This document shows, piece after piece, positions 1-64,000 of a stretch of 64,000 bases of DNA. The translations under genes and the position numbers were made by a program. The notes below the pieces were generated by a model. The model was not told the origin of the DNA. It searched no databases and saw only the letters and a program-made list of their open reading frames with translations. The stretch spans positions 218,565 to 282,564 of the forward strand of contig CAWJPN010000001.1 of assembly GCA_963844765.1 (NCBI GenBank). Reading direction: 5' to 3'. Numbering within the stretch: the first letter of the stretch is position 1; every line of letters begins with the position of its first letter. This DNA is from an uncultured Solirubrobacterales bacterium. Its GTDB lineage: Bacteria > Actinomycetota > Thermoleophilia > Solirubrobacterales > Solirubrobacteraceae.

Positions 1-1
1 C

Positions 2-1108
2 CCGGCGCCCTCCGGGCGCCTGGCCTCGCGCGCGGGCCTGCCGGCGGGGTGCACGCCGCTGATCCGCGCCGACCGTCTCGCCCAGCGCCTGGGGCTCAAG
101 GAGGTGTGGGTCAAGAACGACGCGGCCAACCCCACCCACTCCTTCAAGGACCGCGTGGTGTCGGTCGCCGCGGCGCGCGCCCGCGAGCTGGGCTACCAGA
201 CGATCGCCTGCGCGTCCACCGGCAATCTGGCCAACTCCGTGGCCGCCCACGGCGCGGCGCTGGGCCTTGAGTCCTACGTCTTCATCCCCTCCGATCTGGA
301 GGAGCAGAAGGTGCTCGCCACCGGCGTCTACGGCACGAAGCTGGTGGCGGTGAAGGGCAACTACGACGACGTCAACCGTCTCTGCACCGAGCTTTCCGCC
401 GAGCGCGAGTGGGCGTTCGTGAACATCAACCTGCGCCCCTACTACGCCGAGGGCTCAAAGACGCTGGCGTTCGAGATCGCCGAGCAGCTGGGCTTTGAGC
501 TGCCCGACCGCTGCGTCGTGCCGATCGCCTCCGGTTCGCTCTTCACGAAGGTCGGCAAGGGCTTTTCCGAGTGGCGCGAGCTGGGGCTTTTGGGGGACCC
601 CGCCCGCCCGCTGCCGCGCATGAACGGCGCGCAGGCCGATGGCTGCTCGCCGGTCGCCTCCGCGTTCGCCGCGGGCCACGACGTGTGCCGTCCGGTCAAG
701 CCGCAGACGATCGCCAAGTCGCTGGCGATCGGCAACCCCGCCGACGGCCCCTACGCGCTCGACCTCGCCCGCCGCACGGGCGGCGGCGTGGACAGCGTCA
801 GCGACGATGAGATCCGCGCTGGCATCGCGCTGCTCGCGCAGACCACGGGCATCTTCACCGAGACCGCCGGCGGGGTCACCACCGCGGTGCTCGCCAAGCT
901 CGCCGCGCGCGGTGACATCGACCCCGAGGAGCGCGTCGTGCTGGTCATCACCGGCGAGGGCCTGAAGACGCTCGACGCGGTGCGCGGCACGTTCGAGAGC
1001 TACGAGATCGATGCGAGCGTCGAGTCCTTCGAGGCAAGCGTTCCCGAGGGGGCCGAGACCGAGCTCACCGCCCCGCTCAGGCCCTCAGCCGTGGGAGCGG
1101 CGGTCTGA
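2..1108 (+). CDS. thrC: Threonine synthase family PLP enzyme (5' end outside window)
   Basis: Frame open from base 2; NPTHSFKDR PLP-lysine motif, ASTGN, SLAIGNP, ITGEGLK. Confidence 0.9.
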   Translation, partial: PAPSGRLASRAGLPAGCTPLIRADRLAQRLGLKEVWVKNDAANPTHSFKDRVVSVAAARARELGYQTIACASTGNLANSVAAHGAALGLESYVFIPSDLEEQKVLATGVYGTKLVAVKGNYDDVNRLCTELSAEREWAFVNINLRPYYAEGSKTLAFEIAEQLGFELPDRCVVPIASGSLFTKVGKGFSEWRELGLLGDPARPLPRMNGAQADGCSPVASAFAAGHDVCRPVKPQTIAKSLAIGNPADGPYALDLARRTGGGVDSVSDDEIRAGIALLAQTTGIFTETAGGVTTAVLAKLAARGDIDPEERVVLVITGEGLKTLDAVRGTFESYEIDASVESFEASVPEGAETELTAPLRPSAVGAAV

Positions 1109-1383
1109 TGGCTGTCACGGTCAAGATCCCCACACAGCTGCGCGCCGCCGCTGAGGGCACAAGCGAGACGGAGCTCGATGGCACCACCGTACAGGAGGTT
1201 CTGAACGGCTTGTACGAGCGCTTCGGCGAGCTGCGCGAGCGCATCTCCGACGACGACGGTTCACTGCGGCGTTTCGTCAACGTGTACGTCAGCGGCGAGG
1301 ACATCCGTTTCCTGGAGGGTCTGCAGACTCCGGTCGCCGACGGCGCTGAGTTGACGATTCTGCCCGCTGTCGCCGGCGGCTGA
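1108..1383 (+). CDS. MoaD/ThiS family sulfur-carrier protein
   Basis: Ubiquitin-like size, RRFVNVYV motif, C-terminal AGG; TGATG overlap with thrC. Confidence 0.9.
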   Translation: MAVTVKIPTQLRAAAEGTSETELDGTTVQEVLNGLYERFGELRERISDDDGSLRRFVNVYVSGEDIRFLEGLQTPVADGAELTILPAVAGG

Positions 1384-2292
1384 GCGGTCTTCCAAGCGCT
1401 GGCGCAGCTCCGCGCCGCGGCCGGCCGCGACCGCGCGGGCGGCGCGCTCATCGGTCAACTCGAAATCGTGGGCGCTCGCGAAATCGAGCAGGTCCTGGCG
1501 TTCCTCGCCTTCGCGGGCGAAGCGCAGGAACAGCCAGCAGAGCAGGCCCAGGGTGAAGATGCTCTCCTCGACCATCATCACCCCGCCCGCGAGGTTCTGG
1601 TCGGCCAGCGGGGAGATGTGCCAGACGGCGTCCCCGTGGGTGTAGTAGGGGTAGAAGACGGTGCCCGACCACAGGAAGATGTTGCCCAGCACCGTGCCGA
1701 TCAGGCGCACCGCGACGATGTAGAGGAACTTGCCCAGGTTGCCAAACCACACCGGCATCGGCAGCGGCCCGAACAGGCACATCCACATGTTGATCCCAAA
1801 GCCGAGGAACATCGCGTGCTCCAGGGCGTGCACTCCCGGGTGGCGCAGCGCCGCCTGATAGAAGACCGGCAGGTGCCACGTGTACAGGTTCACCGCCCAC
1901 AGGGGGAGCGCCACCTGGGGGTTGGCGAGCACGCGCAGGCGGTCGAACAGCCCGATGCGCAGGATTGGCGCGATCAGCGGCCCGGTCAGGCCCAGGACGA
2001 TCAACAGCGCCGCCACGTCGCCCAGCAGCAGGTGCTCGACCATGTGCGCGGTGAGCAGTTCCTGACTGTCCTTGCCGAGCGAGGTGAGGGCCGCGCCGAT
2101 CGTCACGAACCCTCCGTAGAAGCACCCCTGGCGCCAGCCGGGCACCGGGTGGCCCTCCAGGGCCAGTGTGCGCACGCGGCGCGCGTACAGCACCCCCACC
2201 ACCAGCAGCGGGCCGAGCTGGAGCACGTCCTCGAGCCCAATCGCCGCCGCGAGCGGGGGAGTCGTCAAGGATGCCAAGGGGATATGGGACAC
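1261..2292 (-). CDS. Cytochrome c oxidase assembly protein (Caa3 CtaG-like)
   Basis: AHMVEHLLLGD, WHLP, HALEH and DQNLAGGVM motifs; start uncertain, and the stop overlaps moaD. Confidence 0.75.
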   Translation of the reverse strand: MSHIPLASLTTPPLAAAIGLEDVLQLGPLLVVGVLYARRVRTLALEGHPVPGWRQGCFYGGFVTIGAALTSLGKDSQELLTAHMVEHLLLGDVAALLIVLGLTGPLIAPILRIGLFDRLRVLANPQVALPLWAVNLYTWHLPVFYQAALRHPGVHALEHAMFLGFGINMWMCLFGPLPMPVWFGNLGKFLYIVAVRLIGTVLGNIFLWSGTVFYPYYTHGDAVWHISPLADQNLAGGVMMVEESIFTLGLLCWLFLRFAREGEERQDLLDFASAHDFELTDERAARAVAAGRGAELRQRLEDRSAAGDSGQNRQLSAVGDRSLQTLQETDVLAADVHVDETPQ

Positions 2293-2319
2293 CTGCTTGC
2301 AGCGTAGACTGCCGCGAGC

Positions 2320-3744
2320 ATGAGAGCTCTGCGTCGCCCGCCGCTGCTTCTGGGCGGCCTGGTTGTCGCGGCGCTGCTGTTCCCCGCCGCGGCGGGCGCC
2401 CACGGCATCGTCGGCAGGGCCAACCTGCCGATCCCCGTATGGCTGTTCAGCTGGGCGGCGGCGATCGTGCTGGTGGTGTCCTTCGTTGCGCTCTCCACGC
2501 TGTGGATGGCACCCCAGCTGCAGGAGCAGCACCGCCGCAGGCTGATGCCGCTGCCGCAGATCCTGGAGTGGCCGGTGGGCGTGTTCGGCGTGGGCGTATT
2601 CGCGCTGGTGGTGTACAGCGGCTTCGCCGGGGCGCAGGTCTACAGCGCCAACTTCTCGGTGACCTTAATCTACGTGATCTTCTGGGTGGGGGTGCCCGTC
2701 GCCAGCGTGCTGCTGGGGGACGTCTTTCGCCCGCTCAACCCCTGGCGCGCGTGCGCGCGGGTGCTGTGGTGGACGGGCCGCCGCCTCGCCCCGCGGCGCC
2801 TTTCGGAGCCGCCGCTGCGTTACCCGCAGTGGCTTGGGATGTGGCCTGCCATCGCCGGGCTGGTCGGCTTCGCCTGGTTGGAGCTGGTGTACGTCAACCG
2901 CGACATGCCCTCAATCCTGGCGGCGCTGTCGCTCGGCTGGTTTTTGGCGATGCTCCTCGGCATGCTCCTGTTCGGGGTTGAGGACTGGAGCGAGCAGGGG
3001 GACGCTTTCGGGGTCTACTTCAGCCTGTTCTCGCGACTCTCCGCGCTCGTGCGCGACGAACAGGGCTTCCTCTGTGTGCGCCGCCCGCTCAGCGGCCTGC
3101 CCGACCTGCCGATCCGGCGTGGAACGGTGGCGCTGATCTGCACGATGATCGGCAGCACCACCTTCGACGGCTTCAGCAACGGCGGTATCTGGCGCAACAA
3201 CGAGCCTGGCCTGGCCGGTCTGTTCGAAGACCTGGGCTTCCATCTCGTGCCGGCGCAGGAGCTCGCCTACTCGCTCGCGCTGGTGCTGTGCATCCTGCTG
3301 ATCGCCGGCATCTACCGGCTGGGCATTCTCGGTGTGCACAGCGTCAGCGAGCGCTATGACACCGAAACGCTGAAGCGCACCTTTGTCCACACGCTGGTCC
3401 CGATCGCCTTCGCCTACGTGCTGGCCCACTATTTCTCCTACCTCCTGTGGCAGAGCCAGGCGCTCGGCTACCTGCTCTCCGACCCGCTCGGCAACGGCGC
3501 TGACATCTTCGGCACCAGCGGCGCGCAGATCGACTATCACATCGTCTCCTACGCGGCCATCTGGTATGTGGAGGTCGCCGTCCTGCTGGGGGGTCACGTG
3601 GGAGGTCTGATGCTGGCCCACGACCGCGCGCTCGTCCTCTACGAGGACCCGGTCGATGCGGTACGCAGTCAGTATTGGATGTTGGCGGCGATGGTCGCCT
3701 TCACCAGCTTTGGGCTGTGGCTGCTGTCCTCAGTGGGCACGTGA
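2320..3744 (+). CDS. Polytopic membrane protein (FedB / 'fenitrothion hydrolase'-annotated family)
   Basis: N-terminal AHG..LPIP, many TM segments, LVPIAFAYVLAHY, AHDRAL. Confidence 0.65.
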   Translation: MRALRRPPLLLGGLVVAALLFPAAAGAHGIVGRANLPIPVWLFSWAAAIVLVVSFVALSTLWMAPQLQEQHRRRLMPLPQILEWPVGVFGVGVFALVVYSGFAGAQVYSANFSVTLIYVIFWVGVPVASVLLGDVFRPLNPWRACARVLWWTGRRLAPRRLSEPPLRYPQWLGMWPAIAGLVGFAWLELVYVNRDMPSILAALSLGWFLAMLLGMLLFGVEDWSEQGDAFGVYFSLFSRLSALVRDEQGFLCVRRPLSGLPDLPIRRGTVALICTMIGSTTFDGFSNGGIWRNNEPGLAGLFEDLGFHLVPAQELAYSLALVLCILLIAGIYRLGILGVHSVSERYDTETLKRTFVHTLVPIAFAYVLAHYFSYLLWQSQALGYLLSDPLGNGADIFGTSGAQIDYHIVSYAAIWYVEVAVLLGGHVGGLMLAHDRALVLYEDPVDAVRSQYWMLAAMVAFTSFGLWLLSSVGT

Positions 3745-4508
3745 GCGGTGAAGTAGTGTCTGCTGCTCGATCCGCGATGCCACGTCGTCTCGTCATTGCC
3801 GCCGTACTCGGCGCTCTCCTCCTGGTCCCAGCGCTAGCCCAGGCTCAGAATTACGGCCAGTCCAACCCCAACCGGGAGAGTGGCAACCCGATCAACGATC
3901 AGGGGAGCAGCTACAACTACCGCTCATATATCACCGGCGTGGTTCCCAACGTGCCCGGCCTGAGCCTGGAAGTGCTCGAGTTCGCCGACCGGCTGGTGTT
4001 GACCAACCACACCGGCAAGACCGTCACGGTGTATGGCTATGAAGGCGAACCCTACGCGCGCGTGCTGGCGGACGGCACGGTGGAAGTCAACACCAGCTCG
4101 CGCGCCTACTACCTGAACCAGAGCTTCTACGCGGAAGTGACGGTCCCTCCCTCGGCCTCCCCGCACGCCACGCCGCACTGGACTGTGCTGGACCGCACGG
4201 GGCAGTTCGAATGGCACGACCACCGCATCCACTGGATGTCTCCAGTTCCCCCGGCGAAGGTCACCGACAAGGGCAGGCGCACGTTCATCTTCGACTGGGA
4301 AGTGCCGATCCGGGTGGGCGCAGCGCCGGGGGCCGTCCACGGGGAACTGTTCTGGGTGCCCGAGGAAGGCACCAAGACCCCCGCGGCCGCGATCGCGGCG
4401 CTGGTGGCGATCGTGCTGGCGGGCCTTGCGCTGGTGTTCTTCGTGCGCAGGCGCCGGCGGCGGCTGGGCTCAGGCCAACCCGCAGATCCGGCCGGAGGCG
4501 TCTGGTGA
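3741..4508 (+). CDS. Secreted, C-terminally anchored hypothetical protein
   Basis: Signal peptide, WHDHRIHWM His-rich motif, C-terminal TM followed by poly-Arg; GTGA overlap with the upstream gene. Confidence 0.7.
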   Translation: MSGEVVSAARSAMPRRLVIAAVLGALLLVPALAQAQNYGQSNPNRESGNPINDQGSSYNYRSYITGVVPNVPGLSLEVLEFADRLVLTNHTGKTVTVYGYEGEPYARVLADGTVEVNTSSRAYYLNQSFYAEVTVPPSASPHATPHWTVLDRTGQFEWHDHRIHWMSPVPPAKVTDKGRRTFIFDWEVPIRVGAAPGAVHGELFWVPEEGTKTPAAAIAALVAIVLAGLALVFFVRRRRRRLGSGQPADPAGGVW

Positions 4509-4529
4509 GAGGGACCCTTAGAGCGCCTA

Positions 4530-5507
4530 TTAGGCCACGCTGACGCCTGGCGGCGTCTCGATCTGCGTCTCCTCGACCGGCTTTCGCGATGCGATCGGTG
4601 CGACCTGCGCGACGGGGAACAGCGCGAACGCGAGCAGCACGAACAGCGGTCCCGCGTTGACGTCGGTCGCGTTGCCGATCCAGAATGGTCCGCCGAGGCT
4701 CTGCCCGAGCACCCAGTAGGCGAGCGAGAGTACGACCCCGACGGCGAGCGCGGGCCAGCGCAGCGGTGTCCACACGCCGATCGCGACTGCCATGGAGAGG
4801 ATCGCGAGCACAACGGCGATCGTCGCGCCGTGACCCTGCGTGTGGCCTCCGAGCGAATCCTGGAACCTGGCGAGCCAGTGCGGTGAGGCTGCCGCCATTT
4901 CCTTGATCATTTCGTGGGTCGCTTCCCTGGCCCGGTTGACGTTCACCAGCCACAGGGCGGCTGACAAGGCCCAAAGCCCTGACCAGAAGTACAGGCCGCC
5001 GCGGTCCCCGAGCGGTCCCATGGCTGCCGGGGAGCGACCCCTCTGTTTGTCCGTGGGCCACACGAGCAGGCCGATGATCGCGTAGAGGATCACCGCGCCG
5101 GGGGCGCCCATCAGCGGCGAGGGCAGGGTGTTGGAGGTGAGCCCGCCGAAGCCCTCGCCGAACCACCAGACGATGAGGGCCCAGCCGAAGGAGGCGAGCA
5201 GCGCCGGCTTCACCGTCCTGCGGTTGAGGATCAGGCCCAGTCCGATCGCGACCTGGATCTCCCCGGAGAGGGTGTTCCACAGCGTCAGGTCGCGACCGTA
5301 AAAGTCGTCAAACGTCTTCATCGGGCCGCCGATGAAACCCGGCTGGCCCTTCGCGGCCGGCGCGAAGACTTCGCTGACGATGCCGTGCGTGTACATGAAG
5401 CTCTTGAACTGGAAGAGCCCGTCGAGCAGCCAGATCAGCCCCAGCGCGATCTGGATGCCGCGTGTCGTGATACGCAGGCGACCGCTCAATGAGGCTGGGA
5501 CGCTCAT
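4530..5507 (-). CDS. Multi-pass membrane protein
   Basis: 325-aa hydrophobic ORF; LGLIWLLDGLFQF and TDVNAGPLFVLLA. Confidence 0.7.
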   Translation of the reverse strand: MSVPASLSGRLRITTRGIQIALGLIWLLDGLFQFKSFMYTHGIVSEVFAPAAKGQPGFIGGPMKTFDDFYGRDLTLWNTLSGEIQVAIGLGLILNRRTVKPALLASFGWALIVWWFGEGFGGLTSNTLPSPLMGAPGAVILYAIIGLLVWPTDKQRGRSPAAMGPLGDRGGLYFWSGLWALSAALWLVNVNRAREATHEMIKEMAAASPHWLARFQDSLGGHTQGHGATIAVVLAILSMAVAIGVWTPLRWPALAVGVVLSLAYWVLGQSLGGPFWIGNATDVNAGPLFVLLAFALFPVAQVAPIASRKPVEETQIETPPGVSVA

Positions 5508-5632
5508 CGCCGGGCAATGTTACCCCAGCAACCAGGGCACAGCGCCAGTGTCCGGGAACCGCTCGTAGCAGATGCTGCTCGGAGCAGTCACCCATTCGGA
5601 GCAGCCCTGCCCTGTGATAGATTCGCGCCGTC

Positions 5633-6397
5633 ATGGGCAGTATGAGCATGGGCAGCAGCAGTCCCTCGATGCCCCATATGGGCAGCAGCGGTGGGGGCTC
5701 ATCGATGAGCATGAGCGGCGGCGGCTCATCCATGACTCACATGGGCGCGGGTCACGCCTCGATGTCGATCGGTGGCATGTCGATGAGCGCCGGTGGACAC
5801 GGCGCCACCAACATCCTCCCCGAGTGGCTGGCGATCGTCTGGACGTTCGTCTTCATCGCGGTCCTCGTCATCCACACCCGTCACGTGCTCGACAGCGGTG
5901 GGCAGCGGCGGGTATGGCACTCCGGACACGTCCTGATGGCGCTCGGCATGGCGTTCATGTTCGCGCCGGCCTCGATCGATCATTTCAACATTCCCAGCGG
6001 CTTCTGGCAGCTCGTATTCGCCAACGGCGCGCTGGCGATCCTCGCCTGGATGCTGGCTCAGGCGCTCAGCAGGCGGGCGATCAACGTGCTGTGGCTGGTG
6101 ATGGCGATCGACCTCGCGGCGATGGCCTACATGTGGTCGCCGAGCGGCTTTCAGGCGCCGCTCACGTGGCTGCTGGTCGCCTACTTCATCGCCCAGTCGC
6201 TGCTGTGGGTCAGCGACCGGATGCGCAGCGTCGATCACAGGACGCTGCTGGGAGGGAGCTTCTCGGTGACACCCGATGGCGCGGTCGCGATGGACGCCGC
6301 CGAGCCGCTGGTCTGCTTCCGCGACCTGCGCGTGTCGATGTTCGCGATGACGCTTGGCATGGCGTACATGTTTGCCGCCATGCAGTTGATGACCTAA
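5633..6397 (+). CDS. DUF5134-like membrane protein with Met/His/Ser/Gly-rich N-terminus
   Basis: 12 Met in the first 51 aa; GHVLMALGMAFM motif; TM helices. Confidence 0.7.
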   Translation: MGSMSMGSSSPSMPHMGSSGGGSSMSMSGGGSSMTHMGAGHASMSIGGMSMSAGGHGATNILPEWLAIVWTFVFIAVLVIHTRHVLDSGGQRRVWHSGHVLMALGMAFMFAPASIDHFNIPSGFWQLVFANGALAILAWMLAQALSRRAINVLWLVMAIDLAAMAYMWSPSGFQAPLTWLLVAYFIAQSLLWVSDRMRSVDHRTLLGGSFSVTPDGAVAMDAAEPLVCFRDLRVSMFAMTLGMAYMFAAMQLMT

Positions 6398-6422
6398 GGA
6401 CCCGCGGGGCCCTAGCCGCACA

Positions 6423-6482
6423 GCTCGGGCGTCTCGCGGCGGGCTCGGGCGTCTCGCGGCGGGCTCGGGCGTCTCGCGGCGG
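6423..6482. repeat. Perfect tandem repeat, 3 x 20 bp (GCTCGGGCGTCTCGCGGCGG)
   Basis: Read directly, between two convergent stop codons; no spacers. Confidence 0.95.
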
Positions 6483-6486
6483 GTGC

Positions 6487-9336
6487 TCAGCCGATCGGGA
6501 TCGTGAAGGAGCCGCCGAGGCGGTGGCCGGCGCCGTCGGCTCCGGAGATGCGCAGCGACCATTCCCCGCGGCTGAGGTGAACCTGGCCGATGAAGTGGGC
6601 GGGGCCGGCGCGGAAGAAGGTGACCGGCGCGTGGGCTCCAGTGTTGGATGTCGCGCTCATCGCGATCGACTCGAGCGTTGGCTGGCCGGAGGCGCCGGTG
6701 AGGTATACGTGCAGCGCGACGTTGCCCGGCTGCAGCGGCAGCGCGTCGATCGCAAGGCTCTCGCCGCCTGGCTCGGCGATTGTGCGCGCCGCTTCGGAGG
6801 GGCCGACGAAGGTGTTGGGATCTGCCACCACCAGCGCGCCGAGGATCGCCGCCGGCATCACGGTCGCCACGGCGAGGCTCGCGAGCCGCTGGCGGCGCGA
6901 GCGCACCGGCGTGGGGTGTCCCGGACGCCCGAAGCGACGCAGGCGCAGGCTGTTGGCCACGACGATGACGCTCGAGAGCCCCATCGCGGCGCCGGCCAGG
7001 GTGGGGCTGAGCAGACCAGTGATCGCCAGCGGCAGCGCAATCAGGTTGTAGCCAAACGCCCAGCCGAGGTTCTGCAGGATGATCGCGTAGGTCTCGCGGG
7101 CGAGGCGCAGCGCGCGGGCGACGCCGCGCAGGTCGCCGGAGACGACGCTGATGTCGGCCGCCTCCACAGCGGCGCCCACGCCGGTGCCCATCGCGATGCC
7201 GAGGTCGGCCTGCACGAGCGCGGCGGCGTCGTTGACGCCGTCGCCGACCATCGCCACGCGCTTCCCAGCGTCCTGCAGGCGCACCACCTCGGCGAGCTTC
7301 GCGTCGGGGCTGACGCCGGCCAGCACGTGCGCGATGCCGACCTGCCCCGCCACGGCTGAGGCCGCGCGTGGGTTGTCGCCGGTCAGCATCGCGACCTCGA
7401 TCCCCATCCGCTGCAGGCCCGCGATCGCCGTCGCGGACTCAGGCTTGATGGTGTCGGCGAGCGCCAACGCACCCAGAAGCTGCCCGGCGCGCACGACCAC
7501 GACCGCCGTGCGGCCGCTGGCCTCCCAGTCCTCGAGCACCGCGGGCACAGCGTCATGTACCGCAGGGATGGCGTCAATCGCCCCGGGCACACCGTCGAGC
7601 ACCGCAGGGGCAGCAGACGCTCGGCTTGCGGACGTCCCGTTGCTGGAGATCGCGCCCATCGCGTCCTCGGACTGCTGCGGGCGCCCGACCCATACCTGAG
7701 CGCCCTCCACCTCGGCTCGAACGCCCCGGCCGGGGAGCGCTCGAAAGTCTGTCGCCGACGCGATCTGCAGTCCGCGCTCGCGCGCCGCGTCGACGATCGC
7801 CACGGCGACCGGGTGCTCGGAGCCGGCCTCGGCGCTTGCGGCGAGCGCGAGCACCGCGTCGGAGTTCTCGCCGGGTGCGGCCCACACGTCGGTGAGCGAC
7901 AGCTGCCCGGTCGTGATCGTCCCTGTCTTGTCGAGCACGATCGTGTCGATGTCCTGACTGCGCTCGAGGATCTCCGCGCCCTTGATCACCAACCCGAGAC
8001 TCGCTCCGCGCCCGGTGCCGACGAGGATCGCGACGGGCGTGGCCAGGCCCAGCGCGCAGGGGCAGGCGACGACGAGCACCGCGATGGCGGCGAACAGCCC
8101 GCGCTCGGACTGCCCGGCGAGCACCCAGGCGAGCGCTGTCGCCGAGGCGAGCGCGAGCACCGCGGGCACGAACACGCGCGCGATGCGGTCGGCCAGGCGC
8201 TGGATCTGCGGCTGGGAGGACTGCGCGTGCTCGACCAGCTCGACCAGCTTGGCCAGCGCTGTGTCCGCGCCGACAGCGGTCGCCGTGGCGCGCAGCACGC
8301 CGTCGACGTTCACCGTGGCGCCGGTCAGCGTGGCTCCCTCGCCCTTCTCCACCGGCAGCGACTCGCCGGTCAGCATCGACTCGTCCACCGCCGAGGAGCC
8401 CGAGAGGACCACACCGTCGACGGGGATCTTGTCGCCCGGGCGCACCAGGAACAGATCGCCGCGGCGGACCGCCTCGACGGGCACAAGTCGCTCAGGCGCA
8501 GAGGGATCGGAGGGGTCCAGCAGGCGCGCCTGCTGTGCCCCCAGCATCGTCAGCTCGCGCACAGCCTGCCCTGCCCTGTTGCGCGCTGTGGCCTCGCACC
8601 AACGCCCGACGCAGAGGAAGGCGATGATCACCGCCGGGATGTCGTAGTGCAGGTGGGCGTTGAACTCGCCGCCCGGTCCCCCGTGGATGTGGACGTTGGG
8701 AGCCGTCAGCAACTCGACCGTCGCGTACACGAACGCCGTCAGCGTGGCGAGCGCGATCAGCGTGTCCATGTTGGTCGTGCGCGCCCGCGCCCTGACCCAC
8801 GCGCCGTGCAGGAACGGCCAGCCGCACCAGAACTGGATCGGGATGGTCAGTAGCGCCACGATCCAGCGCGCAGTGACATTGTGCGGCTCGGAGTAGGTCA
8901 GTACGACTACCGCTGAGGCCAGCGGGATCGCGACCACCATCCGTCGAAACCAGCCGGCGCGATCCTGCGCCTCGGCGGCCTCGATGTCGGCGATGGCTGC
9001 GGCAGGGGACTGCGTGCCGCTCGCCTCGACCGCTCGTGCGCCGTAGCCAAGGTGCTCGACGACCTCCACGAGCCGCTGCGCGTCGAGGCCCCCGGGTGTG
9101 TGCTCAAAGTTCCCTGGCTTGTAGTCGACGCTCCCCGGTGCAAGCTCGACCGTGGCACGGCCCGTCGCGAAGTTCACGGTGGCCTCGCTGACACCAGGGG
9201 CGGCGCCGAGGGCGCTCTGAACCCGCGCTGCGCAGGACCCACACGACATACCCGTCACGTCGAGCTCCAGCGTGTCGTGGCGCTCGTCGGGGGGCTGGGG
9301 TGAGACGGGTGGCTCTGCGGTCTGGGTGGCGTTCAT
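6487..9336 (-). CDS. copA: Copper-type P1B ATPase with an extra C-terminal TM and soluble domain
   Basis: HMA GMSCGSC, TGES, CPC, DKTGT, SEHP, GDGVNDA, YN and MxxSS Cu(I) ligands. Confidence 0.9.
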
Positions 9337-9702
9337 CCTCAGGGTTTCACGTTAGAGGAGCGGTGGGAGAGCGCCGGGGCGCTCCGGCCTCTGCTGGCCT
9401 CTATTTCAGCATGTCCACGCCGCGAACATGGGTGGCTTGCCCAGTCCCGAACAGGATGGCCTGCCGGCCCTTGGCTGGTGGCTTGCCCCGGTTTCCGTGG
9501 ACCGACGGGCGTGATAGCTTTTGCAGTCGTGCTCGCCTGCCTGATGCACTGGTACATCTCGATGCTCTACGTGGTGCCGGTCGCCGCTGTCGGTGGCTGG
9601 GGCTGGTGGAGCTCACGGCGGATCTCACGTAATCGCAAGCCGCCCAGCTCGCCCGGTTCAACGCCCACCGCGGCCCGCCAGGCGTAGGCCTCACCACCGA
9701 GC

Positions 9703-10215
9703 ATGTCGACGGTACCAGCCCAGGCAGAGCCGACGACCGGGCTTCCACGCAGGCCGGTCAAGACCGAGCACCATCTCGCCAAGGCCCTGCACCCCACGCC
9801 GAGCGTGTTGAAGGAGGCGATGAGCCACGCCGAAGGGTTCAACGCCAAGTTCGCGGTGCTCATCACCAGGCTGGTCGGCACGATGTGGTGCGCCTACCTG
9901 TTCGCGATCATCGCCCTGATCGGGTTGGGTCCCGCGCTGAAGCCCGGCGGCGAGGGCATCATCGCGTGGATCGCGCAGACCTTTTTGCAGCTCGTGCTGC
10001 TGTCGGTGATCATGGTCGGGCAGACCGTGCAGAGCCTCGCCGCGGACGCCCGCGCCACCAACACCTTCAAGGACGCCGAGGTGATCCTCGACCGCCTGGA
10101 CGTGCGGACCCAGGGCGGCCTGAAGACGATCCTCGACCGGCTGGACGAACTTGCGCCGGCGGGATCCGGGGGTCAGGACTCGTCGACCCCGCCGGCTGAA
10201 AGCCGCCAGGCGTAG
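9703..10215 (+). CDS. DUF1003-like small membrane protein
   Basis: IAWIAQTFLQLVLLSVIMVGQ motif, two TM helices. Confidence 0.65.
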   Translation: MSTVPAQAEPTTGLPRRPVKTEHHLAKALHPTPSVLKEAMSHAEGFNAKFAVLITRLVGTMWCAYLFAIIALIGLGPALKPGGEGIIAWIAQTFLQLVLLSVIMVGQTVQSLAADARATNTFKDAEVILDRLDVRTQGGLKTILDRLDELAPAGSGGQDSSTPPAESRQA

Positions 10216-11030
10216 AGCAACGCGGCCACCGAGGTGGCCAGGTTCAGGCTCGAGACTCCTGGGCGCATCGGCAGGCTGACGCGCGCCTGCGCGTGGGCAA
10301 GCAGTTCCTCGGAAAGGCCGTGGCGCTCGGTGCCGAAGGCCAGGAGCGCACGCTGGGGCAGGTGCTCCGGGCGCACCATTTCGCCCTCTGTGTCGACTGC
10401 GATCAGCGGACGCCGACTGTCGAGCAGGCTCTCTGCGTTGAGTGGGTTCTCTGTGCCAAGCGGGCTCTCGGCGCTGGCAAGCAGGCTCTCTGGGTAGCCA
10501 CTGGACACGTCGTCTGCCACGCGCGCGACGGGGAGCGCGAACTGAAGTCCCACGCCGATGCGTACGGCGGTTGGACACCACGGATCGTGGATGCCAGTCG
10601 TCAGCAGCCCCGCGACGTTCGCAGCGGCGGCAGTGCGCACGCACCAGCCGATATTGCCCAGACCCCGCGGTCGCTCCAGCAGGACCACCGGCGCGGGCCG
10701 TGGATCGGCGAGCGCCGCCGTCACGTCGACGGCCGGGCGCCGTGCGAGGGCGAGCACGCCTGTGATGGGCGCCTTCAGGCCCGCCGCCTGCATGCGCTCG
10801 GGCGAGACCACGGGGGTCCTGGGGGGCAGACGCTCGAGGATGTCCGGCGCCAGCGCCTCGGCCAGCTTGCCCACTTCCTCGGGGTCGGTGATCGCTGCGC
10901 GCAGGATCTCCGCGCCAAAGCGCAGCGCGTGCTTGAGCGCGTGAAAGCCTTCGATCAGGACGAGGTCGGGGTCGCGCCGGGCTTGGCGCAGTGCGGCGAG
11001 CGGGTCGGAGGGGAGGGACACCGCCGCCAA
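10173..11030 (-). CDS. TrmH/SpoU family RNA methyltransferase
   Basis: IEGFHALKHAL, GNIGWCVR, FGTERHGLS, SSLNLATS motifs. Confidence 0.88.
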   Translation of the reverse strand: MAAVSLPSDPLAALRQARRDPDLVLIEGFHALKHALRFGAEILRAAITDPEEVGKLAEALAPDILERLPPRTPVVSPERMQAAGLKAPITGVLALARRPAVDVTAALADPRPAPVVLLERPRGLGNIGWCVRTAAAANVAGLLTTGIHDPWCPTAVRIGVGLQFALPVARVADDVSSGYPESLLASAESPLGTENPLNAESLLDSRRPLIAVDTEGEMVRPEHLPQRALLAFGTERHGLSEELLAHAQARVSLPMRPGVSSLNLATSVAALLYAWRLSAGGVDES

Positions 11031-11048
11031 TCCTGGCAGGCTGGGGCT

Positions 11049-11435
11049 TCAGATCATGAGGACCTTGACGGGATAGCGCGCCACCAACGGGTCTGCCGTC
11101 AGGATCGGCACATCGAGCAGTCGTGCCTGTGCCACAAGCAGACGGTCGAAGGGGTCGCGATGCAGTGGTTTCAGTTCTGCCACGGCAAGCGCGTGGGGAT
11201 GCTCGACAGGCAGCCCCTGGGCGCGTATCGCACGCATGCGTGTGGGGACATAGCGTTGCGGTGGCTCGGGCAATGGCAGTCGCCCCAGCCGATGCTTGAT
11301 GGCGATCTCCCATGAGCTTGCGGCCGAGAAGAGCAACTCGCTGCTCTGATCCTCGACGAGGGCCAAGTGCTCACCCAAACGCTCCGGCTCGGTGTTGAGC
11401 CAGAGGAAAACGTGCGTATCGAGCAGGAGTCTCAC
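11049..11435 (-). CDS. vapC: PIN-domain toxin
   Basis: LLLDTHVFLW, SSWEIAIK, HRDPFDRLLVAQA, LTAD. Confidence 0.92.
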   Translation of the reverse strand: MRLLLDTHVFLWLNTEPERLGEHLALVEDQSSELLFSAASSWEIAIKHRLGRLPLPEPPQRYVPTRMRAIRAQGLPVEHPHALAVAELKPLHRDPFDRLLVAQARLLDVPILTADPLVARYPVKVLMI

Positions 11436-11665
11436 CGCTCGAAAGTGTCGAGCAGATCGTCTGGAAGCGGCTCATCGAAATCGTCGGGAACGGTGAACAG
11501 TCCTCGATCAATGCCCAATCGCCGGGCGGCGAGCTGGAGCGCGGGCACCAGACTGGCCACGGCCTCGCCGCGGCGGGTGATCAGCACCTCTTCCCCGGCC
11601 GCCACATCCTCCAGCAGTCGCGAGAGGTGGGTCTTGGCCTCGTGCACACCAACAGACTTAGTCAT
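11432..11665 (-). CDS. Phd/YefM-type antitoxin
   Basis: VHEAKTHLSRLL..V..GEEV.ITR; overlaps the toxin start. Confidence 0.9.
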   Translation of the reverse strand: MTKSVGVHEAKTHLSRLLEDVAAGEEVLITRRGEAVASLVPALQLAARRLGIDRGLFTVPDDFDEPLPDDLLDTFER

Positions 11666-11807
11666 GGACTTAGTCTAGCAGATGGCCCCGAGCTCGATCC
11701 CAGCGATCGCGTGCATCTATGGCGAAGGTTGAACTCGTCGCTATAGCGAGTGGTTGGCCAACGCTGAATTCTCAGGGCCGCCGGAAGCGGACGGTAAACT
11801 TGGCTTT

Positions 11808-12011
11808 ATGAGCATCCCCCCCCGTGCCACGCTGATCGAGCCAGGTCACGAGGCCGAGTGGGCTGCGCTCAACGAGGAAAAGCGCCGCGCGCTGACCCCG
11901 CCCCCCGAGACCCCGATCGCCGAGATGCTAAGACGCGGACAGCGTCTTTCGGCCCAGGCGGCAGCGCTGCTGCGAGCGGTCGAGCGAGCGGATGGCCACC
12001 CTCGACCCTGA
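11808..12011 (+). CDS. Small hypothetical protein, probable partner of the downstream nucleotidyltransferase
   Basis: ATG at 11808; stop overlaps the start of the next gene. Confidence 0.5.
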   Translation: MSIPPRATLIEPGHEAEWAALNEEKRRALTPPPETPIAEMLRRGQRLSAQAAALLRAVERADGHPRP

Positions 12012-12496
12012 ACTGGATGTCGCCGCAGCCGCAATGGTCGCCGCGCAAGCTCGCTTCGTTGTGATTGGCGGATTTGCGGTCATCGCCAACCGCTTCATCC
12101 GAGCGACCGAGGACATCGACTTTCTGATCCCTGACGAATCTCGAGAATGACCGCCGCGTGCTGAGTGCTCTTCTCGCACTCGACGGTCGGCGCCTTCGTG
12201 ACAACGCGCAGCTTTGCGAGGAGCACCTATTCAGCCAGACACACCTACGGACGAAGACACTCGCCGGAGTGGTGGACATCCTGCGTGGCGGTCTTCCCCC
12301 ACTCGACTACGAGACCGTCGAGGAGCGCGCGATGCGCGCCGACTACGGGACGGTTGAGTTCCTCGTCGCCAGCCTGAGCAGCATCGTGGGCTTCAAGCGC
12401 CTTGCCGATCGTCCCCGAGACCGAAACGATCTGATCGGCTTGGCTGAGGTTCACGGAGAGCTGCCGCTCGACTCGATCCCAGGGCTGGATCCATAG
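11992..12496 (+). pseudogene. Minimal nucleotidyltransferase-family protein, frameshifted near 12140
   Basis: MATLDPEL..VVIGGFAV..RATEDID stops at 12148-12150; a second frame continues ENDRRVLSALL..KRLADRPRDRNDL; possibly an assembly indel. Confidence 0.7.
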
Positions 12497-12532
12497 CTAT
12501 CGCCATTGTCTATCGAATGGCTCGGGTCGTTC

Positions 12533-12727
12533 TCAGCGCGGCCCGGTGGGGGGTGGTATCTCCAGTTGCCGACAGATCTTGCGGGCGAGCCCGTAGTCGA
12601 TCTCTCGATGGCGTGGCACCACCGAGCGCGCGCCCTGGGGACCAGCCCAGCGGGTGTGGTTGCCGCCCTCGTCAACCTCTCGACAACCCTGCGCGCGAAG
12701 GTGGCGCTCAAGCTCGCGGCGCTTCAT
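12533..12727 (-). CDS. hicA: HicA family toxin
   Basis: MKRRELERHL..GC..EGGNHT..VPRHREID. Confidence 0.9.
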   Translation of the reverse strand: MKRRELERHLRAQGCREVDEGGNHTRWAGPQGARSVVPRHREIDYGLARKICRQLEIPPPTGPR

Positions 12728-12945
12728 GCAGCGATCGTCAGATGCAGCGCCTCGCGTTCGCGCCGATCGTCGGTGTCTCCCGGCTCCGGCGAGAGCATGA
12801 GCCGCAGCGCGTCGATGACGTTGGCCCGTGCCTCATCCCGCGTTCGGCCCTGGCTGAAGACACCGGCGACCTCAGGGATCGACGCGACTACCCAGCCTTC
12901 CTCGCCGGGTTCGTAGATGATCGTCAGATCAAGCTGTTCGGGCAC
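12724..12945 (-). CDS. hicB: HicB family antitoxin (short form)
   Basis: IIYEPGEEGWVVASIPEVAGVFSQGRTRDEARANVIDAL; GTG start at 12945. Confidence 0.88.
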   Translation of the reverse strand: MPEQLDLTIIYEPGEEGWVVASIPEVAGVFSQGRTRDEARANVIDALRLMLSPEPGDTDDRREREALHLTIAA

Positions 12946-13034
12946 ACGGCAGACGATATCGCCCCATTGCGCGTATCGCCGGTCGAGTGGGTGGAGCCGA
13001 TCCCGCCGACCCCCGCGTTTGCAGGATTCCCAAA

Positions 13035-13079
13035 CGCGCCCGGCGCGATTCGAACGCGCGACCTCTCGCTCCGGAGGCG
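13035..13079 (-). repeat. attR of element A: displaced 3' half of tRNA-Arg(CCG)
   Basis: 13035-13076 identical (42 bp) to 26239-26280; 22-bp match to the intact tRNA at 42156-42177; no 5' half. Confidence 0.92.
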
Positions 13080-13187
13080 GACGAGGCGAACGGGCGGAAT
13101 CCCGCACCAGCACTGGGATTCCGCCCGTTTTGACACCCAGGATGGCACCCCCAAAACACGGGATTTGCGGGCGATTACCGGGGGTTC

Positions 13188-13209
13188 TGGCCAACCGTTG
13201 GCCAAAACC
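13188..13209. promoter_or_regulatory. Candidate integrase arm-type sites of element A (TGGCCA repeats)
   Basis: TGGCCAACCGTTGGCCAAAAC ~110 bp inside attR; similar paired repeats at 26135-26157 near the other att. Confidence 0.6.
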
Positions 13210-13250
13210 CGTGGCCCGGACGCGATCGAGCACGCGGCACGCCGCCTCGT

Positions 13251-13607
13251 TCAGTCGCCCCGGGCCCGCCCCTGCTGCTCGTCAACCTCGACGCGGCTCA
13301 GCACTTCTCCCTGCGGCCCGTAGATCGGTATGGAGCGGCCCGAGACGCCATTCGCGCGACCCTTGAGCCTTGGTCGCAGCCAGGACGCCACCCACGCTTT
13401 GACCGCCTCGGTGACTCGCTCGACCTCGGGGTCAGCGAGCTTCTGCAACAGGTAGATCGACAGTACTTCCGCAACGTCCGCGCCCCTTCGCTCGACTGGT
13501 GCTCGGTGCTCCGTGTCGAAGCCGGCTCCCTCCAAGGCATCGAACAGCTCTCTGAATGGCCTGACGGATTCGACGGCGACCATCGGGCGGTGCCCTGCCT
13601 CGTTCAC
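13251..13607 (-). CDS. Hypothetical cargo protein
   Basis: 118-aa ORF with plausible composition. Confidence 0.5.
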   Translation of the reverse strand: MNEAGHRPMVAVESVRPFRELFDALEGAGFDTEHRAPVERRGADVAEVLSIYLLQKLADPEVERVTEAVKAWVASWLRPRLKGRANGVSGRSIPIYGPQGEVLSRVEVDEQQGRARGD

Positions 13608-13697
13608 AGGGGTCGATCATACGCGCTGGCGCGCGCCGGGCGTTTACCGCGGGGCCAGCCAGCACGCGACGTCGGTTCCTGGCGCTGTACTGTGCGC

Positions 13698-13985
13698 CGC
13701 ATGGCAAGCAGCGAGTCGCTTATCGATCAGGCGCTGGCGGCAACAGCAGCAGCAGCACCGGCCACGCTCGACAAGCCCATCGAGGTCACTCCTCAACAGG
13801 CGCTCGTGCTGAGCGTCTACGAGGCGGTGGAGGCCAAGCGCCGGGGCTGGCCCGGCTCCGATGACGCGACCGTCGAGCGCTGTGTCCGAACGGCGAGGCG
13901 TGCGGGCGTAGCCGAGCACGAGATCGAGGCAGCTATTGCGGCCGGTGAGCAGACGCAGGACGAGCCCGACAACAGCGACGATTGA
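13698..13985 (+). CDS. Small hypothetical protein
   Basis: ATG GCA AGC start at about 13701; helical, acidic C-terminus. Confidence 0.4.
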   Translation, partial: RMASSESLIDQALAATAAAAPATLDKPIEVTPQQALVLSVYEAVEAKRRGWPGSDDATVERCVRTARRAGVAEHEIEAAIAAGEQTQDEPDNSDD

Positions 13986-14080
13986 GCCTTGGCGAGACGC
14001 CGTGCCAGCTATCGTGCTTCCTATTGCTCCCCGCCGTCCGGGCCTCACGGCTGCACTGGCGGGGGGAATCTCACCGGAAC

Positions 14081-14410
14081 TCAAGGGGCAGGATCGTCCT
14101 TGCGGACAGCGAAGACTGTGCCGTCATGCGATATGCGCTTAGGATCGGGGAGTCCGCTCCCGCCTAATGATCCGTCAGGTCGTAGATAGCGGTGTATGAG
14201 CGCGACCTTGACGATCCGGCCGCCCCGAGCCTCGATGTACTCGACGATTTGGCTTCGGGTGCCGGCAGCTTGGTGCGCACGCTCGCTGGGCTCCCGGTCG
14301 GTGACGATGATCTCAAGTAGCTCATTCCGAGCGATTCTGGGTAGAATCTCCTTGTTGAAGATCCGGCGCAGCTCGCCCGGGCTGACCCTCTGAACTGGAG
14401 GCATATTCAT
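14081..14410 (-). CDS. Hypothetical protein with HRYLRPDGSLGGSGLPDPK motif (possible RNase-type toxin)
   Basis: Distinctive conserved-looking motif; function is inference. Confidence 0.55.
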   Translation of the reverse strand: MNMPPVQRVSPGELRRIFNKEILPRIARNELLEIIVTDREPSERAHQAAGTRSQIVEYIEARGGRIVKVALIHRYLRPDGSLGGSGLPDPKRISHDGTVFAVRKDDPAP

Positions 14411-14741
14411 GCTTGATCTGGAGATCAGAGAGCGCATTGCGCGCTACACGCGAGGCGACCTCGGGGCACGCGAGCTCGAAGATTGGCTAGAGGGCGTCGT
14501 TTGGGGCCTCGATACTCAGCCGGAGAAAGACCTCGCGGCGACGGCACTCTCGCTCCTCGTTGAGCACGCCAACGGCGACTGGACCGATGCCGAGCTGCGC
14601 GGACGCTTGGGGGCATTGAGTCGTACCTACTGGTTTGACCACGCACCGAGAACCGTGATATCGGGTTCGATAGCGCGCGTCACCCGACTGAACCAGTCGT
14701 CGGGATCGGCTGGAATACGGCCCGCAACGGCATCCGTGTGA
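14409..14741 (+). CDS. Small acidic helical protein (immunity-protein-like)
   Basis: RERIARYTRGDLGARELEDWL pattern. Confidence 0.5.
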   Translation: MLDLEIRERIARYTRGDLGARELEDWLEGVVWGLDTQPEKDLAATALSLLVEHANGDWTDAELRGRLGALSRTYWFDHAPRTVISGSIARVTRLNQSSGSAGIRPATASV

Positions 14742-15111
14742 TGCGGGTGCCATCGAGGAGCACGTCGAACCAATAGAGCCCCTGCTGGTCCGCCTCGAAC
14801 ATGGCGTTGATGACTATGTTGCCGCCGCGCTCCTCGCCCTCGAAGAGCATGTGAGCCTGGAGGATCTGCGACTGCTCGCCCGAGGGCTTCTCAAGACGCA
14901 CCTCCACCGGCAGGTTGGCTCTTGCTTCCCCCGACTTCAGGCAGATAAGGAACATGATCGGCGTGCGGGGGTTCAATGGCTGGCCGTCCTCGCCGGCCAC
15001 AAAGAAGATCCGGTCGATGATCCTGATGGCGCTCATCGCGCCATCCTGCTCCTGGAGCACCTTCTCGCAGATCAAGGCCGCCTGGATGAATGGGCCGCTC
15101 TCGTTGGCCAT
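14680..15111 (-). CDS. DUF6941-like beta-sandwich protein
   Basis: ALICEKVLQEQDG..S.IRIID; GLYWFDVLLDG; RBS GGAGG upstream. Confidence 0.6.
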   Translation of the reverse strand: MANESGPFIQAALICEKVLQEQDGAMSAIRIIDRIFFVAGEDGQPLNPRTPIMFLICLKSGEARANLPVEVRLEKPSGEQSQILQAHMLFEGEERGGNIVINAMFEADQQGLYWFDVLLDGTRITRMPLRAVFQPIPTTGSVG

Positions 15112-15215
15112 CTCGTCGTCCTCCCTGTCGGAATCGCAGGCGATAGCCTACGCGACCGACACCAAAGACCGCCGCGAGGTTAGGCGAGTCCACCAGCGTG
15201 GCCCGCGCGGGCTCG

Positions 15216-16061
15216 CTACGGCGACGGCGGCGCGGCGCGCCGAGGTTCGGGCTCGCCCAGCTCGACGGCGCCCCCCTGCCTGAGCGCCGCCGGATCGATA
15301 CAGCGGACCGTCACGGGAGCCTGCGCAGGCCACGCGGCCTCCCTGGCGCTCGCGGCGGCCTCACTGGCGCTCGCGGCGGCCTCACTGGCGAGCTGCGCCG
15401 TCTTCTCGTGCTCCCTGGGGGTGCGCTCATGCGGCGGCCGGCTGAAGTCCGCGAATAGCTCGTCGCGCACCTGCTGGTAGGTGCCCTCCGCCTCGGCTAT
15501 CTGCGCGCGCAGCCACAACCGCGGCGCGGGGCTGAGTTCGGCCGCGCGCCGTATCTCGCCGTCCAGCGCCTCAAGCCCCACGGCAGCGTCATGTAGACGA
15601 TGCCCTCGCGGCTGGTCGAAACGTCCGGGGAGTACGGCGCCGAGAGACATCTCAGCGCCACGGAGTAGCCGCCGGTCCCAGTCCCCGACCTGGCGCGCAG
15701 TGATCCGGCCGGCGATGAGGCTCACGTTCGCCGCCGCCTCGGCTTGGGTGTGCCCGCAATGCTCGGCGAGGTGGCGGCCGAGCACCGCCGTGCCGATTCG
15801 GCGTAGTGCCCTCTCTCGCCGCGCGAGCCGCCGACGCTCGTCGCGCGACCGCGAGGCCGGACCGGCGTTGATCCCGGCGACGTGCAGCAGCACCGCCTCT
15901 GCTCTCGCCTCGGCGGAGCCGTCGGGCTGTGACAGGCGCGCGAGGTGCAGCAGGGCACCCCAGCCGACGCGCACAAGGTCGACCTGGCCACCCGCGGGCA
16001 GGATGATCGCGCGGGTGGTCTCCAGCCGCGCGCCCAAAACGGTAGTCAAAGGACTCGGCAA
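15216..16061 (-). CDS. Hypothetical protein with possible HTH segment
   Basis: 281-aa ORF divergent from the replication operon; TQAEAAANV segment. Confidence 0.45.
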   Translation of the reverse strand: MPSPLTTVLGARLETTRAIILPAGGQVDLVRVGWGALLHLARLSQPDGSAEARAEAVLLHVAGINAGPASRSRDERRRLARRERALRRIGTAVLGRHLAEHCGHTQAEAAANVSLIAGRITARQVGDWDRRLLRGAEMSLGAVLPGRFDQPRGHRLHDAAVGLEALDGEIRRAAELSPAPRLWLRAQIAEAEGTYQQVRDELFADFSRPPHERTPREHEKTAQLASEAAASASEAAASAREAAWPAQAPVTVRCIDPAALRQGGAVELGEPEPRRAAPPSP

Positions 16062-16071
16062 CCTGGGACAG

Positions 16072-16410
16072 ATGAGTCAAGTTGATGCACCCCCACAGCT
16101 TTGCGGGGCGCCCGGTCGGAGCCCCAACGAAGCGCTGAGCTTCGCCGTTTTGCGCCTGCGGGCAAAGGGCATCTTCGCGGTGGACATCGCTCGCGCCGCC
16201 GGCATACATCCGAGCCGTTTGTCGCGCCTGCAGAACGGCCACCAGACGCCCACAGTCGACGAGGCGCGTCGGCTCGCGGACCTTTTAGAGCAGCCATCGG
16301 AGAGCCTGTTCCCCAGGCTCGCGCCTGTTAACGCGAGCGACGGCGCGGGGACCACCGCACCGTCGCTCAAAACTTCGCCGGGCGGCCAGGCCCAACATGC
16401 ACCAGCCTAG
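16072..16410 (+). CDS. XRE/Cro-like HTH protein, first gene of the A replication operon
   Basis: IARAAGIHPSRLSRLQNG..PT helix-turn-helix. Confidence 0.75.
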   Translation: MSQVDAPPQLCGAPGRSPNEALSFAVLRLRAKGIFAVDIARAAGIHPSRLSRLQNGHQTPTVDEARRLADLLEQPSESLFPRLAPVNASDGAGTTAPSLKTSPGGQAQHAPA

Positions 16411-16414
16411 CGCC
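16327..16414 (+). ncRNA. Candidate structured RNA (motif 1, copy A)
   Basis: Near-identical to 27961-28047; hairpin GAGCGACGG...CCGTCGCTC. Confidence 0.5.
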
Positions 16415-16801
16415 CCGTCCCGACGCGATCGGTCCAGCCAGCGGCCGGATCCGTTCGCACGGCCGCTCGATGCGCTGCTCCAGCGGCTCCGCGAGGCCGG
16501 GTTGCCCTATTACTGGTCGCAGACCGATCTCAAGATATGGAAAGCCGTTTGCCCAAGCTGCCGCGCGCCCGAATGGGGATTGAGCGTCCGCGAGAGCTAC
16601 GTCGGCGGGCAGGTCACGGTCCGGTGCGCCGGCGGGTGTTCGGACGGCGAGATCCGTACAGCTCTCGACGCGGCAGCACGCGAGGTCGATCCTTACGCGC
16701 TGGAGCTGGCCGTGCAGGCGCGTGATATCGCCGAGGCCGCACTCGCGCTCGGCGCCGCGCATGCCAAGGGCCAATCCCCCGAGTTAAGGGTGGCGGCGTG
16801 A
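16397..16801 (+). CDS. Stand-alone primase zinc-binding-domain-like protein
   Basis: VCPSC...RCAGGC; homologous to 28293-28670; GTGA overlap with the helicase. Confidence 0.6.
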   Translation: MHQPSAPSRRDRSSQRPDPFARPLDALLQRLREAGLPYYWSQTDLKIWKAVCPSCRAPEWGLSVRESYVGGQVTVRCAGGCSDGEIRTALDAAAREVDPYALELAVQARDIAEAALALGAAHAKGQSPELRVAA

Positions 16802-17975
16802 GCGATGCCCCGTTCCTCGAAAGCGCCGCCGACCTACTGGGCGAGCCCGACCCCGGCCCCACACCATTCCTCGTGGAGGGCCTGATCGTGGACCATTCGA
16901 TCGCAGCGGAGCAGGGGCCACCGAAGGTCGGGAAGACCTGGATCGCTCTAGAGACCGCCACGTCCGTCGTCACCGGCCTGCCAGCGTTCGGCCAATTCGC
17001 CACGCTCAAGGGTCCCGCCATCATCATCCTGGAGGAGTCCGGCCGCGCGGCCCTGCACCGGCGCCTCGACGCGCTTGCACGCGGCCGTGCGATCAAGCCC
17101 GACCAGCTCCGGGACCTGCACTTCGCCGCGAACCGCCGGGTACGCCTAGACGACCCGAAGTGGCGCGAGCGCATCCTCGCCGACGCCGGCAAGATCAAGC
17201 CACGGCTCGTCATCTTCGACCCGCTCGTCAGGCTGAAAGGGGCTGGCACGTCAGAGAACGACCAGGGCGAGATGGCGCACGTCCTGGACTTCCTACGCGA
17301 CCTCCGCGACGCCCTGGAGGCAGCCGTGCTGTTCGTCCACCACACCGGCCACGGCGGCACACACCTACGCGGCACATCCGACCTGGAGGGCTACTGGGAG
17401 TCCAAGCTCTCGCTCGCCGCCAACCCAGACGGCACCACCGAAGTCACCGCCGAACACCGCGAGGCCGAGGCGACCGAGCCGTTCCAGTTCCGCCAAGCAT
17501 GGGACCAACACGGCTCCGTGCGACTCGCAATCGTCGAAGACGGCCGCACACAACAACTCCGCGAAGCGATCACCGCACACGTCCGCGAGCACCCCGGAGA
17601 GCACGCCGACGGCATCGCCAAAGCCGTCCACAAACGCGCCGCAGACGTCCGCGCACAGCTCTCCGAACTCGAGAACGCCGGGACGCTCTACCGGCAAGCG
17701 TCCGAGTACCCGGACAAGGCCGGACGGCCAAAGCGCCGCGCCACATGGTTCCCCACACCACAAGCCAAAGAACAGCCATCAGTCGGCGTCCCAAACCACC
17801 GGACGCCCAACGAACAGCCGACCTCCGAAAGTGGCTCAGCGTCCCAGCGTCCCGCCTTTAACAAAGGCGGACGCGGGACGCCCACTGATCGGACACTCCG
17901 GACACGCTCCCAGAAGGCTGGTCACTCAACGACCTCGAAGCAGTCGCAGTCGAGCACCGAGAGGCCATCCAATGA
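16798..17975 (+). CDS. AAA_25/RepA-type replicative helicase, probable frameshift near the 3' end
   Basis: GPPKVGKT Walker A, LVIFDPL Walker B, FVHHTG, LRGTSDL; an alternative frame ends EGWSLNDLEAVAVEHREAIQ* with an ATGA overlap onto the next gene. Confidence 0.78.
17839..17881. promoter_or_regulatory. Candidate replication origin of A (long imperfect palindrome)
   Basis: GCGTCCC-A-GCGTCCCGCCTTT-AAC-AAAGGCGG-ACGC-GGGACGC at the 3' end of the helicase gene. Confidence 0.5.
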
Positions 17976-18436
17976 CGCCCCCGGTCGCCCTCGCGCAGCA
18001 CGCCCAGGCAGGCGATTCTCGGCGGTCGCTCGGCCTGACGCCGCGCGAGCTGCTGCTCGTTGAGGCCACGGCGCAGCGCGTGGTCGAGCTGCTGCGCGAG
18101 CGCGACGACGTGCCGCCCACTGGGCTCGTGACTGCCGGCGAGCTTGCAGCGGCTTTTGGCTGCTCACGGACGTGGTGCTACGAACACGCCGCCGAGCTGG
18201 GCGCCGTTCGCCTCGGCGATGGGCCGAAGGCGCGGCTCAGGTTCGACCTGGAGGCGGCGCGTGAGGCCCTTGCGGGTGGGGGTGTTCGCCCCGGCAGCGA
18301 GAGGTCTGACACCCGGATCGCTAGTGCTGGTGCGGGTTCTCGCCCGTCTGCTCAGCGTGGAGCCCGTCGCGTTGGCCACTATCGGCCAAAACCGGGGGCG
18401 ATTCTGCGCCCGCGCAGCACCGGGGTTCGACCGTGA
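17972..18436 (+). CDS. Excisionase-like winged-HTH protein (A)
   Basis: LVTAGELAAAFGCSRTWCYEHAAELGAVRLGDGPKARLRFD; homologous to 30198-30641. Confidence 0.7.
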   Translation: MTPPVALAQHAQAGDSRRSLGLTPRELLLVEATAQRVVELLRERDDVPPTGLVTAGELAAAFGCSRTWCYEHAAELGAVRLGDGPKARLRFDLEAAREALAGGGVRPGSERSDTRIASAGAGSRPSAQRGARRVGHYRPKPGAILRPRSTGVRP

Positions 18437-18618
18437 CCGCCGAGAGCCCGACCGTGCTCATCGTGCCGCGCGCCTTGACGCTCGGCCGCATGTTGCGGGA
18501 GCCGCCGCCGCCGAGCATCGCCCGTGAGCTGTCGAGGATCGCCGCCGACAGGCTGGGTCGCAAGCTGGGCGCGCTGGAAGCCGCCGACCGAGGCGATCTA
18601 CGGAGGCGAGCAGCGTGA
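18433..18618 (+). CDS. Small hypothetical protein
   Basis: GTGA-coupled within the operon. Confidence 0.5.
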   Translation: MTAESPTVLIVPRALTLGRMLREPPPPSIARELSRIAADRLGRKLGALEAADRGDLRRRAA

Positions 18619-18790
18619 GCGCCGTGTTACCCAGCGCGACGCCCACGGATGCCGTCAGCGGCGCCGAGAACGGCTCACGGCCGGTGTTTCGCGGTGGTCC
18701 GTGCCCTGATCCGCGGCACTGCCGCTACTTCCTCCGCCTGCCGTCAGGTCCGTGGTCTTGCGAGAGCTGCCACCCGAGGGACGGCGAGCG

Positions 18791-18991
18791 GTGAGCGCGC
18801 CGACACGCAAGACGGCCTTCGCCTGCGAATGCTGCGGGCTCACGGGCGCCAGCCTCGTCCCTGTCGAGCACAGGAAGACGAGGGAGCGCGACCGCATCGC
18901 CTTGTGCCGAGGCTGTGTCCGCAACCCGAACCGCACGGTCTGGCTCCGGTGGCGGCTGGTTGAGCGCGAGCGCACGGGGGCCGGGCGATGA
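18791..18991 (+). CDS. Small Zn-finger protein (CxCC..LCxxC)
   Basis: Homologous to 30634-30831. Confidence 0.6.
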   Translation: MSAPTRKTAFACECCGLTGASLVPVEHRKTRERDRIALCRGCVRNPNRTVWLRWRLVERERTGAGR

Positions 18992-19278
18992 GTGGCTTCG
19001 GGCAGCACGTCGAGCAGCGTCTCGCGGCTGGCGCCGCGGCCTATGGCGATGGTGGCTATCGCCGGCCGCTCGGTGAGCTGATCGCCGAGCAGCTTGAGGA
19101 GGCAGCGGATCTTGCGGGGTGGGGCCGGATCGCCGTCGCCGTCCTCGCCGACCGTGACGACCTGGAGCCCTGTGAGCGCGAAGAGGTCACGGCGGCGTTG
19201 CACTGTGCCGAGAACCATGCACGGCAGGCGTGGGCTCGTCTCGATGGTGCGCTTGGGATCGTCCGGGGTGCGTCGTGA
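18988..19278 (+). CDS. Hypothetical phage-type protein
   Basis: Coupled starts and stops; EQLEEAADLAGW motif. Confidence 0.55.
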   Translation: MSGFGQHVEQRLAAGAAAYGDGGYRRPLGELIAEQLEEAADLAGWGRIAVAVLADRDDLEPCEREEVTAALHCAENHARQAWARLDGALGIVRGAS

Positions 19279-19604
19279 GCGCCGTTGAGCGACGCAAGGG
19301 TGCAGTCGCCGAGCGTGAGGTCGTCGCCTTGATCCGTGAGGCGGGTTGGCCGGATGCGAGGCGGACGCATGATGGTCGTGCTCAGGTGGGCCGCGGCGAC
19401 GTCGCAGGAGGCCCAGCAGGCGTCCACTGGGAGATCAAGCGGGTCGAGCGGCTGAGTGTGCCGGGGGCGCTCGCGCAGGTCCGCGCTGACGCCGATCCGG
19501 GAGACTTGCCGGTCCTTGTGCATCGCCCGTCGCGGGCCGACTGGATGGCGACAGTGCCGTTGGCTGACCTGCTGGCTCTGCTGGCGTTGAGGGAGCGGGC
19601 ATGA
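19275..19604 (+). CDS. PD-(D/E)xK Holliday-junction resolvase (Hjc-like)
   Basis: KGAVAEREV, GD, WEIK, PVLVHR..W. Confidence 0.75.
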   Translation: MSAVERRKGAVAEREVVALIREAGWPDARRTHDGRAQVGRGDVAGGPAGVHWEIKRVERLSVPGALAQVRADADPGDLPVLVHRPSRADWMATVPLADLLALLALRERA

Positions 19605-19873
19605 GCACGCCAGCAGGCACCCGTAGGGCACCTGGACGCCGGCCACTGCCCTTGCCGAGGTGGAAGGTGTCGATCGCCGCGCACGACATCCCACCACGCT
19701 GGCGCATTCCTGCGCAGACGCGGGCGGTGGGTGCGGCCTCGGCGGAGGCTGCGTGCATGGTGGCGGTGAGGTCCGCGCACAGGGAGGCCGGCGCCGCGCC
19801 GCTGCTCAGCCTGGTCGCCCTGTCGTTGGATCATGTGCGGGTTGAGCGTGTGGGGAGGCGTGATGGCTGCTAA
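19601..19873 (+). CDS. Conserved element protein (homolog of 30828-31094)
   Basis: Shared PLPxWxVxIxxHDIPPRWRIPA and PLLSxxALSLDH. Confidence 0.75.
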   Translation: MSTPAGTRRAPGRRPLPLPRWKVSIAAHDIPPRWRIPAQTRAVGAASAEAACMVAVRSAHREAGAAPLLSLVALSLDHVRVERVGRRDGC

Positions 19874-20477
19874 GCGGACTCGGGCTGAGCGGCGGGAGAG
19901 CGTTGTGCGGATGCTGACCGAGGACCCCAAGCGGCCGGACCGTGCGATTGCGCGTGCGACTTCCGCGTCGCACACGCTGGTCGGCCAGGTGCGTAGGGAG
20001 CTTGTATCTGCCGGAAAGATTGCCCCACGGTCCTGCCAGCCTGAGACGGCAACCCAGCAGGGGCATGGCAACTTGACGCGGCAGACGGCCGGTGAGCCGT
20101 CGCCCGCTGTCACGCACGGCGCATATTCTGCCAAGGCGTTGGCTTCTCGCGTGGAGGAGTTGACGGACGAGCTGCGGGGCGTGGTGCCGGGCGCCAAGGC
20201 GGCCGATGACACGGCGATCCGGCTGCTGGCGTTGTTGTTGGCACAGATCGAGGCGGTGAACGCTTGGATCGCGGAGCGTGGGCTGTTCAAGCGGGCGGGT
20301 CGGGGTGAGCCTCAGCCGATCTTGGCGATGCAGACGCGGTGGATCGGTGCGGCGGCGAAGCTCTGCGACCAGCTGGGGCTGACGCCGACTGCTCGCGCTC
20401 GGCTGGGTGTGGTTCGTGATGGTGAGGATGCGTACGCGCACTATTTGGAGATCACTCAAGGAAAGGACCTGAAGTGA
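19863..20477 (+). CDS. terS: Terminase small subunit-like protein with N-terminal HTH
   Basis: HGAYS and LCDQLGLTPTARARLG (P27-type TerS signature); lies upstream of terL. Confidence 0.6.
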   Translation: MAAKRTRAERRESVVRMLTEDPKRPDRAIARATSASHTLVGQVRRELVSAGKIAPRSCQPETATQQGHGNLTRQTAGEPSPAVTHGAYSAKALASRVEELTDELRGVVPGAKAADDTAIRLLALLLAQIEAVNAWIAERGLFKRAGRGEPQPILAMQTRWIGAAAKLCDQLGLTPTARARLGVVRDGEDAYAHYLEITQGKDLK

Positions 20478-20827
20478 CTGCTGGGAATCCTGCCGGTCCG
20501 CGTACGGTGACGGGTGGTGGTCACGGAGGCTGTGATTTCTGCGTCTCGACGTGCGCGGCGGTCGTCGCCTTCCCGGCCCGGCCGGTCGCGAGGGAGGTCA
20601 CGACGCGCCCCCGCTGGTGGCTGGCGTGTCGCGAGTGCGCTCGGCTGGTTGCATCGACGGACCGTGGGAGGCTGGCGTGGCGTGCGCTGGACGGCCGGGT
20701 GCGGGCGTGTGGTGGTGGCTTGGGTCTGACGGCGGACGCCGCTCACCTGGCGCACATCCGCGGGACGCACGATCTCTTCTGGTCGGCACGCGACGGTGAG
20801 CCTGAGCTGTTGGGGGTGGGGGTGTGA
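20474..20827 (+). CDS. Hypothetical Cys-motif protein (CDFC..CREC)
   Basis: Coupled between terS and terL. Confidence 0.55.
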   Translation: MTAGNPAGPRTVTGGGHGGCDFCVSTCAAVVAFPARPVAREVTTRPRWWLACRECARLVASTDRGRLAWRALDGRVRACGGGLGLTADAAHLAHIRGTHDLFWSARDGEPELLGVGV

Positions 20828-22345
20828 GTGTCGCTCCAAGCATTGGGTTGTGCGAGGCGTTGGATTCTCCGGCCCTCCTCGGCCGGGAGTTGGAGTTGTC
20901 GCCGCGTCAGCGGGAGCCGTGTGAGGCGATCGATGCGGGCGCGACGCTCGTTGTGCTTGAGTGGGGTCGTCGCTCGTTCAAGACGGGCGTGCAGAGTGCG
21001 ATCGGCTTGTGGCATTGCTTGCCTCGGGAAGAGTTCGGCGAGTATCTGCGGCCCGGTGAGGTCCGGCGGGTGCTTGCTTTGGCGACGAACCTCAAGCAGG
21101 CGCGGGGCGTGATCGCTGCGGCTGAGGTTGTGATCGCTACGTCGAAGGTGCTCGGGCCGATGGTCGAGAGCCGGACGGATTTGGAGATCAGGTTCCGGCA
21201 CGGTGTTGTGTTCGCAGCGATGCCGGCGAACGCGCCGGGTGACCGTGGGAGGGGCGCTAGCTGCGTTTTGCTGGATGAGTTTGCGCACCACTTCGATGGT
21301 GACTCGGACGGGCCGAAGTCGGCTGAGACTTTGCTCGCGGCGGTCGTGCCGAGCGTGTCTCAGTTCGAGTCGCTTGGGAGCCTTGTTGTGGCGTCCACGC
21401 CTTCGGGCGACTCGAATAAGTTTGCTGAACTGTGTGATGACATTGTTGAGAATCCGTCGCCGACCGCGGCGTACTTTTTCGGCAAGACGTGGGAGATCAA
21501 CCCGAAAATCCGGGAGGATGGTCTCGCGGAGGAGCGGCGTCTGCTTGGCCCCGAGCTGTTTTCGCAGGAGTATGAATGCAACCGGCTTAGCGGCGCGGGG
21601 TCGTTCCTGAACGCGGACGCGATTGAGGGGTGCGTGTCGGATGGTGGTGATGTGGGGTACACGGCTGGGCTGGAATTCTCTCTCGGGATAGATCCCGCGA
21701 TGAGTTCGGATACGTTCGGGTGTGTGGTGCTGGGGTGTTGAGCGGAGCGACCCGTCGCGGATGGTGGTCTGCCAGGTTCATGGGTGGCAGGGTGAAAAGT
21801 CGGATACTTTTGAGCAGGCGCGGTTGCGGGAGGATGAGCTGCTTGCGCGTGTAGTGGCGGTCTGCCGGGAGTATCGCATTACGGAGGTCGCGACGGATGT
21901 TTTCAAGGCTAGGGAGATCCGTAGCCGTCTCTCGGAGCACGGGGTTACTGTGGTGGATGTGCCGTTCTCTGGTGATGGTCGCCGGCAGGTATTCACGGGG
22001 TTGCGTTTGGTGATCGACGAGCAGCGGATTGACTTGCCGCGTGAACCTGAATTGTTGCGTGAGCTTCGCGCTTTGCGGGTGAAGTACACGAGCGCGGGGC
22101 AGGTCGTTGAGATACCCCGGCTGTCGGGGGGTAACCATTGTGACCGGACGGTCGCTCTCGCGCTTGCTATCGCGGCGCGTGAGGGTGGTGAGTCGTGGCC
22201 GGCGTTTGGGTCGTATACGCCGCCTCCTCGGGGGACTGTTGCGGGTGACGTTGCGGCGGAGCGTGGTGAATTGTTCGACGCGGGCGGCGAGGACGATGGT
22301 GGGGTGTTCGGCGGGTATTACGATAGTCCGATCGACAATTGGTGA
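20824..22345 (+). CDS. terL: Terminase large subunit (A), split by one extra G at about 21732-21735
   Basis: GRRSFKT, LLDEFAH, ASTPSG, GIDP, HCD; the two frames join as CVVLG|VERSDPSR and align colinearly with intact terL of B. Confidence 0.8.
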
Positions 22346-22412
22346 CGACCGATGAGTGGGTCATACTGTGTATAGGCGAGGGCGTGTGCTCTCACAATCG
22401 AAAGGAACGGAA

Positions 22413-23306
22413 ATGCTAGCGGTAATTGATCAGGCGGAGCGGCTGCGGCAGGCTTCCCCCGCGTGGATGGAGTCCCGAATGAGGGAGTGCGGTTTCACGT
22501 CGGGCATGTCTGCTGCGGAGGGCGACGAGGCCGGCCAGCGGCTCGTCGAGATGGCTGGGAGGGAATACCGGATGCGCGAGGCGGCGGCGCAGACCATCGA
22601 TATGCGCTCGCGGGCGAAGCGCTCGGCGGGGTACCGTTTGCCGACGCCGCCGGCGGATGATTCGATGATGGCGTTCCTCGCGGAGGAGGGAGTTCCGATG
22701 CGGACCCGCGAGGCGACGTATGGTGGCGAAAACGGCACGCCTAAGGTGGCCTATGAGGATCAGGATACCTACCGGGATATAACGGATTTATTCAGCGTCC
22801 TGGATCAGGAATTGGAAAACGGGACGCCGAATCTGGAGAACCGTCAGGTCGAAGAAATTGCGACGGCGATGCAGGAAGGCCGTCCGTTGTCGGATGTGCA
22901 GATCGGTGTGCTGCGTGGTCTGCTCGACAAGTATTCAGCCGAGCTTGCGGCTTTCCGGGCGAGCGGCCGTGAAGGCCAGGACTATGGGAGCGTCCCTGAC
23001 CCGGCGACCGCACGGCTCGCGGAGTCCGCGGCGGGTGGCCTGATCGACTTGTTCGCGGAGGAGCCGCCGCCGGCACCGGGGCCAGACGGCTTGTATGACC
23101 TCAGCGTGGATGGTGTGCCGACTGTCCCGCGTGATGTTGGCGAGGCCGAGGCTTCGCGGCTACGCGAGACCGCGTATGAGCCAGAGGAGGGCCTACTCGA
23201 CCTCCGCGAGTCGGGTGTTCCGATGGTGGGCTCGGTGCCCCGGAAGCCCACAGCAGAGATCCTTGCCGAAGCGAATGAACTCGCCCGGCTGGAGGAGACG
23301 CTGTGA
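22413..23306 (+). CDS. Acidic late protein rich in LxE[S/A/T] motifs (scaffold-like candidate)
   Basis: Strong RBS AAAGGAA; directly after terL; function is inference. Confidence 0.65.
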   Translation: MLAVIDQAERLRQASPAWMESRMRECGFTSGMSAAEGDEAGQRLVEMAGREYRMREAAAQTIDMRSRAKRSAGYRLPTPPADDSMMAFLAEEGVPMRTREATYGGENGTPKVAYEDQDTYRDITDLFSVLDQELENGTPNLENRQVEEIATAMQEGRPLSDVQIGVLRGLLDKYSAELAAFRASGREGQDYGSVPDPATARLAESAAGGLIDLFAEEPPPAPGPDGLYDLSVDGVPTVPRDVGEAEASRLRETAYEPEEGLLDLRESGVPMVGSVPRKPTAEILAEANELARLEETL

Positions 23307-23479
23307 GCGCCGTCGAGACGATCGAGGCTGCGGACCCGGCGCTACAGGGACTCACACGGATCACCGAGTTGCCGGGCGCCGCGCTGCCGGTCGAAGAGTG
23401 CAGGTGGACGCCCGACCTGGCACTTCGCTACGGCGCAGGCGAGGCGCCGGCGAGAAGGCTAACCCAAACAGGTAACTGA
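23303..23479 (+). CDS. Small hypothetical protein (58 aa, below the ORF-track cutoff)
   Basis: GTGA overlap with the upstream stop. Confidence 0.45.
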   Translation: MSAVETIEAADPALQGLTRITELPGAALPVEECRWTPDLALRYGAGEAPARRLTQTGN

Positions 23480-24043
23480 AAGGAATGTCATGGCGATTGA
23501 AGAGTTGGCTCAGGCCGCGAGCCTGAACCCGAGTCCCGCAACGAGCAGTCAGACGGTGGTGGCGCAGCAGGCCCGCGTTGTGTACGGCTGGAGCTACTGG
23601 GGGTGAGTCTTGTTCTTTCGCGCTGTGCCTGCAAGCGGTGCGTGTGCCAGCCGGCGCCTTCCCTTCATCGGGCGCCGTGGCGGGCCAGGGGCTTTCGTTC
23701 CTTTCACCCCTGGCCCGCCGCCTGGCGCGATTGGTTTCGTGGCGGGTCCTCTTCTCCCTGTCGCGGGATGGTGAGCGCCCGGCGTGGTTCGTGATGGTCT
23801 CGCGCCGGGCAGCTCCCAAAGCAAGGGATATGTCGCATCGTCCGACACTTCGGGGCCGTGTCAGCGCTCCGCTTCGACGGCGGCTGTCAGCTCCGTGATC
23901 GTCAGGTCGAGTGCGGCTGCGACCGCGCAGATCGTGCTCCAGGCGGGGTCGGACTGTCCGAGCTACCGGCAATCGTGCTCGTGATCTGCCTGGTCTTCCC
24001 TGCTCGCGGGCGTGGTGTGCGCCGTGATCCTTGGCTGGCAGGT

Positions 24044-24280
24044 CTAGGCGGGGGTGTCCTCGGTGGCCTGCGCGAGCTCGGAGACGGATACGCCGAGCCC
24101 GGCCGCGATGCGCGCGACGGTCGTCCACGCCGGGTTGGATGTGCCGCGCTCGGCGCGGACGTACGCCGTGACGCTCAACCCGGAGCGGTGGATCACGTCC
24201 TCCTGCGTCATGCCGCGCTCTGCCCGCAGGCGACGGATCGCGGCGGCGAGCGCGGGGTCGGGCGGTTCCCTTGTTGGCAT
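24044..24280 (-). CDS. XRE-family repressor (A)
   Basis: IRRLRAERGMTQEDV..SGLS..ERG..NP.W.TV; DNA-level homolog of 36271-36501. Confidence 0.88.
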   Translation of the reverse strand: MPTREPPDPALAAAIRRLRAERGMTQEDVIHRSGLSVTAYVRAERGTSNPAWTTVARIAAGLGVSVSELAQATEDTPA

Positions 24281-24295
24281 GAGAGGAACATGCCG

Positions 24296-24335
24296 TGAAC
24301 TGGTGCGCTAGTCCAGGTGTCAGCGCACCAGTTCA
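24296..24335. promoter_or_regulatory. Perfect 14-bp inverted repeat, probable operator in the divergent promoter region
   Basis: TGAACTGGTGCGCT-N12-AGCGCACCAGTTCA. Confidence 0.65.
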
Positions 24336-24362
24336 AGTGAACCTGTACCGTTTTGCGCGCCT

Positions 24363-24447
24363 CGGCGCTCATCCCCACAGGACGCCGCCCTGGCACGTGG
24401 GCCGGCGTCGGGTGCGCTCGATATCACGCCCGGCGTCGGCTCCTACA
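24363..24447 (+). ncRNA. Candidate structured leader RNA (motif 2, copy A)
   Basis: High identity to 36586-36674; two hairpins with wobble-compatible changes. Confidence 0.55.
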
Positions 24448-24460
24448 CGCGGGGCACACG

Positions 24461-24631
24461 ATGACACGCCAGCGCTCGTTGACCGCGCAACTATTCCGGG
24501 CGGCTCGGCTGTCGGCGACCGCGAGGGCCGTCGCGTCGGGGAATCCGAAGCGGGTAGCTCGCCGCGCGAAGAACATCGCCGTGGGCCGTGCGCTGGGCCG
24601 TGCCGGCGTATGGCGGAGGTTGTGGAAGTGA
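24461..24631 (+). CDS. Small basic protein
   Basis: MTRQRSLTAQLFRAARL..NIAVGRALGRAG. Confidence 0.6.
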   Translation: MTRQRSLTAQLFRAARLSATARAVASGNPKRVARRAKNIAVGRALGRAGVWRRLWK

Positions 24632-24729
24632 CAACGGGCATCGCGTAGGGTACCGTGTCCCGTAGTTGGTGTGGTACCCTTTCTGGCATGGCTCCGGGTA
24701 GGAGCTTCGGCTAAGCGAAAGGACCAACG

Positions 24730-24969
24730 ATGGGCACGACGACAGAGCGGGCCGAGAAGGTGCGCGAGAACCGGCTCAGGGCGATGGCCGAGCGGCAGGG
24801 GCTCGCACTCCGCAAGTCGCGCACCCGCGACCCGCGCGCCCTGGACTACGACCGCTGGATGATCCTCGACCCGACCGTGAAGGGTGGCGTAGTCGGGAAG
24901 GGGCGAACCGGCAAGCCGAGCATGACCCTCGGTGAAGTCGAAGACAACCTGATGGGAGATGATGCGTGA
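24730..24969 (+). CDS. Small phage-type protein upstream of the integrase
   Basis: ENRLRAMAERQGL.L.KSRTRDP; RBS AAGGA. Confidence 0.65.
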   Translation: MGTTTERAEKVRENRLRAMAERQGLALRKSRTRDPRALDYDRWMILDPTVKGGVVGKGRTGKPSMTLGEVEDNLMGDDA

Positions 24970-26203
24970 TGGCACGTCCAACGAGGGGCAGCGTCACGAC
25001 GCACCAGGCCCGCGACGGGGTGACGTACCGCTCGCTGCGGTTTACGGCCTACGGCCAGCGGCGTCGTGTCCCGCTCGGCCCGGTGAGCGACGAAGAGGCG
25101 CAGATCGCGCTGCGCCACGCACTCGCGGATGTCGAGCGTGGCGTGTGGCAGCCGCCCGCCGCGATCGAGCCGCCAGCCGAGGCGACGACCACACCGACGT
25201 TCCATGAGTTCGCCGAGGAATGGTGGACGCTCAACGCGGCGCAGCTCGCCGAGAACACCCAGGCGGACTACCGTTGGCGGCTTGAGAGCCACCTCATCCC
25301 GTACTTCGGGGAACGGCGGCTCGACGCGATCACGTTTGACACGGTGGAGCGGTACATCGCCGCGAAGCTCGCGGAAGACGGCCCGTTGTCGGCGCGGTCG
25401 ATCAACATGACGGTCACGCTGCTCGGCGCGGTCCTGGAGCGTGCGGTGGAGCGTGAGCTGATCGCCCGGAACCCCGCGAAGGGGAAGGGTCGCAGGGTCC
25501 GCGAACGCGCCCCCTCGCGGTGTATCTGGATGCTGCGGGGCAGGTCACGGCGCTGCTGGACGCGGCAGGCGATCTGGACCGCAGCGCATCCCGTGGGCGC
25601 CGGCACGTCGAGCGCCGCGCGATGCTCGCGACGCTGACGTTCGCGGGGTTGCGGATCGGCGAGCTGTGCGCGCTGCGCTGGCGCGACGTGGACCTCGCCG
25701 GCGGATGGCTGCACACGGGCTCCAAGACAGACGCCGGTAGACGCAAGGTGAAGATCCGCGGCGCGCTGCGGGATGAGCTGCTGGCGCTCCGTGGACGCCA
25801 CCAGGACGCGCCACAGACCGCGTACGTGTTCGCCACACGCACCGGGGGACAGATGAGCCCGGACAACTTCCGCAACCGGGTGCTGAGTGCTGCCGTGAGG
25901 CGTGCGGGCGAGCGCCTGGAGGCCGAGGGCCTGCCGCCGCTGCCGGACAAGCTGACGCCGCACTCGCTGCGGCGGACGTTCTGCTCGCTGCTGTACGCGC
26001 TCGGTGAGACGCCGCCCGTCGTCATGAACGAAATGGGGCACACCGATCCGGCGCTCGCGCTGCGGGTCTATGCCCAGGCGATGCGCCGCGGCGAGGATGA
26101 GCAGGCGCAGCTCCGGGAGCTGGTCGAGGGCGGGGTTTTGGCCAATAGTGGCCAACGGGGTGAAAACCGGCCAGTGAGCCCGGCGCCCCGCGAGGTCGCC
26201 TGA
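24969..26203 (+). CDS. int: Tyrosine integrase of element A, frameshifted near 25515-25520
   Basis: GLRIGEL, HSLRRT, MGH, LRVY catalytic set in the second frame; N-terminal domains in the first frame; aligns with int of B. Confidence 0.9.
26135..26157. promoter_or_regulatory. Candidate arm-type site pair of element A near attL
   Basis: GTTTTGGCCAATAGTGGCCAACG, ~80 bp from att. Confidence 0.6.
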
Positions 26204-26206
26204 ACG

Positions 26207-26234
26207 AAAAAACCCCGCGTTTGCGGGGCTTTTT
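26207..26234. terminator. Bidirectional intrinsic terminator
   Basis: AAAAAA-CCCCGCGTTTGCGGGG-CTTTTT between the int stop and the tRNA fragment. Confidence 0.8.
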
Positions 26235-26238
26235 GGAG

Positions 26239-26280
26239 CGCGCCCGGCGCGATTCGAACGCGCGACCTCTCGCTCCGGAG
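26239..26280 (-). repeat. A/B junction att: second copy of the tRNA-Arg 3' half
   Basis: Identical to 13035-13076; identity to the intact tRNA begins at the anticodon loop CTCCGGA. Confidence 0.92.
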
Positions 26281-26365
26281 AACGCGGCCAGTCCCGATCG
26301 GCGGGCATCCAACCCGATGTTTGCTGGGGTTCTGTCGAGCCGGTCCTAGCGATCCGAGGCGATTG

Positions 26366-26399
26366 GGCAGCGAAAAGGCAGCGGAACACGGCTGCTGCC
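26366..26399. promoter_or_regulatory. Candidate arm-type sites of element B (GGCAGCGAAA)
   Basis: Two direct copies (26366, 26377) plus an inverted GCTGCC; matching repeats at 41996-42054. Confidence 0.65.
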
Positions 26400-26445
26400 T
26401 TTTCACTCACGGGTCGTTGCGGGGGGCGCCGGGGGCCTCGGACCT

Positions 26446-26650
26446 CTAGGGCTGCTGCTGCTGCTCGCGCGCGGCCTTCAGCGCGGCCTGCGCCAGCCCG
26501 GCTTCCTTGCCCGCCGCCTCGATCCCGGACACGACCTCATCGAGCGCGAACCGCGCGCCCTCCGGGTCGTCGTGGTCCAGCGACTCGACGGCTGCCGCGA
26601 CTTCTTCCTTCACCTTGTTCAGCCGGCGCTCGATATCGGTGATCGCGCCG
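26446..26650 (-). CDS. Small coiled-coil hypothetical protein
   Basis: C-terminal part of ORF 26446-26970 is helical; start uncertain. Confidence 0.45.
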
Positions 26651-26956
26651 CGGACATGCTGGTCGTGCTCGGGTGAGAAGGCCACGGTCTGGACTCTAGC
26701 GCGAAGCCAACGCCGGCGCGAGGTGTCCGCGCGCGCCCGTAGGCTGTCTCTCGGCAGGAAGTTCTCCGGGCGGGCGGCGCTCCAGTGGGTGGGGTGCCGC
26801 CCGTTTTCTCGGGCGAGGGTCTGAAGTATCGGCACCCACGGTAGGGTCGCGGGCGATGGCACCAGGCGCTTCAAGGCAACTATCGGCGTCGGCGTCCCGG
26901 CAGGGCGATGAGGGCTACCGTTGCGCCGCTCGGACCAAAGCTCTACGCTTACGGCC

Positions 26957-27163
26957 ATGAGCACTCTCAACGTGTCGCGCCGCGCGCGCGTCAGGGCGTC
27001 CCGTCGTGCGGGCTTCTCAAGCGGTGTGGCGTCCGTCTTCCGGCTGCTGGGCCGTGGCCGGCCAGCCCCCCCGCTCGTTCGTCGCGGCCCGGGGTCCCTG
27101 CTCGGGGACGCTCACGCACTCCGGCGCGACGGCGAACGCCTATTCCGTGACGACCCAGCCTAG
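26957..27163 (+). CDS. Small hypothetical protein preceding the DUF2335 gene
   Basis: ATG at 26957; overlaps the next start. Confidence 0.5.
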   Translation: MSTLNVSRRARVRASRRAGFSSGVASVFRLLGRGRPAPPLVRRGPGSLLGDAHALRRDGERLFRDDPA

Positions 27164-27692
27164 CGGCCCGCCAGCGGGTGGATCGCCGGAAGGCCGCCGC
27201 GAGCAGGGGGCCGGCGCTCAAGAACTCGACAGGTCCGAGGATGTCATCGACGGCGAGCCGGTCGTTGACGACACCGCGCGTGACCGGCGCCTAGCGTGGT
27301 CTGCGAGCTTCAGCGGTCCCCTTCCGCCCCCTGCGTCCCTCGCGGAGTACGACCAGACCGTGCCGGGCCTTGCGCGCGAGATCGTGGACCAGTGGAAGGC
27401 CGAGACGGAGCATCGCCACCGCACGATCGACGGGCTGCGCGAAATCGACCGCGACTCGATGCACGCCTACTACGGGAGCGAGCGTCGCGGCCAATGGCTG
27501 GCTCTCGTCGTCTTCCTCGCCGTGATCGCCGTGGCCGTCCTGGCGATCGTCTTGCATCGCGAAGCGGTCGGCGTAGCCGCGATCGTCACCGGGGGCGCCT
27601 CGGCGATATGGGCTATGCGCCGGCGTAGCGACAGCCCCGGCGCCACGGCCCCCCCGACTGACCTCAGCGACGGCGACACCGCGCACGCATAG
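27147..27692 (+). CDS. DUF2335-family membrane protein
   Basis: FSGPLPPP..L.EY...PG.A..I...E.EHRH, then RGQ and two TM helices. Confidence 0.8.
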   Translation: MTTQPSGPPAGGSPEGRREQGAGAQELDRSEDVIDGEPVVDDTARDRRLAWSASFSGPLPPPASLAEYDQTVPGLAREIVDQWKAETEHRHRTIDGLREIDRDSMHAYYGSERRGQWLALVVFLAVIAVAVLAIVLHREAVGVAAIVTGGASAIWAMRRRSDSPGATAPPTDLSDGDTAHA

Positions 27693-27762
27693 ATCCCCCG
27701 CCTCGTTAACGGCCTGACGGCGCCGCCAGCCATCGCAGCCGCTCCAAGGTCTAACGTGATGC

Positions 27763-28044
27763 GTGCAAATTGGCATTGGTGATTCAACCCCAGCCCCCGA
27801 GACGATTCGGGGGCTTCGCCGCGCCGCCCGACTGAGCCAGCAGCAACTCGCCGAAGAGGCTCGGGTCTCAATCAACAGCGTCCGGCTGTTCGAGCAGGGA
27901 TACCGACCAGGCCGCTCAAAAGCCCTGCGTCGCGTGCTCAAAGTCCTCGCCAGCGACCCCGTTAACGAGAACGACGGCGCGGAAACCACCGCACCGTCGC
28001 TCGAAACTTCGCCGGGCGGCCAGGCCCAACATGCCGCAGGCTAG
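27763..28044 (+). CDS. XRE/Cro-like HTH protein, first gene of the B replication operon
   Basis: IRGLRRAARLSQQQLAEEARVS..E.G; C-tail homologous to that of 16072-16410. Confidence 0.8.
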   Translation: MQIGIGDSTPAPETIRGLRRAARLSQQQLAEEARVSINSVRLFEQGYRPGRSKALRRVLKVLASDPVNENDGAETTAPSLETSPGGQAQHAAG

Positions 28045-28047
28045 CGC
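27961..28047 (+). ncRNA. Candidate structured RNA (motif 1, copy B)
   Basis: Near-identical to 16327-16414. Confidence 0.5.
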
Positions 28048-28104
28048 ACCCCAAGGACGCGACGCGCTGGACGCAGATGCCTGCCCGCACGGGGGGCGCT
28101 GCTT

Positions 28105-28296
28105 GTGACCGGGCTGCTTGACCAGCTCGCCGCGCGCTGGGCCGACGCGAGTCGCCAGCGTGCGCGCGCCGGCGATCACAAGCGTGAGCAGCCCGCAGTC
28201 GGTGAGCAAGAGCTGACGGGCGCTGAGCGCGAGCGGGTGCTTCGCGAGCTTCACGAAGATCCCGACTGGGGCGATCAGCCGTGGGGGCGCTCATGA
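28105..28296 (+). CDS. Small hypothetical protein
   Basis: Coupled overlaps on both sides. Confidence 0.5.
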   Translation: MTGLLDQLAARWADASRQRARAGDHKREQPAVGEQELTGAERERVLRELHEDPDWGDQPWGRS

Positions 28297-28670
28297 GCCG
28301 GTCGGACTGGCCCCTCGATCGCGCCCTCGAACGCCTGCGGGTTTACCGCTTGCCGTACCGCTGGGACGAGCAGCACCTATCGACATGGGCGGCCGTCTGT
28401 CCCGCGTGCATGGTCGGCGCCTGGACGCTCACGATCCGAGAGCATGGGCGTGGCGGCCCAATCGACCTTCGCTGTAGCGCGGGATGCGACTCGGCCGACG
28501 TGGCTGCGGTGCTGGAGCGCGACCCCGCTGAGGATCGCATCGAGGAAGCTGAGCAGCGCGCCCGCGAAGCAATCGAGATCGCCGCCGCGTCACGTGACGT
28601 CGCCGCCCGAGCGATCGCGTTCGTCGTCGCCATCCTCGACGAAGACCCTGAACTCGCGAGGGCGGCATGA
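28293..28670 (+). CDS. Stand-alone primase zinc-binding-domain-like protein
   Basis: VCPAC..LTIRE...LRCSAGC; homolog of 16397-16801. Confidence 0.6.
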   Translation: MSRSDWPLDRALERLRVYRLPYRWDEQHLSTWAAVCPACMVGAWTLTIREHGRGGPIDLRCSAGCDSADVAAVLERDPAEDRIEEAEQRAREAIEIAAASRDVAARAIAFVVAILDEDPELARAA

Positions 28671-30079
28671 GCCGAAAGGAAGATCACGCCCTCGGGACAG
28701 TCGGTGAACCATCCGAGACGCCCGTGGGCGCCTACCAGCTGAGCGACCTCGGCAACGCCGAGCGCCTGATCGCCGCGCACGGCGATGACCTGCGCTGGAT
28801 TCCGGGCCTGGGGTGGTTCGCCTGGGACGGGCGGCGATGGCAGCGCGACGAAACGGGCGAGCCGCTGCGCCGCGCGAAGCTGGCCGTCCGCGCGATCCTG
28901 CACGACGCCGCGAACTGCGACGACGACGACGAGCGCAAGGCGACCGCCAAGTGGGCGCGCGCATCGGAAGCCGAGCCGCGGCTGCGTGCCGCGGTGTCGC
29001 TCGCGGCGAGCGAGCGCCGCGTGATCGCCCACGCAGCCGACTTGGACGCGGACCAGTGGGCCTTCAACACACGCGCGGGGACGATCGACCTGCGTACCGG
29101 AGAGCTGCGCCCACACCGACGCGAGGACATGCTGACGAAGCTCGCCCCGGTCGCGTACGACCCGGACGCACGGTGCCCCGTGTGGATGAAGTTCCTGCGC
29201 ACCATCTTCGCCGACGACCAGGAGCTGATCGGGTACGTGCAACGGTGGGCGGGCTACTCGCTCACGGGGTCCACGCGCGAGCAGGTGATCGCGTTGTGCT
29301 GGGGCGCCGGCTCCAACGGCAAGAGCACCCTTCAGGAGACGCTACGCCGCGCCCTCGGCGACTACGCCACACACACCCCCAGCTCCACGCTGCTTGAGCG
29401 CGACCACGGCGACGCGATCCCGAACGACCTCGCCCGTCTGCGCGGCGCCCGGCTCGTCACGGCATCGGAGACCGGCGACGGCCGCCGCCTCGATGAGGAG
29501 CGCGTGAAGGCGATCACCGGCTCCGATGTCATCGCCGCGCGCTACATGCGCGCCGAGTGGTTTGAGTTCGCGCCGAACTTCAAGGTGTGGGCCTCGACCA
29601 ACCACCTGCCGCGAGTGCGCGGAACCGACCACGCCCTGTGGCGACGAATCCGGCTGATCCCCTTCAGCGTCACGATCGCCGACGAGGACCAGGACCGCGA
29701 CCTCCCCGACAAACTCACCCGCGAGCTACCCGGCATCCTCGCGTGGGCCGTACGCGGCTGCCTGGACTGGCAACACAACGGCCTCGGCGCACCAACAGCC
29801 GTCACCACGGCGACACACGAGTACCGCACCGACATGGACCTCATCGGACGGTTCCTCGCCGACTGCTGCGAGGTCAACCCCACCGCCGAGGTCGAGGCCG
29901 CGACGCTCTGGAGCGCCTTCTGCACCTGGGCGGAGGCGAACCACGAGCGCACCGGCACACAGACGACATTCGGACGCCAGCTCACCGAGCGCGGCTTCGA
30001 CACCACCAGGCAAGCCAAGGTGCGCAAGCGCCGAGGACTCACCCTGCTGCCAGACAACGGCGCCGAGGTGACGCGATGA
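28667..30079 (+). CDS. Phage/plasmid P4-family D5-like SF3 helicase
   Basis: SDLGNAERL (D5_N), GAGSNGKST Walker A, RLVTASE, NHLP, ALWRRI. Confidence 0.92.
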   Translation: MSRKEDHALGTVGEPSETPVGAYQLSDLGNAERLIAAHGDDLRWIPGLGWFAWDGRRWQRDETGEPLRRAKLAVRAILHDAANCDDDDERKATAKWARASEAEPRLRAAVSLAASERRVIAHAADLDADQWAFNTRAGTIDLRTGELRPHRREDMLTKLAPVAYDPDARCPVWMKFLRTIFADDQELIGYVQRWAGYSLTGSTREQVIALCWGAGSNGKSTLQETLRRALGDYATHTPSSTLLERDHGDAIPNDLARLRGARLVTASETGDGRRLDEERVKAITGSDVIAARYMRAEWFEFAPNFKVWASTNHLPRVRGTDHALWRRIRLIPFSVTIADEDQDRDLPDKLTRELPGILAWAVRGCLDWQHNGLGAPTAVTTATHEYRTDMDLIGRFLADCCEVNPTAEVEAATLWSAFCTWAEANHERTGTQTTFGRQLTERGFDTTRQAKVRKRRGLTLLPDNGAEVTR

Positions 30080-30171
30080 CGGGTTATGACGAGTTCGCCC
30101 CCTTATCGCCACATAGAACCCCCTACACACGGATAGTGTGTCAACCCGTCACACCCGTCACAACCCGTCAC
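30068..30171. promoter_or_regulatory. Candidate iteron origin of element B
   Basis: TGACGGGTT (30077) faces three tandem (A)ACCCGTCAC copies (30143-30171) across a lower-GC spacer. Confidence 0.7.
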
Positions 30172-30197
30172 GCCGCCACAAGCACGAGGGCGACCTG

Positions 30198-30641
30198 ATG
30201 GCACGCCGGGGCACTCATTCGACCGCGCCGCTCCCGAGTGCGATTCCATCGAGCGGGGGCGCATCGCTGACCTTCACGATCGAGCTGACAGACGCGCAGC
30301 TCGACGTGCTGGCCGATCGTGTCGCCGAGCGGTTGCGCTCGACGCCGGCGGAGCCGCGGTTCGTGGATGCTGCGACGCTGGCGGCCAGGCTCGGCCTGAG
30401 CCGTGACACCGTGTACGCGCGGGCTGCCGACTTCGGCGGCGTGAAGATCAGCGACGGGCCGCGGCCACGGTGGCGATTCGACCTCGACCGCGCGCTGGAG
30501 GCATGGAACGGTCGCTTGGCAAGCGAGAGGTCGCCAGACCCGTCAACGCCCGCCAGTCGGGCGGTTTCGCGGCGTCGGCGGGGTGCGGGAAAAGGCAGCA
30601 GCGCCGGATTGCTGCCTATTCGCGGTGGTGACGATGCCTGA
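30198..30641 (+). CDS. Excisionase-like winged-HTH protein (B)
   Basis: FVDAATLAARLGLSRDTVYARA..GGVKISDGPRPRWRFD. Confidence 0.72.
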   Translation: MARRGTHSTAPLPSAIPSSGGASLTFTIELTDAQLDVLADRVAERLRSTPAEPRFVDAATLAARLGLSRDTVYARAADFGGVKISDGPRPRWRFDLDRALEAWNGRLASERSPDPSTPASRAVSRRRRGAGKGSSAGLLPIRGGDDA

Positions 30642-30831
30642 CGCCGCCAGGAAACCGGCGGTCGAGCCGTGCTACTGCTGCGGCAAGCTCGCGCGCCGCC
30701 GAGTCGAGGTCCGGGACCGGCGCACCGGCGCGACGGCTTGGCTGCCGCTCTGCGCGACCTGCCTCGCGGGCGAGTCGCGCACGTGGCGCCTGCGCTGGGC
30801 GCTCCTCGCCGATGAGGAGGCAGCACCGTGA
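30634..30831 (+). CDS. Small Zn-finger protein
   Basis: CYCCG..LCATC..WRLRW; homolog of 18791-18991. Confidence 0.6.
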   Translation: MPDAARKPAVEPCYCCGKLARRRVEVRDRRTGATAWLPLCATCLAGESRTWRLRWALLADEEAAP

Positions 30832-31094
30832 GCGCGGCGCGCGAGAGTCCACGCCGGGCACCTGGACGCCGGCCGCTGCCGACGTGGGAGGTGGCGATCG
30901 GCGAGCACGACATCCCGCCGCGGTGGCGCATCCCGGCGGGCACGGTGACGCTGGCCGCTGTCAGCGCGGAGGCGGCGCGCACGATGGCCGTGCGCGCGGC
31001 GCACCGCGACGCCGGCGTGCCGCCTCTGCTCTCGATGATCGCCCTCTCGCTGGATCACACGCGCGCTGAGCGGGAGGCCGAGCCGTGCCGTTGA
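30828..31094 (+). CDS. Conserved element protein (homolog of 19601-19873)
   Basis: HDIPPRWRIPA shared. Confidence 0.75.
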   Translation: MSAARESPRRAPGRRPLPTWEVAIGEHDIPPRWRIPAGTVTLAAVSAEAARTMAVRAAHRDAGVPPLLSMIALSLDHTRAEREAEPCR

Positions 31095-31711
31095 GCGAGA
31101 AGCCCGGCGCTCGTGCGCGCCAGCTTGCGAACCTGCGACCGGGAGCCGGTGCGGGCGATGGTGGTCTTGCCCGAGCACGATCGCACGGCGCTTACGCCGC
31201 GATCACCGAGGCCCACCTTCACGACGAGGAGCTGCGGGTCTACGAAGCGCTTGCGGCGGACGCGCCGGTGCGTGCCGATGATGGCGGCCTGCCACGCGAG
31301 GACACCCTGATCGTCAGGCAACTCGCTGAAAGCCTCGTGCGCCTCCAGCGGATCACAACGCATCTGGTGGCGAAGGGCATCGAACGCGACGACGGCAGCC
31401 TGCGTCCAGCGGTCGAGCTGGAGCTGAGGGTGCGCGGGCACGTGCTCGACCTCTGCCGCGAGCTTGGCATGACGCCGAAGTCACGGGCGGCGCTGGGCGT
31501 CGATCTGGTGCGCGTGGCGAACGCCGGCGACCGGCTGCAAGAGCACCTTCAGGCTCGCTACGGCGATGACGCGCTCGACGGCGACGCGGCGGTGGCCGAG
31601 CCGATCGACGCGGCTGCGCTTCCCGCTGACGCCGAGCTGCCCGACGTAGAGGGCGACGAGCACGACCAGGCCGCCGCGGATGACGACGCGATCGAGGGCG
31701 ACGGCGACTGA
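31085..31711 (+). CDS. terS: Terminase small subunit-like protein
   Basis: QLANL..SHGAY and LCRELGMTPKSRAALG; acidic tail. Confidence 0.6.
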   Translation: MPLSEKPGARARQLANLRPGAGAGDGGLARARSHGAYAAITEAHLHDEELRVYEALAADAPVRADDGGLPREDTLIVRQLAESLVRLQRITTHLVAKGIERDDGSLRPAVELELRVRGHVLDLCRELGMTPKSRAALGVDLVRVANAGDRLQEHLQARYGDDALDGDAAVAEPIDAAALPADAELPDVEGDEHDQAAADDDAIEGDGD

Positions 31712-32115
31712 TGCGCCAGCCCGTGACCCTCGACCAGCGGCCCGATGCTGAGGAGGCACGCCTGCGCCTTGTGATCCCCGGCGTGCCGGTCCCGCTGGGG
31801 CGCAGCCGAAGCACGCGCGGCGGCCGTCACTACCTGCCGGCGCGCAGCCGTGCGTACCGCGAGCTGGTGCAGACGTGTTGGATGGCGTCGGGGCGCCCGG
31901 CGCTCGGAGGCGTGCCGTTCGGCTTGTCAGCGCGGTTCTACGGTGCGCGGGCGAACGCGGACCTGGACAACCTCGTGAAGGCCGTGCTCGACGCGCTGAA
32001 CGGGGGGCTGGCGTTCGCCGATGATCGGGCGCTCATGTGTGCCGATGCTCGCAAGCTGCCGGTGGACGTTGGCGGCGCGCGGTGCGAGCTGGAGCTGTGG
32101 GCGGTGGCGGCGTGA
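31711..32115 (+). CDS. rusA: RusA-family Holliday-junction resolvase
   Basis: ADLDNLVKAVLDALN..DD catalytic motif. Confidence 0.88.
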   Translation: MRQPVTLDQRPDAEEARLRLVIPGVPVPLGRSRSTRGGRHYLPARSRAYRELVQTCWMASGRPALGGVPFGLSARFYGARANADLDNLVKAVLDALNGGLAFADDRALMCADARKLPVDVGGARCELELWAVAA

Positions 32116-32182
32116 CTCGCTCAGCCGTTCGCACGGCCCGTCTTGCGGCCTGCCTGCCTGCTCGCAGGTGGAGGGCCGTGGC

Positions 32183-33604
32183 GTGAGGCGGGTGGCGCTC
32201 CTGGATGCCGTGGATGATCCCGACCTGTTGGGCGGCACGCTCACTCCGTGGCCGAGGCAGCGGGATGTGCTGGGGTTGATCGAAGGGTCTCGGTTGAGCG
32301 TTCTCTGCCTTGGGCGTCGTAGCGGGAAGACGACGATGATGGCTCTCGCGGCGCTGCATAGCTGCCTGCTCTCCCCTCACCTTGATCGGTTCGTCCAGCC
32401 GGGTGAGACGCGGTGGGCTGTTGCTATCGCTACGAACCGTCGCCAGGCGCGGCTTATTGTCTCGCAGGCGCGGGCGATCGTGGAGCGCTCACCGTTGCTC
32501 TCGCCGCTGGTCGTGGCTTCGAGTGAGGACGAGATTCGTTTTGAGAATGACACGGCGATCGCGGCGTTTCCGTGTTCGTCGCGTGGTGGTCGCGGCTGGC
32601 CGATTCACTTTCTTGCGTTTGATGAGGCGGCCCATTTCGTGAGTGAGACGGATGGCTTTCAGACGGCCGCGCGGGTGTGGGAAGCGCTTTCGCCGAGTAC
32701 GGCGCAGTTCGTCAATGAGGGTCGGATCGTCGTCTCGTCCACGCCTTACGGGATAGACGGGTTCTTTGCTGACATGCTGGCGCAGGCGGGTGAGGATGAT
32801 GGGGTGGCTTGCGTGCAGTTGGGTACGGAGGAGATGAATCCGACAATCTCGCCGGAGTTCCTTGAGGGGGAGCGCCGGCGCGATCCTGAGAGCTACCGGA
32901 GTGAGTTCCTTGCCGAGCTGGTCGGTTCTGGCAGTTCGTACCTAGATCCCGAGCGCCTGGAGGCCGCGGTTGTCGGTCCGGTGATGCCTGTGAATCCGGA
33001 AATGGGCATGGACTGGCGGGCCGGGATCGACCCTAGTTTCGCCCGAGACCCGACGGGGCTGGCGATCGTTGGGCGTGATGCTCGGCGGCCGGAGAAGCTG
33101 ATCGTTGGGACCGTTCGTGCGTGGAAGCCGGAACGGCCGGAGAGCTTTGAGGAGCGGCGTCTGGTGGAGGATGCGATTCTTGCGGAGGTCGCGCGGGAGT
33201 GCCAGCGTTACGGTGCTCCGGCTGTGACGGACCAGTATGCGAGCAGGGCTGTTGTTGATCGTCTTCAGCGTGCGGGTGTGAGGGTGGAGGCCATCCCGAT
33301 GACTGCAAGCTCGAAGACGGCTGCGTATGCGGAGCTGAGGAGCTTGATCTACACGGGCGAGTTGGAGCTGCCGGATCATCCTGATCTGATTCGTGAGCTG
33401 CGGCGGCTGCGGTCGCGGTACACGGCGGGCAGCGCGAGTGTGGTCAACCCACGTGTCGGTGGGAGTCACGGCGATCTGGCGCAGGCGTTGGCTATCAGTC
33501 TGTATGACCGTGCGTTGGCGGGTGGGCCGCCGGCGGCTGCGGCTGGGGGTGGGAGTGGTATCGCCCAGCAGTACCGGCGTTATTCGGGGTCTGAGTTCGG
33601 GTGA
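32183..33604 (+). CDS. terL: Terminase large subunit (B), intact
   Basis: GRRSGKT, FDEAAH, SSTPYG, GIDP, HGDLAQA. Confidence 0.88.
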   Translation: MRRVALLDAVDDPDLLGGTLTPWPRQRDVLGLIEGSRLSVLCLGRRSGKTTMMALAALHSCLLSPHLDRFVQPGETRWAVAIATNRRQARLIVSQARAIVERSPLLSPLVVASSEDEIRFENDTAIAAFPCSSRGGRGWPIHFLAFDEAAHFVSETDGFQTAARVWEALSPSTAQFVNEGRIVVSSTPYGIDGFFADMLAQAGEDDGVACVQLGTEEMNPTISPEFLEGERRRDPESYRSEFLAELVGSGSSYLDPERLEAAVVGPVMPVNPEMGMDWRAGIDPSFARDPTGLAIVGRDARRPEKLIVGTVRAWKPERPESFEERRLVEDAILAEVARECQRYGAPAVTDQYASRAVVDRLQRAGVRVEAIPMTASSKTAAYAELRSLIYTGELELPDHPDLIRELRRLRSRYTAGSASVVNPRVGGSHGDLAQALAISLYDRALAGGPPAAAAGGGSGIAQQYRRYSGSEFG

Positions 33605-33658
33605 GGGTGGCCGGACGGCCGCGTAGTGTGCGATTAACCAACCAGGAGGATAAATCTG

Positions 33659-34051
33659 ATGGCAACTATTAACAGTGACACGGGGCTGGAGGGGCGTCTG
33701 CTCGGGCTGCTTTGCGAGGGCGGTGTGTGCTCTCGGGATGAGCTGGCGGAAGCGCTCGCCGAGGAAGTCGAGACGGGTCTGCCGGACTTCTCGGCGAGCG
33801 TGGGCGAGGCCCTTGAGGGTCTTGTGAAGGGCGGTCTGGCGCATCGCATCCCCCGTAGTGATTTGCTGGCGGTGTCGCGGCGTGGGCTGCGCGCCCGCCA
33901 GGGTGTAGACCCGAGTGGAGCTGGGCTGCGCGTGCCCGATGGTGAGGCGGTTGGTGCGCTCACGCCGGTCGGTGATCCCGATGCGTCTGACCGGCTCGTC
34001 GGCGGCGCCGAGGGGCTGACGGGGCAGTTGGACACGCTCGGTGTCCGTTGA
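33659..34051 (+). CDS. Winged-HTH-like late protein
   Basis: Strong RBS AGGAGG; CSRDELAEAL...GEALEGLVKGGL. Confidence 0.6.
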   Translation: MATINSDTGLEGRLLGLLCEGGVCSRDELAEALAEEVETGLPDFSASVGEALEGLVKGGLAHRIPRSDLLAVSRRGLRARQGVDPSGAGLRVPDGEAVGALTPVGDPDASDRLVGGAEGLTGQLDTLGVR

Positions 34052-34595
34052 CGCGATCCATCGGGGTGAGCTGGACGCGCTGCTGGAGGCGCTTCCGGCT
34101 GGCCCGTATGAGCATGTTGACCGCGCGTTGTTTCTCGGGGGTGGGTTCGCGGGGTTGCGGCTCGGCGAGCTGATCGAGTTGCGCTGGGGGCATGTGGACT
34201 GGCCGCAGCAGCGCATCCTCGCGCCCGGCCGGTTCGTGCCGCTCGCTGACCGTCTCGGCGCGGCCCTCGACCAGCTCTCGCACAGTGCGGGCGACGCGCC
34301 CGGCCGGCTCGTGTTCTGTGACCCTGTGGCGGGCGGGCCGCTCGACCGCCGGCGGACGCTTGGGCGTCTGCGGGAGGCGTGCGCACGGGCGGGTGTCCCG
34401 CCGCCCCGCGCGTTCGACGCGCTCCGCGCGGGCTTCACGGTGTCGTGCGCGGAGGCCGGTGTCCCGCTCGGCGAGCTGGCGGGTTGGCTCGGGGTGCGCC
34501 TTGGCGCCCTTGAATGGGTGCTCCCGTACACGCTGCCCGGCAACGCTGTCCGCAGGATTCAACCCGTGTTCGCCACCGATGACCGCGACGACTAG
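34041..34595 (+). CDS. Degenerate tyrosine-recombinase catalytic domain
   Basis: GLRLGELIELRWGHVD retained; HxLR is DALR and LGH is LGV; no N-terminal domains. Confidence 0.7.
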   Translation: MSVDAIHRGELDALLEALPAGPYEHVDRALFLGGGFAGLRLGELIELRWGHVDWPQQRILAPGRFVPLADRLGAALDQLSHSAGDAPGRLVFCDPVAGGPLDRRRTLGRLREACARAGVPPPRAFDALRAGFTVSCAEAGVPLGELAGWLGVRLGALEWVLPYTLPGNAVRRIQPVFATDDRDD

Positions 34596-34956
34596 GCCCG
34601 CCGCGCGGCTCGGCGAGGAGCTGGCCGCGGCCCGCCGCCGCGGCGAGACATTCGCGGTGGCATGGCCGGCCGCGTTGGCCGCGGCGCTGGCGTGCGCGCG
34701 CGGGCCGCGAGAACACGCAGAATGGGGCGACGTGTTCCGCGATCTGCGGTCGGTTTGGTGCCAGGCGTTTGAGCGCCGCGGGTCCGGGCGCGGGCTTGGC
34801 GGACTGCTCACAGAGGACCACGACCAGCCGGTCGAGGAGCGGCTATGTGCGCACTGCCACGGCGAGATCCCCGAGGAGCGCCAGGCGAGCGCGATCTACT
34901 GCTCGGCCGACTGCAAGCGAGCAGCACGGGGCGCCCCGCTCGCTGCCGTTGCATAG
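34579..34956 (+). CDS. Hypothetical protein with C-terminal CxxC..YCSxxC zinc finger
   Basis: CAHC..YCSADC. Confidence 0.6.
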   Translation: MTATTRPAARLGEELAAARRRGETFAVAWPAALAAALACARGPREHAEWGDVFRDLRSVWCQAFERRGSGRGLGGLLTEDHDQPVEERLCAHCHGEIPEERQASAIYCSADCKRAARGAPLAAVA

Positions 34957-35032
34957 CCGCGCCGCACAGCAGCGGGAGGGCGAGCGCTGCCCGCCTCGGA
35001 GAGGTGATCCGACCCGCCGCCGCCGTGCGCGT

Positions 35033-35069
35033 CGCGTGGGCGCGAGAAGGCCGTGCGAACGCCCACGCG
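35033..35069. terminator. GC-rich hairpin between convergent transcription units
   Basis: Perfect 10-bp inverted repeat CGCGTGGGCG / CGCCCACGCG; no U-tract. Confidence 0.35.
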
Positions 35070-35138
35070 CGCGGGCGGCGAGGTCTACCCGCCGAGGTCC
35101 AATCGGGGGCCTTGCGCGCGCCGGCGGCGACCGTTGAA

Positions 35139-35366
35139 TCAGTGCTCCGCTTCGACCTTCTCCGCCAGCTCCGCGACGCTCACGTCCAGCGCAGCGGCGA
35201 CGGCTTGTACCGTTGACCACGCGGGGTCCGACTGGCCAAGCTCCAAGCGTGCAAGGGTGCCGGTGGTGAGGCCCGCGGCGACGGCGAGCACTTCCCGCGA
35301 GAGTCCGCGCTCCTCGCGGAGCTGGCGAACGGTCGTTCCGAGCGGTTGGTTGAGGGAGCGTGCCAT
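35139..35366 (-). CDS. XRE-family regulator (B, module 1)
   Basis: VRQLREERGLSREVLA..LELGQSDPAWSTV. Confidence 0.85.
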   Translation of the reverse strand: MARSLNQPLGTTVRQLREERGLSREVLAVAAGLTTGTLARLELGQSDPAWSTVQAVAAALDVSVAELAEKVEAEH

Positions 35367-35608
35367 CGAAGGGGCAGCCTCCCAATTGCCTGCGCCCCTG
35401 TCCACGCGGGATCGCGCGTGCGGAGTATCGCATGTGCGATCGAGTACGCTTCTGAGACGGCAACGAAATGGGGGCCGCGACGGTGTGAGCGCCCGGCCCC
35501 CTGGCACCGGAAGCGACTACTTCCAGCGCGCCAGAACCCTAACCGACCCGGCCGGGGTTTCTTCCTCGCTGAGCCGCCCTCCGGGGCCTCCAACCAAAGG
35601 AGACCCGC

Positions 35609-35923
35609 ATGGCACGCACACGCATCATCATCATCGACGGTGAGTACGCACCGGATGTGCGCACGCTGGCCGGCAAGCTGCTGGCCGAGGACCACGAGCA
35701 CCTGGTCGAGTGGCGCATCGTTCTCGCCCTCGTGCGCAAGGATCACGACGAACGCTGGACGCACGCCGAGCTGGGGCGCGAGCTGGATGGAGTGGAGCCG
35801 GGCGCGCTCGCCGACGCCCTCGGGCGCCTCGCCGAAGCCGGCGTCATCACCCTCGACGGCGATGGCGTGCAGGCCACACAGCCGGTGCTCTACCTCGCCG
35901 CCCTCGGGCTGGTGTCCCTGTGA
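35609..35923 (+). CDS. Winged-HTH-like hypothetical protein
   Basis: RBS AAAGGAG; WTHAEL...DALGRLAEAGVI. Confidence 0.6.
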   Translation: MARTRIIIIDGEYAPDVRTLAGKLLAEDHEHLVEWRIVLALVRKDHDERWTHAELGRELDGVEPGALADALGRLAEAGVITLDGDGVQATQPVLYLAALGLVSL

Positions 35924-36123
35924 GCGCGCGCAGTATCGACCTCACGACGATCGGGAGCCGCTTCCGCATGGGTATCGAACCCGCCGCGCTGCAAGAGGCC
36001 GCGGGCGGTGTGCAGCTCCGCCTACACCTGCACGACGGGCCGCTCGTCGTCTCCTTCACGCCGGCGGAGGCGCGGTGGCTGACGGATACGGTCGCGGAGA
36101 TCATGGGCGGGAGTGGTGCGTGA
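35920..36123 (+). CDS. Small hypothetical protein
   Basis: GTGA-coupled; FTPAEARWL. Confidence 0.45.
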   Translation: MSARSIDLTTIGSRFRMGIEPAALQEAAGGVQLRLHLHDGPLVVSFTPAEARWLTDTVAEIMGGSGA

Positions 36124-36270
36124 TGGGCACCGTCGCCGTGGTGTTCGTGGGCTGCCTCGCGTGCGCTGCGATCCTCGCGTGGCACGTGGATGACGGGGGC
36201 GAGGGAAGATGAGCGCTCACCCGCGTTTCGCCGCCCGCGTGTACGCGCGGGGCGGCCTCGGCCGGCAGGT

Positions 36271-36501
36271 CTAGGCGGCGGTGTCCTCGATGGCCTGCGC
36301 CAGCTCGGCGACCGACATCCCGAAGGTCTTGGCGATCCGTTCGATCGTGCCCCACAGCGGATCGACCTTGCCACGTTCGAGCTTCGAGAGGCCGGAGACG
36401 TTCAGCCGCGCGGCGAACGCGACATCCTCCTGTGTCATCGAGCGTGCTTCTCGGAGCCGCTTGACGGTCGGCCCAACGGCAGGATTCGGCGGCGCACGCA
36501 C
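36271..36501 (-). CDS. XRE-family repressor (B, module 2)
   Basis: VKRLREARSMTQEDV..LERG..DP.W.TI; homolog of 24044-24280. Confidence 0.88.
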   Translation of the reverse strand: MRAPPNPAVGPTVKRLREARSMTQEDVAFAARLNVSGLSKLERGKVDPLWGTIERIAKTFGMSVAELAQAIEDTAA

Positions 36502-36585
36502 GCAATAAACATCCCGCAGTCCGCCTACCAAAGTCCAGGGACGGCAGTCCATAGACTCCGGGGCGTGTATCGTTTTCGAGCGCGC

Positions 36586-36674
36586 CGGCGCTCATCCCCA
36601 CAGGGTGCCGCCCTGGCACGCGGGACCCCCGGCGTCGGGTGCGCTCAACATCACACCCGGCGTCGGGGCCTACA
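36586..36674 (+). ncRNA. Candidate structured leader RNA (motif 2, copy B)
   Basis: Matches 24363-24447. Confidence 0.55.
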
Positions 36675-36764
36675 ACGGAGGATGCGTCGTGGCAGCCCTA
36701 CCACCGATGGCGCCATTCGGGAGCTGCACGTCACGATAGCGCTCGCGTCCGAGGGCGCCGACTG

Positions 36765-37073
36765 ATGGCCTTCTTCGGTATCGAGCGCAACACCGACCAC
36801 CGAGACCCGCAGACAGCCGTCAAGCGCTTCTCCTCCGAACGCGCAGCGGTGCGGTGGCGCGAGGCAACCAAGATCGACGGCCAGTACCCGCGCGCCTACG
36901 CAGCCGACCGTCGTATCCGCGAGGTCTACGAGACATCCACGCGGATCACCGAGCGGATGGTCCTGCGCTATCTCGACCTGAACCGCGGCTCGACATACTC
37001 GCCACGCACGAACGAAGACGCGCGCGCCGCGCTCATCCGCAGCGGCGGAGTGGCCGTGTACGAAGACGCTTGA
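36765..37073 (+). CDS. Hypothetical protein
   Basis: TGATG-coupled to a 27-aa leader ORF (36682-36765) that has a GGAGG RBS. Confidence 0.55.
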   Translation: MAFFGIERNTDHRDPQTAVKRFSSERAAVRWREATKIDGQYPRAYAADRRIREVYETSTRITERMVLRYLDLNRGSTYSPRTNEDARAALIRSGGVAVYEDA

Positions 37074-37120
37074 CCCCGCTCCGCCCGAGCGCGTCTGCCC
37101 GCCCGCCTAAGATGTGCCGT

Positions 37121-37870
37121 ATGCCCACCGTGATCGAGGACAGGCTGCGTGACGCCGAGGCCCGCGCCCGCACGGCCGAGAACATCCTCACCGCCGCCGT
37201 CGTGCTGCGCGAGGCACAGATACCCGCCAGCTCGCCCGAATCCCACCGGCTGTTCAACCAGCTCGTGAAGCTGCCCGACGCCAGCGCGATGCGCGCCCAC
37301 ATCGCCGCGTCGCAAGGCGGCGCGCGTGGCCTCCGCGAGGCCACGTCCTACACGCCCGCCGCTCGCAAGCTGCTCGCCCAGGAAGGCGCCGCTCGACCCG
37401 ATGGGTCCTACCCGATCACGAGCAAGTCGGAGCTTGAAGATGCTTTGGATGACTTCAACCGCTCGGGTGGCAGCGATGCCGACCGGGAGCACATCACCGC
37501 GCGCGCCGACGCGCTTGGCGCCACCGACTGCTTGCCGGCGGACTGGCCCGGCTCCACATGCGCCGTGCCGGTGCAGGAGTCCGAACGCCGGCTGAACGCG
37601 CTCGGCATCCCCACCCTCGACGGTGGGACTCTCGGGCCGGTTCGCCTCCGTGAGGCGACGGCCGGCGACCTTCAGCGACTCGGCATCCCGACGATCGCGG
37701 TCCCCGGCGGGCGCGTCCCGGAGCTGGAGCAGCTCGGCATCCCGACCATCGGGGGCGGTGCCCTCGGGCCGATTCCGCTGCGCGAGAGCGAGGCCGGCAC
37801 CGGGACGCTGCAACACATGCAGTTCTCCACCGACCCCAGCGGCGGCGCGGTCATGCGCCGCCTCACATAG
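37121..37870 (+). CDS. Head-associated-like protein with PDGSYPI domain, LGIPT repeats and LRE[A/S] motifs
   Basis: RKLLAQEGAARPDGSYPI..REHITARADALG..LPADW; three LGIPT repeats. Confidence 0.6.
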   Translation: MPTVIEDRLRDAEARARTAENILTAAVVLREAQIPASSPESHRLFNQLVKLPDASAMRAHIAASQGGARGLREATSYTPAARKLLAQEGAARPDGSYPITSKSELEDALDDFNRSGGSDADREHITARADALGATDCLPADWPGSTCAVPVQESERRLNALGIPTLDGGTLGPVRLREATAGDLQRLGIPTIAVPGGRVPELEQLGIPTIGGGALGPIPLRESEAGTGTLQHMQFSTDPSGGAVMRRLT

Positions 37871-37887
37871 AGGAACGCCCGCCCGCC

Positions 37888-38304
37888 GTGGCGCCCGCCG
37901 GCACGATCACCGAGGCCCCGAGGGTCAACCTCTTTGACGGCACGGGGATCGTCGCCGATGGTGACGAGGGCGTCCAGCTCGGCGAACTGCACGCCCTCGG
38001 CTGGCCGGACAAGATCAGCGACGAGATCGGCAGGCCCGGATATATCGAGGGCTACGTGCTCGACGGGTGCCTGGTGCCTGCCGAGGACAACCGGGAGCGC
38101 GAGCCTGCCGTGTTCGACCGCTACTACTACACCGACGACGGCCACGCCCCGGTGCTCGTCGATGTCCTGTCGGGCGGCTCGGACCTCGACTGCGAAATGC
38201 AGGAAGCCGAGAAGCACGTCGCGCTGAAGCGCAAGTGGTGCAAGGCGCGCGGCATGACGTACAAGGTCGTCGTCGCCATGCCGTCGCCCGTACCGCTCGG
38301 CTAG
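37888..38304 (+). CDS. Possible TnsA-N / head-completion-nuclease-like protein
   Basis: FDRYY..VLVDV..KRKWCKARGMTYKVV pattern; weak. Confidence 0.4.
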   Translation: MAPAGTITEAPRVNLFDGTGIVADGDEGVQLGELHALGWPDKISDEIGRPGYIEGYVLDGCLVPAEDNREREPAVFDRYYYTDDGHAPVLVDVLSGGSDLDCEMQEAEKHVALKRKWCKARGMTYKVVVAMPSPVPLG

Positions 38305-38592
38305 ACGCCGCGCACCCTCTCAGGGCGCCGTGAGAGCCGTTCGCACGGCCACCACGCGGCGATCCAGAGCTGCCCCGGCCGTTCGGTCGGCCGATGATGT
38401 CGAGCCTGCCATACGCGCCCGTGTGCTCCGGGTCGTGGTCGTGCCTGACTGGCAGCTCGCGGAACGCCTCGACTCGCGCACCTGCCGACGCTGCACCGTC
38501 CCGGCCGCAACTCGCGCGGCGGCGGTACTCACCAGCGGTCGCAGCCGATCACCGATCACCGTCCGAACGCGCTCCCCGACGAGCGCCGCGGG

Positions 38593-39825
38593 TCAGCCGA
38601 TGGCAGGCACCCTGCTTCGGTCTTCGGCTGTCGCCTGGTCAAGCGCATCGAGCCTGCCGACCAGCGTCCCAAGCGCCGCCTTGGATGCCGGGTCGCGTCG
38701 CATCCCGTGGCGGTAGACGCGCAGCGTGAACGTCGGATCGGTGTGCCCGAGCTGATCCATCACCGCGCCGGGATCGACGCCGAGCGCGACGAGGATCGAG
38801 GCGAACGTGTGGCGGAGCTTGTGAGGCGTCAGACCGGCAGGCAGCGGCGTTCCGCCGGCCTGCTCCAGATGTTCGCTCGCCAGCTTCGCCGCCGGCGTGA
38901 GGATGCGGTTACGGACATTCGAGGGGTTCATCGGGCCGGCGGCCTGCGTCGGGAATACCCGAGCGCTCGCGGGCGCATCCGTGCGCGCCTTCAGCGCCAG
39001 CAGTTCATCCCGGAGCGCCGGCAGCAGGTCCACCGTTCGGACACCCGCGTTCGTCTTGGACGCCCGGATCGTGATGCGTCCATCGGCGAGGTTCACATCA
39101 CGCCAGCAAAGGTCGATCAGCTCGCCGATACGCAGACCGGCGAACGTCAGCATGGCGAGGATCGCACGGCGCGGGACCTGCCCGTTGGCCTTCGCCTTGC
39201 GGTCCAACTCACCCGCCGCGGCCAGCAGCGCGTCGATCTGCTCCGCCGAGTCCAGCCACACGGCCGCGGGCCTGCTCGCCTTCAGCCGGCGACGCTTCCC
39301 GCGCGCCGGGTTGCGCTCGATCAGCCCGTACTCGACCGCGACCTCAAGGATCTGCCCCAGGCGCGTGATCGTCTTGTTGATCGACGTGGCCGAGAGCGTG
39401 CCCTGCTTGACCTTCGCCGCCCGGTAGCGATCGACCTCGGCGATCGTGACCTGCGACAAGCGATGGTTCTTGAAGAACGGCAGCAGGTGGTGGGAGAGCT
39501 GCCATTCGTAGTCCAGGCGCGTCGTCTCCCGCCATTCGCCCCTGCTCGCCTCAAACCACTGTGACGCGAACTCATGGAACGTCGGGTCCTGCTCGACCGC
39601 CGGCGCCGGCTCAACGTCTGCCGGCTTCGGCGGCTCCCACGTCCCCAGCTTCACCCGCGCAAGTTCGCACTCCAACTCGTCCTGCGCGCGCGCCCGCGTC
39701 CATCCTTCCTCGGAGCTGCCAAGCGCAACGTACTGGCGTCCGCCGTTGGCGTTGAAGCGCAAGGCATACGTCGGACTCTTGCGGCGCTTGTCAACGATCA
39801 CCTGACCTGTCGCTGGACGCGGCAT
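38593..39825 (-). CDS. int: Tyrosine integrase of element B, intact
   Basis: GLRIGEL, SKT, HKLRHT, LGH, LRVY. Confidence 0.95.
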   Translation of the reverse strand: MPRPATGQVIVDKRRKSPTYALRFNANGGRQYVALGSSEEGWTRARAQDELECELARVKLGTWEPPKPADVEPAPAVEQDPTFHEFASQWFEASRGEWRETTRLDYEWQLSHHLLPFFKNHRLSQVTIAEVDRYRAAKVKQGTLSATSINKTITRLGQILEVAVEYGLIERNPARGKRRRLKASRPAAVWLDSAEQIDALLAAAGELDRKAKANGQVPRRAILAMLTFAGLRIGELIDLCWRDVNLADGRITIRASKTNAGVRTVDLLPALRDELLALKARTDAPASARVFPTQAAGPMNPSNVRNRILTPAAKLASEHLEQAGGTPLPAGLTPHKLRHTFASILVALGVDPGAVMDQLGHTDPTFTLRVYRHGMRRDPASKAALGTLVGRLDALDQATAEDRSRVPAIG

Positions 39826-40049
39826 CAGCGCTCACCCCCGAACAGATCCTCGACCGGCTCGCCGAGCGCACGACCGATCGCAAGGGCGATCCGCACGGTC
39901 GGCAGGGCGCCGGCCTCTATGCGCGCGATCGTGGCGCGGCCGACGCCGATCTTCTCGGCGAGCTGCTGCTGCGTCAAGCCCGCGCGACGGCGGGCCTGCT
40001 GTACCTGGTGTCCGCGCTCGGGCGCGCGGGTAGCCTTCGCTGTTGGCAT
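39825..40049 (-). CDS. XRE HTH protein coupled to int (possible RDF or regulator)
   Basis: ARRRAGLTQQQLAEKIGVGRATIARIEAG; TGATG overlap. Confidence 0.85.
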   Translation of the reverse strand: MPTAKATRAPERGHQVQQARRRAGLTQQQLAEKIGVGRATIARIEAGALPTVRIALAIGRALGEPVEDLFGGER

Positions 40050-40125
40050 GGGAGATTCGACCTCCTGTGTCCGGCCCCCGGCCGTTGGCGCGGTGCGGGG
40101 GCGCTTTTTGTTGTCGCCTTGCATT

Positions 40126-40141
40126 GTATCAAGGATGATAC
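40126..40141. promoter_or_regulatory. Palindromic operator candidate
   Basis: GTATCA-AGGA-TGATAC upstream of the XRE-int operon. Confidence 0.55.
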
Positions 40142-40349
40142 GCGCGTGCTTGGACGGAAAGCTGCGCGCACCGCTGAGCGCCGCAGATGCAGCGCTCGCT
40201 CGGCCGAGAGGATCGTCGCCCTGGTCGGAGGTCGAGGCGCCGATCGAAGCACCGCGCGGGAGCTGTAGGGGCAGAGCAGCAGTAGGCGCTCCGCGTGGGG
40301 CACGGAGCACGTGCGAACGGCCATGAGGGTGCCGTCTGTGCAGGCGTGT

Positions 40350-40583
40350 CTACTCGGCGGCGTCATCGGCCGTGGGCTTCGGGAGCGAGTCGTACAAGGT
40401 CGATCGACTGACGCCGGCGAGCTGCGCAATCTCGGTCATCGAGAGGCCGGCATCGCGGCACGTGGCGCTGAGGTCCGCCAGCTCGGCAATGAGCTGGTGG
40501 ACGCGCTCGTCAGCGGCCTTGCGCCGGCGGGCGTACTCGCGGAGCTTGCGACGGGCGTCGTCGGGGTGCATAGGCCGCGTCAT
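40350..40583 (-). CDS. Small protein with C-terminal HTH
   Basis: GLSMTEIAQLAGVSRSTLY. Confidence 0.75.
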   Translation of the reverse strand: MTRPMHPDDARRKLREYARRRKAADERVHQLIAELADLSATCRDAGLSMTEIAQLAGVSRSTLYDSLPKPTADDAAE

Positions 40584-40966
40584 GCCGCCACCGCCTCGGC
40601 GGGCTTGAGCTGCGGGGTGTACTCGACATCGAAGACGCTCAGCTTCCCCTTCAGCGGGTGAAGCGGGAGCGGCCGGGGGTTCGCAACGATCCAGTGCCAG
40701 TGTCCGGGCATCGCCCACGCGGAGGGATGACCCTGTACGCAGTCGATCAGATCGACCACGCCGACGATCCCCCCGGTCGGTGCGTCGGCCGGGATCAGGA
40801 TGCCGTGCTGGCTCTCGATCATCCCTCTGACCGCCAGGTCGGGGCGGGCGCTCGCGTGGATGAGGAGAGGTCCACGGTAGGTGGTGCGCCACGTCCGGTT
40901 CTCGATGTCCTTCCCGGCGTGCAGGATCGCGTGCGCCCACGGCTGCTTGATCGACAGGGCCTTCAT
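40580..40966 (-). CDS. ASCH-domain protein
   Basis: ALSIKQPWA..I..GKDIENRTW.T.YRGPLLIHA. Confidence 0.9.
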   Translation of the reverse strand: MKALSIKQPWAHAILHAGKDIENRTWRTTYRGPLLIHASARPDLAVRGMIESQHGILIPADAPTGGIVGVVDLIDCVQGHPSAWAMPGHWHWIVANPRPLPLHPLKGKLSVFDVEYTPQLKPAEAVAA

Positions 40967-41451
40967 GCTGGCACCGCCTCACGCGCGGCGAGCTGGGGCG
41001 TGATCTCCTTCAGGTAGGCGCGGGCGGCCTTCTCGTCCACGATCCTGTTCGCGTCGTGCTTCAGGTAGACCTCGACGGTGCCGGGGCGGTCGTTGCGATC
41101 GGTGCGGCCGGTCGCCTCGCGCCACTCTGCGAACTGCCATCCGGGGTCGCTCGTGCGGCTGGGGAACTTGATCTTGAGCAGCGCCGCGACGCTCGGACTC
41201 ACGGGCCGCTTCGCCGACCGCCGGCGGGCCGGCTTCGCCTTCACGGGCGCCGCCGGCGGGTGGGTGATCGTGCGCTTGGATCGACGGGCGGGCTTGACGG
41301 GCGCGCGGTGCTGCGTAGGGACGATCCTCATGCGCTGTCCGCACCCGCAGGTGGGGACGCCGGCGTGCTCGACGTGCCGGGCGGTCATGTGCAGGGTGCA
41401 GCCGCAGGCGCATTGGACCTTGCGGTAGCTGGGGCGGTTGGCGGGGTGCAT
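40963..41451 (-). CDS. Basic protein with N-terminal CxC..CxC zinc ribbon
   Basis: KVQCACGC..TCGCG; Lys/Arg/Pro-rich linker. Confidence 0.6.
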   Translation of the reverse strand: MHPANRPSYRKVQCACGCTLHMTARHVEHAGVPTCGCGQRMRIVPTQHRAPVKPARRSKRTITHPPAAPVKAKPARRRSAKRPVSPSVAALLKIKFPSRTSDPGWQFAEWREATGRTDRNDRPGTVEVYLKHDANRIVDEKAARAYLKEITPQLAAREAVPA

Positions 41452-41489
41452 GGTGGTGGGTTCTCCTATCGGGTTGGGTGGTGGTGTGC

Positions 41490-41714
41490 TCAGCGCTCGG
41501 GTGTCCCGAGCGGCGGGTCTACGGGTTCGCCGTGGGCGTTCAGGTAGGCGGTGGTGGTGCCGTTCTCGCCCCAGGCGATCGTCACGTACAGGTCGGGGTA
41601 CAGGAGGCTCCGTTCGGGCTTGCAGCCGGTCCATGCGAAGGGCGGGTCCTCGGGCAGCTCCCGGACCTGCCTCTGCTCGACGGCACGGGATGAGACGGGG
41701 GTGGTGGTGGTCAT
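41490..41714 (-). CDS. Small hypothetical protein, first gene of the leftward operon
   Basis: Just downstream of a consensus promoter; RBS GGAG. Confidence 0.55.
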   Translation of the reverse strand: MTTTTPVSSRAVEQRQVRELPEDPPFAWTGCKPERSLLYPDLYVTIAWGENGTTTAYLNAHGEPVDPPLGTPER

Positions 41715-41760
41715 GGTGTCTCCGTTCGGGTGGTGGGGTCTTCCTCGACCCTCTCCCTAG

Positions 41761-41789
41761 AGTGTAGAGGACCCGGACAGATTTGTCAA
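41761..41789 (-). promoter_or_regulatory. Near-consensus sigma-70 promoter
   Basis: Minus strand TTGACA-17 bp-TACACT. Confidence 0.85.
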
Positions 41790-41812
41790 GGTCCCGGACA
41801 CATCTTTAGAAC

Positions 41813-41864
41813 CTTGTCCGCCCTGTCACAAGCCGTCGCTTGTCCGCTCTGTCACAAGCCGTCG
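41813..41864. repeat. Tandem repeat, 2 x 26 bp (1 mismatch)
   Basis: CTTGTCCGC[C/T]CTGTCACAAGCCGTCG. Confidence 0.9.
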
Positions 41865-41995
41865 AGGCCCCGCTCGACGGTTGCCAATCAACGCGGGGAG
41901 TGCGCCTGCTCAAAGCAGGCTGGAGCGCGAGGCCGCGGGCTGCCCTCTCGGCTCGGCGTCGTAGCTCCTCGTGCACGAGCGGCGCCCGCAAGGGG

Positions 41996-42054
41996 GGCAG
42001 CGAAACGGCAGCGAAAGGGCGGCGGTTAAGGCAGCGAAAAGGCAGCAGCGCCGG
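41996..42054. promoter_or_regulatory. Candidate arm-type sites of element B near attL
   Basis: GGCAGCGAAA at 41996, 42007 and 42030 plus GGCAGCAGC at 42041. Confidence 0.65.
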
Positions 42055-42132
42055 TTTGGAGGGTGACTGGGGTGGTGTTGCGGTCGCCGGCGGAGCCTCA
42101 GATTTGGCTCTATAGCTGGCGATACGGGGTAA

Positions 42133-42205
<73 letters not shown>

Positions 42206-42388
42206 AGGCGACGCCGCGGAACGGCGCCTTCGGTCTTGGGAGCTTAGCGCCAGCGCCAAGTGCGCATCGTGGGCGCTGTCCCCGTCTTGGGCGTGGGGCG
42301 GGCACGTGGGCGGGGTGAGCGTGGGACACCGCGAGCCGCGCGCCGTGGTGCCCACGGCGAGAGCCGTCCCACCGCTACCGTTGCCTCC

Positions 42389-43387
42389 ATGGACCTGTCC
42401 ATCTTCTTCGCCGGAACCGGCGGCTCTGTGCCCGGCCCACGCCGCGGGCTGCCCGCGATCATGGTGCGGCGAGGCGCCGAGCGGCTGCTGTTCGACTGCG
42501 GCGAGGGGACGCAGCGCCAGCTGGTGCGCTCTGTCGGGCTGGCAGATTTGGACAGCGTTTTCCTGACGCACTTCCACGCCGACCACTGGCTGGGACTGCC
42601 TGGCATGTTGAAGTCATTTGCCCTGCGCGACCGTGAGCAGCCGTTGACGATCTACGGGCCGCCTGGGTTGGGGCGGCTCATGGACGACGCGCGCTTCATC
42701 TACGGGCGCCTGCCCTACGAGCTGAGCGTGGTGGAGCTCGCGCCCGCCGAGGCCGTGGAGTACGACGGGTACCGCGTGGCTTGCGTGCCTGTGCGCCACC
42801 ACCGCGGCACGGCCTTTGGCTACGCACTGGTGGAGGACTCCCGCCCCGGGCACCTGGATCCGGCGCTGGCCGAGCGCCTGGGGGTGACGCCCGGCCCCGA
42901 CTTTGGGCGCCTGCAGCGCGGGGAGACAGTCAACGGCGTGGCACCCGAGCAGGTGATGGGGGCGACGCGCGAGGGGCGCAAGCTCGTCATCTCAGGGGAC
43001 ACGGTGCCGTGCGAGGCGCTGGCGATCGCCGCGCACGAAGCCGACGTGCTGGTGCACGAGGCCACCTTCACAGAGGAGGACGCCGCGCGCGCGGCGGAGA
43101 CCGGGCACTCCACCGCTCGTCAGGCGGCTGAGCTGGCGCGCGGGGCGCAGGTGCGGTTGCTGGCGCTCGTGCACCTCTCCACGCGCCACTCGCCCGCCGA
43201 CTGCAAGCGCGAGGCCCGCGCTGTGTTCGCCGCGAGTGAGGTGCCGCGTGACTTCGACACGATCGAGGTGCCCTTCCCCGAGCGCGGGGCGGCGCAGCTG
43301 GTGCGCTGGTCCGAGCGTGTGCGGGAGCGGGAGGGCGGGCCGGAGCCCGCGCCGGTGGCGGACGTAGAGACCGTCGCCCCGCACTGA
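42389..43387 (+). CDS. rnz: Ribonuclease Z
   Basis: FDCGEGTQ, THFHADH, SGDT, HEATF, HST. Confidence 0.93.
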   Translation: MDLSIFFAGTGGSVPGPRRGLPAIMVRRGAERLLFDCGEGTQRQLVRSVGLADLDSVFLTHFHADHWLGLPGMLKSFALRDREQPLTIYGPPGLGRLMDDARFIYGRLPYELSVVELAPAEAVEYDGYRVACVPVRHHRGTAFGYALVEDSRPGHLDPALAERLGVTPGPDFGRLQRGETVNGVAPEQVMGATREGRKLVISGDTVPCEALAIAAHEADVLVHEATFTEEDAARAAETGHSTARQAAELARGAQVRLLALVHLSTRHSPADCKREARAVFAASEVPRDFDTIEVPFPERGAAQLVRWSERVREREGGPEPAPVADVETVAPH

Positions 43388-43410
43388 TACATTCAGCCCT
43401 ACCCAAGTGC

Positions 43411-43442
43411 TCCTTTAACCCGGTCCGGCGAGGCCAGGAAGG
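43411..43442 (+). promoter_or_regulatory. PyrR-binding RNA site
   Basis: CCTTTAA..GGTCCGGCGAGGC..GGAAGG immediately upstream of pyrR. Confidence 0.8.
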
Positions 43443-43450
43443 AAAAGACG

Positions 43451-44005
43451 GTGGACAGAGAGAAAGTCGTCCTCAACGAGGACGACGTGCGGCGGGCGCT
43501 CGTGCGCATCGCCCACGAGATTGCCGAGCGCAACCCGCAGGCAGAGAACCTGGCGCTGGTGGGCATCCACCGCCGCGGCGCCTTCCTCGCGCGGCGCCTG
43601 CAGGGACTGCTGGTGGAGCTGCTGCACACCGAGATCCCACTGGGGGACCTCGACATCGGCTTCTACCGCGACGATGTGGCGAGTCGCCCCGAGGCGCCGG
43701 TGGTGCACGCCTCGCACATCGATTTCGACGTCACCGGGCGCACGGTGGTGGTCGTGGACGACGTGCTGTTCACCGGGCGCACGGTGCGCGCGGCGATCGA
43801 GGCGCTGTTCGACTACGGGCGCCCCGCCCGCGTGCAGCTGGCGGTGCTGGCCGACCGCGGCCACCGCGAGCTGCCGATTCGCCCGGACTATGTGGGTAAG
43901 AACCTGCCCACTTCGCGCGAGGAGCACGTCAACGTGCGCGTGCGCGAGCTGGACGACGTGGACGAGGTGGCGATCGCCGTCACCGCGGTGGGGGTCGCAC
44001 CGTGA
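43451..44005 (+). CDS. pyrR: Pyrimidine operon regulator / UPRTase
   Basis: [27 protein letters not shown]. Confidence 0.95.
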
Positions 44006-44934
44006 ACCACCTACTCACCATTGAAGACCTCGACCGCGCTGCGATCGAGCGGATCGTGGAGCAGGCCGAGCGCTTCGCGGAGGTCTCCGACCGCGAGATC
44101 AAGAAGGTCCCCGCGCTGCGCGGGCGGATGGTGCTGAACCTGTTCTACGAGGCCTCCACGCGCACCCGCTCCTCCTTCGAGCTGGCCGCCAAGCGGCTCT
44201 CCGCGGACGTGGTGAACTTCGCTGCTTCGGGCTCGAGCGTGGAGAAGGGGGAGTCGCTGAAGGACACCGTCCTGACCCTCTCCGCGCACAAGCCCGACGC
44301 GATCGTGCTGCGCACGCCGTGGGCGGGGTCGGCGGAGCTGGTCTCGCGCTGGTGCTCGGCGGCGATCGTCAACGCGGGGGACGGCAAGCACGAGCACCCC
44401 ACACAGGCGCTGCTGGACGTGTACACCCTGCGCCGCCGCGTGGGCGCGCTGGACGGGGCCTCGATCTGGATCGTGGGCGACGTGGCGCATTCGCGCGTGG
44501 CGCGCTCGAACATCCTGGCTTTCCAAAAGATGGGCGCGAAGGTCACCGTGGCCGGCCCGCCGACGCTGATCCCGCGCGGGATCGAGGCGCTGGGGTGCGA
44601 GGTGCGCTTCACGCTGCGCGAGCTGCCCTCCGCGGACGTGGTGTATGCGCTGCGCATGCAAAGAGAACGGATGACCGAGGCGTGGGTGCCCTCGTTGCGC
44701 GAGTATGTGGCGTGGTATCAGATCAACGGTCGGCGCCTCTCCCCGCGCCAGGTGCTGATGCACCCAGGGCCCGTGAACCGCGGCGTGGAGCTTTCCGGGG
44801 AGGTCGTGGACTCCCCGCAAGCGGTCATCACGGCCCAGGTCGAAGCGGGCGTGGTGGTGCGCATGGCGGTGTTGTATGAGTTGCTTGCCGGCAGTCCCGT
44901 GCCCACCCCTGCACCCGAGCCACAGCTGGCATGA
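44002..44934 (+). CDS. pyrB: Aspartate carbamoyltransferase
   Basis: [20 protein letters not shown]. Confidence 0.96.
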
Positions 44935-45025
44935 CGAACACTCGGCCCACCCATGTCCGCCGCGCGCGGCCACAGCTGGCCCACGTTGATGCGCCGGCTC
45001 GGATGACGGCGACGCCCAGGTCCAC

Positions 45026-46372
45026 GTGATGGCCGCCTCGCCGCTCGTTCACGGCCCGCACACGGCGGCCGACCTGCTGCTCAGCGACGTGCACGTGCTC
45101 GACCCCCGCAGTGGGCTGGACGCGCGCCAGGACGTGCGCGTGCGCTCGGGCGAGGTGGCCGAGCTGGCGCCGCCGGGCACCCTCAGCCGCGAGGAGGGCG
45201 AGGAGGCGATCGACGGGCGCGCCAGGCGCCTGCTGCCCGCCTTCTTTGACCCCCACGTGCACCTGCGCACGCCCGGCCAGGAGCACAAGGAGGACCTGGA
45301 GACGGGTACCCGCGCGGCGGCCGCCGGAGGGTTTGGCGCGGTGATCGCGATGCCCAACACCTCCCCGGTGATCGACTCGGCGCCACTCCTGCGCTCGCTG
45401 CGCGACGCCGCCGCGCGCGAGGCACGCGTGCCGGTGGGCTTCCTGCCGGCCATCACCCGTGGGCTGGAGGGAAGGGAATTGAGCGAGATGGCCGAGCTGC
45501 GCGAGCAGGGCGCGCTGGGCTTCACCGACGACGGGCGTCCGGTGGTGGACGCCGGGGTGCTGCGCAAGGCCCTGCGCTACCAGCGCCTCTGCGGGGGGGT
45601 GCTGGCGCTGCACGAGGAGGACCCCTCGCTCTCCCACGGCGGCGCGATGCACGAGGGTCCCGTCAGCGCCGCGCTGGGCATCGCGGGGATCCCCAGCGTC
45701 AGCGAGTCCACGATGGTCGCCCGCGACGCCACGCTCGCCGGGTACGAGGGGGGCCGAGTGCACTTCCAGCACCTCTCGTGCATCGACTCGGTGCAGGCCG
45801 TCGCCGGCGCCAAAGCACGCGGCGTGAGGGTGAGCGCCGAGGTGACCCCCCACCATCTGTTGCTCTGCGAAGAGGACGTGCGCAGCCTGGACACGCGCAT
45901 GAAGATGAACCCGCCGCTCGCCACTGCGGAGGACCGCGCCGCGCTGGTGGAGGGCCTGCGCAGCGGGACGATCGACTGCGTGGCCTCAGACCACGCCCCG
46001 CACGCGCGCGATGAGAAGGAAGTACCCTTCGAGCAGGCGCCGATGGGCACCACCGGGCTGGAGACGGCCTTCGCGGTGCTCTACACCGATCTGGTCCTGC
46101 CGGGAGTGCTGGCGCTGGAGCTGCTGGTGGAGCGGATGACGGCGGGGGCGGAGCTGTATGAGCTGCCCCTCCCGCGCATCGCGGTGGGCGAGCCGGCCAA
46201 CGTGACGCTGATCGACCTCGACGCGGAGTGGACGCCGGGAGAGCACGGCTGGGAGAGCCGCTCGGAGAACTGCTGCTTCGCCGGGCGGCGGCTGCACGGG
46301 CGGGTGCTGCTGACGGTGGCCGCCGGCGCGGTCGCATACCGCGAGCGGGCGTTCTCGGTGGTGGCCGCCTGA
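45026..46372 (+). CDS. pyrC: Dihydroorotase
   Basis: DPHVHLRTPG, KMNPPL, SDHAPH. Confidence 0.95.
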   Translation: MMAASPLVHGPHTAADLLLSDVHVLDPRSGLDARQDVRVRSGEVAELAPPGTLSREEGEEAIDGRARRLLPAFFDPHVHLRTPGQEHKEDLETGTRAAAAGGFGAVIAMPNTSPVIDSAPLLRSLRDAAAREARVPVGFLPAITRGLEGRELSEMAELREQGALGFTDDGRPVVDAGVLRKALRYQRLCGGVLALHEEDPSLSHGGAMHEGPVSAALGIAGIPSVSESTMVARDATLAGYEGGRVHFQHLSCIDSVQAVAGAKARGVRVSAEVTPHHLLLCEEDVRSLDTRMKMNPPLATAEDRAALVEGLRSGTIDCVASDHAPHARDEKEVPFEQAPMGTTGLETAFAVLYTDLVLPGVLALELLVERMTAGAELYELPLPRIAVGEPANVTLIDLDAEWTPGEHGWESRSENCCFAGRRLHGRVLLTVAAGAVAYRERAFSVVAA

Positions 46373-46442
46373 TGCCGGCGAGTACGTACACCAGCATGGA
46401 CACCGGCGATCTGGCCGCACCCGGTCGGGGGAGGCGAGGCCG

Positions 46443-46982
46443 ATGAGCCTGCTCTCGCGCCCGCGCGCCGCGCTCGTCGTGGTGGACGTGCAGGAGGCGT
46501 TCCGCGGCTACCCCTCCTTCGCCCCGGTGGCGGCGGCGTGCGCGAAGCTGGTGCAGGCCGCGCGTATTCTCCAGTTGCCCGCGGTGGTGAGCGAGCAGTA
46601 CCCGAAGGGCCTAGGGCACACCGCGCCCGAGGTGGGGCTCACCGCCGAGCCCACGATCGAAAAGAGCGTCTTCAGCGCCGTTCGCGCCGAGGGTTTCGAG
46701 CGTTCGGGGATCGGCTCGCACGGGCGCACGCAGGCCGTGGTGTGCGGGATCGAGACCCACGTGTGCGTCTCACAGACGGTCCATGACCTGATAGCCCAGG
46801 GAGTCGAGGTGCACGTGCCCGCCGACGCCGTCGGCTCGCGCCACCAGATCGACTACGAGCGCGGGCTGGAGCGCCTGGAGCGCGCAGGCGCGATCGTGAC
46901 CACGGTCGAGTCGGCGCTGTTCGAGCTGCTGGAGCGCGCCGGGACGCCCGAGTTCAAAGCCGTGCAGGCGCTGATCAAGTGA
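46443..46982 (+). CDS. Isochorismatase-family hydrolase
   Basis: VVDVQE, EQYPKGLG.T, GIETHVCV. Confidence 0.9.
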   Translation: MSLLSRPRAALVVVDVQEAFRGYPSFAPVAAACAKLVQAARILQLPAVVSEQYPKGLGHTAPEVGLTAEPTIEKSVFSAVRAEGFERSGIGSHGRTQAVVCGIETHVCVSQTVHDLIAQGVEVHVPADAVGSRHQIDYERGLERLERAGAIVTTVESALFELLERAGTPEFKAVQALIK

Positions 46983-47037
46983 GCCGTAGCACGATGCCCG
47001 CCCTAGAGACGAACGCCATCCAGAGGCCCGTCGCGTG

Positions 47038-48216
47038 ATGCGCGAGCCCACGGCATATGTCCTGCTCGGAGACGGCACGCGCTTCGACGGCGAGGCCTGC
47101 GCGGCGCCCGGCCACGCGGTGGGGGAGGTGGTGTTCACGACGGGCATGTCCGGCTACCAGGAGTCGGTCTCAGACCCCTCGTTCGCCGGTCAGCTGATCA
47201 CCTTCACCTACCCGCACATCGGCAACTACGGGGCCAGCGCCCGCGCGATGGAGTCAGAGCGCCCGTGGGCGCGCGCGGCGATCATGCGCGCCGCGACCAA
47301 CCGCGAAGACGCCCCCGAGGCCGAGCGCGGTTGGCTGGATTGGCTGCAGGACTGCGGCGTGCCGGGCATCACCGGCGTGGACACCCGCGAGCTGGTGCGC
47401 CACATCCGCGAGGCCGGCGCGATGCGCGGCGGCCTGTTTCCCGCCGAGGTGCCCCAGGCCGAGGCGCAGGCGATGATCGAGGCCGAGCCGCCGATGGACG
47501 GCCAGGACCTCGCCGCCACGGTGACGCCCCGCGAAGTGACCCACCACGGCAACCAGCCCAACGGTGCCGGCGCAGGCGGGCCGCACATCGCGGTGCTCGA
47601 CACGGGCATCAAGGGCTCGATCGTGCGCAACCTCGTGGCGCGCGGAGCGCGCGTGAGCCTGTACCCCTGCACGACCCCCGCGCAGGAGCTGCTGGACAGC
47701 GACGCCGAGGCCATCTTCCTATCGAACGGCCCGGGCGACCCCGCGGCGCTCGGGTACGTGGTGGACACCGTCCGCCAGCTGGTGGGCCACCGCCCGGTGT
47801 GGGGCATCTGCCTGGGCCACCAGCTGCTCTGCCGGGCCGTGGGCCTCGACACCTTCAAGCTGCCCTTCGGCCACCGCGGCGCGAACCACCCGGTGAAGGA
47901 CCTGCAGACCGGACGCATCGAGATCACCTCCCAGAACCACGGCTTCGCGGTCGTGGGCCCCGGCGGCCAGCGCACGATCGACGCCGACGAGCCCGTGCGC
48001 TGGGAGACCGACTTCGGCACAGCCCAGCTATCGCACGTGAACCTCTACGACCGCACGGTGGAGGGCCTCGAGCTGCTGGACGTGCCCGGCGGCACGGTCC
48101 AGTACCACCCCGAGGCAGGGCCCGGCCCGCACGACAGCCTCTACCTTTTCGACCGCTTCTTGGAAAGAATTAATGAGGCCCCCACAAGGGGGGCCGGCGA
48201 GGGTCGCGTAGCCTGA
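47038..48216 (+). CDS. carA: Carbamoyl-phosphate synthase small subunit
   Basis: GEVVFTTGMSGYQE, GICLGHQ, QYHPEAGPGP. Confidence 0.96.
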   Translation: MREPTAYVLLGDGTRFDGEACAAPGHAVGEVVFTTGMSGYQESVSDPSFAGQLITFTYPHIGNYGASARAMESERPWARAAIMRAATNREDAPEAERGWLDWLQDCGVPGITGVDTRELVRHIREAGAMRGGLFPAEVPQAEAQAMIEAEPPMDGQDLAATVTPREVTHHGNQPNGAGAGGPHIAVLDTGIKGSIVRNLVARGARVSLYPCTTPAQELLDSDAEAIFLSNGPGDPAALGYVVDTVRQLVGHRPVWGICLGHQLLCRAVGLDTFKLPFGHRGANHPVKDLQTGRIEITSQNHGFAVVGPGGQRTIDADEPVRWETDFGTAQLSHVNLYDRTVEGLELLDVPGGTVQYHPEAGPGPHDSLYLFDRFLERINEAPTRGAGEGRVA

Positions 48217-48407
48217 TGCCCAAGCGCAGCGACATCCAAAGAGAGATTGCGGAGACGACTCGATGAGCGCCTTCGTAGGTGAGAGGGCTGTTTGGAGGGC
48301 CGGCTTCGCCGGCCCGGTCGGCCCCATAAAATCGACGGGCTGGATGCCCGGCGGGGCACTTCAATGTCGGGGCGTTGGCCCAGGCCCCGCGTGGATGGAC
48401 ATCTGAA

Positions 48408-51556
<3,149 letters not shown>

Positions 51557-51560
<4 letters not shown>

Positions 51561-52360
51561 GCCGCCAGACAGCCCCCCTCGGCCGGCGGCTGCTGACGGT
51601 CACCGGCATCGATGAGCTGGGCGCCTACCGCGTGTTGCGCGTGGCCGATGACGGCCCTGCCCCGCAGCCGGGGCAGTTCGCGATGCTTGCCGCGGCGGAG
51701 GGCTGGGGGGCGGGGGAGGACGAGCGTCCCTTCCTGCCCCGCGCGTTCTCGGTCGCACGGTGGAGGGGGGGAGAGGCGCACTACCTGCTGGAGGACGTCG
51801 GCCCTGGCACGCACCGTCTGTGTGAGCTGCGCGCGGGGGACGGCGTGTGGCTGCTCGGGCCGCTTGGCGTGGGGTTCACCGCGCCTGCCGACGGGCGCCG
51901 CGCGATCCTGGTCGGTGGCGGGGTGGGCATCGCGCCGCTCGCCATCTGGCAGGACGCGCTGGGCGAGACCGCGACGGTGCTGTTGGGCTTTCGCGACGGT
52001 GCGCGCGCCATGGGTGCTGGGCTGCTGCACGATGCTCAGGTGGTGACCGACGATGGCTCCGTCGGTCACCACGGCCTCGTCACCGACCTGCTCGCCTCCG
52101 AGCTCGACCGGGACGCGCACGCCACCGTCTACGCCTGCGGGCCCGCGCCGATGCTCGAGGCCACCCGCGCGCTGTGCGCCGCCCGCGGGATCCCCGCCCA
52201 GCTGGCGCTCGAGTCCGGCATGGCGTGCGGTTTCGGTGCCTGCTTCGGCTGCGTCGTGCCCGTGCGCGGGGGCGGCTACGCGCGCGTGTGCGTGGACGGC
52301 CCCGTGCTTGACGCCGCTCGGTTGGAGCGGGTTGAGGCGCACGCTGGGGCGCCGGCGTGA
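51557..52360 (+). CDS. pyrK: Dihydroorotate dehydrogenase electron-transfer subunit
   Basis: [28 protein letters not shown]. Confidence 0.93.
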
Positions 52361-53298
52361 GTGACGGCATGAGCGTGCGTTTTTGTGGACTGGAGCTGGC
52401 GCACCCGGTGATCAACGCCTCCGGCACCTTCGACCTGCTCGCCGCCCACGCCGCCTTCGGCGAGTCGCTGCTGGGGGGCTTCCCCTTCGCTGCCTTCGTA
52501 TCCAAGACAATCACCCTTGAGCCTCGCCACGGCAACCCCCCGCCGCGCCTGTGGGAGACCCCGGCGGGGATGGTCAACTCGATCGGCCTGCCCAACAAGG
52601 GCCTGGAGGGTTACCTGGCCTCAGATCTGCCCGCGTTGAGCGCGCTGTTGGAGGAGGCACGCATCTCCCCGGCCACCGGCACCGGCCCCCCGAGTACCCC
52701 GATTGCCCGCCGGGCCGCGCCACCGCTGATCACCAACGTGATGGGCTCCACGGCCGCCGAGATCGCCACGCTGTTCGAGGCCTGCGAGCGGCGCCCGGAG
52801 ATCGCCGCCGTCGAGCTCAACGTGTCCTGCCCCAACGTCGAGACGGGCCTTGACATCGGCGCCGACCCGGCGTTGCTGGAGGCGGTCCTGCGCGAGGTGC
52901 GCTCCTCTCTCACAAAGCCTCTGGTGGTCAAGCTGACCCCCAACACCGCTGACGTCGCAGCGTGCGCGCAGGCGGCTGAGGCCGGTGGCGCCGACGCCGT
53001 GTCGCTGATCAACACGCTGCGCGCGATGGCGCTTGAGCCGGGCGCCTCCACACCATGGCTCGGCGGTGTCACGGGCGGCCTCTCCGGCCCGGCGATCCGG
53101 CCCGTCGCGCTCGCCCAGGTCGCCGCGGTGGCCGCCCGCGTGTCGATCCCCGTGGTGGGCATGGGCGGGGTGCAGAGCGCCCGCCACGCGTGTGAGCTGC
53201 TGAACGCAGGCGCCACTCTCGTAGCGGTCGGGACCGAGAGCTTCCGTGACCCCGGTGCCGGTGTGCGCATCGCGCGTGGGCTGGCCAATCCCGACTGA
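52357..53298 (+). CDS. pyrD: Dihydroorotate dehydrogenase B
   Basis: NASGT, NSIGLPN, ELNVSCPN, GGLSGPAI. Confidence 0.95.
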   Translation: MSDGMSVRFCGLELAHPVINASGTFDLLAAHAAFGESLLGGFPFAAFVSKTITLEPRHGNPPPRLWETPAGMVNSIGLPNKGLEGYLASDLPALSALLEEARISPATGTGPPSTPIARRAAPPLITNVMGSTAAEIATLFEACERRPEIAAVELNVSCPNVETGLDIGADPALLEAVLREVRSSLTKPLVVKLTPNTADVAACAQAAEAGGADAVSLINTLRAMALEPGASTPWLGGVTGGLSGPAIRPVALAQVAAVAARVSIPVVGMGGVQSARHACELLNAGATLVAVGTESFRDPGAGVRIARGLANPD

Positions 53299-53423
53299 AA
53301 ACCCCTGCAAACACCAGTTCTCACCGTCCACTACCCTCTACATTGCTGAACCTCAACTTGAGGTTCAGGTCAATTCGGGACTTTCCTTTGCTCGCGGCGC
53401 GCGGGTCTGTAGACTCGCCGCCC

Positions 53424-53768
53424 ATGGCAATGGCGACGGGCACGACGTCCCCTCCTCACGCGGCGGCCCCCGAGCGCTCTCTGAACCAGAGGATGGATGC
53501 CCTCGCGCGGGCAAACCTGATCCGCACCCGGCGTGCCCAGCTCAAACGGGACCTGCGCTCCGGGCGCCTGTCGATCCACACGCTGCTGCTCAACCCGCCG
53601 GAGTACATCGAAACCGCCAAGGTCTGCGACATGATGCTGGCCGTCCCCAAATACGGGCGCGTGAAGGTCAACAAGATCCTCGCCCACTGCCGCATCTCGC
53701 CGAGCAAGACGATCGGCGGTCTGTCAGAGCGCCAGCGTTCCGAGCTTGTGTCGTTGCTGCGACGCTAG
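53424..53768 (+). CDS. mihF: Actinobacterial integration host factor
   Basis: ALARAN..R..LK, LAVPKYGRVK, GGLSERQR; position before gmk. Confidence 0.88.
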   Translation: MAMATGTTSPPHAAAPERSLNQRMDALARANLIRTRRAQLKRDLRSGRLSIHTLLLNPPEYIETAKVCDMMLAVPKYGRVKVNKILAHCRISPSKTIGGLSERQRSELVSLLRR

Positions 53769-53839
53769 TGGCCGGCGCCTCGCTCAGCCCCCGCGCTCCC
53801 GGCATTCGTTCCCCCGATCCTGGCACTAGGGTGCGCGAC

Positions 53840-54397
53840 GTGACGGCGCGCGTGTTTGTAATCACCGGCCCCTCCGGGGTGGGCAAGGGAACGCTGATCC
53901 GTGGGCTGATGGAGCGTATGGGAGCGCTCGAGCTGTCGGTCTCAGCGACCACCAGAGCCCCTCGCGCGGGGGAGCGCGATGGCGTTGACTATCACTTCCT
54001 CACGCGCGAGGACTTCGACCGGCGCGTGGCCGCCGGCGACTTCGTCGAGCACGCCGACTACGCCGGGCGCAGCTACGGCACGCTGCGCTCGGAGCTCGAG
54101 AGTCGTGTGCGCGCGGGGGTGCCCGTGGTGCTTGAGATCGAGGTGCAGGGCGCCCGTCAGGTGCGCGCCGCGCTGCCCGACGCGGTGCAGGTGTTCATTG
54201 CGCCGCCCTCCCTTGCCCATCTGCGCGAACGGCTGGAGAAGCGTGGGACCGACGACCCCGAGGAGGTCGAGCGGCGCCTGCGCGTAGCCGAGGCTGAGCT
54301 GGCCGCCCAACCCGAGTTCGCCCACGTGGTGGTCAACGACCACCTCGAGGACGCGCTGCAGGAGCTGACCGGCATCGTCGCCGGAGAGATCGGCTGA
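53840..54397 (+). CDS. gmk: Guanylate kinase
   Basis: GPSGVGKGT, SATTRAPR.GE.DG.DY. Confidence 0.96.
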   Translation: MTARVFVITGPSGVGKGTLIRGLMERMGALELSVSATTRAPRAGERDGVDYHFLTREDFDRRVAAGDFVEHADYAGRSYGTLRSELESRVRAGVPVVLEIEVQGARQVRAALPDAVQVFIAPPSLAHLRERLEKRGTDDPEEVERRLRVAEAELAAQPEFAHVVVNDHLEDALQELTGIVAGEIG

Positions 54398-54449
54398 GCG
54401 CTCTGCGCACACTACACTTGAGGCTCAACCACGAAAGGCCGACCCCAAA

Positions 54450-54677
54450 GTGATCTCCCCCCGCATTGACCGTCTGCTCGAGAACGTCGACTCCAACTAC
54501 GCCTCCGTGCTGGTCGCCGCCAAGCGCGCGCGGCAGATCAACAGCTACTACCACAACCTCGGCGAGGGCACCTTCGATGAGTTCCCGCCGCCTATGATCG
54601 AAACGGTCTCCAAGAACTACCTCACGATCGCCCTCGAGGAGGTAGCCGCGGGAAAGATCAAATACCACTACCGCTGA
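54450..54677 (+). CDS. rpoZ: RNA polymerase omega subunit
   Basis: YASVLVAAKRARQI, IALEEVAAG. Confidence 0.93.
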   Translation: MISPRIDRLLENVDSNYASVLVAAKRARQINSYYHNLGEGTFDEFPPPMIETVSKNYLTIALEEVAAGKIKYHYR

Positions 54678-54716
54678 GGCGCGGCGTCCTGCGCGACGCG
54701 CCGGCTCTGAAGCCCT

Positions 54717-56009
54717 ATGTCACGAATACTCCTCGGCGTCAGCGGTGGCATCGCCGCCTACAAGGCGCTTGAGTTCATACGCCTGGCCACCGCCGCGGGG
54801 CACGCGGTGCGGGTGGTGCAGACGCGCTCCAGCCAGAGCTTCGTCGGGGAGGCGTCCTTCGCGGCGCTGAGCGGCGCGCCGGTGCTCACGGATGAGTTCA
54901 AGCGCGACCCCATGCGCGGTGCGTTCCCCGGGCAGCCGCCCCCCGCGCACGAGCCGCTGAGCCATCTGGAGCTGGTCGCCAACGCCGACATCTACCTGAT
55001 CGCGCCGGCCTCGGCCAACACGCTGGCCAAGCTCGCCCACGGGCTGGCCGAGGATCTGCTCAGCATCGCGGCGCTGGCCGCCACCTGTCCGCTGGCGGTG
55101 GCGCCGGCGATGAACAACGCGATGTACGAACACCCGGCTACGCAGGCCAACCTGCAGGTGTTGCGTGAACGTGGCGTGCACGTGGTGGAGCCTGGGGTGG
55201 GGCGTCTTGCGTCGAAGGGCGAGCAGGGAGTGGGTCGCCTGGCAGAGCCCGCGCGTCTGCTGGAGGCGTGCGAGGCCCTGCTCACCGGCGCCGACACGGA
55301 CGACGGTTCGGCACGCGCCGCTGCTGTGAGCGGCGACGGCCCTGTCGCTGGCGCCTGGCGCGGCCTGAACGTGCTCGTCACCACCGGCGGTACACGCGAG
55401 CCGATCGACAGCGTGCGCTTCCTGGGCAACTGCTCCTCCGGGCGCATGGGGCTCGCCCTCGCCCAGGCGGCTCACGCGCGCGGCGCGCAGGTGACGGTGG
55501 TCGCGGCCAACGTCGCGCTGCCCCACCCGCCGGGGGTGGCCTGGCGCGAGGCGCCGACCGCCGCGGCGTTGCAGGCCGCCTGCGAAGCGGAGTTCCCCGC
55601 CTGCGACGTGTTGCTGATGGCGGCCGCGGTAGCCGACTTCCGACCGCTGGCGCCCGCCAACGGCAAGATCAAAAAGGCCGGACAGGAGCGTCTGCGCCTG
55701 GAGCTCGAAGCTACGCCCGACGTGCTGTGCGGGCTCGCCGCCCAGCGACGTGAGGGCCAGACGCTCGTGGGGTTTGCCGCCGAGCACGGCGAGGGGGCGC
55801 TGGAGTACGGGCGCGGCAAGCTCAGGGAGAAGTGCCTGGACGCCGTCGTCGTCAACGACATCTCGCGCGCTGACATCGGCTTTCAAGCGTCTGAGAACGA
55901 GGTCACGATCCTCACCGCCACGGGCGAGCGACACGTGCCGCGGGCGGGGAAGGACGCGGTCGCCGAGTCGATCCTCGACGCCGTCGCAGCGCTGCGAGCC
56001 GCGCGCTGA
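54717..56009 (+). CDS. coaBC: Bifunctional PPC synthetase/decarboxylase
   Basis: GGIAAYKA, APAMN, TREPIDSVRF, GFAAE. Confidence 0.95.
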   Translation: MSRILLGVSGGIAAYKALEFIRLATAAGHAVRVVQTRSSQSFVGEASFAALSGAPVLTDEFKRDPMRGAFPGQPPPAHEPLSHLELVANADIYLIAPASANTLAKLAHGLAEDLLSIAALAATCPLAVAPAMNNAMYEHPATQANLQVLRERGVHVVEPGVGRLASKGEQGVGRLAEPARLLEACEALLTGADTDDGSARAAAVSGDGPVAGAWRGLNVLVTTGGTREPIDSVRFLGNCSSGRMGLALAQAAHARGAQVTVVAANVALPHPPGVAWREAPTAAALQAACEAEFPACDVLLMAAAVADFRPLAPANGKIKKAGQERLRLELEATPDVLCGLAAQRREGQTLVGFAAEHGEGALEYGRGKLREKCLDAVVVNDISRADIGFQASENEVTILTATGERHVPRAGKDAVAESILDAVAALRAAR

Positions 56010-56156
56010 ACCAGCCGCGGAGCGAGGCGGCCGTCTGTGCGCCGGGGCTTGAAGGAATCCTCCCAGGAGCAGGTCAACCGAGGCGCCCCAGCGCGCCGAT
56101 GCTATTCTCGATCGACAGCTTTCGTGCCCGCGTGCAGACGCCGGCAGTCGTACCGG

Positions 56157-56182
56157 GAGTGGGCGGTGAGCCCGCTCTTTTT
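56157..56182 (+). promoter_or_regulatory. rimP leader hairpin / attenuator-like
   Basis: GAGTGGGCGGTGAGCCCGCTCTTTTT upstream of rimP. Confidence 0.6.
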
Positions 56183-56200
56183 AATGTCAGGAGGAAGTCA

Positions 56201-56635
56201 ATGAGCGCAATGCAGACAGAGATCGAGCAGCTGTTGGCCCCGGGCGAGCCCGAGGTCGAGGTGCTGCTGGCCGAGGTCGTCGGCGACACCCTGCGCGTGT
56301 TCATCGACTACCCCGACGGCGTCACGCTCGCTGTGTGCGAACGCGTCACGCTGGCGCTGGCGCCGCTGCGCGAGCGCTACGCGCTGGAGGTCTCCTCGCC
56401 GGGCTGTGAGCGTCCGCTGACCAAGCCCGACCACTTCCGCCGCTTCGTGGGACGGCGCGCGCGGGTGCGCACGCGCGCGCCCAGGGGGCGGGTGGGGACT
56501 TGTTCCCGGGGGCGGCGCTCCTTCACCGGGGAGCTGGTGGGGGCCACCGACAGCGAGATCACCCTGGCCGCCGACGGGAGCATCATCGCGATCCCCTACG
56601 CGCAGATCCATCGTTCCAACCTGGTCGAGGAGTAG
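56201..56635 (+). CDS. rimP: Ribosome maturation factor
   Basis: LEVSSPG.ERPL; RBS AGGAGG. Confidence 0.92.
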   Translation: MSAMQTEIEQLLAPGEPEVEVLLAEVVGDTLRVFIDYPDGVTLAVCERVTLALAPLRERYALEVSSPGCERPLTKPDHFRRFVGRRARVRTRAPRGRVGTCSRGRRSFTGELVGATDSEITLAADGSIIAIPYAQIHRSNLVEE

Positions 56636-56638
56636 CCC

Positions 56639-57916
56639 ATGTCACGCGAAATCCTGGAAGCCATGCACGCGCTGGCGCGCGAGAAGGGCATCGAGCCCGA
56701 GAAGCTGATGCTCGCGCTGGAGGACGCGCTGCTCTCCGCCTACAAGAAGCAGCCCGGCTCGGCCAAGTACGCGCGCGTGGAGATGGATCGCGAGACCGCC
56801 GACTTCCGCGTCATCGAACTGATCATCCCCGAGCGCCTGGAGGCGCACCTGATCGTCGAGACGATCGACGAGGGCACGGTCGTGGACCCCGAGACGGGCG
56901 AGCTGCGCGAGCCCGAGGACCCCGAAATCGACCCCGCCAAGTTCGCCCAGTACCGCGACCAGATCGGCGAACGCGACGTGACGCCCGATGACTTCGGGCG
57001 GATCGCCGCACAGACCGCCAAGCAGGTCATCCTGCAGCGCATCCGCGAGGCCGAGCGCGACATGATGTTCGAGGAATACCGCGACCGCGTGGGCGAGCTG
57101 ATCACCGGCATTGTGCAACAGTCGGACTCCCGCTACACGCTCGTGCAGCTGCGCGAGCGCGTGGAGGCGCTCTTGCCCAAGTCAGAGCAGGTCGAGGGCG
57201 AGCGCTACGACCACTCCCAGCGCATCAAGGCCGTCATCAAGGAGGTCTCGCCCTCCACCAAAGGCCCCTCGATCATCGTCTCCCGGCGCGACCCGGAGCT
57301 GATCAAGAAGCTGTTCGAGCTCGAGGTCCCGGAGATCGCCGACGGCCTCGTGGAGATCGCCAACGTCGCGCGCGAGCCCGGCTACCGCTCGAAGATCGCG
57401 GTCATCTCCCACACCGACGGCGTGGACCCCGTCGGCGCCTGCGTGGGCCCGCGCGGCTCGCGCGTGCGGATGGTCGTCTCCGAGCTGCGCGGCGAGAAGA
57501 TCGACATCATCCCCTTCAACGACGAGCCCGCGCGCTTCGTCGCCAAAGCGCTCTCTCCCGCACGGGTGCGCGAGGTGCTCGTCGACGACGAGGCCAAGCA
57601 GGCCACCGTGATCGTGCCCGACGACCAGCTCTCGCTGGCGATCGGCCGCGAGGGCCAGAACGCGCGTCTGGCGGCGCGCCTGACCGGCTGGCGCGTAGAT
57701 ATCCGCTCGGAGACCGAATTCGCCGCCGAGGAGGCCGAGCACGGCTACGAGGAGGAGGAGGTCCAGGGCCGCTGCGCCGCCGTCCTCTCCAACGGCCGAC
57801 GCTGCCCCAACGCCTCGCTCCCGGGTTCGCGCTACTGCGGCCTGGACAGCCACCAAGCGCTGGCCGCGATCGCCACCGACAACATCGCCGACCTCGCCCC
57901 GGAGACCGCGCCATAA
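56639..57916 (+). CDS. nusA: Transcription factor NusA
   Basis: FGRIAAQTAKQV, S1 and KH domains, AIGREGQN. Confidence 0.96.
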   Translation: MSREILEAMHALAREKGIEPEKLMLALEDALLSAYKKQPGSAKYARVEMDRETADFRVIELIIPERLEAHLIVETIDEGTVVDPETGELREPEDPEIDPAKFAQYRDQIGERDVTPDDFGRIAAQTAKQVILQRIREAERDMMFEEYRDRVGELITGIVQQSDSRYTLVQLRERVEALLPKSEQVEGERYDHSQRIKAVIKEVSPSTKGPSIIVSRRDPELIKKLFELEVPEIADGLVEIANVAREPGYRSKIAVISHTDGVDPVGACVGPRGSRVRMVVSELRGEKIDIIPFNDEPARFVAKALSPARVREVLVDDEAKQATVIVPDDQLSLAIGREGQNARLAARLTGWRVDIRSETEFAAEEAEHGYEEEEVQGRCAAVLSNGRRCPNASLPGSRYCGLDSHQALAAIATDNIADLAPETAP

Positions 57917-57924
57917 CCGGCCAT

Positions 57925-58212
57925 GTGCCCCGGCGCAAGTGCGTCGGCTGCGGGCGCGTGGCGCCGAAGGCCGAGCTGGTGCGTCTGGCCGCGAGCGGTG
58001 AGGGTCGCCAGCGCGTCGCGGTGTTCGATCTTGAGGGCGTGCTACCCGGGCGCGGAGCCTACCTGTGTCGTGGCCGCACGAGGTGGGCTGAGGATGAGCT
58101 GGGTCTCAATCCGGAGTGCGTGTTGCTCGCCGAGCGACGCGGAGGTGTTGCCCGCGCGTTGCGCTGCAAGGTGAAGCTGGCTCCCGAACTCGTAGAATCG
58201 TTGAATACATGA
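57925..58212 (+). CDS. ylxR: YlxR/DUF448 family protein
   Basis: RKCVGC, GRGAYLC; between nusA and infB. Confidence 0.85.
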   Translation: MPRRKCVGCGRVAPKAELVRLAASGEGRQRVAVFDLEGVLPGRGAYLCRGRTRWAEDELGLNPECVLLAERRGGVARALRCKVKLAPELVESLNT

Positions 58213-60437
58213 AGAAGCGCGTACATGAGATCGCTAAAGAGCAGGGCATTACGAGCAAGGAGCTGCTGGAGAAGCTGCACGCTGCCGGCGTCGATGCCAA
58301 AGCCGCTGCGTCTTCGATCGACGAGGCCGCTGCACTGAAGGTGCTTGGCTCAAATGGTGCGTCCGCGCCGGCACCGGTGGCGGCGCCATCACCGCCTCCG
58401 CCTCAGCCCGTAGCGAGTGCTCCAGAGGCCCCGATCGACGCCGCCAAAACCGAGGCCGAGCGTGTGCGCCCCACGCGCGATTCGCGCACCGGCGAGCGCG
58501 CTCCTGCCGCCGCCGGGCCGGGGGGTCGCCGCCGCGTGGTGATCGACTCCCAGGCATCGCGCCGTCAGCAGGGCGGGCCGGCTAACCAGCCCCAGCGCCG
58601 CCCGCGCCGTGGGCGCCGCCGGCGCGGGACCTACGACGAGACGATCGCGCCGATCGACACCGCCGCGATGGAGGCCACCGATCTGGTGCGCATCAACTCC
58701 GGCGCGACCGTCAAGGACGCCGCCGAGTACATGGGCGTGCCGGTGCCCGAGGTGATCAAGAAGCTGATGTCGCTGGGGGAGATGGCGACGCTCACCCAGA
58801 CGCTCTCCGACGAGGCGATCCAGGTGCTGGCGGAGGAGTTCGACAAGGAGATCGAGATCGTCCACGCCGCCGACGACGTCGAACTGGAGCCCGTCTTCGA
58901 AGACGACGAGGCCGACATGGTCGACCGCCCGCCGGTGGTCACGATCATGGGCCACGTCGACCACGGCAAGACCTCGCTGCTGGACGCGATCCGCAAGACC
59001 GAGGTGGCAGCCGGTGAGGCGGGGGGCATCACCCAGCACATCGGCGCCTACCAGGTGCGCCACGCCGGCAAGCAGATCACCTTCCTGGACACCCCCGGCC
59101 ACGAGGCGTTCACGGCGATGCGCGCCCGTGGCGCGCGCGTCACCGACCTAGCGGTGATCGTCGTCGCCGCCGACGACGGCGTCAAGCCGCAGACCGAGGA
59201 GGCGATCGACCACGCCAAGGCCGCGGAGGTGCCGATCATCGTGGCGGTCAACAAGATCGACAAGGAGGGCGCGCAGCCCGAGCGCGTGCGCACCGAGATG
59301 ACCCAGCGCGGCCTGCAGCCCGCGGAGTGGGGCGGGGAGACGGAGTTCGTGGACGTCTCGGCCAAGACGCGCGAGGGCCTGGACAGCCTGCTCGACACGA
59401 TCCAGGTCGTCACCGACCTGGAGGAGCTGAAGGCCAACCGCGACGCTGAGGCCTCGGGCACCGTGATCGAGTCTAAGCTCGACCCCGGCCGCGGACCGGT
59501 CGTGAGCGTGCTGATCCAGCGCGGCACGCTGCACGTCGGCGACGCGCTCGTAGCCGGCGCCAGCTTCGGGCGGGTGCGCGCGATGAGCGACTTCACCGGT
59601 ACCCGCGTGAAAGCCGCGCGGCCCGGCGAGCCTGTCGAGGTGCTGGGCTTCGACGGCGTGCCGGAGGCCGGCGAGCTCGTGCGCGTCGTCGAGAACGAGC
59701 GCCGCGCGCGCCAGCTCGCGGGCGAACGCGCCAACCGCCTGAAGACCGAGGCGCTGGCCCGGCGCTCGGGGCGCAAGATGTCGCTGGAGGACGTCTTCAA
59801 GCTCGCCCAGGAGGGCGCCATCAAGGAGCTCGGCCTGGTCGTCAAGGCCGACGTCGCGGGGTCGCTGGAGGCGATCGAGGACGAGATCGCCAAGCTGCCC
59901 CAGGACGAGGTCACCGTCAACATCATCCACCGCGGCGTGGGCGGCATCAACGAGTCCGACGTGATGCTCGCCGCCGCCTCCGACGGGGTGATCATGGCCT
60001 TCAACGTGCGCCCCGTGCAGGACGCCCGCCAGCTCGCCGAGCGCGAAGGCGTGGAGATCCGCTCCTACGCGGTGATCTACCGCGCGATCGAGGAGCTGCG
60101 CGCCGCGATGCAGGGCATGCTCGAGCCCGAGCAGGTCGAGTCCACGCTCGGCCAGGCTGAGGTGCGCCAGCTGTTCCGCGCCTCGCGTATCGGCGTGATC
60201 GCCGGCTCCTACGTCACCGAGGGCAAGGTCACGCGCGGCTCGCACGTGCGCGTCGTGCGCGAGGGCACCGTCATCTACGACACCACGATCGCCTCCCTGC
60301 GCCGCGTCAACGACGACGTGCGCGAGGTCGCCACGGGCTTTGAGTGCGGCATCGTGCTCGCCAACTTCCAGGATCTGCGCGAGGGCGACGTGTTAGAGAC
60401 GTATGAGACGCGCCAGGTAGAGCGTCAGCTGGCCTGA
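58209..60437 (+). CDS. infB: Translation initiation factor IF-2
   Basis: [20 protein letters not shown]. Confidence 0.97.
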
Positions 60438-60549
60438 GACGTCCATGCTCCTCACTTGCTGACCCCAAAGACCCTGGATCCTCGGTAAATTCGCTCCAGG
60501 ACACCCGGCCCCCCCGGGGGTGCGGGAGGGGTAGGATGAGTGGAGAGGG

Positions 60550-60916
60550 ATGAGCTCAGAACGTATGCGCCGCGTCGACGAGGCGATTCGCCAGGTGATC
60601 GGCGAGGCCGTGGCGGGAGATTCTGAAGGACCCAAGGGTGGGATTCATAACCGTGACCGATGTCAGGACCAGCGCCGACTTGAGCCATGCTCGCGTGTAC
60701 GTGAGCGTGCTCGGCGAGCAGGAGCAGCGCGAGGCCAGCATGGAGGGCCTGCGCAGCGCGCACGGCTACCTGCAGGGCCGGGTCGCCTCCGAGCTGTATC
60801 TCAAGCGCACCCCCACGCTGGAGTTCGCATACGACGACACGCTCGACCGCGCGTTGCGCGTGGATGCCCTCCTGGAGGAGATCGAGCCGCGTGGAGAGAG
60901 GGGTCCATCGAGATGA
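60550..60916 (+). CDS. rbfA: Ribosome-binding factor A with an apparent one-base insertion at about 60621
   Basis: MSSERMRRVDEAIR..GD then LKDPRVGFITVT..DL..ARVY..RTPTL.F in a shifted frame. Confidence 0.9.
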
Positions 60917-60985
60917 GCCCCCGGCAGAGAAGCTCTGCGGTGGCGCTCCTGAAGGAGATTCACCGCGCGTGAGGAAGGCACTCCT

Positions 60986-62032
60986 ATGAGCGAGCGCAAC
61001 GGCACCCTGCACAACGGCAACGGACACGGCGCGCTCATAGACAGCCGCGAGCTGGTGCTGCAGCGCATCCGCGAGGACTCCCGCTTCGTGCTGGCCACGC
61101 ACGAGAATATGGACGGCGATGCGATTGGCTCGCTCGTGGCGATGCAGGGCCTGCTCACAGCGCTGGGCAAGGACGCGCCGATGTTCATCGCACCGAGCGA
61201 GCTGCCGCTGCCGCACGAGTACCGCTTCTTTGCGCTGGAGCATGTGATCCAGATCGCGCCCGTGGATATCGCCGAGCGCACCGTGGTGTTCCTGGACTGC
61301 GGCAACATCGACCGCAACTCCGCCGAGGTGCTGCGCGCCGGCGCGCATCTGCTGAACATCGACCACCACCACGACAACACCCGCTTTGGCACGCTCAACC
61401 ACGTCGTGCCCTCCGCCTCCTGCACCGCGGAGATCGTGTGGGATCTGATGGGCGAGTTGGGCGTCGCGCCGACACCGGCCGTCGCCGAGGCGCTGTATGT
61501 CGGGTTGATCACCGACACCGGGCGCTTCATGTATGAGAACACCGGTCCAGGGGCGCACCTGATGGCCGCGGCGTTGATCGCGGCCGGCGTCGACGTGCAG
61601 GGGATCTACCGCCGCCTGTTCGAGGAGATGCCATTCGCCAAGCTCACGCTGTTCTCGCGCGCGCTCTCCCAGGTCTGTCGCCACGACGACGGGGAGCTGA
61701 CGCTCGCGTGGTTGAGCGCCGAGGATTTCAACGAGGCGGGCGCCGAGGCGAGCTACTCGGAGGGCATCGTGGACATCCTGCGCGCCGTGCAGGGCACCAA
61801 GGTGGCGGGCCTCGTGCGCGAGCTGATCGATGCCGATCGCCGCGGCCACTACAAGGTCTCGCTGCGCGCCACCGACGACGACGTGGACGTCTCGCTGATC
61901 GCCCGCGCCCAGGGCGGCGGCGGGCACCGGCGCGCCGCCGGTTTCTCCACCACGCTCGAGCTGGAGGAGCTGATCGCATTCCTGCGGCGGGAGCTCGCCG
62001 CGCAGCTGCACCCCGCGCCAGCGCACGCCTAG
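60986..62032 (+). CDS. nrnA: DHH-family phosphoesterase (NrnA-like)
   Basis: DGDAIGS, DCG, DHH, GGGGHRRAAG. Confidence 0.9.
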   Translation: MSERNGTLHNGNGHGALIDSRELVLQRIREDSRFVLATHENMDGDAIGSLVAMQGLLTALGKDAPMFIAPSELPLPHEYRFFALEHVIQIAPVDIAERTVVFLDCGNIDRNSAEVLRAGAHLLNIDHHHDNTRFGTLNHVVPSASCTAEIVWDLMGELGVAPTPAVAEALYVGLITDTGRFMYENTGPGAHLMAAALIAAGVDVQGIYRRLFEEMPFAKLTLFSRALSQVCRHDDGELTLAWLSAEDFNEAGAEASYSEGIVDILRAVQGTKVAGLVRELIDADRRGHYKVSLRATDDDVDVSLIARAQGGGGHRRAAGFSTTLELEELIAFLRRELAAQLHPAPAHA

Positions 62033-62108
62033 AACCGAAGAGCAGCGCCCGCCGACCCAGCGGTGGACGGCCAGCTCCCGCCGTGCCCCTGGACGCGATG
62101 ATGAGCAC

Positions 62109-62777
62109 ATGGACGGAGTTCTCCTGATCGACAAGCCCGCCGGCATCACCTCGCACGACGTCGTCGCTGCCGTGCGTCGTGCCCTGGGCGGCGTGAAGAC
62201 CGGGCACGCCGGCACGCTCGACCCGTTCGCAACGGGGCTGCTGCTGGTGCTAGTGGGCAGAGCCACGCGTATCCAGCGCCACCTGATGGAGCTTCCCAAG
62301 CGCTATCTCACGGTGGCGCGACTGGGTGCGCTCTCCAGCACCGGCGATCCGGAGGGGGAGATCACAGAGACTGGCCGCATCCCGCCCGACCCGCCCAGGC
62401 TGCCTCACGGCGAGATCCGCCAGCGCCCGCCGATCTACTCGGCTGTGAAGATCGGCGGCGAGCGCGCCTACCGTCGCGCGCGGCGCGGTGAGCGCTTTGA
62501 GATGCCCGAGCGGATTGTCACCATCCACCGCTTCGAGCAGCTCTGGCGCGAGCCGACGAGCGCGAGCTTTTTGATCGAATGCTCCTCGGGCACCTACGTG
62601 CGCTCGCTGATCGCCGACCTCGGCGACGCCTACTGTGTGCAGCTGCGGCGCACCGCGATCGGGCCGTTCGATGTCAAGGACACCGTCGCGCCACCCCAGC
62701 GCGGCGAGCAGTGGCAGGGAGTGGCTGAGCGCCATCTAATCTCCATCGAGGACGCAATGGCGGCGCTGGCGCCGTAG
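62109..62777 (+). CDS. truB: tRNA pseudouridine-55 synthase
   Basis: GHAGTLDPFATG, YSAVKIGG, SGTYVRSL. Confidence 0.95.
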   Translation: MDGVLLIDKPAGITSHDVVAAVRRALGGVKTGHAGTLDPFATGLLLVLVGRATRIQRHLMELPKRYLTVARLGALSSTGDPEGEITETGRIPPDPPRLPHGEIRQRPPIYSAVKIGGERAYRRARRGERFEMPERIVTIHRFEQLWREPTSASFLIECSSGTYVRSLIADLGDAYCVQLRRTAIGPFDVKDTVAPPQRGEQWQGVAERHLISIEDAMAALAP

Positions 62778-62830
62778 CTGCCCACTCCATCGAGGACGCG
62801 ACAGTGGCGCTCGCGCCGTAGGCTTCGCCC

Positions 62831-63712
62831 GTGCAGATCACTCGCCTGGGGGATGTGGAGCGCCGCGAGCGCAATGTCGCCGTCGGCACCTTCGACGGCG
62901 TGCACCTCGGCCACCGGGAGGTGATCCGCGGGGCCGACAGCGTGCTGACTTTCGAGCCCCATCCGGTGTCCGTGGTCGCACCCCAGCACGCGCCCAAGCT
63001 GCTGACACCCCTGCCAGTCAAGGCGGAGTTGATCGCCGCGCTGGGGGTCCAAGAGCTGATCGTAGTCGGATTCGACCGCCACTTCGCCCAGCGCACTGCG
63101 AGCGAGTTCGTGGACGGGGTACTGGTGGACTCACTCGGCGCCACGCGCGTCTCGATCGGCGAGAACTTCCGCTTCGGTCACAAGGCGCGCGGCGATACGC
63201 GCCTGCTGGCCGCGGATGGGCGTTTTCAGACAGTGGTGCACCCGCTGCTGGAGGTCGATGGCGAGATTGTCTCCTCCAGCCACATCCGTGGCCTTGTGGC
63301 GGCAGGCGAGGTGGAGGAGGCCACGCGGCTGCTCGGCGCGCCCTTTCAATTGCGCGGTGAGGTCACCCACGGTGATAAACGGGGCCGCGAGCTGGGCTTT
63401 CCCACGGCCAACCTGATCCCCGACGACGCGCTTGTGTGCCCCGGTCACGGCGTCTACGCCTGCCTCGCCGACGGCCGTCCAGCAGCGGTCAGCATCGGCG
63501 TGCGCCCGACCTTCACAACCGGGCGTATCGAGCTGATCGAGGCCTACCTCCTGGACTTCGAGGGCGATCTCTACGGCCACACGCTGCGCCTGGACTTCCT
63601 GGCCCGCTTGCGCGGCGAGCGGCGCTTCGACAGCGCCGAGGCGCTTGTCGAGCAGATGCACCGCGATGTGGAGGACGCCCGCGCGGTAGCGGTTGCCCAC
63701 CAGGGTCCGTAG
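62831..63712 (+). CDS. ribF: Riboflavin kinase / FAD synthetase
   Basis: GTFDGVHLGH, SSSHIR, GFPTAN, IEAY. Confidence 0.95.
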   Translation: MQITRLGDVERRERNVAVGTFDGVHLGHREVIRGADSVLTFEPHPVSVVAPQHAPKLLTPLPVKAELIAALGVQELIVVGFDRHFAQRTASEFVDGVLVDSLGATRVSIGENFRFGHKARGDTRLLAADGRFQTVVHPLLEVDGEIVSSSHIRGLVAAGEVEEATRLLGAPFQLRGEVTHGDKRGRELGFPTANLIPDDALVCPGHGVYACLADGRPAAVSIGVRPTFTTGRIELIEAYLLDFEGDLYGHTLRLDFLARLRGERRFDSAEALVEQMHRDVEDARAVAVAHQGP

Positions 63713-63749
63713 CGGGCGCCCGGTGCCCGTTTGCTAGCCTGTCCACCCC

Positions 63750-64000
63750 ATGACCCTCACAACTGAGCGCAAGCGCGAGATCGCCGTCAAGTTTGGCGCC
63801 AACGAGCGCGACACCGGCAGCACCAAGGTGCAGGTCGCACTGCTCACCGAGCGCATCAACCACCTCACCGAGCACCTGCGCGAGCAGAAGCGCGACCACC
63901 ACTCGCGTCGCGGCCTGCTGATGCTCGTCGGTCAGCGTCGACGCTTCCTCGATTATCTGCGCCGCAACGACCTTGAGGGCTACCGTGCGTTGATCAAAGA
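63750..64000 (+). CDS. rpsO: 30S ribosomal protein S15 (3' end beyond window)
   Basis: DTGS..VQVALLT.RI, HSRRGLL..VGQRRR. Confidence 0.96.

Follow-up and report, generated by a model that had tools for sequence, protein, structure and literature searches.

A conserved minus-strand hairpin at the 3' end of regulator genes in satellite-like islands of Solirubrobacterales: a candidate small antisense RNA gene

Two tandem islands with a common cassette

The window, that is, the whole 64,000-nt stretch of DNA from an uncultured Solirubrobacterales bacterium that was analysed here, harbors two integrated islands in tandem, A (~13.2 kb) and B (~15.9 kb), at a tRNA-Arg(CCG) gene (42132-42206, minus strand). 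The islands are bounded by repeats of the 3' part of this tRNA gene; the two displaced copies have the same sequence, which matches that inside the intact gene at 86% identity. In both islands, a rightward operon leads from an Xre-type HTH gene via the gene for a Cys-rich small protein to that for a replication protein:

13035-13076, 26239-26280 and 42133-42174: repeated 42-nt 3' part of tRNA-Arg(CCG), bounding the two tandem islands
16072-16410, plus strand: HTH-A gene (Xre type; Pfam HTH_3 and HTH_31), first in the rightward operon of island A
16397-16801, plus strand: Cys-rich small protein of A (an ORF with homologues found), the presumed direct target cistron
16798-18063, plus strand: AAA_25 (RepA-like) replication protein of A (Pfam AAA_25, 4.5e-27)
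27763-28044, plus strand: HTH-B gene (Xre type; Pfam HTH_31)
28031-28108, plus strand: 25-codon leader ORF of B, which retains the N-terminus of the Cys-rich protein, MPQASAPQGRD
28667-30079, plus strand: D5_N/DUF5906 primase-helicase of B (Pfam D5_N, 3.7e-34)

The Cys-rich protein is 42% identical between the islands, and the replication proteins are unlike each other, with an AAA_25 protein in A versus a D5_N primase-helicase in B. The ATG of the ORF that follows the HTH gene lies 11 nt ahead of the HTH stop codon, the Cys-rich and AAA_25 ORFs of A overlap by 4 nt (16798-16801), and the ORFs of island B up to the primase overlap at GTGA (28105-28108), over 16 nt (28281-28296) and at ATGA (28667-28670), an arrangement which suggests that the operon is translationally coupled. 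The Cys-rich gene of B is seemingly split into the 25-codon ORF, an unrelated 63-aa ORF and the Cys-rich core (28031-28108, 28105-28296 and 28281-28670, respectively). Proteins of islands A and B are 31-68% identical, the best-conserved pair being a protein of ~90 aa (19601-19873 and 30828-31094, 68% identity) encoded beside genes read as those of small terminase subunits. A pair of DNA segments of 85-89% identity (24029-24096 and 36256-36323; 24351-24447 and 36574-36674) adjoins a small minus-strand gene (24044-24280 in A, 36271-36552 in B), the product of which is 50% identical between the islands; this second similar pair may represent another shared regulatory region.

The longest direct repeat of the window (16324-16428 in A, 27958-28062 in B; 105 nt, 86% identity) is located at the end of the two HTH genes. 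By blastn, the cassette within this repeat is 89% identical between A and B over 93 nt, and it occurs in just these two copies in the 3.7-Mb genome. The HTH domains encoded upstream cannot be aligned by BLASTP, and solely the 26-aa tail of the two proteins aligns (85%). An initial annotation of this DNA had thus correctly described ~88 nt of similarity behind HTH domains that do not align, as well as a 30-nt identical run with the next start codon, which is present in both copies and holds the ATG. It had overlooked the coding status of the segment, which is not intergenic: the cassette is formed by the last 28 codons of the first HTH ORF of each island (A 16072-16410, B 27763-28044) and the start of the next cistron.

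16324-16410: cassette copy A, made up of the final 28 HTH-A codons and overlapping the beginning of the following cistron, with invariant blocks common to B and to a third copy, C
27958-28044: cassette copy B, identified as the longest repeat and by its blastn match to A
16370-16399 and 28004-28033, plus strand: 30-nt run AAACTTCGCCGGGCGGCCAGGCCCAACATG, identical in A, B and C, comprising the translation-initiation region and the ATG of the next cistron
27700-27747, plus strand: degenerate echo, in direct orientation, of the cassette's 5' half, just upstream of HTH-B, aligning to the first 50 nt of the cassette

Two blocks, one of 18 nt and one of 31 nt, are invariant among the copies A, B and C, while the variable sites are concentrated in the loop of the hairpin described below, in its flanks and just after the ATG. 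The differences between the three copies are mostly non-synonymous in the HTH frame, and Pfam has no match in the tail of either HTH protein of the window. A comparison of GC3 between tail and HTH domain was uninformative. A minus-strand ORF through the cassette (MLGLAARRSFERR...) was dropped as a candidate, as the differences are mostly non-synonymous and no stop occurs within the predicted RNA. An integron attC-like site or palindromic operator (CTCGTTAACGAG) was set aside as well, since an integron integrase gene was not noticed in the vicinity and the left half-site is not conserved in A, C and a further copy, D.

With respect to the partial echoes of the cassette that had been reported upstream in B, the hexamer GTTAAC is indeed found at 27705, which together with the two cassettes accounts for all three occurrences in the 64 kb, and the alignment of 27700-27747 to the first 50 nt of the cassette beats shuffled sequences (p ~0.014). 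The echo has no significant fold (z = +0.8) and no counterpart in A; a role as a second functional copy was rejected for lack of a fold, and the B-only echo is probably a relic. Elsewhere in islands A and B there is no direct or inverted match, or complementary site, of at least 12 nt to the cassette, and trans-complementary repeats occur at chance level.

Further copies and their genomic context

Beyond A and B, 12 copies were identified, residing in one metagenome contig and in 11 genomes of the same Solirubrobacterales family and falling into ~12 lineages; the set is small (n = 14), with 13 of the 14 from one genus, and the hosts of the related loci are Solirubrobacterales. Copy C was found by a protein search with HTH-B, on a metagenome contig of 1.1-1.3 kb (L021, identical to L171). 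Here, the same ~87 nt stand behind a different regulator, of the HTH_17/excisionase type, and upstream of a gene with a weak match to RepB-like primases. This was the one relative to which the HTH-B search led; the equivalent search with the HTH protein of copy D led to none. Copy D itself (L027) was found with a minus-strand covariance model built from A, B and C alone (24.5 bits, E = 2.5e-4), and copies E-H (L172, L173, L174 and L179) with a second covariance model run over 400 genomes of the genus. A search blind to structure, which used the HTH_17 domain profile alone on 256 genomes of the genus, returned six more homologues with a tail of 25-35 residues (L202, L203, L204, L205, L207 and L208) and three without a tail (L200, L201 and L206). 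A fourth tail-less case, L025, is an Xre gene homologous to HTH-A which ends exactly where the cassette of A starts. These four tail-less genes served as controls: they have no hairpin, and the -10-like motif TANNNT described below is absent at the equivalent position.

All copies sit at the 3' end of an HTH gene of the Xre or excisionase type, and all tail-bearing copies are located ahead of replication modules, which consist of AAA_25, D5-primase or Prim-Pol genes or of a Cys-rich gene followed by AAA_25. One locus (L199, identical to L174; genome G859) has an in-frame TAA stop in its HTH_17 gene, while its hairpin, with one wobble position, and its hexamer TAGACT are intact. It may be that the RNA element outlasts the protein gene in which it sits.

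Wider searches yielded no additional copies. In the family-wide covariance scan, the remaining matches were ordinary terminator-like hairpins after chromosomal genes; a third model (R3), applied to 131 genomes largely overlapping the earlier sample, was too generic and gave coding-region noise alone; and a blastn search with the cassette in 400 genomes of the order yielded chance matches alone. The phage collection held no cassette match and the plasmid collection three partial matches at chance level (E 0.3-1). In viral contigs, an exact-pattern scan found nothing, and a gapped pattern gave 117 chance matches, none of them in the right context. Back-translated tail peptides of the A/B/C type returned nothing from 185,579 species genomes or the JGI metagenomes; divergent copies are invisible to these patterns because the latter required A/B/C-type peptides. 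In five related Solirubrobacterales genomes (L032-L036, ~2815-2960), judged from sequence, a Cys-rich gene lies behind an SSB-like gene, and the well-conserved 140-nt spacer between the two contains a terminator-like hairpin and a motif, GGCGGGCCAGGCTCGAC, which resembles part of the 30-nt run. Homology of this leader to the run was not convincing.

Structure, strand and flanking motifs of the hairpin

The hairpin proposed in the initial annotation is present in the cassette. In A it reads GAGCGACGG-C-GCGG / loop / CCGC-A-CCGTCGCTC, with 16335-16348 pairing with 16355-16368 at 93% complementarity.

16335-16368, minus strand: hairpin A, 14-bp stem and 6-nt loop (fold -37.4 kcal/mol, z = -2.8)
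27969-28002, minus strand: hairpin B, with two A·C-type mismatches on the plus strand, both of which are G·U on the minus strand
16404-16409, minus strand: -10-like hexamer TAGGCT of copy A, the complement of which gives the TA of the HTH-A stop codon TAG (16408-16410)
28038-28043, minus strand: -10-like hexamer TAGCCT of copy B, overlapping the HTH-B stop codon TAG (28042-28044)

Every copy forms an uninterrupted minus-strand hairpin of 9-14 bp (z -2.6 to -3.8), and covariation of the hairpin is seen over 13-14 copies. When 13 copies were aligned, 97.6% of the cells paired and changes on both sides were observed in 10 of the 14 pairs (32 cells), in alignments which were fitted to the model and hence favor the structure, the per-sequence folds being independent of the fitting. 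None of 500 shuffles matched this result, and slid partner columns paired at 34-57%; an alignment of eight copies gave the same picture. The tail peptides encoded by the same nucleotides are unlike between lineages (e.g. NDGAETTAPSLETSPGG, NRPADGGPVQKLSDG and NDHDPADNRVVGRVG), with those of the D, G, H and L202-L208 lineages differing from the tails of A, B, C, E and F. The tail peptide varies while the hairpin covaries, and the constraint therefore acts on the pairing, not on the protein. The pattern of substitutions indicates that the hairpin is kept by compensatory changes and is under selection. Conservation caused by protein constraint, which had been named as a possible cause of the similarity, is accordingly contradicted by the covariation, by the variable tail peptide and by the mostly non-synonymous differences among A, B and C.

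It is thus very improbable that the locus holds no dedicated element at all, with the hairpin a chance feature of a conserved protein tail or of a mosaic joint left by recent recombination. Copies A, B and C hardly differ and have a narrow distribution, the absence of their type of peptide from the 185,579 species genomes and the JGI metagenomes would fit a recent exchange, and the tail is in frame in every copy. However, the divergent lineages hold the hairpin by compensatory changes while the peptide changes, the differences within the A/B/C group are mostly non-synonymous, and hairpin, TANNNT and tail either occur together or are all missing.

The polarity of the hairpin is apparent from its wobble positions. 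In A, pairing on the minus strand is perfect including one U·G, while the same position on the plus strand is a C·A mismatch. When all 14 copies were analysed with a hairpin finder in which G·U and A·C carry the same score, the plus strand had 31 A·C or C·A oppositions and not a single G·U; all 31 are G·U on the minus strand, and 14 of them come from the six copies found via the HTH_17 domain, blind to structure. The minus-strand fold is the more stable one in seven of eight copies, by up to 12.6 kcal/mol, and on the plus strand copies F and H fold no better than shuffled sequences do (z = -1.0 and -0.8). The asymmetry of 31 to 0 therefore argues that the hairpin has been selected as a single strand of minus polarity, antisense to the operon. 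As G·T wobbles are tolerated in single-stranded DNA, this asymmetry reveals the strand and not the RNA nature of the element.

A role of the hairpin in the sense mRNA, be it in termination, in attenuation or in coupling the HTH gene to the replication genes, which would come near the attenuation idea of the initial annotation, is already disfavored by this asymmetry, and we judge it to have very little chance of being correct. In phage lambda, tR1 and nutR follow cro, and the position of the hairpin resembles that arrangement; copies A and G fold well on the plus strand, and RNAalifold draws a short helix which encloses the cassette and shows one compensatory change. Against this stand the plus-strand mismatches and the poor folds of F and H, as well as the location within a translated ORF and the plus-strand 3' flank of the hairpin, which is A/G-rich and not U-rich.

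On the minus strand, the hairpin is preceded by a -10-like hexamer and followed by a U-rich tail. In segments of 137-161 nt, TANNNT occurs exactly once per lineage on the minus strand and never on the plus strand in 12 of 12 lineages, compared to an expectation from genome frequency of 2.2 per strand in total. The hexamer (TAGGCT, TAGCCT, TAAGCT, TAAACT, TATGCT, TACGCT, TAGACT, TAGTCT or TAGGAT) lies 27-43 nt 5' of the hairpin in 13 of the 14 copies and 65 nt 5' in copy E; T1, A2 and T6 never change, in contrast to the middle positions. Actinobacterial -10 elements usually take the form TANNNT and have no -35 box. A conserved -35 box was not found across the copies, and a generic promoter scan was negative. 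In 13 copies, the TA of the hexamer is that of the HTH stop codon on the plus strand, and the HTH genes end with TAG or TAA in 14 of 14 copies and never with TGA, which makes up 63% of the stops in long open frames of the genome. In most copies, T6 stands opposite the A at the third position of an HTH-frame codon for a varying amino acid (CCA, TCA, ACA, CAA, GAA or GCA), and in copy D the hexamer stands apart from the stop codon at an unchanged distance to the hairpin. Conservation of the hexamer could partly reflect constraints from coding or coupling, since the motif overlaps the stop codon as well as the initial codons of the following gene.

The 14 nt 3' of the hairpin on the minus strand contain 4-7 U in 13 of the 14 copies (~2 expected), and the tails read UCGUU(A/U)..., UCUUUUG, CAUUUUC or UGUUGUUUG. 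The U-tract is weaker than a canonical one and interrupted, and in copy A, where the tail is GCGUUAAC, it has 2 U. A generic terminator scan (GC-rich hairpin with 5 or more U among the next 8 nt) flagged B on the minus strand and nothing in A.

A predicted antisense RNA ahead of replication genes

On balance, we consider it somewhat more likely than not that the cassette represents a small cis-antisense RNA gene on the minus strand, within the C-terminal extension of the first HTH gene. The hairpin with its polarity, the -10-like motif, the tail and the genomic context are observed; transcription, ends, target and effect of this RNA are what we infer.

16327-16397, minus strand: predicted antisense RNA of copy A, ~70 nt, ends deduced from the -10 position, hairpin and tail
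27961-28031, minus strand: predicted antisense RNA of copy B, ~70 nt, ends likewise deduced

A -10-only promoter of the TANNNT type just inside the next cistron, the complement of which supplies the HTH stop codon TAG, would give rise to an RNA of ~55-80 nt, comprising a 5' segment of 20-36 nt, the GC-rich hairpin with its G·U wobbles and the U-rich tail (UCGUU...). The predicted 5' segment is exactly complementary to the ribosome-binding region and start codon of the post-HTH cistron, to which in A, B and C the 30-nt run belongs; the sequence of this segment differs between lineages, yet in every copy it lies over the region in which the next cistron starts. Pairing of the RNA with the sense mRNA would block initiation or re-initiation at the post-HTH cistron, or cause cleavage of the mRNA. 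If translation of this first cistron were blocked, the replication proteins (AAA_25, D5 primase or Prim-Pol) would be expected to be held down as well, because the ORFs of the operon overlap, which suggests coupling. The tail of the HTH protein would then be a by-product of an ORF that crosses the GC-rich RNA gene and finds its end at the AT-rich -10 box. Since RNA and target would be almost alike in A and B, cross-regulation between the two islands would be expected. It might further be speculated, though we hold this to be doubtful, that the cassette is a portable RNA-immunity module, moved by recombination between satellite-like islands with unrelated regulators and replicases and defining cross-immunity groups, so that the RNA of a resident island would silence the replication operon of an incoming or neighboring island with the same cassette. 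Such a module would explain why the cassettes of A, B and a third island from another sample are ~90% identical while other DNA has diverged.

A minus-strand RNA of the same anatomy might have another job, namely to act in trans on a transcript of a helper phage or the host, or to stop stray antisense transcription into the regulator region. A shared external target would fit the observation that A, B and C are nearly identical although their islands differ in regulators and replicases. However, islands A and B contain no other copy or complementary site of at least 12 nt, the phage, plasmid and viral collections hold no match, and the predicted 5' segment stays over the start of the next cistron though its sequence varies by lineage; we therefore regard such a role as unlikely. 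Less probable still is that the hairpin functions as minus-strand single-stranded DNA, for example as a priming or strand-initiation signal in the replication or transfer of the island. The strand asymmetry is compatible with G·T pairs, the element adjoins replication genes, and a signal recognised by the host would account for its sharing among islands with different replicases; such a signal would leave the invariant TANNNT at a fixed distance and the U(T)-rich tail unexplained, and the freely variable stem sequence and the location in the coding region of the operon also speak against it.

The initial annotation had placed the candidate RNA at a position equivalent to that of the CI immunity RNA of satellite phage P4. 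P4 CI is processed from the untranslated leader of the sense strand, pairs with the flanking repeats seqA and seqC and terminates transcription (PMC4825925), and the premise that CI follows the first HTH gene is at odds with this description. The islands are organised like satellites, B has a P4-type D5_N primase, and an echo of the cassette occurs upstream in B. The structure is, however, on the opposite strand and inside an ORF, Rfam has no C4/CI match, the echo is direct, degenerate, unfolded and restricted to B, and no repeated target is common to A and B, so that a processed sense-strand RNA of this type, causing premature termination by pairing with repeated targets, can practically be dismissed. 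What the predicted antisense RNA would have in common with CI is that an RNA, not a protein repressor, is proposed to silence satellite replication genes from a position upstream of the primase operon; it differs in being antisense, in a coding region, with no paired target repeats and no homology to CI. The more general proposal of an RNA-based immunity or attenuation switch thus holds insofar as the cassette is a structured, covarying RNA candidate, probably regulatory and placed where it could control replication genes, while the kind of RNA and its strand had been misassigned.

Plasmid countertranscripts control rep translation via a coupled leader ORF, as in R1 (CopA/CopT-tap-repA) and in IncB/IncI plasmids (RNAI-repY-repZ). 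The candidate RNA is similar in that it is short and lies opposite the leader and translation start of the first cistron of the replication operon, with a stem-loop and a single-stranded part over the ribosome-binding site and start codon, in an operon in which replication genes are joined by overlapping stop and start codons and which in B includes a 25-codon leader ORF. In contrast to the plasmid systems, the hosts of the cassette are integrated satellite-like islands of Solirubrobacterales, the C-terminal extension of the upstream regulator gene houses the RNA gene, the putative -10 box of which also serves as the stop codon of that regulator gene, and the cassette is common to islands with unrelated regulators and replicases; there is also no relationship by sequence or in Rfam. 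Judged by its layout, the cassette would be most like the plasmid countertranscripts in function, yet it belongs to no described family. Rfam searches (gathering score and E <= 10) of the window and of L002, L021 and L027 gave no family match, the one sub-threshold hit being ctRNA_pGA1 (RF00236) for copy A alone. This antisense rep regulator of an actinobacterial Corynebacterium plasmid, from a high-GC Gram-positive host, has a GC-rich 14-bp terminal hairpin similar to that of the cassette. Membership was rejected, as the match is confined to the plus strand of copy A, its 20 bits fall short of the gathering score, which is 45 (E = 0.04 when searching 131 nt), and B, C and D have no match.

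The cassette hairpin also resembles intrinsic terminators of the family (L158, L161 and L162; genomes G530, G293 and G499), which have GC-rich hairpins of 11-14 bp with AACGA...UCGUU(A) flanks and score 29-34 bits with the covariance model. These hairpins look like the local form of bidirectional intrinsic terminators. They follow ordinary chromosomal genes, whereas the hairpin of the cassette is embedded in an ORF, has no convergent gene beside it and is accompanied by TANNNT at a fixed distance.

If the predicted antisense RNA is expressed, it would constitute a new structured-RNA family, absent from Rfam and from a poorly studied actinobacterial order, with unusually clean support in the form of compensatory changes and wobble pairs confined to one strand. 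It would provide RNA-based replication control for satellite-like islands outside the Proteobacteria, similar to P4 immunity in its role and to a plasmid countertranscript in its build. It would also show that, in a GC-rich genome, a small-RNA gene can be hidden in the coding extension of a neighboring gene and, with respect to annotation, that HTH tails of ~28 residues such as these are by-products of an RNA gene and not protein domains.

Follow-up and report, generated by a model that had tools for sequence, protein, structure and literature searches.

A 24-bp sequence inside the tail of a xis-like gene, at positions 18370-18393 of the window (the whole 64-kb stretch of DNA that was analysed), is a near-identical copy of a box pair located next to an attachment site of the integrative element that carries this gene. 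We propose that it is a selectively maintained third copy of the arm-type site of this element, overprinted on xis-like tail codons and serving as a putative operator of the integrase (Int), a reading whose chances we put at about even. The neighboring element, which competes for the same tRNA gene, carries boxes of a different sequence on its arms and has a copy of its own boxes, rather than of these, at the corresponding place. Other relatives repeat this with boxes of their own, and the sequence is therefore probably bound by a recombination protein for a regulatory purpose.

Two tandem elements and their arm boxes

Two elements are integrated in tandem at one tRNA gene, element A at 13077-26280 and element B at 26281-42174. 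The ends of A that the original prediction had assigned proved to be right, since identical 42-nt copies of the 3' part of tRNA-Arg(CCG) are found at both of them; the 3' part of the tRNA gene itself (42133-42174) is 86% identical to these copies. The gene order in A is minus-strand cargo, AAA_25, xis-like, RusA-like resolvase, small terminase, large-terminase fragment, Xre and int. The features of element A and of its target are the following.

13035-13076, plus strand: attR of A, displaced 42-nt copy of the 3' part of tRNA-Arg(CCG)
13170-13176, plus strand: GGCGATT, core-proximal flank of the P-arm boxes
13184-13208, plus strand: P-arm box pair of A, near-palindromic, ~110 bp from the core, with a box spacing of 11 bp
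16798-18063, plus strand: gene of a replication protein (AAA_25), immediately preceding the xis-like gene
17972-18436, plus strand: xis-like gene of A, from ATG to TGA
18296-18306, plus strand: inverted att-core copy AGCGAGAGGTC, 64 nt upstream of the boxes, which encodes S-E-R-S and uses the rare AGG codon
18314-18347, plus strand: inverted copy of the P-arm hairpin region 13090-13123, 27/34 bases with an exact 14-mer
18370-18393, plus strand: internal box pair of A, TGGCCA and CGGCCA, 10 bp apart
24044-24307, minus strand: Xre-type HTH gene, converging on the xis-like operon
24969-26203, plus strand: Int-A, tyrosine integrase gene reading toward the tRNA
26134-26157, plus strand: P'-arm box pair of A, ~105 bp from the core, within codons of the C-terminal tail of Int-A
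26239-26280, plus strand: attL of A and at the same time attR of B, second tRNA copy, identical to 13035-13076
42132-42206, minus strand: intact tRNA-Arg(CCG) gene, the integration target and the sole tRNA gene of the window

The named close relatives of the element proteins come from Solirubrobacterales MAGs. A scan of genome contigs with the AAA_25 protein gave one match, a distant myxobacterial one, and no close copy of the element was found in the genomes of 60 relatives. Int-A is read in two frames, with a net -1 frameshift near 25522 when compared to an intact relative, and this frameshift counts against our main reading.

The reported 22/23 match between CGTTGGCCACTATCGGCCAAAAC (18370-18392) and the reverse complement of 26135-26157 was reproduced, with 0.00 such matches expected from shuffled sequences, and it can be extended by one nucleotide to 23/24 (18370-18393 against the reverse complement of 26134-26157). 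The edges of the match are abrupt: the 40-nt flanks of the two copies are unrelated, and 18370-18393 thus stands by itself as a discrete element and does not mark the border of a duplication. There are only two copies in the window when up to 3 mismatches are allowed, and only two in the whole 3.74-Mb assembly when up to 4 are allowed. The related pair expected next to attR was found at 13184-13208 as GTTCTGGCCAAC-C-GTTGGCCAAAAC. When the window was searched for TGGCCA-N3-6-YGGCCA, three loci were obtained (13188-13204, 18373-18388 and 26139-26154) against 0.09 expected, so that paired loci of this type are present in the window only at the two att arms of element A and at the internal site. 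The boxes of the latter fall in codons R-V-G-H-Y-R-P-K of the xis-like tail. The predicted distances of ~45 nt to the stop codon of the xis-like gene and of ~8 kb to the nearest matching att copy are close to the measured ones, which are 41 nt from the end of the site and 7.7 kb to the P' copy; the P-arm pair is 5.2 kb away. The internal site therefore has the sequence of an arm site without having the position of one.

No promoter or terminator consensus was found beside the internal site of A, no sigma-70-like promoter was detected within 15900-19300 by a scan that is weak for Actinomycetota, and 12900-31000 contained no match to Rfam families. An RNA hairpin was considered and rejected: both the A and the B sites can be folded, but the matching P' copies of B are direct repeats and no U-tract follows.

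Elements A and B are syntenic and differ in their att-arm repeats. The features of element B are the following.

26366-26404, plus strand: P-arm boxes of B, GGCAGCGAAAAGGCAGC-N-GCTGCCTTTTC, two direct boxes and one inverted box
30198-30641, plus strand: xis-like gene of B, whose product is 38-40% identical to that of A depending on the alignment
30589-30621, plus strand: internal site of B, GAAAAGGCAGC-N11-GCTGCCTATTC
38593-39825, minus strand: Int-B, intact
41996-42054, plus strand: P'-arm boxes of B, in which GGCAGCGAAA is repeated in tandem four to five times with a period of 11 bp

The internal site of B occupies codons homologous to those that hold the site of A, and its end is 17 nt from the stop codon of the xis-like gene (30639-30641). 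Positions 30589-30611 match the P' array of the same element at 22/23, including an exact 19-mer, and the internal site shares its inverted N11 layout with the P arm of B. The N-terminal beta3-alpha domains of Int-B and Int-A are 42% identical. The segment of the window at 38499-40157 is inverted relative to the related element L017.

Internal boxes in related elements and constraint on the coding sequence

Metagenomic relatives were collected by similarity to the xis-like protein. The absence of internal copies from homologous elements had been named as a refutation of the original prediction, which survives this check, as such copies are present in B, L015, L016, L017 and L103. Each of them resembles the att-arm boxes of its own element, while the boxes differ between elements. 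L015 has A-type boxes and a replication module composed of Prim-Pol and D5_N; its internal site CGTTGGCCACTATCGGCCACAAC matches its own P' pair at 22/23, and the AAAAC found in element A of the window (WA) is ACAAC in L015 in the internal and P' copies alike, a concerted change. L016 and L017 are B-type and follow the pattern of element B. L103 is a minimal 6.4-kb element (rep, xis-like, int) located in tRNA-Val(TAC); both of its arms carry ACGGGCACC boxes, of which 11 nt are copied exactly in the xis-like tail. Repeats that are present on both arms, are distinct from the core and lie less than ~200 bp from the crossover were found in A, B, L015, L016, L017, L099 and L103.

The association was evaluated by a rank test, in which the last 100 nt of the xis-like gene were scored without gaps against both arms and the best score was compared to those of all other 100-nt windows of the locus; it replaced sharing of the longest exact word between the tail and the remainder of the locus, which was too noisy at 69% G+C. 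The p-value was about 0.003, the floor of the test, for WA and L015 (A-type) and likewise for WB and L017 (B-type), 0.013 for L016 (B-type) and 0.021 for L103 (ACGGGCACC box). For the C-type elements L018 and L099 (in tRNA-Gly and tRNA-Ala, respectively; TTGGCAGA) it was about 0.3, with a 10-nt match only, and no signal was obtained by this test for L102, for the E-type elements L045, L051 and L054, or for L089. Fisher's combined p-value is 1e-5 over 11 elements, negatives included; L102 and L103, which were tested separately, are outside of this set. Judged by these comparisons, the internal copy is not universal: it is solid for three classes of box and doubtful for one more, and we count the apparently missing or weak sites of C-type, E-type, L089 and L102 against the main reading.

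Codon alignments point to constraint at the level of the DNA. For the A-type trio (the window, L014 and L015, whose proteins are 61-72% identical), no other 8-codon window of the gene is as well conserved as GGC CAC TAT CGG CCA xAA CCG GGG, where 23/24 nucleotides are identical. Third positions are identical in 10/10 of the site-spanning codons of this trio compared to 60/166 over the gene, and the two changes that occur within the ten site codons are both non-synonymous. Within the B-type trio, the 9-nt spacer is variable, unlike the two half-sites that it separates, which are conserved, and the B box is completed by the rare A/T-ending codons TTG, CCT and ATT. A peptide motif, LLPIR or ILRPR, is also present in the tail; relatives without the site (E-type) retain this motif but encode it differently. 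In B- and D-types LLPIR overlaps the right half-site, and since the motif is retained with other codons where the site is absent, a part of the conservation of this half-site must be ascribed to the protein level; moreover, CTGCTGCC is the commonest coding of LLP at high G+C. The A-type boxes are located upstream of the motif, and at the A-type site and at the left half-sites the encoded peptides are unrelated between types (GHYRPKP, AGKGSSA, TGTGVE).

Candidate binders, proposed function and rival explanations

Int is our favored putative binder of the boxes, with slightly better than even chances, because it has a lambda-like N-terminal arm-binding domain and because box pairs are present on both arms. 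The two TGGCCA-type boxes, one helical turn apart, would be bound by this domain. The arm boxes lie ~100-130 bp from the core and are type-specific between elements that have one common core. In the AF2 model of Int-B, strands E7-12, E19-26 and E29-37 and helix H44-60 are predicted with pLDDT of about 90-96 and are followed by a low-confidence linker (62-80) and by core-binding and catalytic domains; full-length lambda Int (1z1b) is among the top fold matches to Int-B, with 385 columns aligned. A Pfam search with Int residues 1-80 gave no match. The assignment of the boxes to the integrase, as made in the original prediction, is upheld in part: the boxes are paired on both arms, are type-specific and are accompanied by an Int beta3-alpha domain, but the xis-like protein co-varies with them equally, as both proteins follow box type wherever both were compared (types A, B and C).

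The xis-like protein is a less favored putative binder than Int, and we regard this role as rather unlikely for it. The product of the xis-like gene of A is modeled as an N-terminal helix, a winged HTH of the MerR/Xis type and a disordered basic tail, with pLDDT >90 for residues 24-102. Its top fold match is Pukovnik Xis 4j2n (probability 0.99, rmsd of 1.8 A over 48-50 residues, TM on target of 0.66-0.71), and BldC, terminase DNA-binding domains and RdfS are further matches. It was classified by fold comparison alone: searches with Pfam, PHROGs and a PDB sequence profile yielded no classification, and the PF12728 HMM remained below the threshold (E of 0.02-0.09). The xis-like gene and the end of the rep gene overlap by 4 nt in every case, while the distance from the xis-like gene to int varies: it is directly upstream of int in L103, about 1 kb upstream in L098/L099 and 6.5 kb away in A. 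L104, the only chimera encountered, retains the xis-like HTH core beside the rep gene, and its homology to the C-type element L098 stops about 40 nt before the boxes; beyond that point there is a different Int with its own canonical HTH_17 Xis, and a truncated xis-like copy coexists with the latter. The L104 sequence may thus tie the boxes to the Int module, if weakly. Xre was rejected as a box binder: the gene and leader at 24044-24307 have 85-89% DNA identity to the copy in element B though the boxes of the two elements are unrelated, and no box is present in regulatory regions.

GGCGATT is unchanged in the P arms of A-, B- and C-type elements and may be a candidate site for a recombination directionality factor (RDF) or a host factor. 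To judge from lambda and L5, an RDF or a host factor would be expected just core-proximal to the arm boxes, the position at which GGCGATT is found.

As the int gene runs toward the tRNA, there can be no overlap between its promoter and att. An additional arm-type operator that ends the replication/xis-like operon would make it possible for Int occupancy to act on this operon; candidate modes are a roadblock, insulation and the formation of a loop with the att arms. In A and B, the next gene begins at the stop codon of the xis-like gene, so a protein bound at the site, at the end of the operon, would stand in the path of RNA polymerase toward RusA/terminase. Transcription leaving the operon would enter the RusA/terminase block in A and B and the convergent Xre and int region in small relatives: in small C-type relatives the xis-like and Xre genes converge at the place of the site, and in L103 the site is about 230 bp upstream of int. 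Small relatives lacking the packaging module keep the site at the same place (L103 clearly, L018 and L099 weakly), which weakens the link to packaging genes that had been proposed. In A and B, the xis-like operon is separated from int by the minus-strand Xre gene and a divergent region, and a roadblock at 18.37 kb would therefore probably exert no direct control on int. The roadblock or looping function is speculative, and it is likewise a speculation that, given the inverted core-like sequence nearby, the same Int protomers could form an att-like complex that does not recombine.

Each of the five tRNA-Arg elements has the inverted core word, always 64-70 nt upstream of its boxes, and no other non-att sequence matches the respective attP junction as well, the margins over background being small. 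In L018 the sequence, inspected by eye, does not mimic the tRNA-Gly core of this element, and this failure of the core-like match to co-vary is counted against the main reading. Together with the copy of the P-arm hairpin region, the core-like word leaves some room, at low probability, for a decoy-att or a recombination reading. A derivation of the whole tail from an inverted attP fragment was rejected, for the pieces are not collinear in A and their orientation differs in B. It is conceivable, but improbable in our estimate, that the end of the xis-like gene is a decoy att made of an inverted core half-site and arm boxes, on which Int, perhaps with the RDF, would build a non-recombining intasome. 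Such a complex may set the replication/excision operon apart from the downstream modules, in the manner of a terminator or insulator that depends on protein, or the locus may be a rare inversion or module-exchange site. The RDF in question would be the very protein whose tail the codons of the site encode.

Four other explanations were weighed against an Int operator. The least improbable of them, though still rather unlikely, is that the xis-like winged-HTH protein binds the boxes as an RDF and does so at two places, att and a distant regulatory site, which in this case would be the end of its own gene; P2 Cox, 186 Apl, P4 Vis and RdfS act in this manner at att and at a distant site. The Xis-like fold shared with Pukovnik Xis 4j2n, BldC and RdfS agrees with this, as do the type specificity of the protein and its co-variation with the boxes, the habit of such proteins to polymerise on direct repeats of 10-11 bp, comparable to the B-type P' array, and the binding of RdfS to attP and to its own distant promoter (PMC11963761). 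RDF sites, however, are normally confined to one arm, between the core and the Int arm site, whereas the boxes are present on both attP arms, and if they are given to the RDF, no repeat family common to both arms is left for Int. A half-site spacing of 10-11 bp in A compared to 22 bp in B would be awkward should the long N-terminal helix form a fixed dimer, L104 keeps the HTH core while the boxes go with the Int module, and the invariant GGCGATT beside the P-arm boxes is a better-placed RDF candidate. A recombinable pseudo-att, which could undergo inversion or deletion with attL or attR or exchange modules between tandem elements, seems very unlikely to us. The presence of AGCGAGAGGTC(GC), inverted, 64-70 nt from the boxes in five tRNA-Arg elements, using a rare AGG codon and matching the attP junction better than any other non-att sequence, is what such a site would predict, module boundaries coincide with this place (as in L104), and blocks are inverted between relatives (38499-40157 compared to L017). 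Yet only one core half-site is well matched, and by eye the overlap that would result contains one base too many. In addition, relatives integrated at other tRNAs share S-E-R as a peptide motif, the tRNA-Gly core is not mimicked in L018, the end points of the inversion in B are devoid of boxes, and no rearranged allele was observed.

It is similarly hard to credit that there is no function at the DNA level and that protein constraint on the tail, combined with chance or with gene conversion from the att arms, has produced the matches. That the tail has a genuine peptide motif (LLPIR/ILRPR), written with different codons in E-type relatives, that CTGCTGCC is what high G+C would most often give for LLP, and that the C-type and L102 matches are within chance in the rank test can all be explained in this way. 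What cannot easily be accommodated is the position of the A-type boxes upstream of the motif with an arm match of 22-23/24 and a peptide that differs completely between types, the use of rare A/T-ending codons (TTG, CCT, ATT) exactly where the B box needs them, the invariance of third positions at the site next to a variable spacer in B-type, and the like behavior of three unrelated box sequences. Finally, the location of the site 300 bp downstream of rep and 1.4 kb upstream of terS might suggest iterons of a replication initiator or a pac site of the small terminase. We consider this extremely unlikely: A-type boxes are found with AAA_25 (the window and L014) as well as with Prim-Pol and D5_N (L015), the D5_N type also occurs with B-type boxes, small relatives without terminase keep the site (L103 clearly, L099 weakly), and copies on either side of an att core make no sense for an ori or a pac site.

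Relation to known recombination and regulatory sites

If Int does bind the internal site, tRNA-convergent int genes, which are barred from autoregulation at att, could still sense Int levels, and the site would offer an uncomplicated natural example of bases that serve as a DNA operator while encoding a protein tail. The orthogonal pairs of Int and arm site, represented by TGGCCA, GAAAAGGCAGC, TTGGCAGA and ACGGGCACC, would then be available for studying the evolution of arm specificity. Should the decoy-att complex be what forms there, the integrase would be a transcription regulator acting through a dedicated intragenic site, with its specificity co-evolving at three loci. The pattern can also provide an annotation rule for the widespread small integrative elements of Solirubrobacterales.

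The boxes of element A are similar to the arm-type sites of lambda (P/P'), L5 and Cluster K in that they are ~10 bp long, are distinct from the core, and are paired one helical turn apart on both sides of it. In mycobacteriophage L5 and Cluster K, arm-type sites are pairs of 11-bp repeats (PMC3203893), and for actinophages, box pairs on both arms that differ between related Ints with a common core have been described (PMC3203893). Type-specific boxes at a common core and the modeled N-terminal beta3-alpha domain of Int are likewise shared with heterobivalent Int systems. The internal copy, unlike the lambda or L5 arm sites, is intragenic and 5-8 kb from att and cannot join the bent intasome of attP, attL or attR.

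Putative reuse of the sites of a recombination protein for transcription of the recombination module brings the element close to KplE1, P4 and ICEMlSymR7A, where att arms that overlap Pint serve to autoregulate int (IntS/TorI of KplE1, P4 Int and IntS of ICEMlSymR7A; PMC2951348, PMC11963761). There, int is transcribed away from att and it is the att arms themselves that serve as sites, whereas in element A int converges on the tRNA, i.e., has the shape of the OC arrangement, and the extra site is a separate, intragenic one at the 3' end of an RDF-like gene. In the OC arrangement of Panis et al., Pint cannot overlap att, and two convergent int genes tested in E. coli were not autoregulated (PMC2951348). 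With P2 Cox, 186 Apl, P4 Vis and RdfS, one small winged-HTH protein acts at att and at a remote regulatory locus; the boxes of those proteins are found on one att arm and at promoters, while the boxes of A are on both arms with a remote copy at a gene end.

Integration-dependent immunity of mycobacteriophages BPs and Brujita relies on a functional attP core placed in a regulatory gene, so that integration truncates the protein. As in these phages, an att-related sequence is overprinted in element A on the 3' end of a regulatory gene near the recombination module. Unlike in these phages, the functional att is at the tRNA (13035-13076 and 26239-26280), and the gene holds only arm-type boxes and a core-like word of 11-13 nt. 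We know of reuse of recombination sites for gene control only at att arms that overlap the int promoter, or with RDFs at promoters. What element A and its relatives would add is an additional, separate arm-type motif that is maintained within a coding sequence, kilobases away from att, and that tracks the arm sites as their specificity diverges between elements competing for one tRNA. The theme, sites of recombination proteins reused for control, is thus a known one, and a separate intragenic copy appears to be a new variation on it; that this copy is an arm-type site is a plausible, putative reading.

Composition of the element family

Relatives' loci fetched via the xis-like protein (L014-L017 and L098-L104) were surveyed together with elements A and B of the window. 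Element sizes lie between about 6 and 16 kb, and the targets are tRNA-Arg, tRNA-Gly, tRNA-Ala or tRNA-Val. A replication gene, which may be of the AAA_25, D5_N or DUF3987 type, usually directly precedes the excisionase-like (xis-like) gene, and in most loci the called coordinates of the two overlap by 4 nt. RusA, TerS and TerL are found only in the larger elements, where no gene was recognised as coding for a capsid. The elements may be satellite-like.

When the P arms of A, B, L015, L014, L016, L017 and L099 were compared, the same word, GGCGATT, was found directly core-proximal of the type-specific paired boxes (the candidate Int arm sites) in all A-, B- and C-type arms. In the window its positions are:

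13170-13176, GGCGATT of the element A P arm
26358-26364, GGCGATT of the element B P arm

The word stays constant across three types that differ in their boxes, in Int and in the xis-like protein. It is a candidate site for a recombination directionality factor or a host factor.

Integrase genes and the boxes within their tails

In several family members the P' boxes lie within codons of the integrase C-terminal tail, past the catalytic Tyr, so that the integrase and xis-like genes both end in overprinted boxes:

window 26134-26157, element A
L015 17748-17771
L099 12483-12507
L102 ~13575-13600
L103 ~11775-11800

The integrase gene of element A is itself split between frames:

window 24969-26203, int-A, in two reading frames, shift region 25440-25570

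Since alignment with the intact L015 integrase gene (79% nucleotide identity) places a net -1 shift near 25522, int-A would be either a pseudogene or the product of an assembly error. A 184-aa integrase catalytic-domain fragment (PF00589) is encoded mid-element B at 34041-34595 and is 84% identical to int-A across 55 nt.

Rearranged segments

In element B, the Xre(HTH_3)-int block (38499-40157) has the opposite orientation to its counterparts in the two closest relatives, L017 (18257-19901, 90% identity) and L016 (17361-18786, 79% identity). The inversion ends carry no boxes. Between the block and the P' boxes lie additional minus-strand genes, one of them an ASCH gene, which take up about 1.8 kb.

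In the xis-like tail of element A, between the core-like word (an inverted att-core copy) and the boxes, 18314-18347 repeats, in inverted orientation, the terminator-like hairpin region near attR (13090-13123), with 27 of 34 bases matching, including an exact 14-mer, CCCGCACCAGCACT; the copy is not collinear with attP. The similarity is lower, ~61-65% by eye, in L014 and L015.

L104 6001-6720 is a natural chimera, in which the xis-like gene retains its helix and wHTH and has a short, new tail. Downstream of it come a canonical HTH_17 excisionase and an integrase that looks unrelated and has GGGCAAC boxes close to its att. The breakpoint lies ~40 nt upstream of the expected C-type box position.

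The xis-like tail peptide

The disordered tail of the xis-like proteins (P0007-P0125) contains a conserved basic run followed by LLP[IV][RK]G or ILRPR. The C-type tail reads RRLPNRLPEPG, a peptide repeat mirroring the pair of boxes in the DNA, CGTCTGCC. In lambda, the Xis tail contacts Int, and by analogy the xis-like tail might do the same.

Follow-up and report, generated by a model that had tools for sequence, protein, structure and literature searches.

A candidate integrase arm-type site within the excisionase-like gene of tandem satellite-like elements from Solirubrobacterales

Two tandem elements and the repeats at their ends

The stretch of DNA analysed here (the window, 64 kb) contains a single tRNA gene, tRNA-Arg(CCG), on the minus strand at 42132-42206, which is an integration target. 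The 3' part of this gene is repeated in the att sequences at 42133-42174, 26239-26280 and 13035-13076, and the DNA between them therefore represents two elements in tandem: A (13077-26238) and B (26281-42132), both satellite-like. In element B, a plus-strand gene for a D5_N/DUF5906 primase-helicase (28667-30079) lies directly 5' of an excisionase-like HTH gene (30198-30641, plus strand; alternative GTG start at 30138) that matches phrog_66, 'excisionase and transcriptional regulator', with E = 1.7e-6. The C-terminal tail of the HTH protein has a basic patch and the motif LLPIRG. The HTH stop is overlapped (ATGCCTGA) by the start of a plus-strand gene for a small CxxC...CxxC protein (30634-30831); downstream of it come a TerS-like gene (31085-31711), the RusA gene (31711-32115) and the TerL gene (32021-33604). 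The tyrosine integrase of B (Int-B; 38593-39825, minus strand) is intact and heterobivalent, and its nearest named relative, at 97% identity, is annotated as from a Solirubrobacteraceae MAG.

Element A has the same gene plan, but its int is frameshifted and its TerL gene carries stops, and it looks like a decaying copy. The A integrase is split over two frames (24966-25637 and 25520-26203) and in-frame stops are present in the TerL region at 20824-21741. The HTH gene of A (about 18080-18436) is homologous to that of B, with 45% identity over 83 aa, as a preliminary description of this DNA had proposed. Elements of this type resemble phage satellites (P4-like, PICI) in being 13-16 kb long and tRNA-integrated, and in encoding an integrase, an AlpA/Xis-like HTH protein, a D5-type primase-helicase and a small terminase subunit; a search for capsid genes gave none, and several ORFs are unassigned. 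They differ in also carrying a TerL-like gene and RusA, in occurring in Solirubrobacterales and in having no known helper phage.

Element B also contains a truncated integrase-like ORF (34041-34595) with 84% identity over 55 nt to the int of A (25639-25693). A similar 186-aa Phage_integrase ORF lies at the same place in the relative L139 (5602-6162), and the ORF is thus conserved in B-type elements. Compared with close relatives, the HTH_3-int module of B (38499-40157) is inverted; it matches positions 11310-9666 of L136, where int points toward the tRNA, at 90% identity. A 1.8-kb segment present only in B (40158-41994, with minus-strand genes at 40580-41714) separates this module from the P arm. 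In L136, the breakpoint on the right (11310-11364) adjoins the start of the P-arm array.

Short repeats flank the att cores on both sides. The P-arm array of B, beside the tRNA gene (41996-42054), is made of GGCAGCGAAA-type units at 11-bp spacing, at 41996, 42007, 42018 (degenerate), 42030 and 42041; the GGCAGCGAAA units themselves are found at 41996, 42007, 42030 and 26366, and with one mismatch at 26377. The last P-arm pair (42030-42050) ends 82 nt from the tRNA, the position typical of the family. At the distal end of B, the P' arm (26366-26404) combines direct units at 26366 and 26377 with an inverted unit at 26391-26404. In element A, the P-arm pair TTGGCCAATAGTGGCCAAC (26135-26157) is inside the 3' end of the frameshifted int, 82 nt from the tRNA remnant, and the P' pair is at 13184-13208. 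By automatic detection, 23 of 28 relatives have a tandem pair of ~10-bp direct repeats whose end is 78-95 nt from the tRNA; by inspection, the remaining relatives mostly have palindromic or 11-bp-spaced variants at the same place. The position holds both where the pair falls in the 3' coding end of int and where it falls in non-coding DNA. Copies in P' were found in A, B, S121, S127, R01, R33 and R36. The motif itself varies by element, with TGGGCAC, TGGGCAGC, TGGCCAA, TGGCAGAC, ACTGCCA, AAGGCAGC and GGGCGAA all represented.

Two further properties of the end repeats were recorded. On either strand, the P' inverted repeat of B (26372-26404) folds into a hairpin of very high stability (z about -5), and TTTTC comes after it. 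The minus-strand gene 26446-26970 lies 42 nt upstream, and the hairpin may double as its terminator. In many relatives the codons for the Int C-terminal motif DWAxxG(T/S) are provided by the P-arm pair, which falls within int (e.g. 26135-26157), one DNA serving both as codons and as the putative docking site of the encoded Int.

A replica of the arm motif in the 3' end of the excisionase-like gene

The sequence GAAAAGGCAGCAGCGCCGG at 30589-30607, inside the HTH gene of B, is identical over 19 nt to 42036-42054, exactly as the preliminary description had reported. With up to three mismatches allowed, there are only two copies in the 64 kb (0.05 expected from shuffles). The match had also been said to run on into an inverted TGCTGCC resembling the repeat on the attR side of B, and the inverted TGCTGCC(T) is indeed present at 30610-30617. 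The full candidate internal Int-arm-type site (30589-30621) reads GAAAAGGCAGCAG-CGCCGGA-TTGCTGCCTATTC, with the left half-site at 30589-30601, the spacer at 30602-30608 and the right half-site at 30609-30621. This 13+7+13 bp inverted repeat has the same geometry as GAAAAGGCAGCGG-AACACGG-CTGCTGCCTTTTC at the distal end of B (26372-26404). Within A and B, AAGGCAGC occurs at three clusters only: the P arm, the P' arm and the internal site.

The equivalent site in A, GTTGGCCACTATCGGCCAAAACC (18370-18392), is inside the 3' end of the HTH gene of that element and, read against the reverse complement of 26135-26157, agrees at 22 of 23 positions. When the terminal 300 nt of each element were compared all-against-all with its interior, the internal sites themselves gave the longest words in common, of 19 and 14 nt for B and of 14 and 13 nt for A, which bears out the earlier observation that each element carries the motif of its own att ends at this position. 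Scanning the genome contigs with the B-type site pattern gave no match, and nor did searching them with the HTH protein of B.

Near the 3' end of the HTH gene, the internal site occupies the part coding for the variable, disordered linker and the LLPI motif. In B it codes for G-K-G-S-S-A-G-L-L-P-I of the protein tail and ends 13 nt upstream of the start of the small CxxC gene (30634). Its distances are 4.3 kb to the attR-side core, 11.5 kb to the tRNA and 8 kb to int. In classical systems, arm sites are found inside attP, no more than about 250 bp away from the core. The B site is outside the ~250 bp att region and is therefore an extra-att copy, not a part of attP.

To place the site in its family, we used the HTH protein family, which is present in 114 of 401 genomes of the same order. 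We examined 40 loci of 40 kb each, to which 20 further loci, found with TerL in the genus, were added. In about 30 of the 40 loci the HTH gene is directly upstream of int (gap 0-230 nt), followed by the tRNA, which points to HTH(xis-like)-int-att as the ancestral module. In A, B and a minority of relatives, packaging genes are inserted between HTH and int. Three further HTH homologues occur in the same genome as A and B (C2:1150116-1150565, C2:1192450-1192827 and C2:2494392-2494901); one belongs to a classical xis-int pair beside tRNA-Ala(TGC) and another to an 8-kb element with two att repeats at tRNA-Arg(CCT). No end/interior match was found in the elements of these three homologues (C, D and E).

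Each of the 15 separated elements, with HTH apart from int, was scanned in an unbiased manner with its own P-arm block. In 11 of them (A, B, R20, R38, R01, S120, S121, S122, S125, S127 and S133) the own arm motif found its best match, or the next best behind the P' arm, at 40-130 nt past the HTH domain, where the chance of an own-motif match is about 1-2% per element. As the satellite set is drawn largely from one genus and from MAGs, these 11 are not all independent and represent roughly five or six motif classes. The other four had no clear site (R33, R36, R06, which was weak, and S131). Smith-Waterman z scores against random windows were 13 for A, 8 for B, 7.2 for R20 and 6.3 for R38. Exact longest-common-substring tests of tail against arm were too insensitive for motifs of 7-10 bp and were dropped in favour of the block, Smith-Waterman and unbiased scans. 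Examples of the correspondence are R20 (P arm CGTCTGCCACCGTCTGCCACAACGTC, tail CCGTCTGCCACAACGTCTGCCG), S122 (ACTGCCATCTACTGCC at both ends, tail ACTGCCAGCTACTGCC) and R01 (P' TTTGGGCAGCAG-N7-CTGCTGCCCAAA, tail TATGGGCAGCAG-N7-CTGCTGCCCATA). The sites are direct repeats in A-type, R20-type and S-type elements and inverted repeats in B and R01. The proposed co-variation of the internal site with integrase specificity thus extends beyond A and B, and the comparison supports co-variation of the site with the att-arm motif of each element.

Several features of the sites also support selection acting at the level of the DNA. Among the close relatives A and S121, a single-base T/G change is compensated between the two positions, with GTTTTGG in both arm and tail of A and GTTGTGG in both arm and tail of S121. 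The peptides encoded over the sites differ (RLPQRLPKPG, SLATAGQKPG, VGHYRPKPG, HCQLLPVG and GKGSSAGLLPI) while the DNA matches the own arm. The B site is written in rare codons (shares of the codon family in this genome: AAA 5.6%, TTG 5.8%, CCT 4.6% and ATT 3.0%), and a very rare CTA codon is kept in all three S-type elements. In the B-type relatives L137 and L139 (Int 97% and 81% identical, respectively), both half-sites are kept and the spacer is changed, and in these loci AAGGCAGC is confined to the P arm and the tail. What all B-type elements share of the match is the 13 nt of GAAAAGGCAGCAG, the further 6 nt of identity being specific to B. As the decaying element A nevertheless keeps its site, presence alone is no proof of current function.

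Part of the right half-site of B is constrained by protein sequence, since its codons TTG CTG CCT ATT encode the conserved LLPI peptide. The C-termini of the HTH family have an Arg-rich basic patch followed in most members by a conserved LLPI(R/K/H)G peptide (30606-30626 in B), which by analogy with lambda Xis might serve as a tail for contacting Int; in an A-like subgroup its place is taken by KPGAIL.PRPR. In the canonical relatives with HTH directly upstream of int (about 20), the internal site is absent and the TGCTGCC part simply codes for LLPI(R/K)G; Smith-Waterman z was below 2.5 in about 20 canonical elements, the exceptions being R08 (4.7), R02 (3.2) and R31 (2.8). The expectation that family members in general would carry their own att-proximal repeat near the end of the xis-like gene therefore held for 11 of the 15 separated elements but not for the canonical HTH-int relatives. 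The site is thus not essential to the recombination system, and its absence where HTH adjoins int suggests a site that makes up for the two genes being apart or takes advantage of it.

The repeats follow the integrase

Across about 60 related loci, the arm-repeat sequence tracks the integrase and neither the excisionase-like HTH protein nor the primase. Loci R12 and R14, from one genome (G379), have HTH domains that are 100% identical and Ints that are 48% identical, and their arm motifs differ. Conversely, R12 and R19 have an arm motif in common, with Ints 88% identical and HTH proteins 72% identical, and the 22/23-identical site of A and S121 accompanies primases of different types. Elements of the TGGCCAA motif class have the Int N-terminal motifs YRSLRF and RRRVPLG in common. 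It is the canonical relatives that tell Int apart from HTH as the protein tracked by the motif; in the satellite subgroup, Int and HTH are usually inherited together. The R12 and R14 integrases target tRNA-Val(CAC) and tRNA-Arg(CCT), respectively, and the combination with one HTH domain indicates that xis-like and int genes have been exchanged as modules.

In the AlphaFold2 model (mean pLDDT 87), Int-B has an N-terminal domain of three strands and a helix at residues 7-60 (strands 7-12, 19-26 and 29-37, helix 44-60; pLDDT 86-94), a disordered linker at 61-81 and then the core-binding and catalytic domains. In the predicted structure the N-terminal domain is thus separated by a linker from the rest of the protein, as in an integrase that reads arm-type sites, and full-length lambda Int (1z1b, 1z1g and 5j0n) is among the top fold matches of the model, with 367-390 aligned columns. 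Pfam and PDB sequence searches recognised neither the Int N-domain nor the HTH domain. The repeats are distinct from the core, are present on both arms, keep a conserved distance from the core and have a specificity that follows the integrase. From this behaviour of the motif, its conserved placement and the lambda-type N-terminal fold, we infer that the att-proximal repeat pairs are most likely Int arm-type sites.

The repeats are accordingly close in form to the arm-type sites of lambda (P1/P2/P'1-3), mycobacteriophage L5 (pairs) and Tn916 (DR2): short non-core repeats in pairs about 10-11 bp apart, on both arms and at a fixed distance from the crossover, with a motif that co-varies with Int and a small N-terminal beta-sheet Int domain (predicted here) as the reader. 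Unlike in those systems, there is a third cluster in the coding 3' end of another gene, with the nearer att end 4.3 kb away and int 8 kb away.

Alternative readings and the proposed role of the internal site

Proteins other than Int could in principle read the repeats. RDFs doubling as transcription factors are well known, and the HTH protein, being excisionase-like (phrog_66), might be a dual-function RDF of the P2 Cox, 186 Apl or P4 Vis kind that binds in the att arms and also autoregulates at the end of its own gene; those proteins likewise use one short repeat both at att and at a distant regulatory position, and in the satellite subgroup the co-inherited HTH and Int are inseparable as candidates. 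There the binder is the RDF, however, whereas here repeat specificity does not follow the RDF: the motifs of R12 and R14 differ along with their Ints despite identical HTH domains, and tandem 10-bp pairs on both arms at a fixed core distance form an arm-type pattern. We consider an operator of the HTH protein unlikely, and the possibility raised beforehand, that the repeats are bound by Xis, is disfavoured on the same grounds. A replication function, with the repeats serving the adjacent D5-type primase-helicase as iterons (in the manner of P4 ori/crr), or a role as an RNA hairpin or terminator of the HTH gene, would fit the location about 500 nt downstream of the primase-helicase gene and the inverted repeats in B and R01. 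The repeats of P4 ori/crr and SaPI ori follow their initiator and flank an AT-rich origin, and neither is the case here: relatives without a primase keep the same motif pairs at the fixed tRNA distance, A and S121 have a common site with different primase types, and there is no AT-rich tract. The iteron reading was rejected on the primase evidence. As for RNA, the fold of the site is no more stable than that of shuffled sequence (z = -0.5), there is no U-tract or terminator-like site, the sites of A-type, R20-type and S-type elements repeat directly and form no hairpins, no consistent orientation toward int transcripts is kept (S122, B), and the sole Rfam match in 12500-42500 is the tRNA, none being at the site; the terminator, hairpin and structured-RNA readings were likewise set aside. 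Taken as a whole, the iteron or hairpin explanation is highly improbable. Pairing between the tail of the HTH mRNA and the 3' end of the int mRNA would fit A and R20 and was rejected because the B array is outside any int transcript and S122 has the same orientation.

The remaining alternatives derive the site from att itself. A core-like 13-mer of uncertain significance, AGCGAGAGGTCGC (30522-30534, plus strand), 67 nt upstream of the internal site, is the reverse complement of the att core/tRNA segment 42156-42168 and encodes S-E-R-S with a rare AGG codon; A has a counterpart at 18297-18307, and the SERS-coding sequence recurs in the tRNA-Arg(CCG) elements S116, S121, S122 and S125. The internal site could therefore be a non-functional relic, an att half-site duplicated in an old rearrangement that separated HTH from int and kept similar by recency or gene conversion. 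Consistent with this, the site is found only where HTH and int are separated, A 18293-18392 mirrors the order core - hairpin - arm pair of the left end of A, and B-type elements do rearrange, as the inverted int module attests. Against it, a single relic would have had to track changes of Int through at least five motif classes, and a relic explains neither the compensatory change between A and S121, nor half-sites conserved beside diverging spacers, nor the maintained rare codons. A relic is possible as the origin of the site, but as its full explanation we think it quite unlikely. Alternatively, the core-like sequence and the arm pair might together form a pseudo-att at which Int inverts or deletes the DNA between the HTH gene and the true att. 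The core match spans 13 nt in B and is 11-12 nt long in A, S116, S122 and S125, elements that all sit at tRNA-Arg(CCG), it uses the rare AGG codon, and the core-to-arm spacing of 79 nt in S122 equals that at the real tRNA junction. Yet R38 (Gly), R06 (Val) and R01 (Ala) lack a core match to their own tRNA, R20, at another tRNA, keeps SERS with synonymous changes (AGC GAA CGG TCG), the int-module inversion in B has its breakpoints elsewhere, and there is no P-side arm upstream of the pseudo-core. With the core match restricted to tRNA-Arg(CCG) elements, the pseudo-att is therefore retained as a minor and very unlikely alternative.

We thus favour reading 30589-30621 as a third cluster of Int arm-type binding sites, a near replica of the P' inverted repeat of B that also has 19 nt in common with the last unit of the P arm. 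The N-terminal arm-binding domain of Int-B would bind this site as it would the P and P' arms, and we regard such binding as likely. The site would lie inside an operon running from the primase gene through HTH, small Zn-ribbon genes, terS and rusA to terL, with the next, translationally coupled gene following after 13-60 nt. Bound Int would then most likely act as a transcriptional roadblock or repressor, or as an architectural anchor, and its occupancy would be linked to expression of the excisionase-like gene and the downstream packaging genes. Given binding, one of these three roles, linking the presence of Int on the site to expression across the boundary between replication/excision and packaging genes, would by inference be the most economical function. 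No promoter or terminator consensus was found near the internal site of B, and a regulatory output is therefore conjecture. Taken together, a third arm-type cluster bound by the element's own Int in one of these roles is, on the sequence evidence, the explanation we hold to be probable. Of the selected Int-feedback circuit suggested by the preliminary description, selection at the DNA level is supported (T/G compensation, rare codons and differing peptides), the feedback itself would be conjecture, and the site is not universal in the family; the suggestion is thus supported in part.

That description did not recognise such a circuit from lambda, P2/P4 or SaPI models, and here precedents do exist. 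P4 Int autoregulates int via att-resident sites overlapping the int promoter. In KplE1, with the pair IntS/TorI, int is likewise negatively autoregulated via att sites that overlap its promoter (PMC2951348). The common element is an Int that is a DNA-binding regulator through recombination sites, with a feedback logic (proposed in our case); the KplE1 and P4 sites are att arm sites that control the int promoter inside attL, unlike the B site, which does not overlie an int promoter in attL but is outside att, in the HTH gene of a different transcription unit from int and in an operon toward packaging genes. Tn916 Int binds oriT and directs cleavage by Orf20 (Hinerfeld & Churchward 2001; Rocco & Churchward 2006, as cited in PMC5812530). 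As far as that citing account goes, this is again an integrase at an internal non-att site of its own element (putative in our case), coupling recombination to a later DNA transaction; it differs in that Tn916 is an ICE and its target an origin of transfer, while a nicking or packaging site is without support here. On the sources as cited, att-resident int autoregulation in KplE1 and P4 and Tn916 Int at oriT are the closest precedents, and we therefore see the idea as a variation on a theme already described. That theme is an Int active outside strand exchange; an extra-att arm replica in the RDF-like coding sequence of satellite-type elements is what differs, an arrangement for which we found no description in the literature searched.

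If Int does bind the internal site, a tyrosine integrase would be recruitable as a sequence-specific regulator far from its attachment site, a coding sequence would have been shaped down to its rare codons and linker peptides to hold that site, and satellites with a split ancestral xis-int module would have re-linked the two functions via DNA sites. A more far-reaching possibility, which we put forward tentatively and think doubtful as it stands, is that this Solirubrobacterales satellite-like family evolved an extra-att Int-binding module in the excisionase-like gene, possibly including the core-like half-site, through which Int occupancy might gate the passage from early (replication/excision) to packaging transcription. 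Were this true, it would be a recombinase-as-checkpoint circuit, undescribed for lambda, P2/P4, SaPI or PICI systems. The genomic signature, an element's own arm motif inside its RDF gene, would also predict arm-type specificity, and the finding brings to light a satellite family from an actinobacterial order that has received little study.
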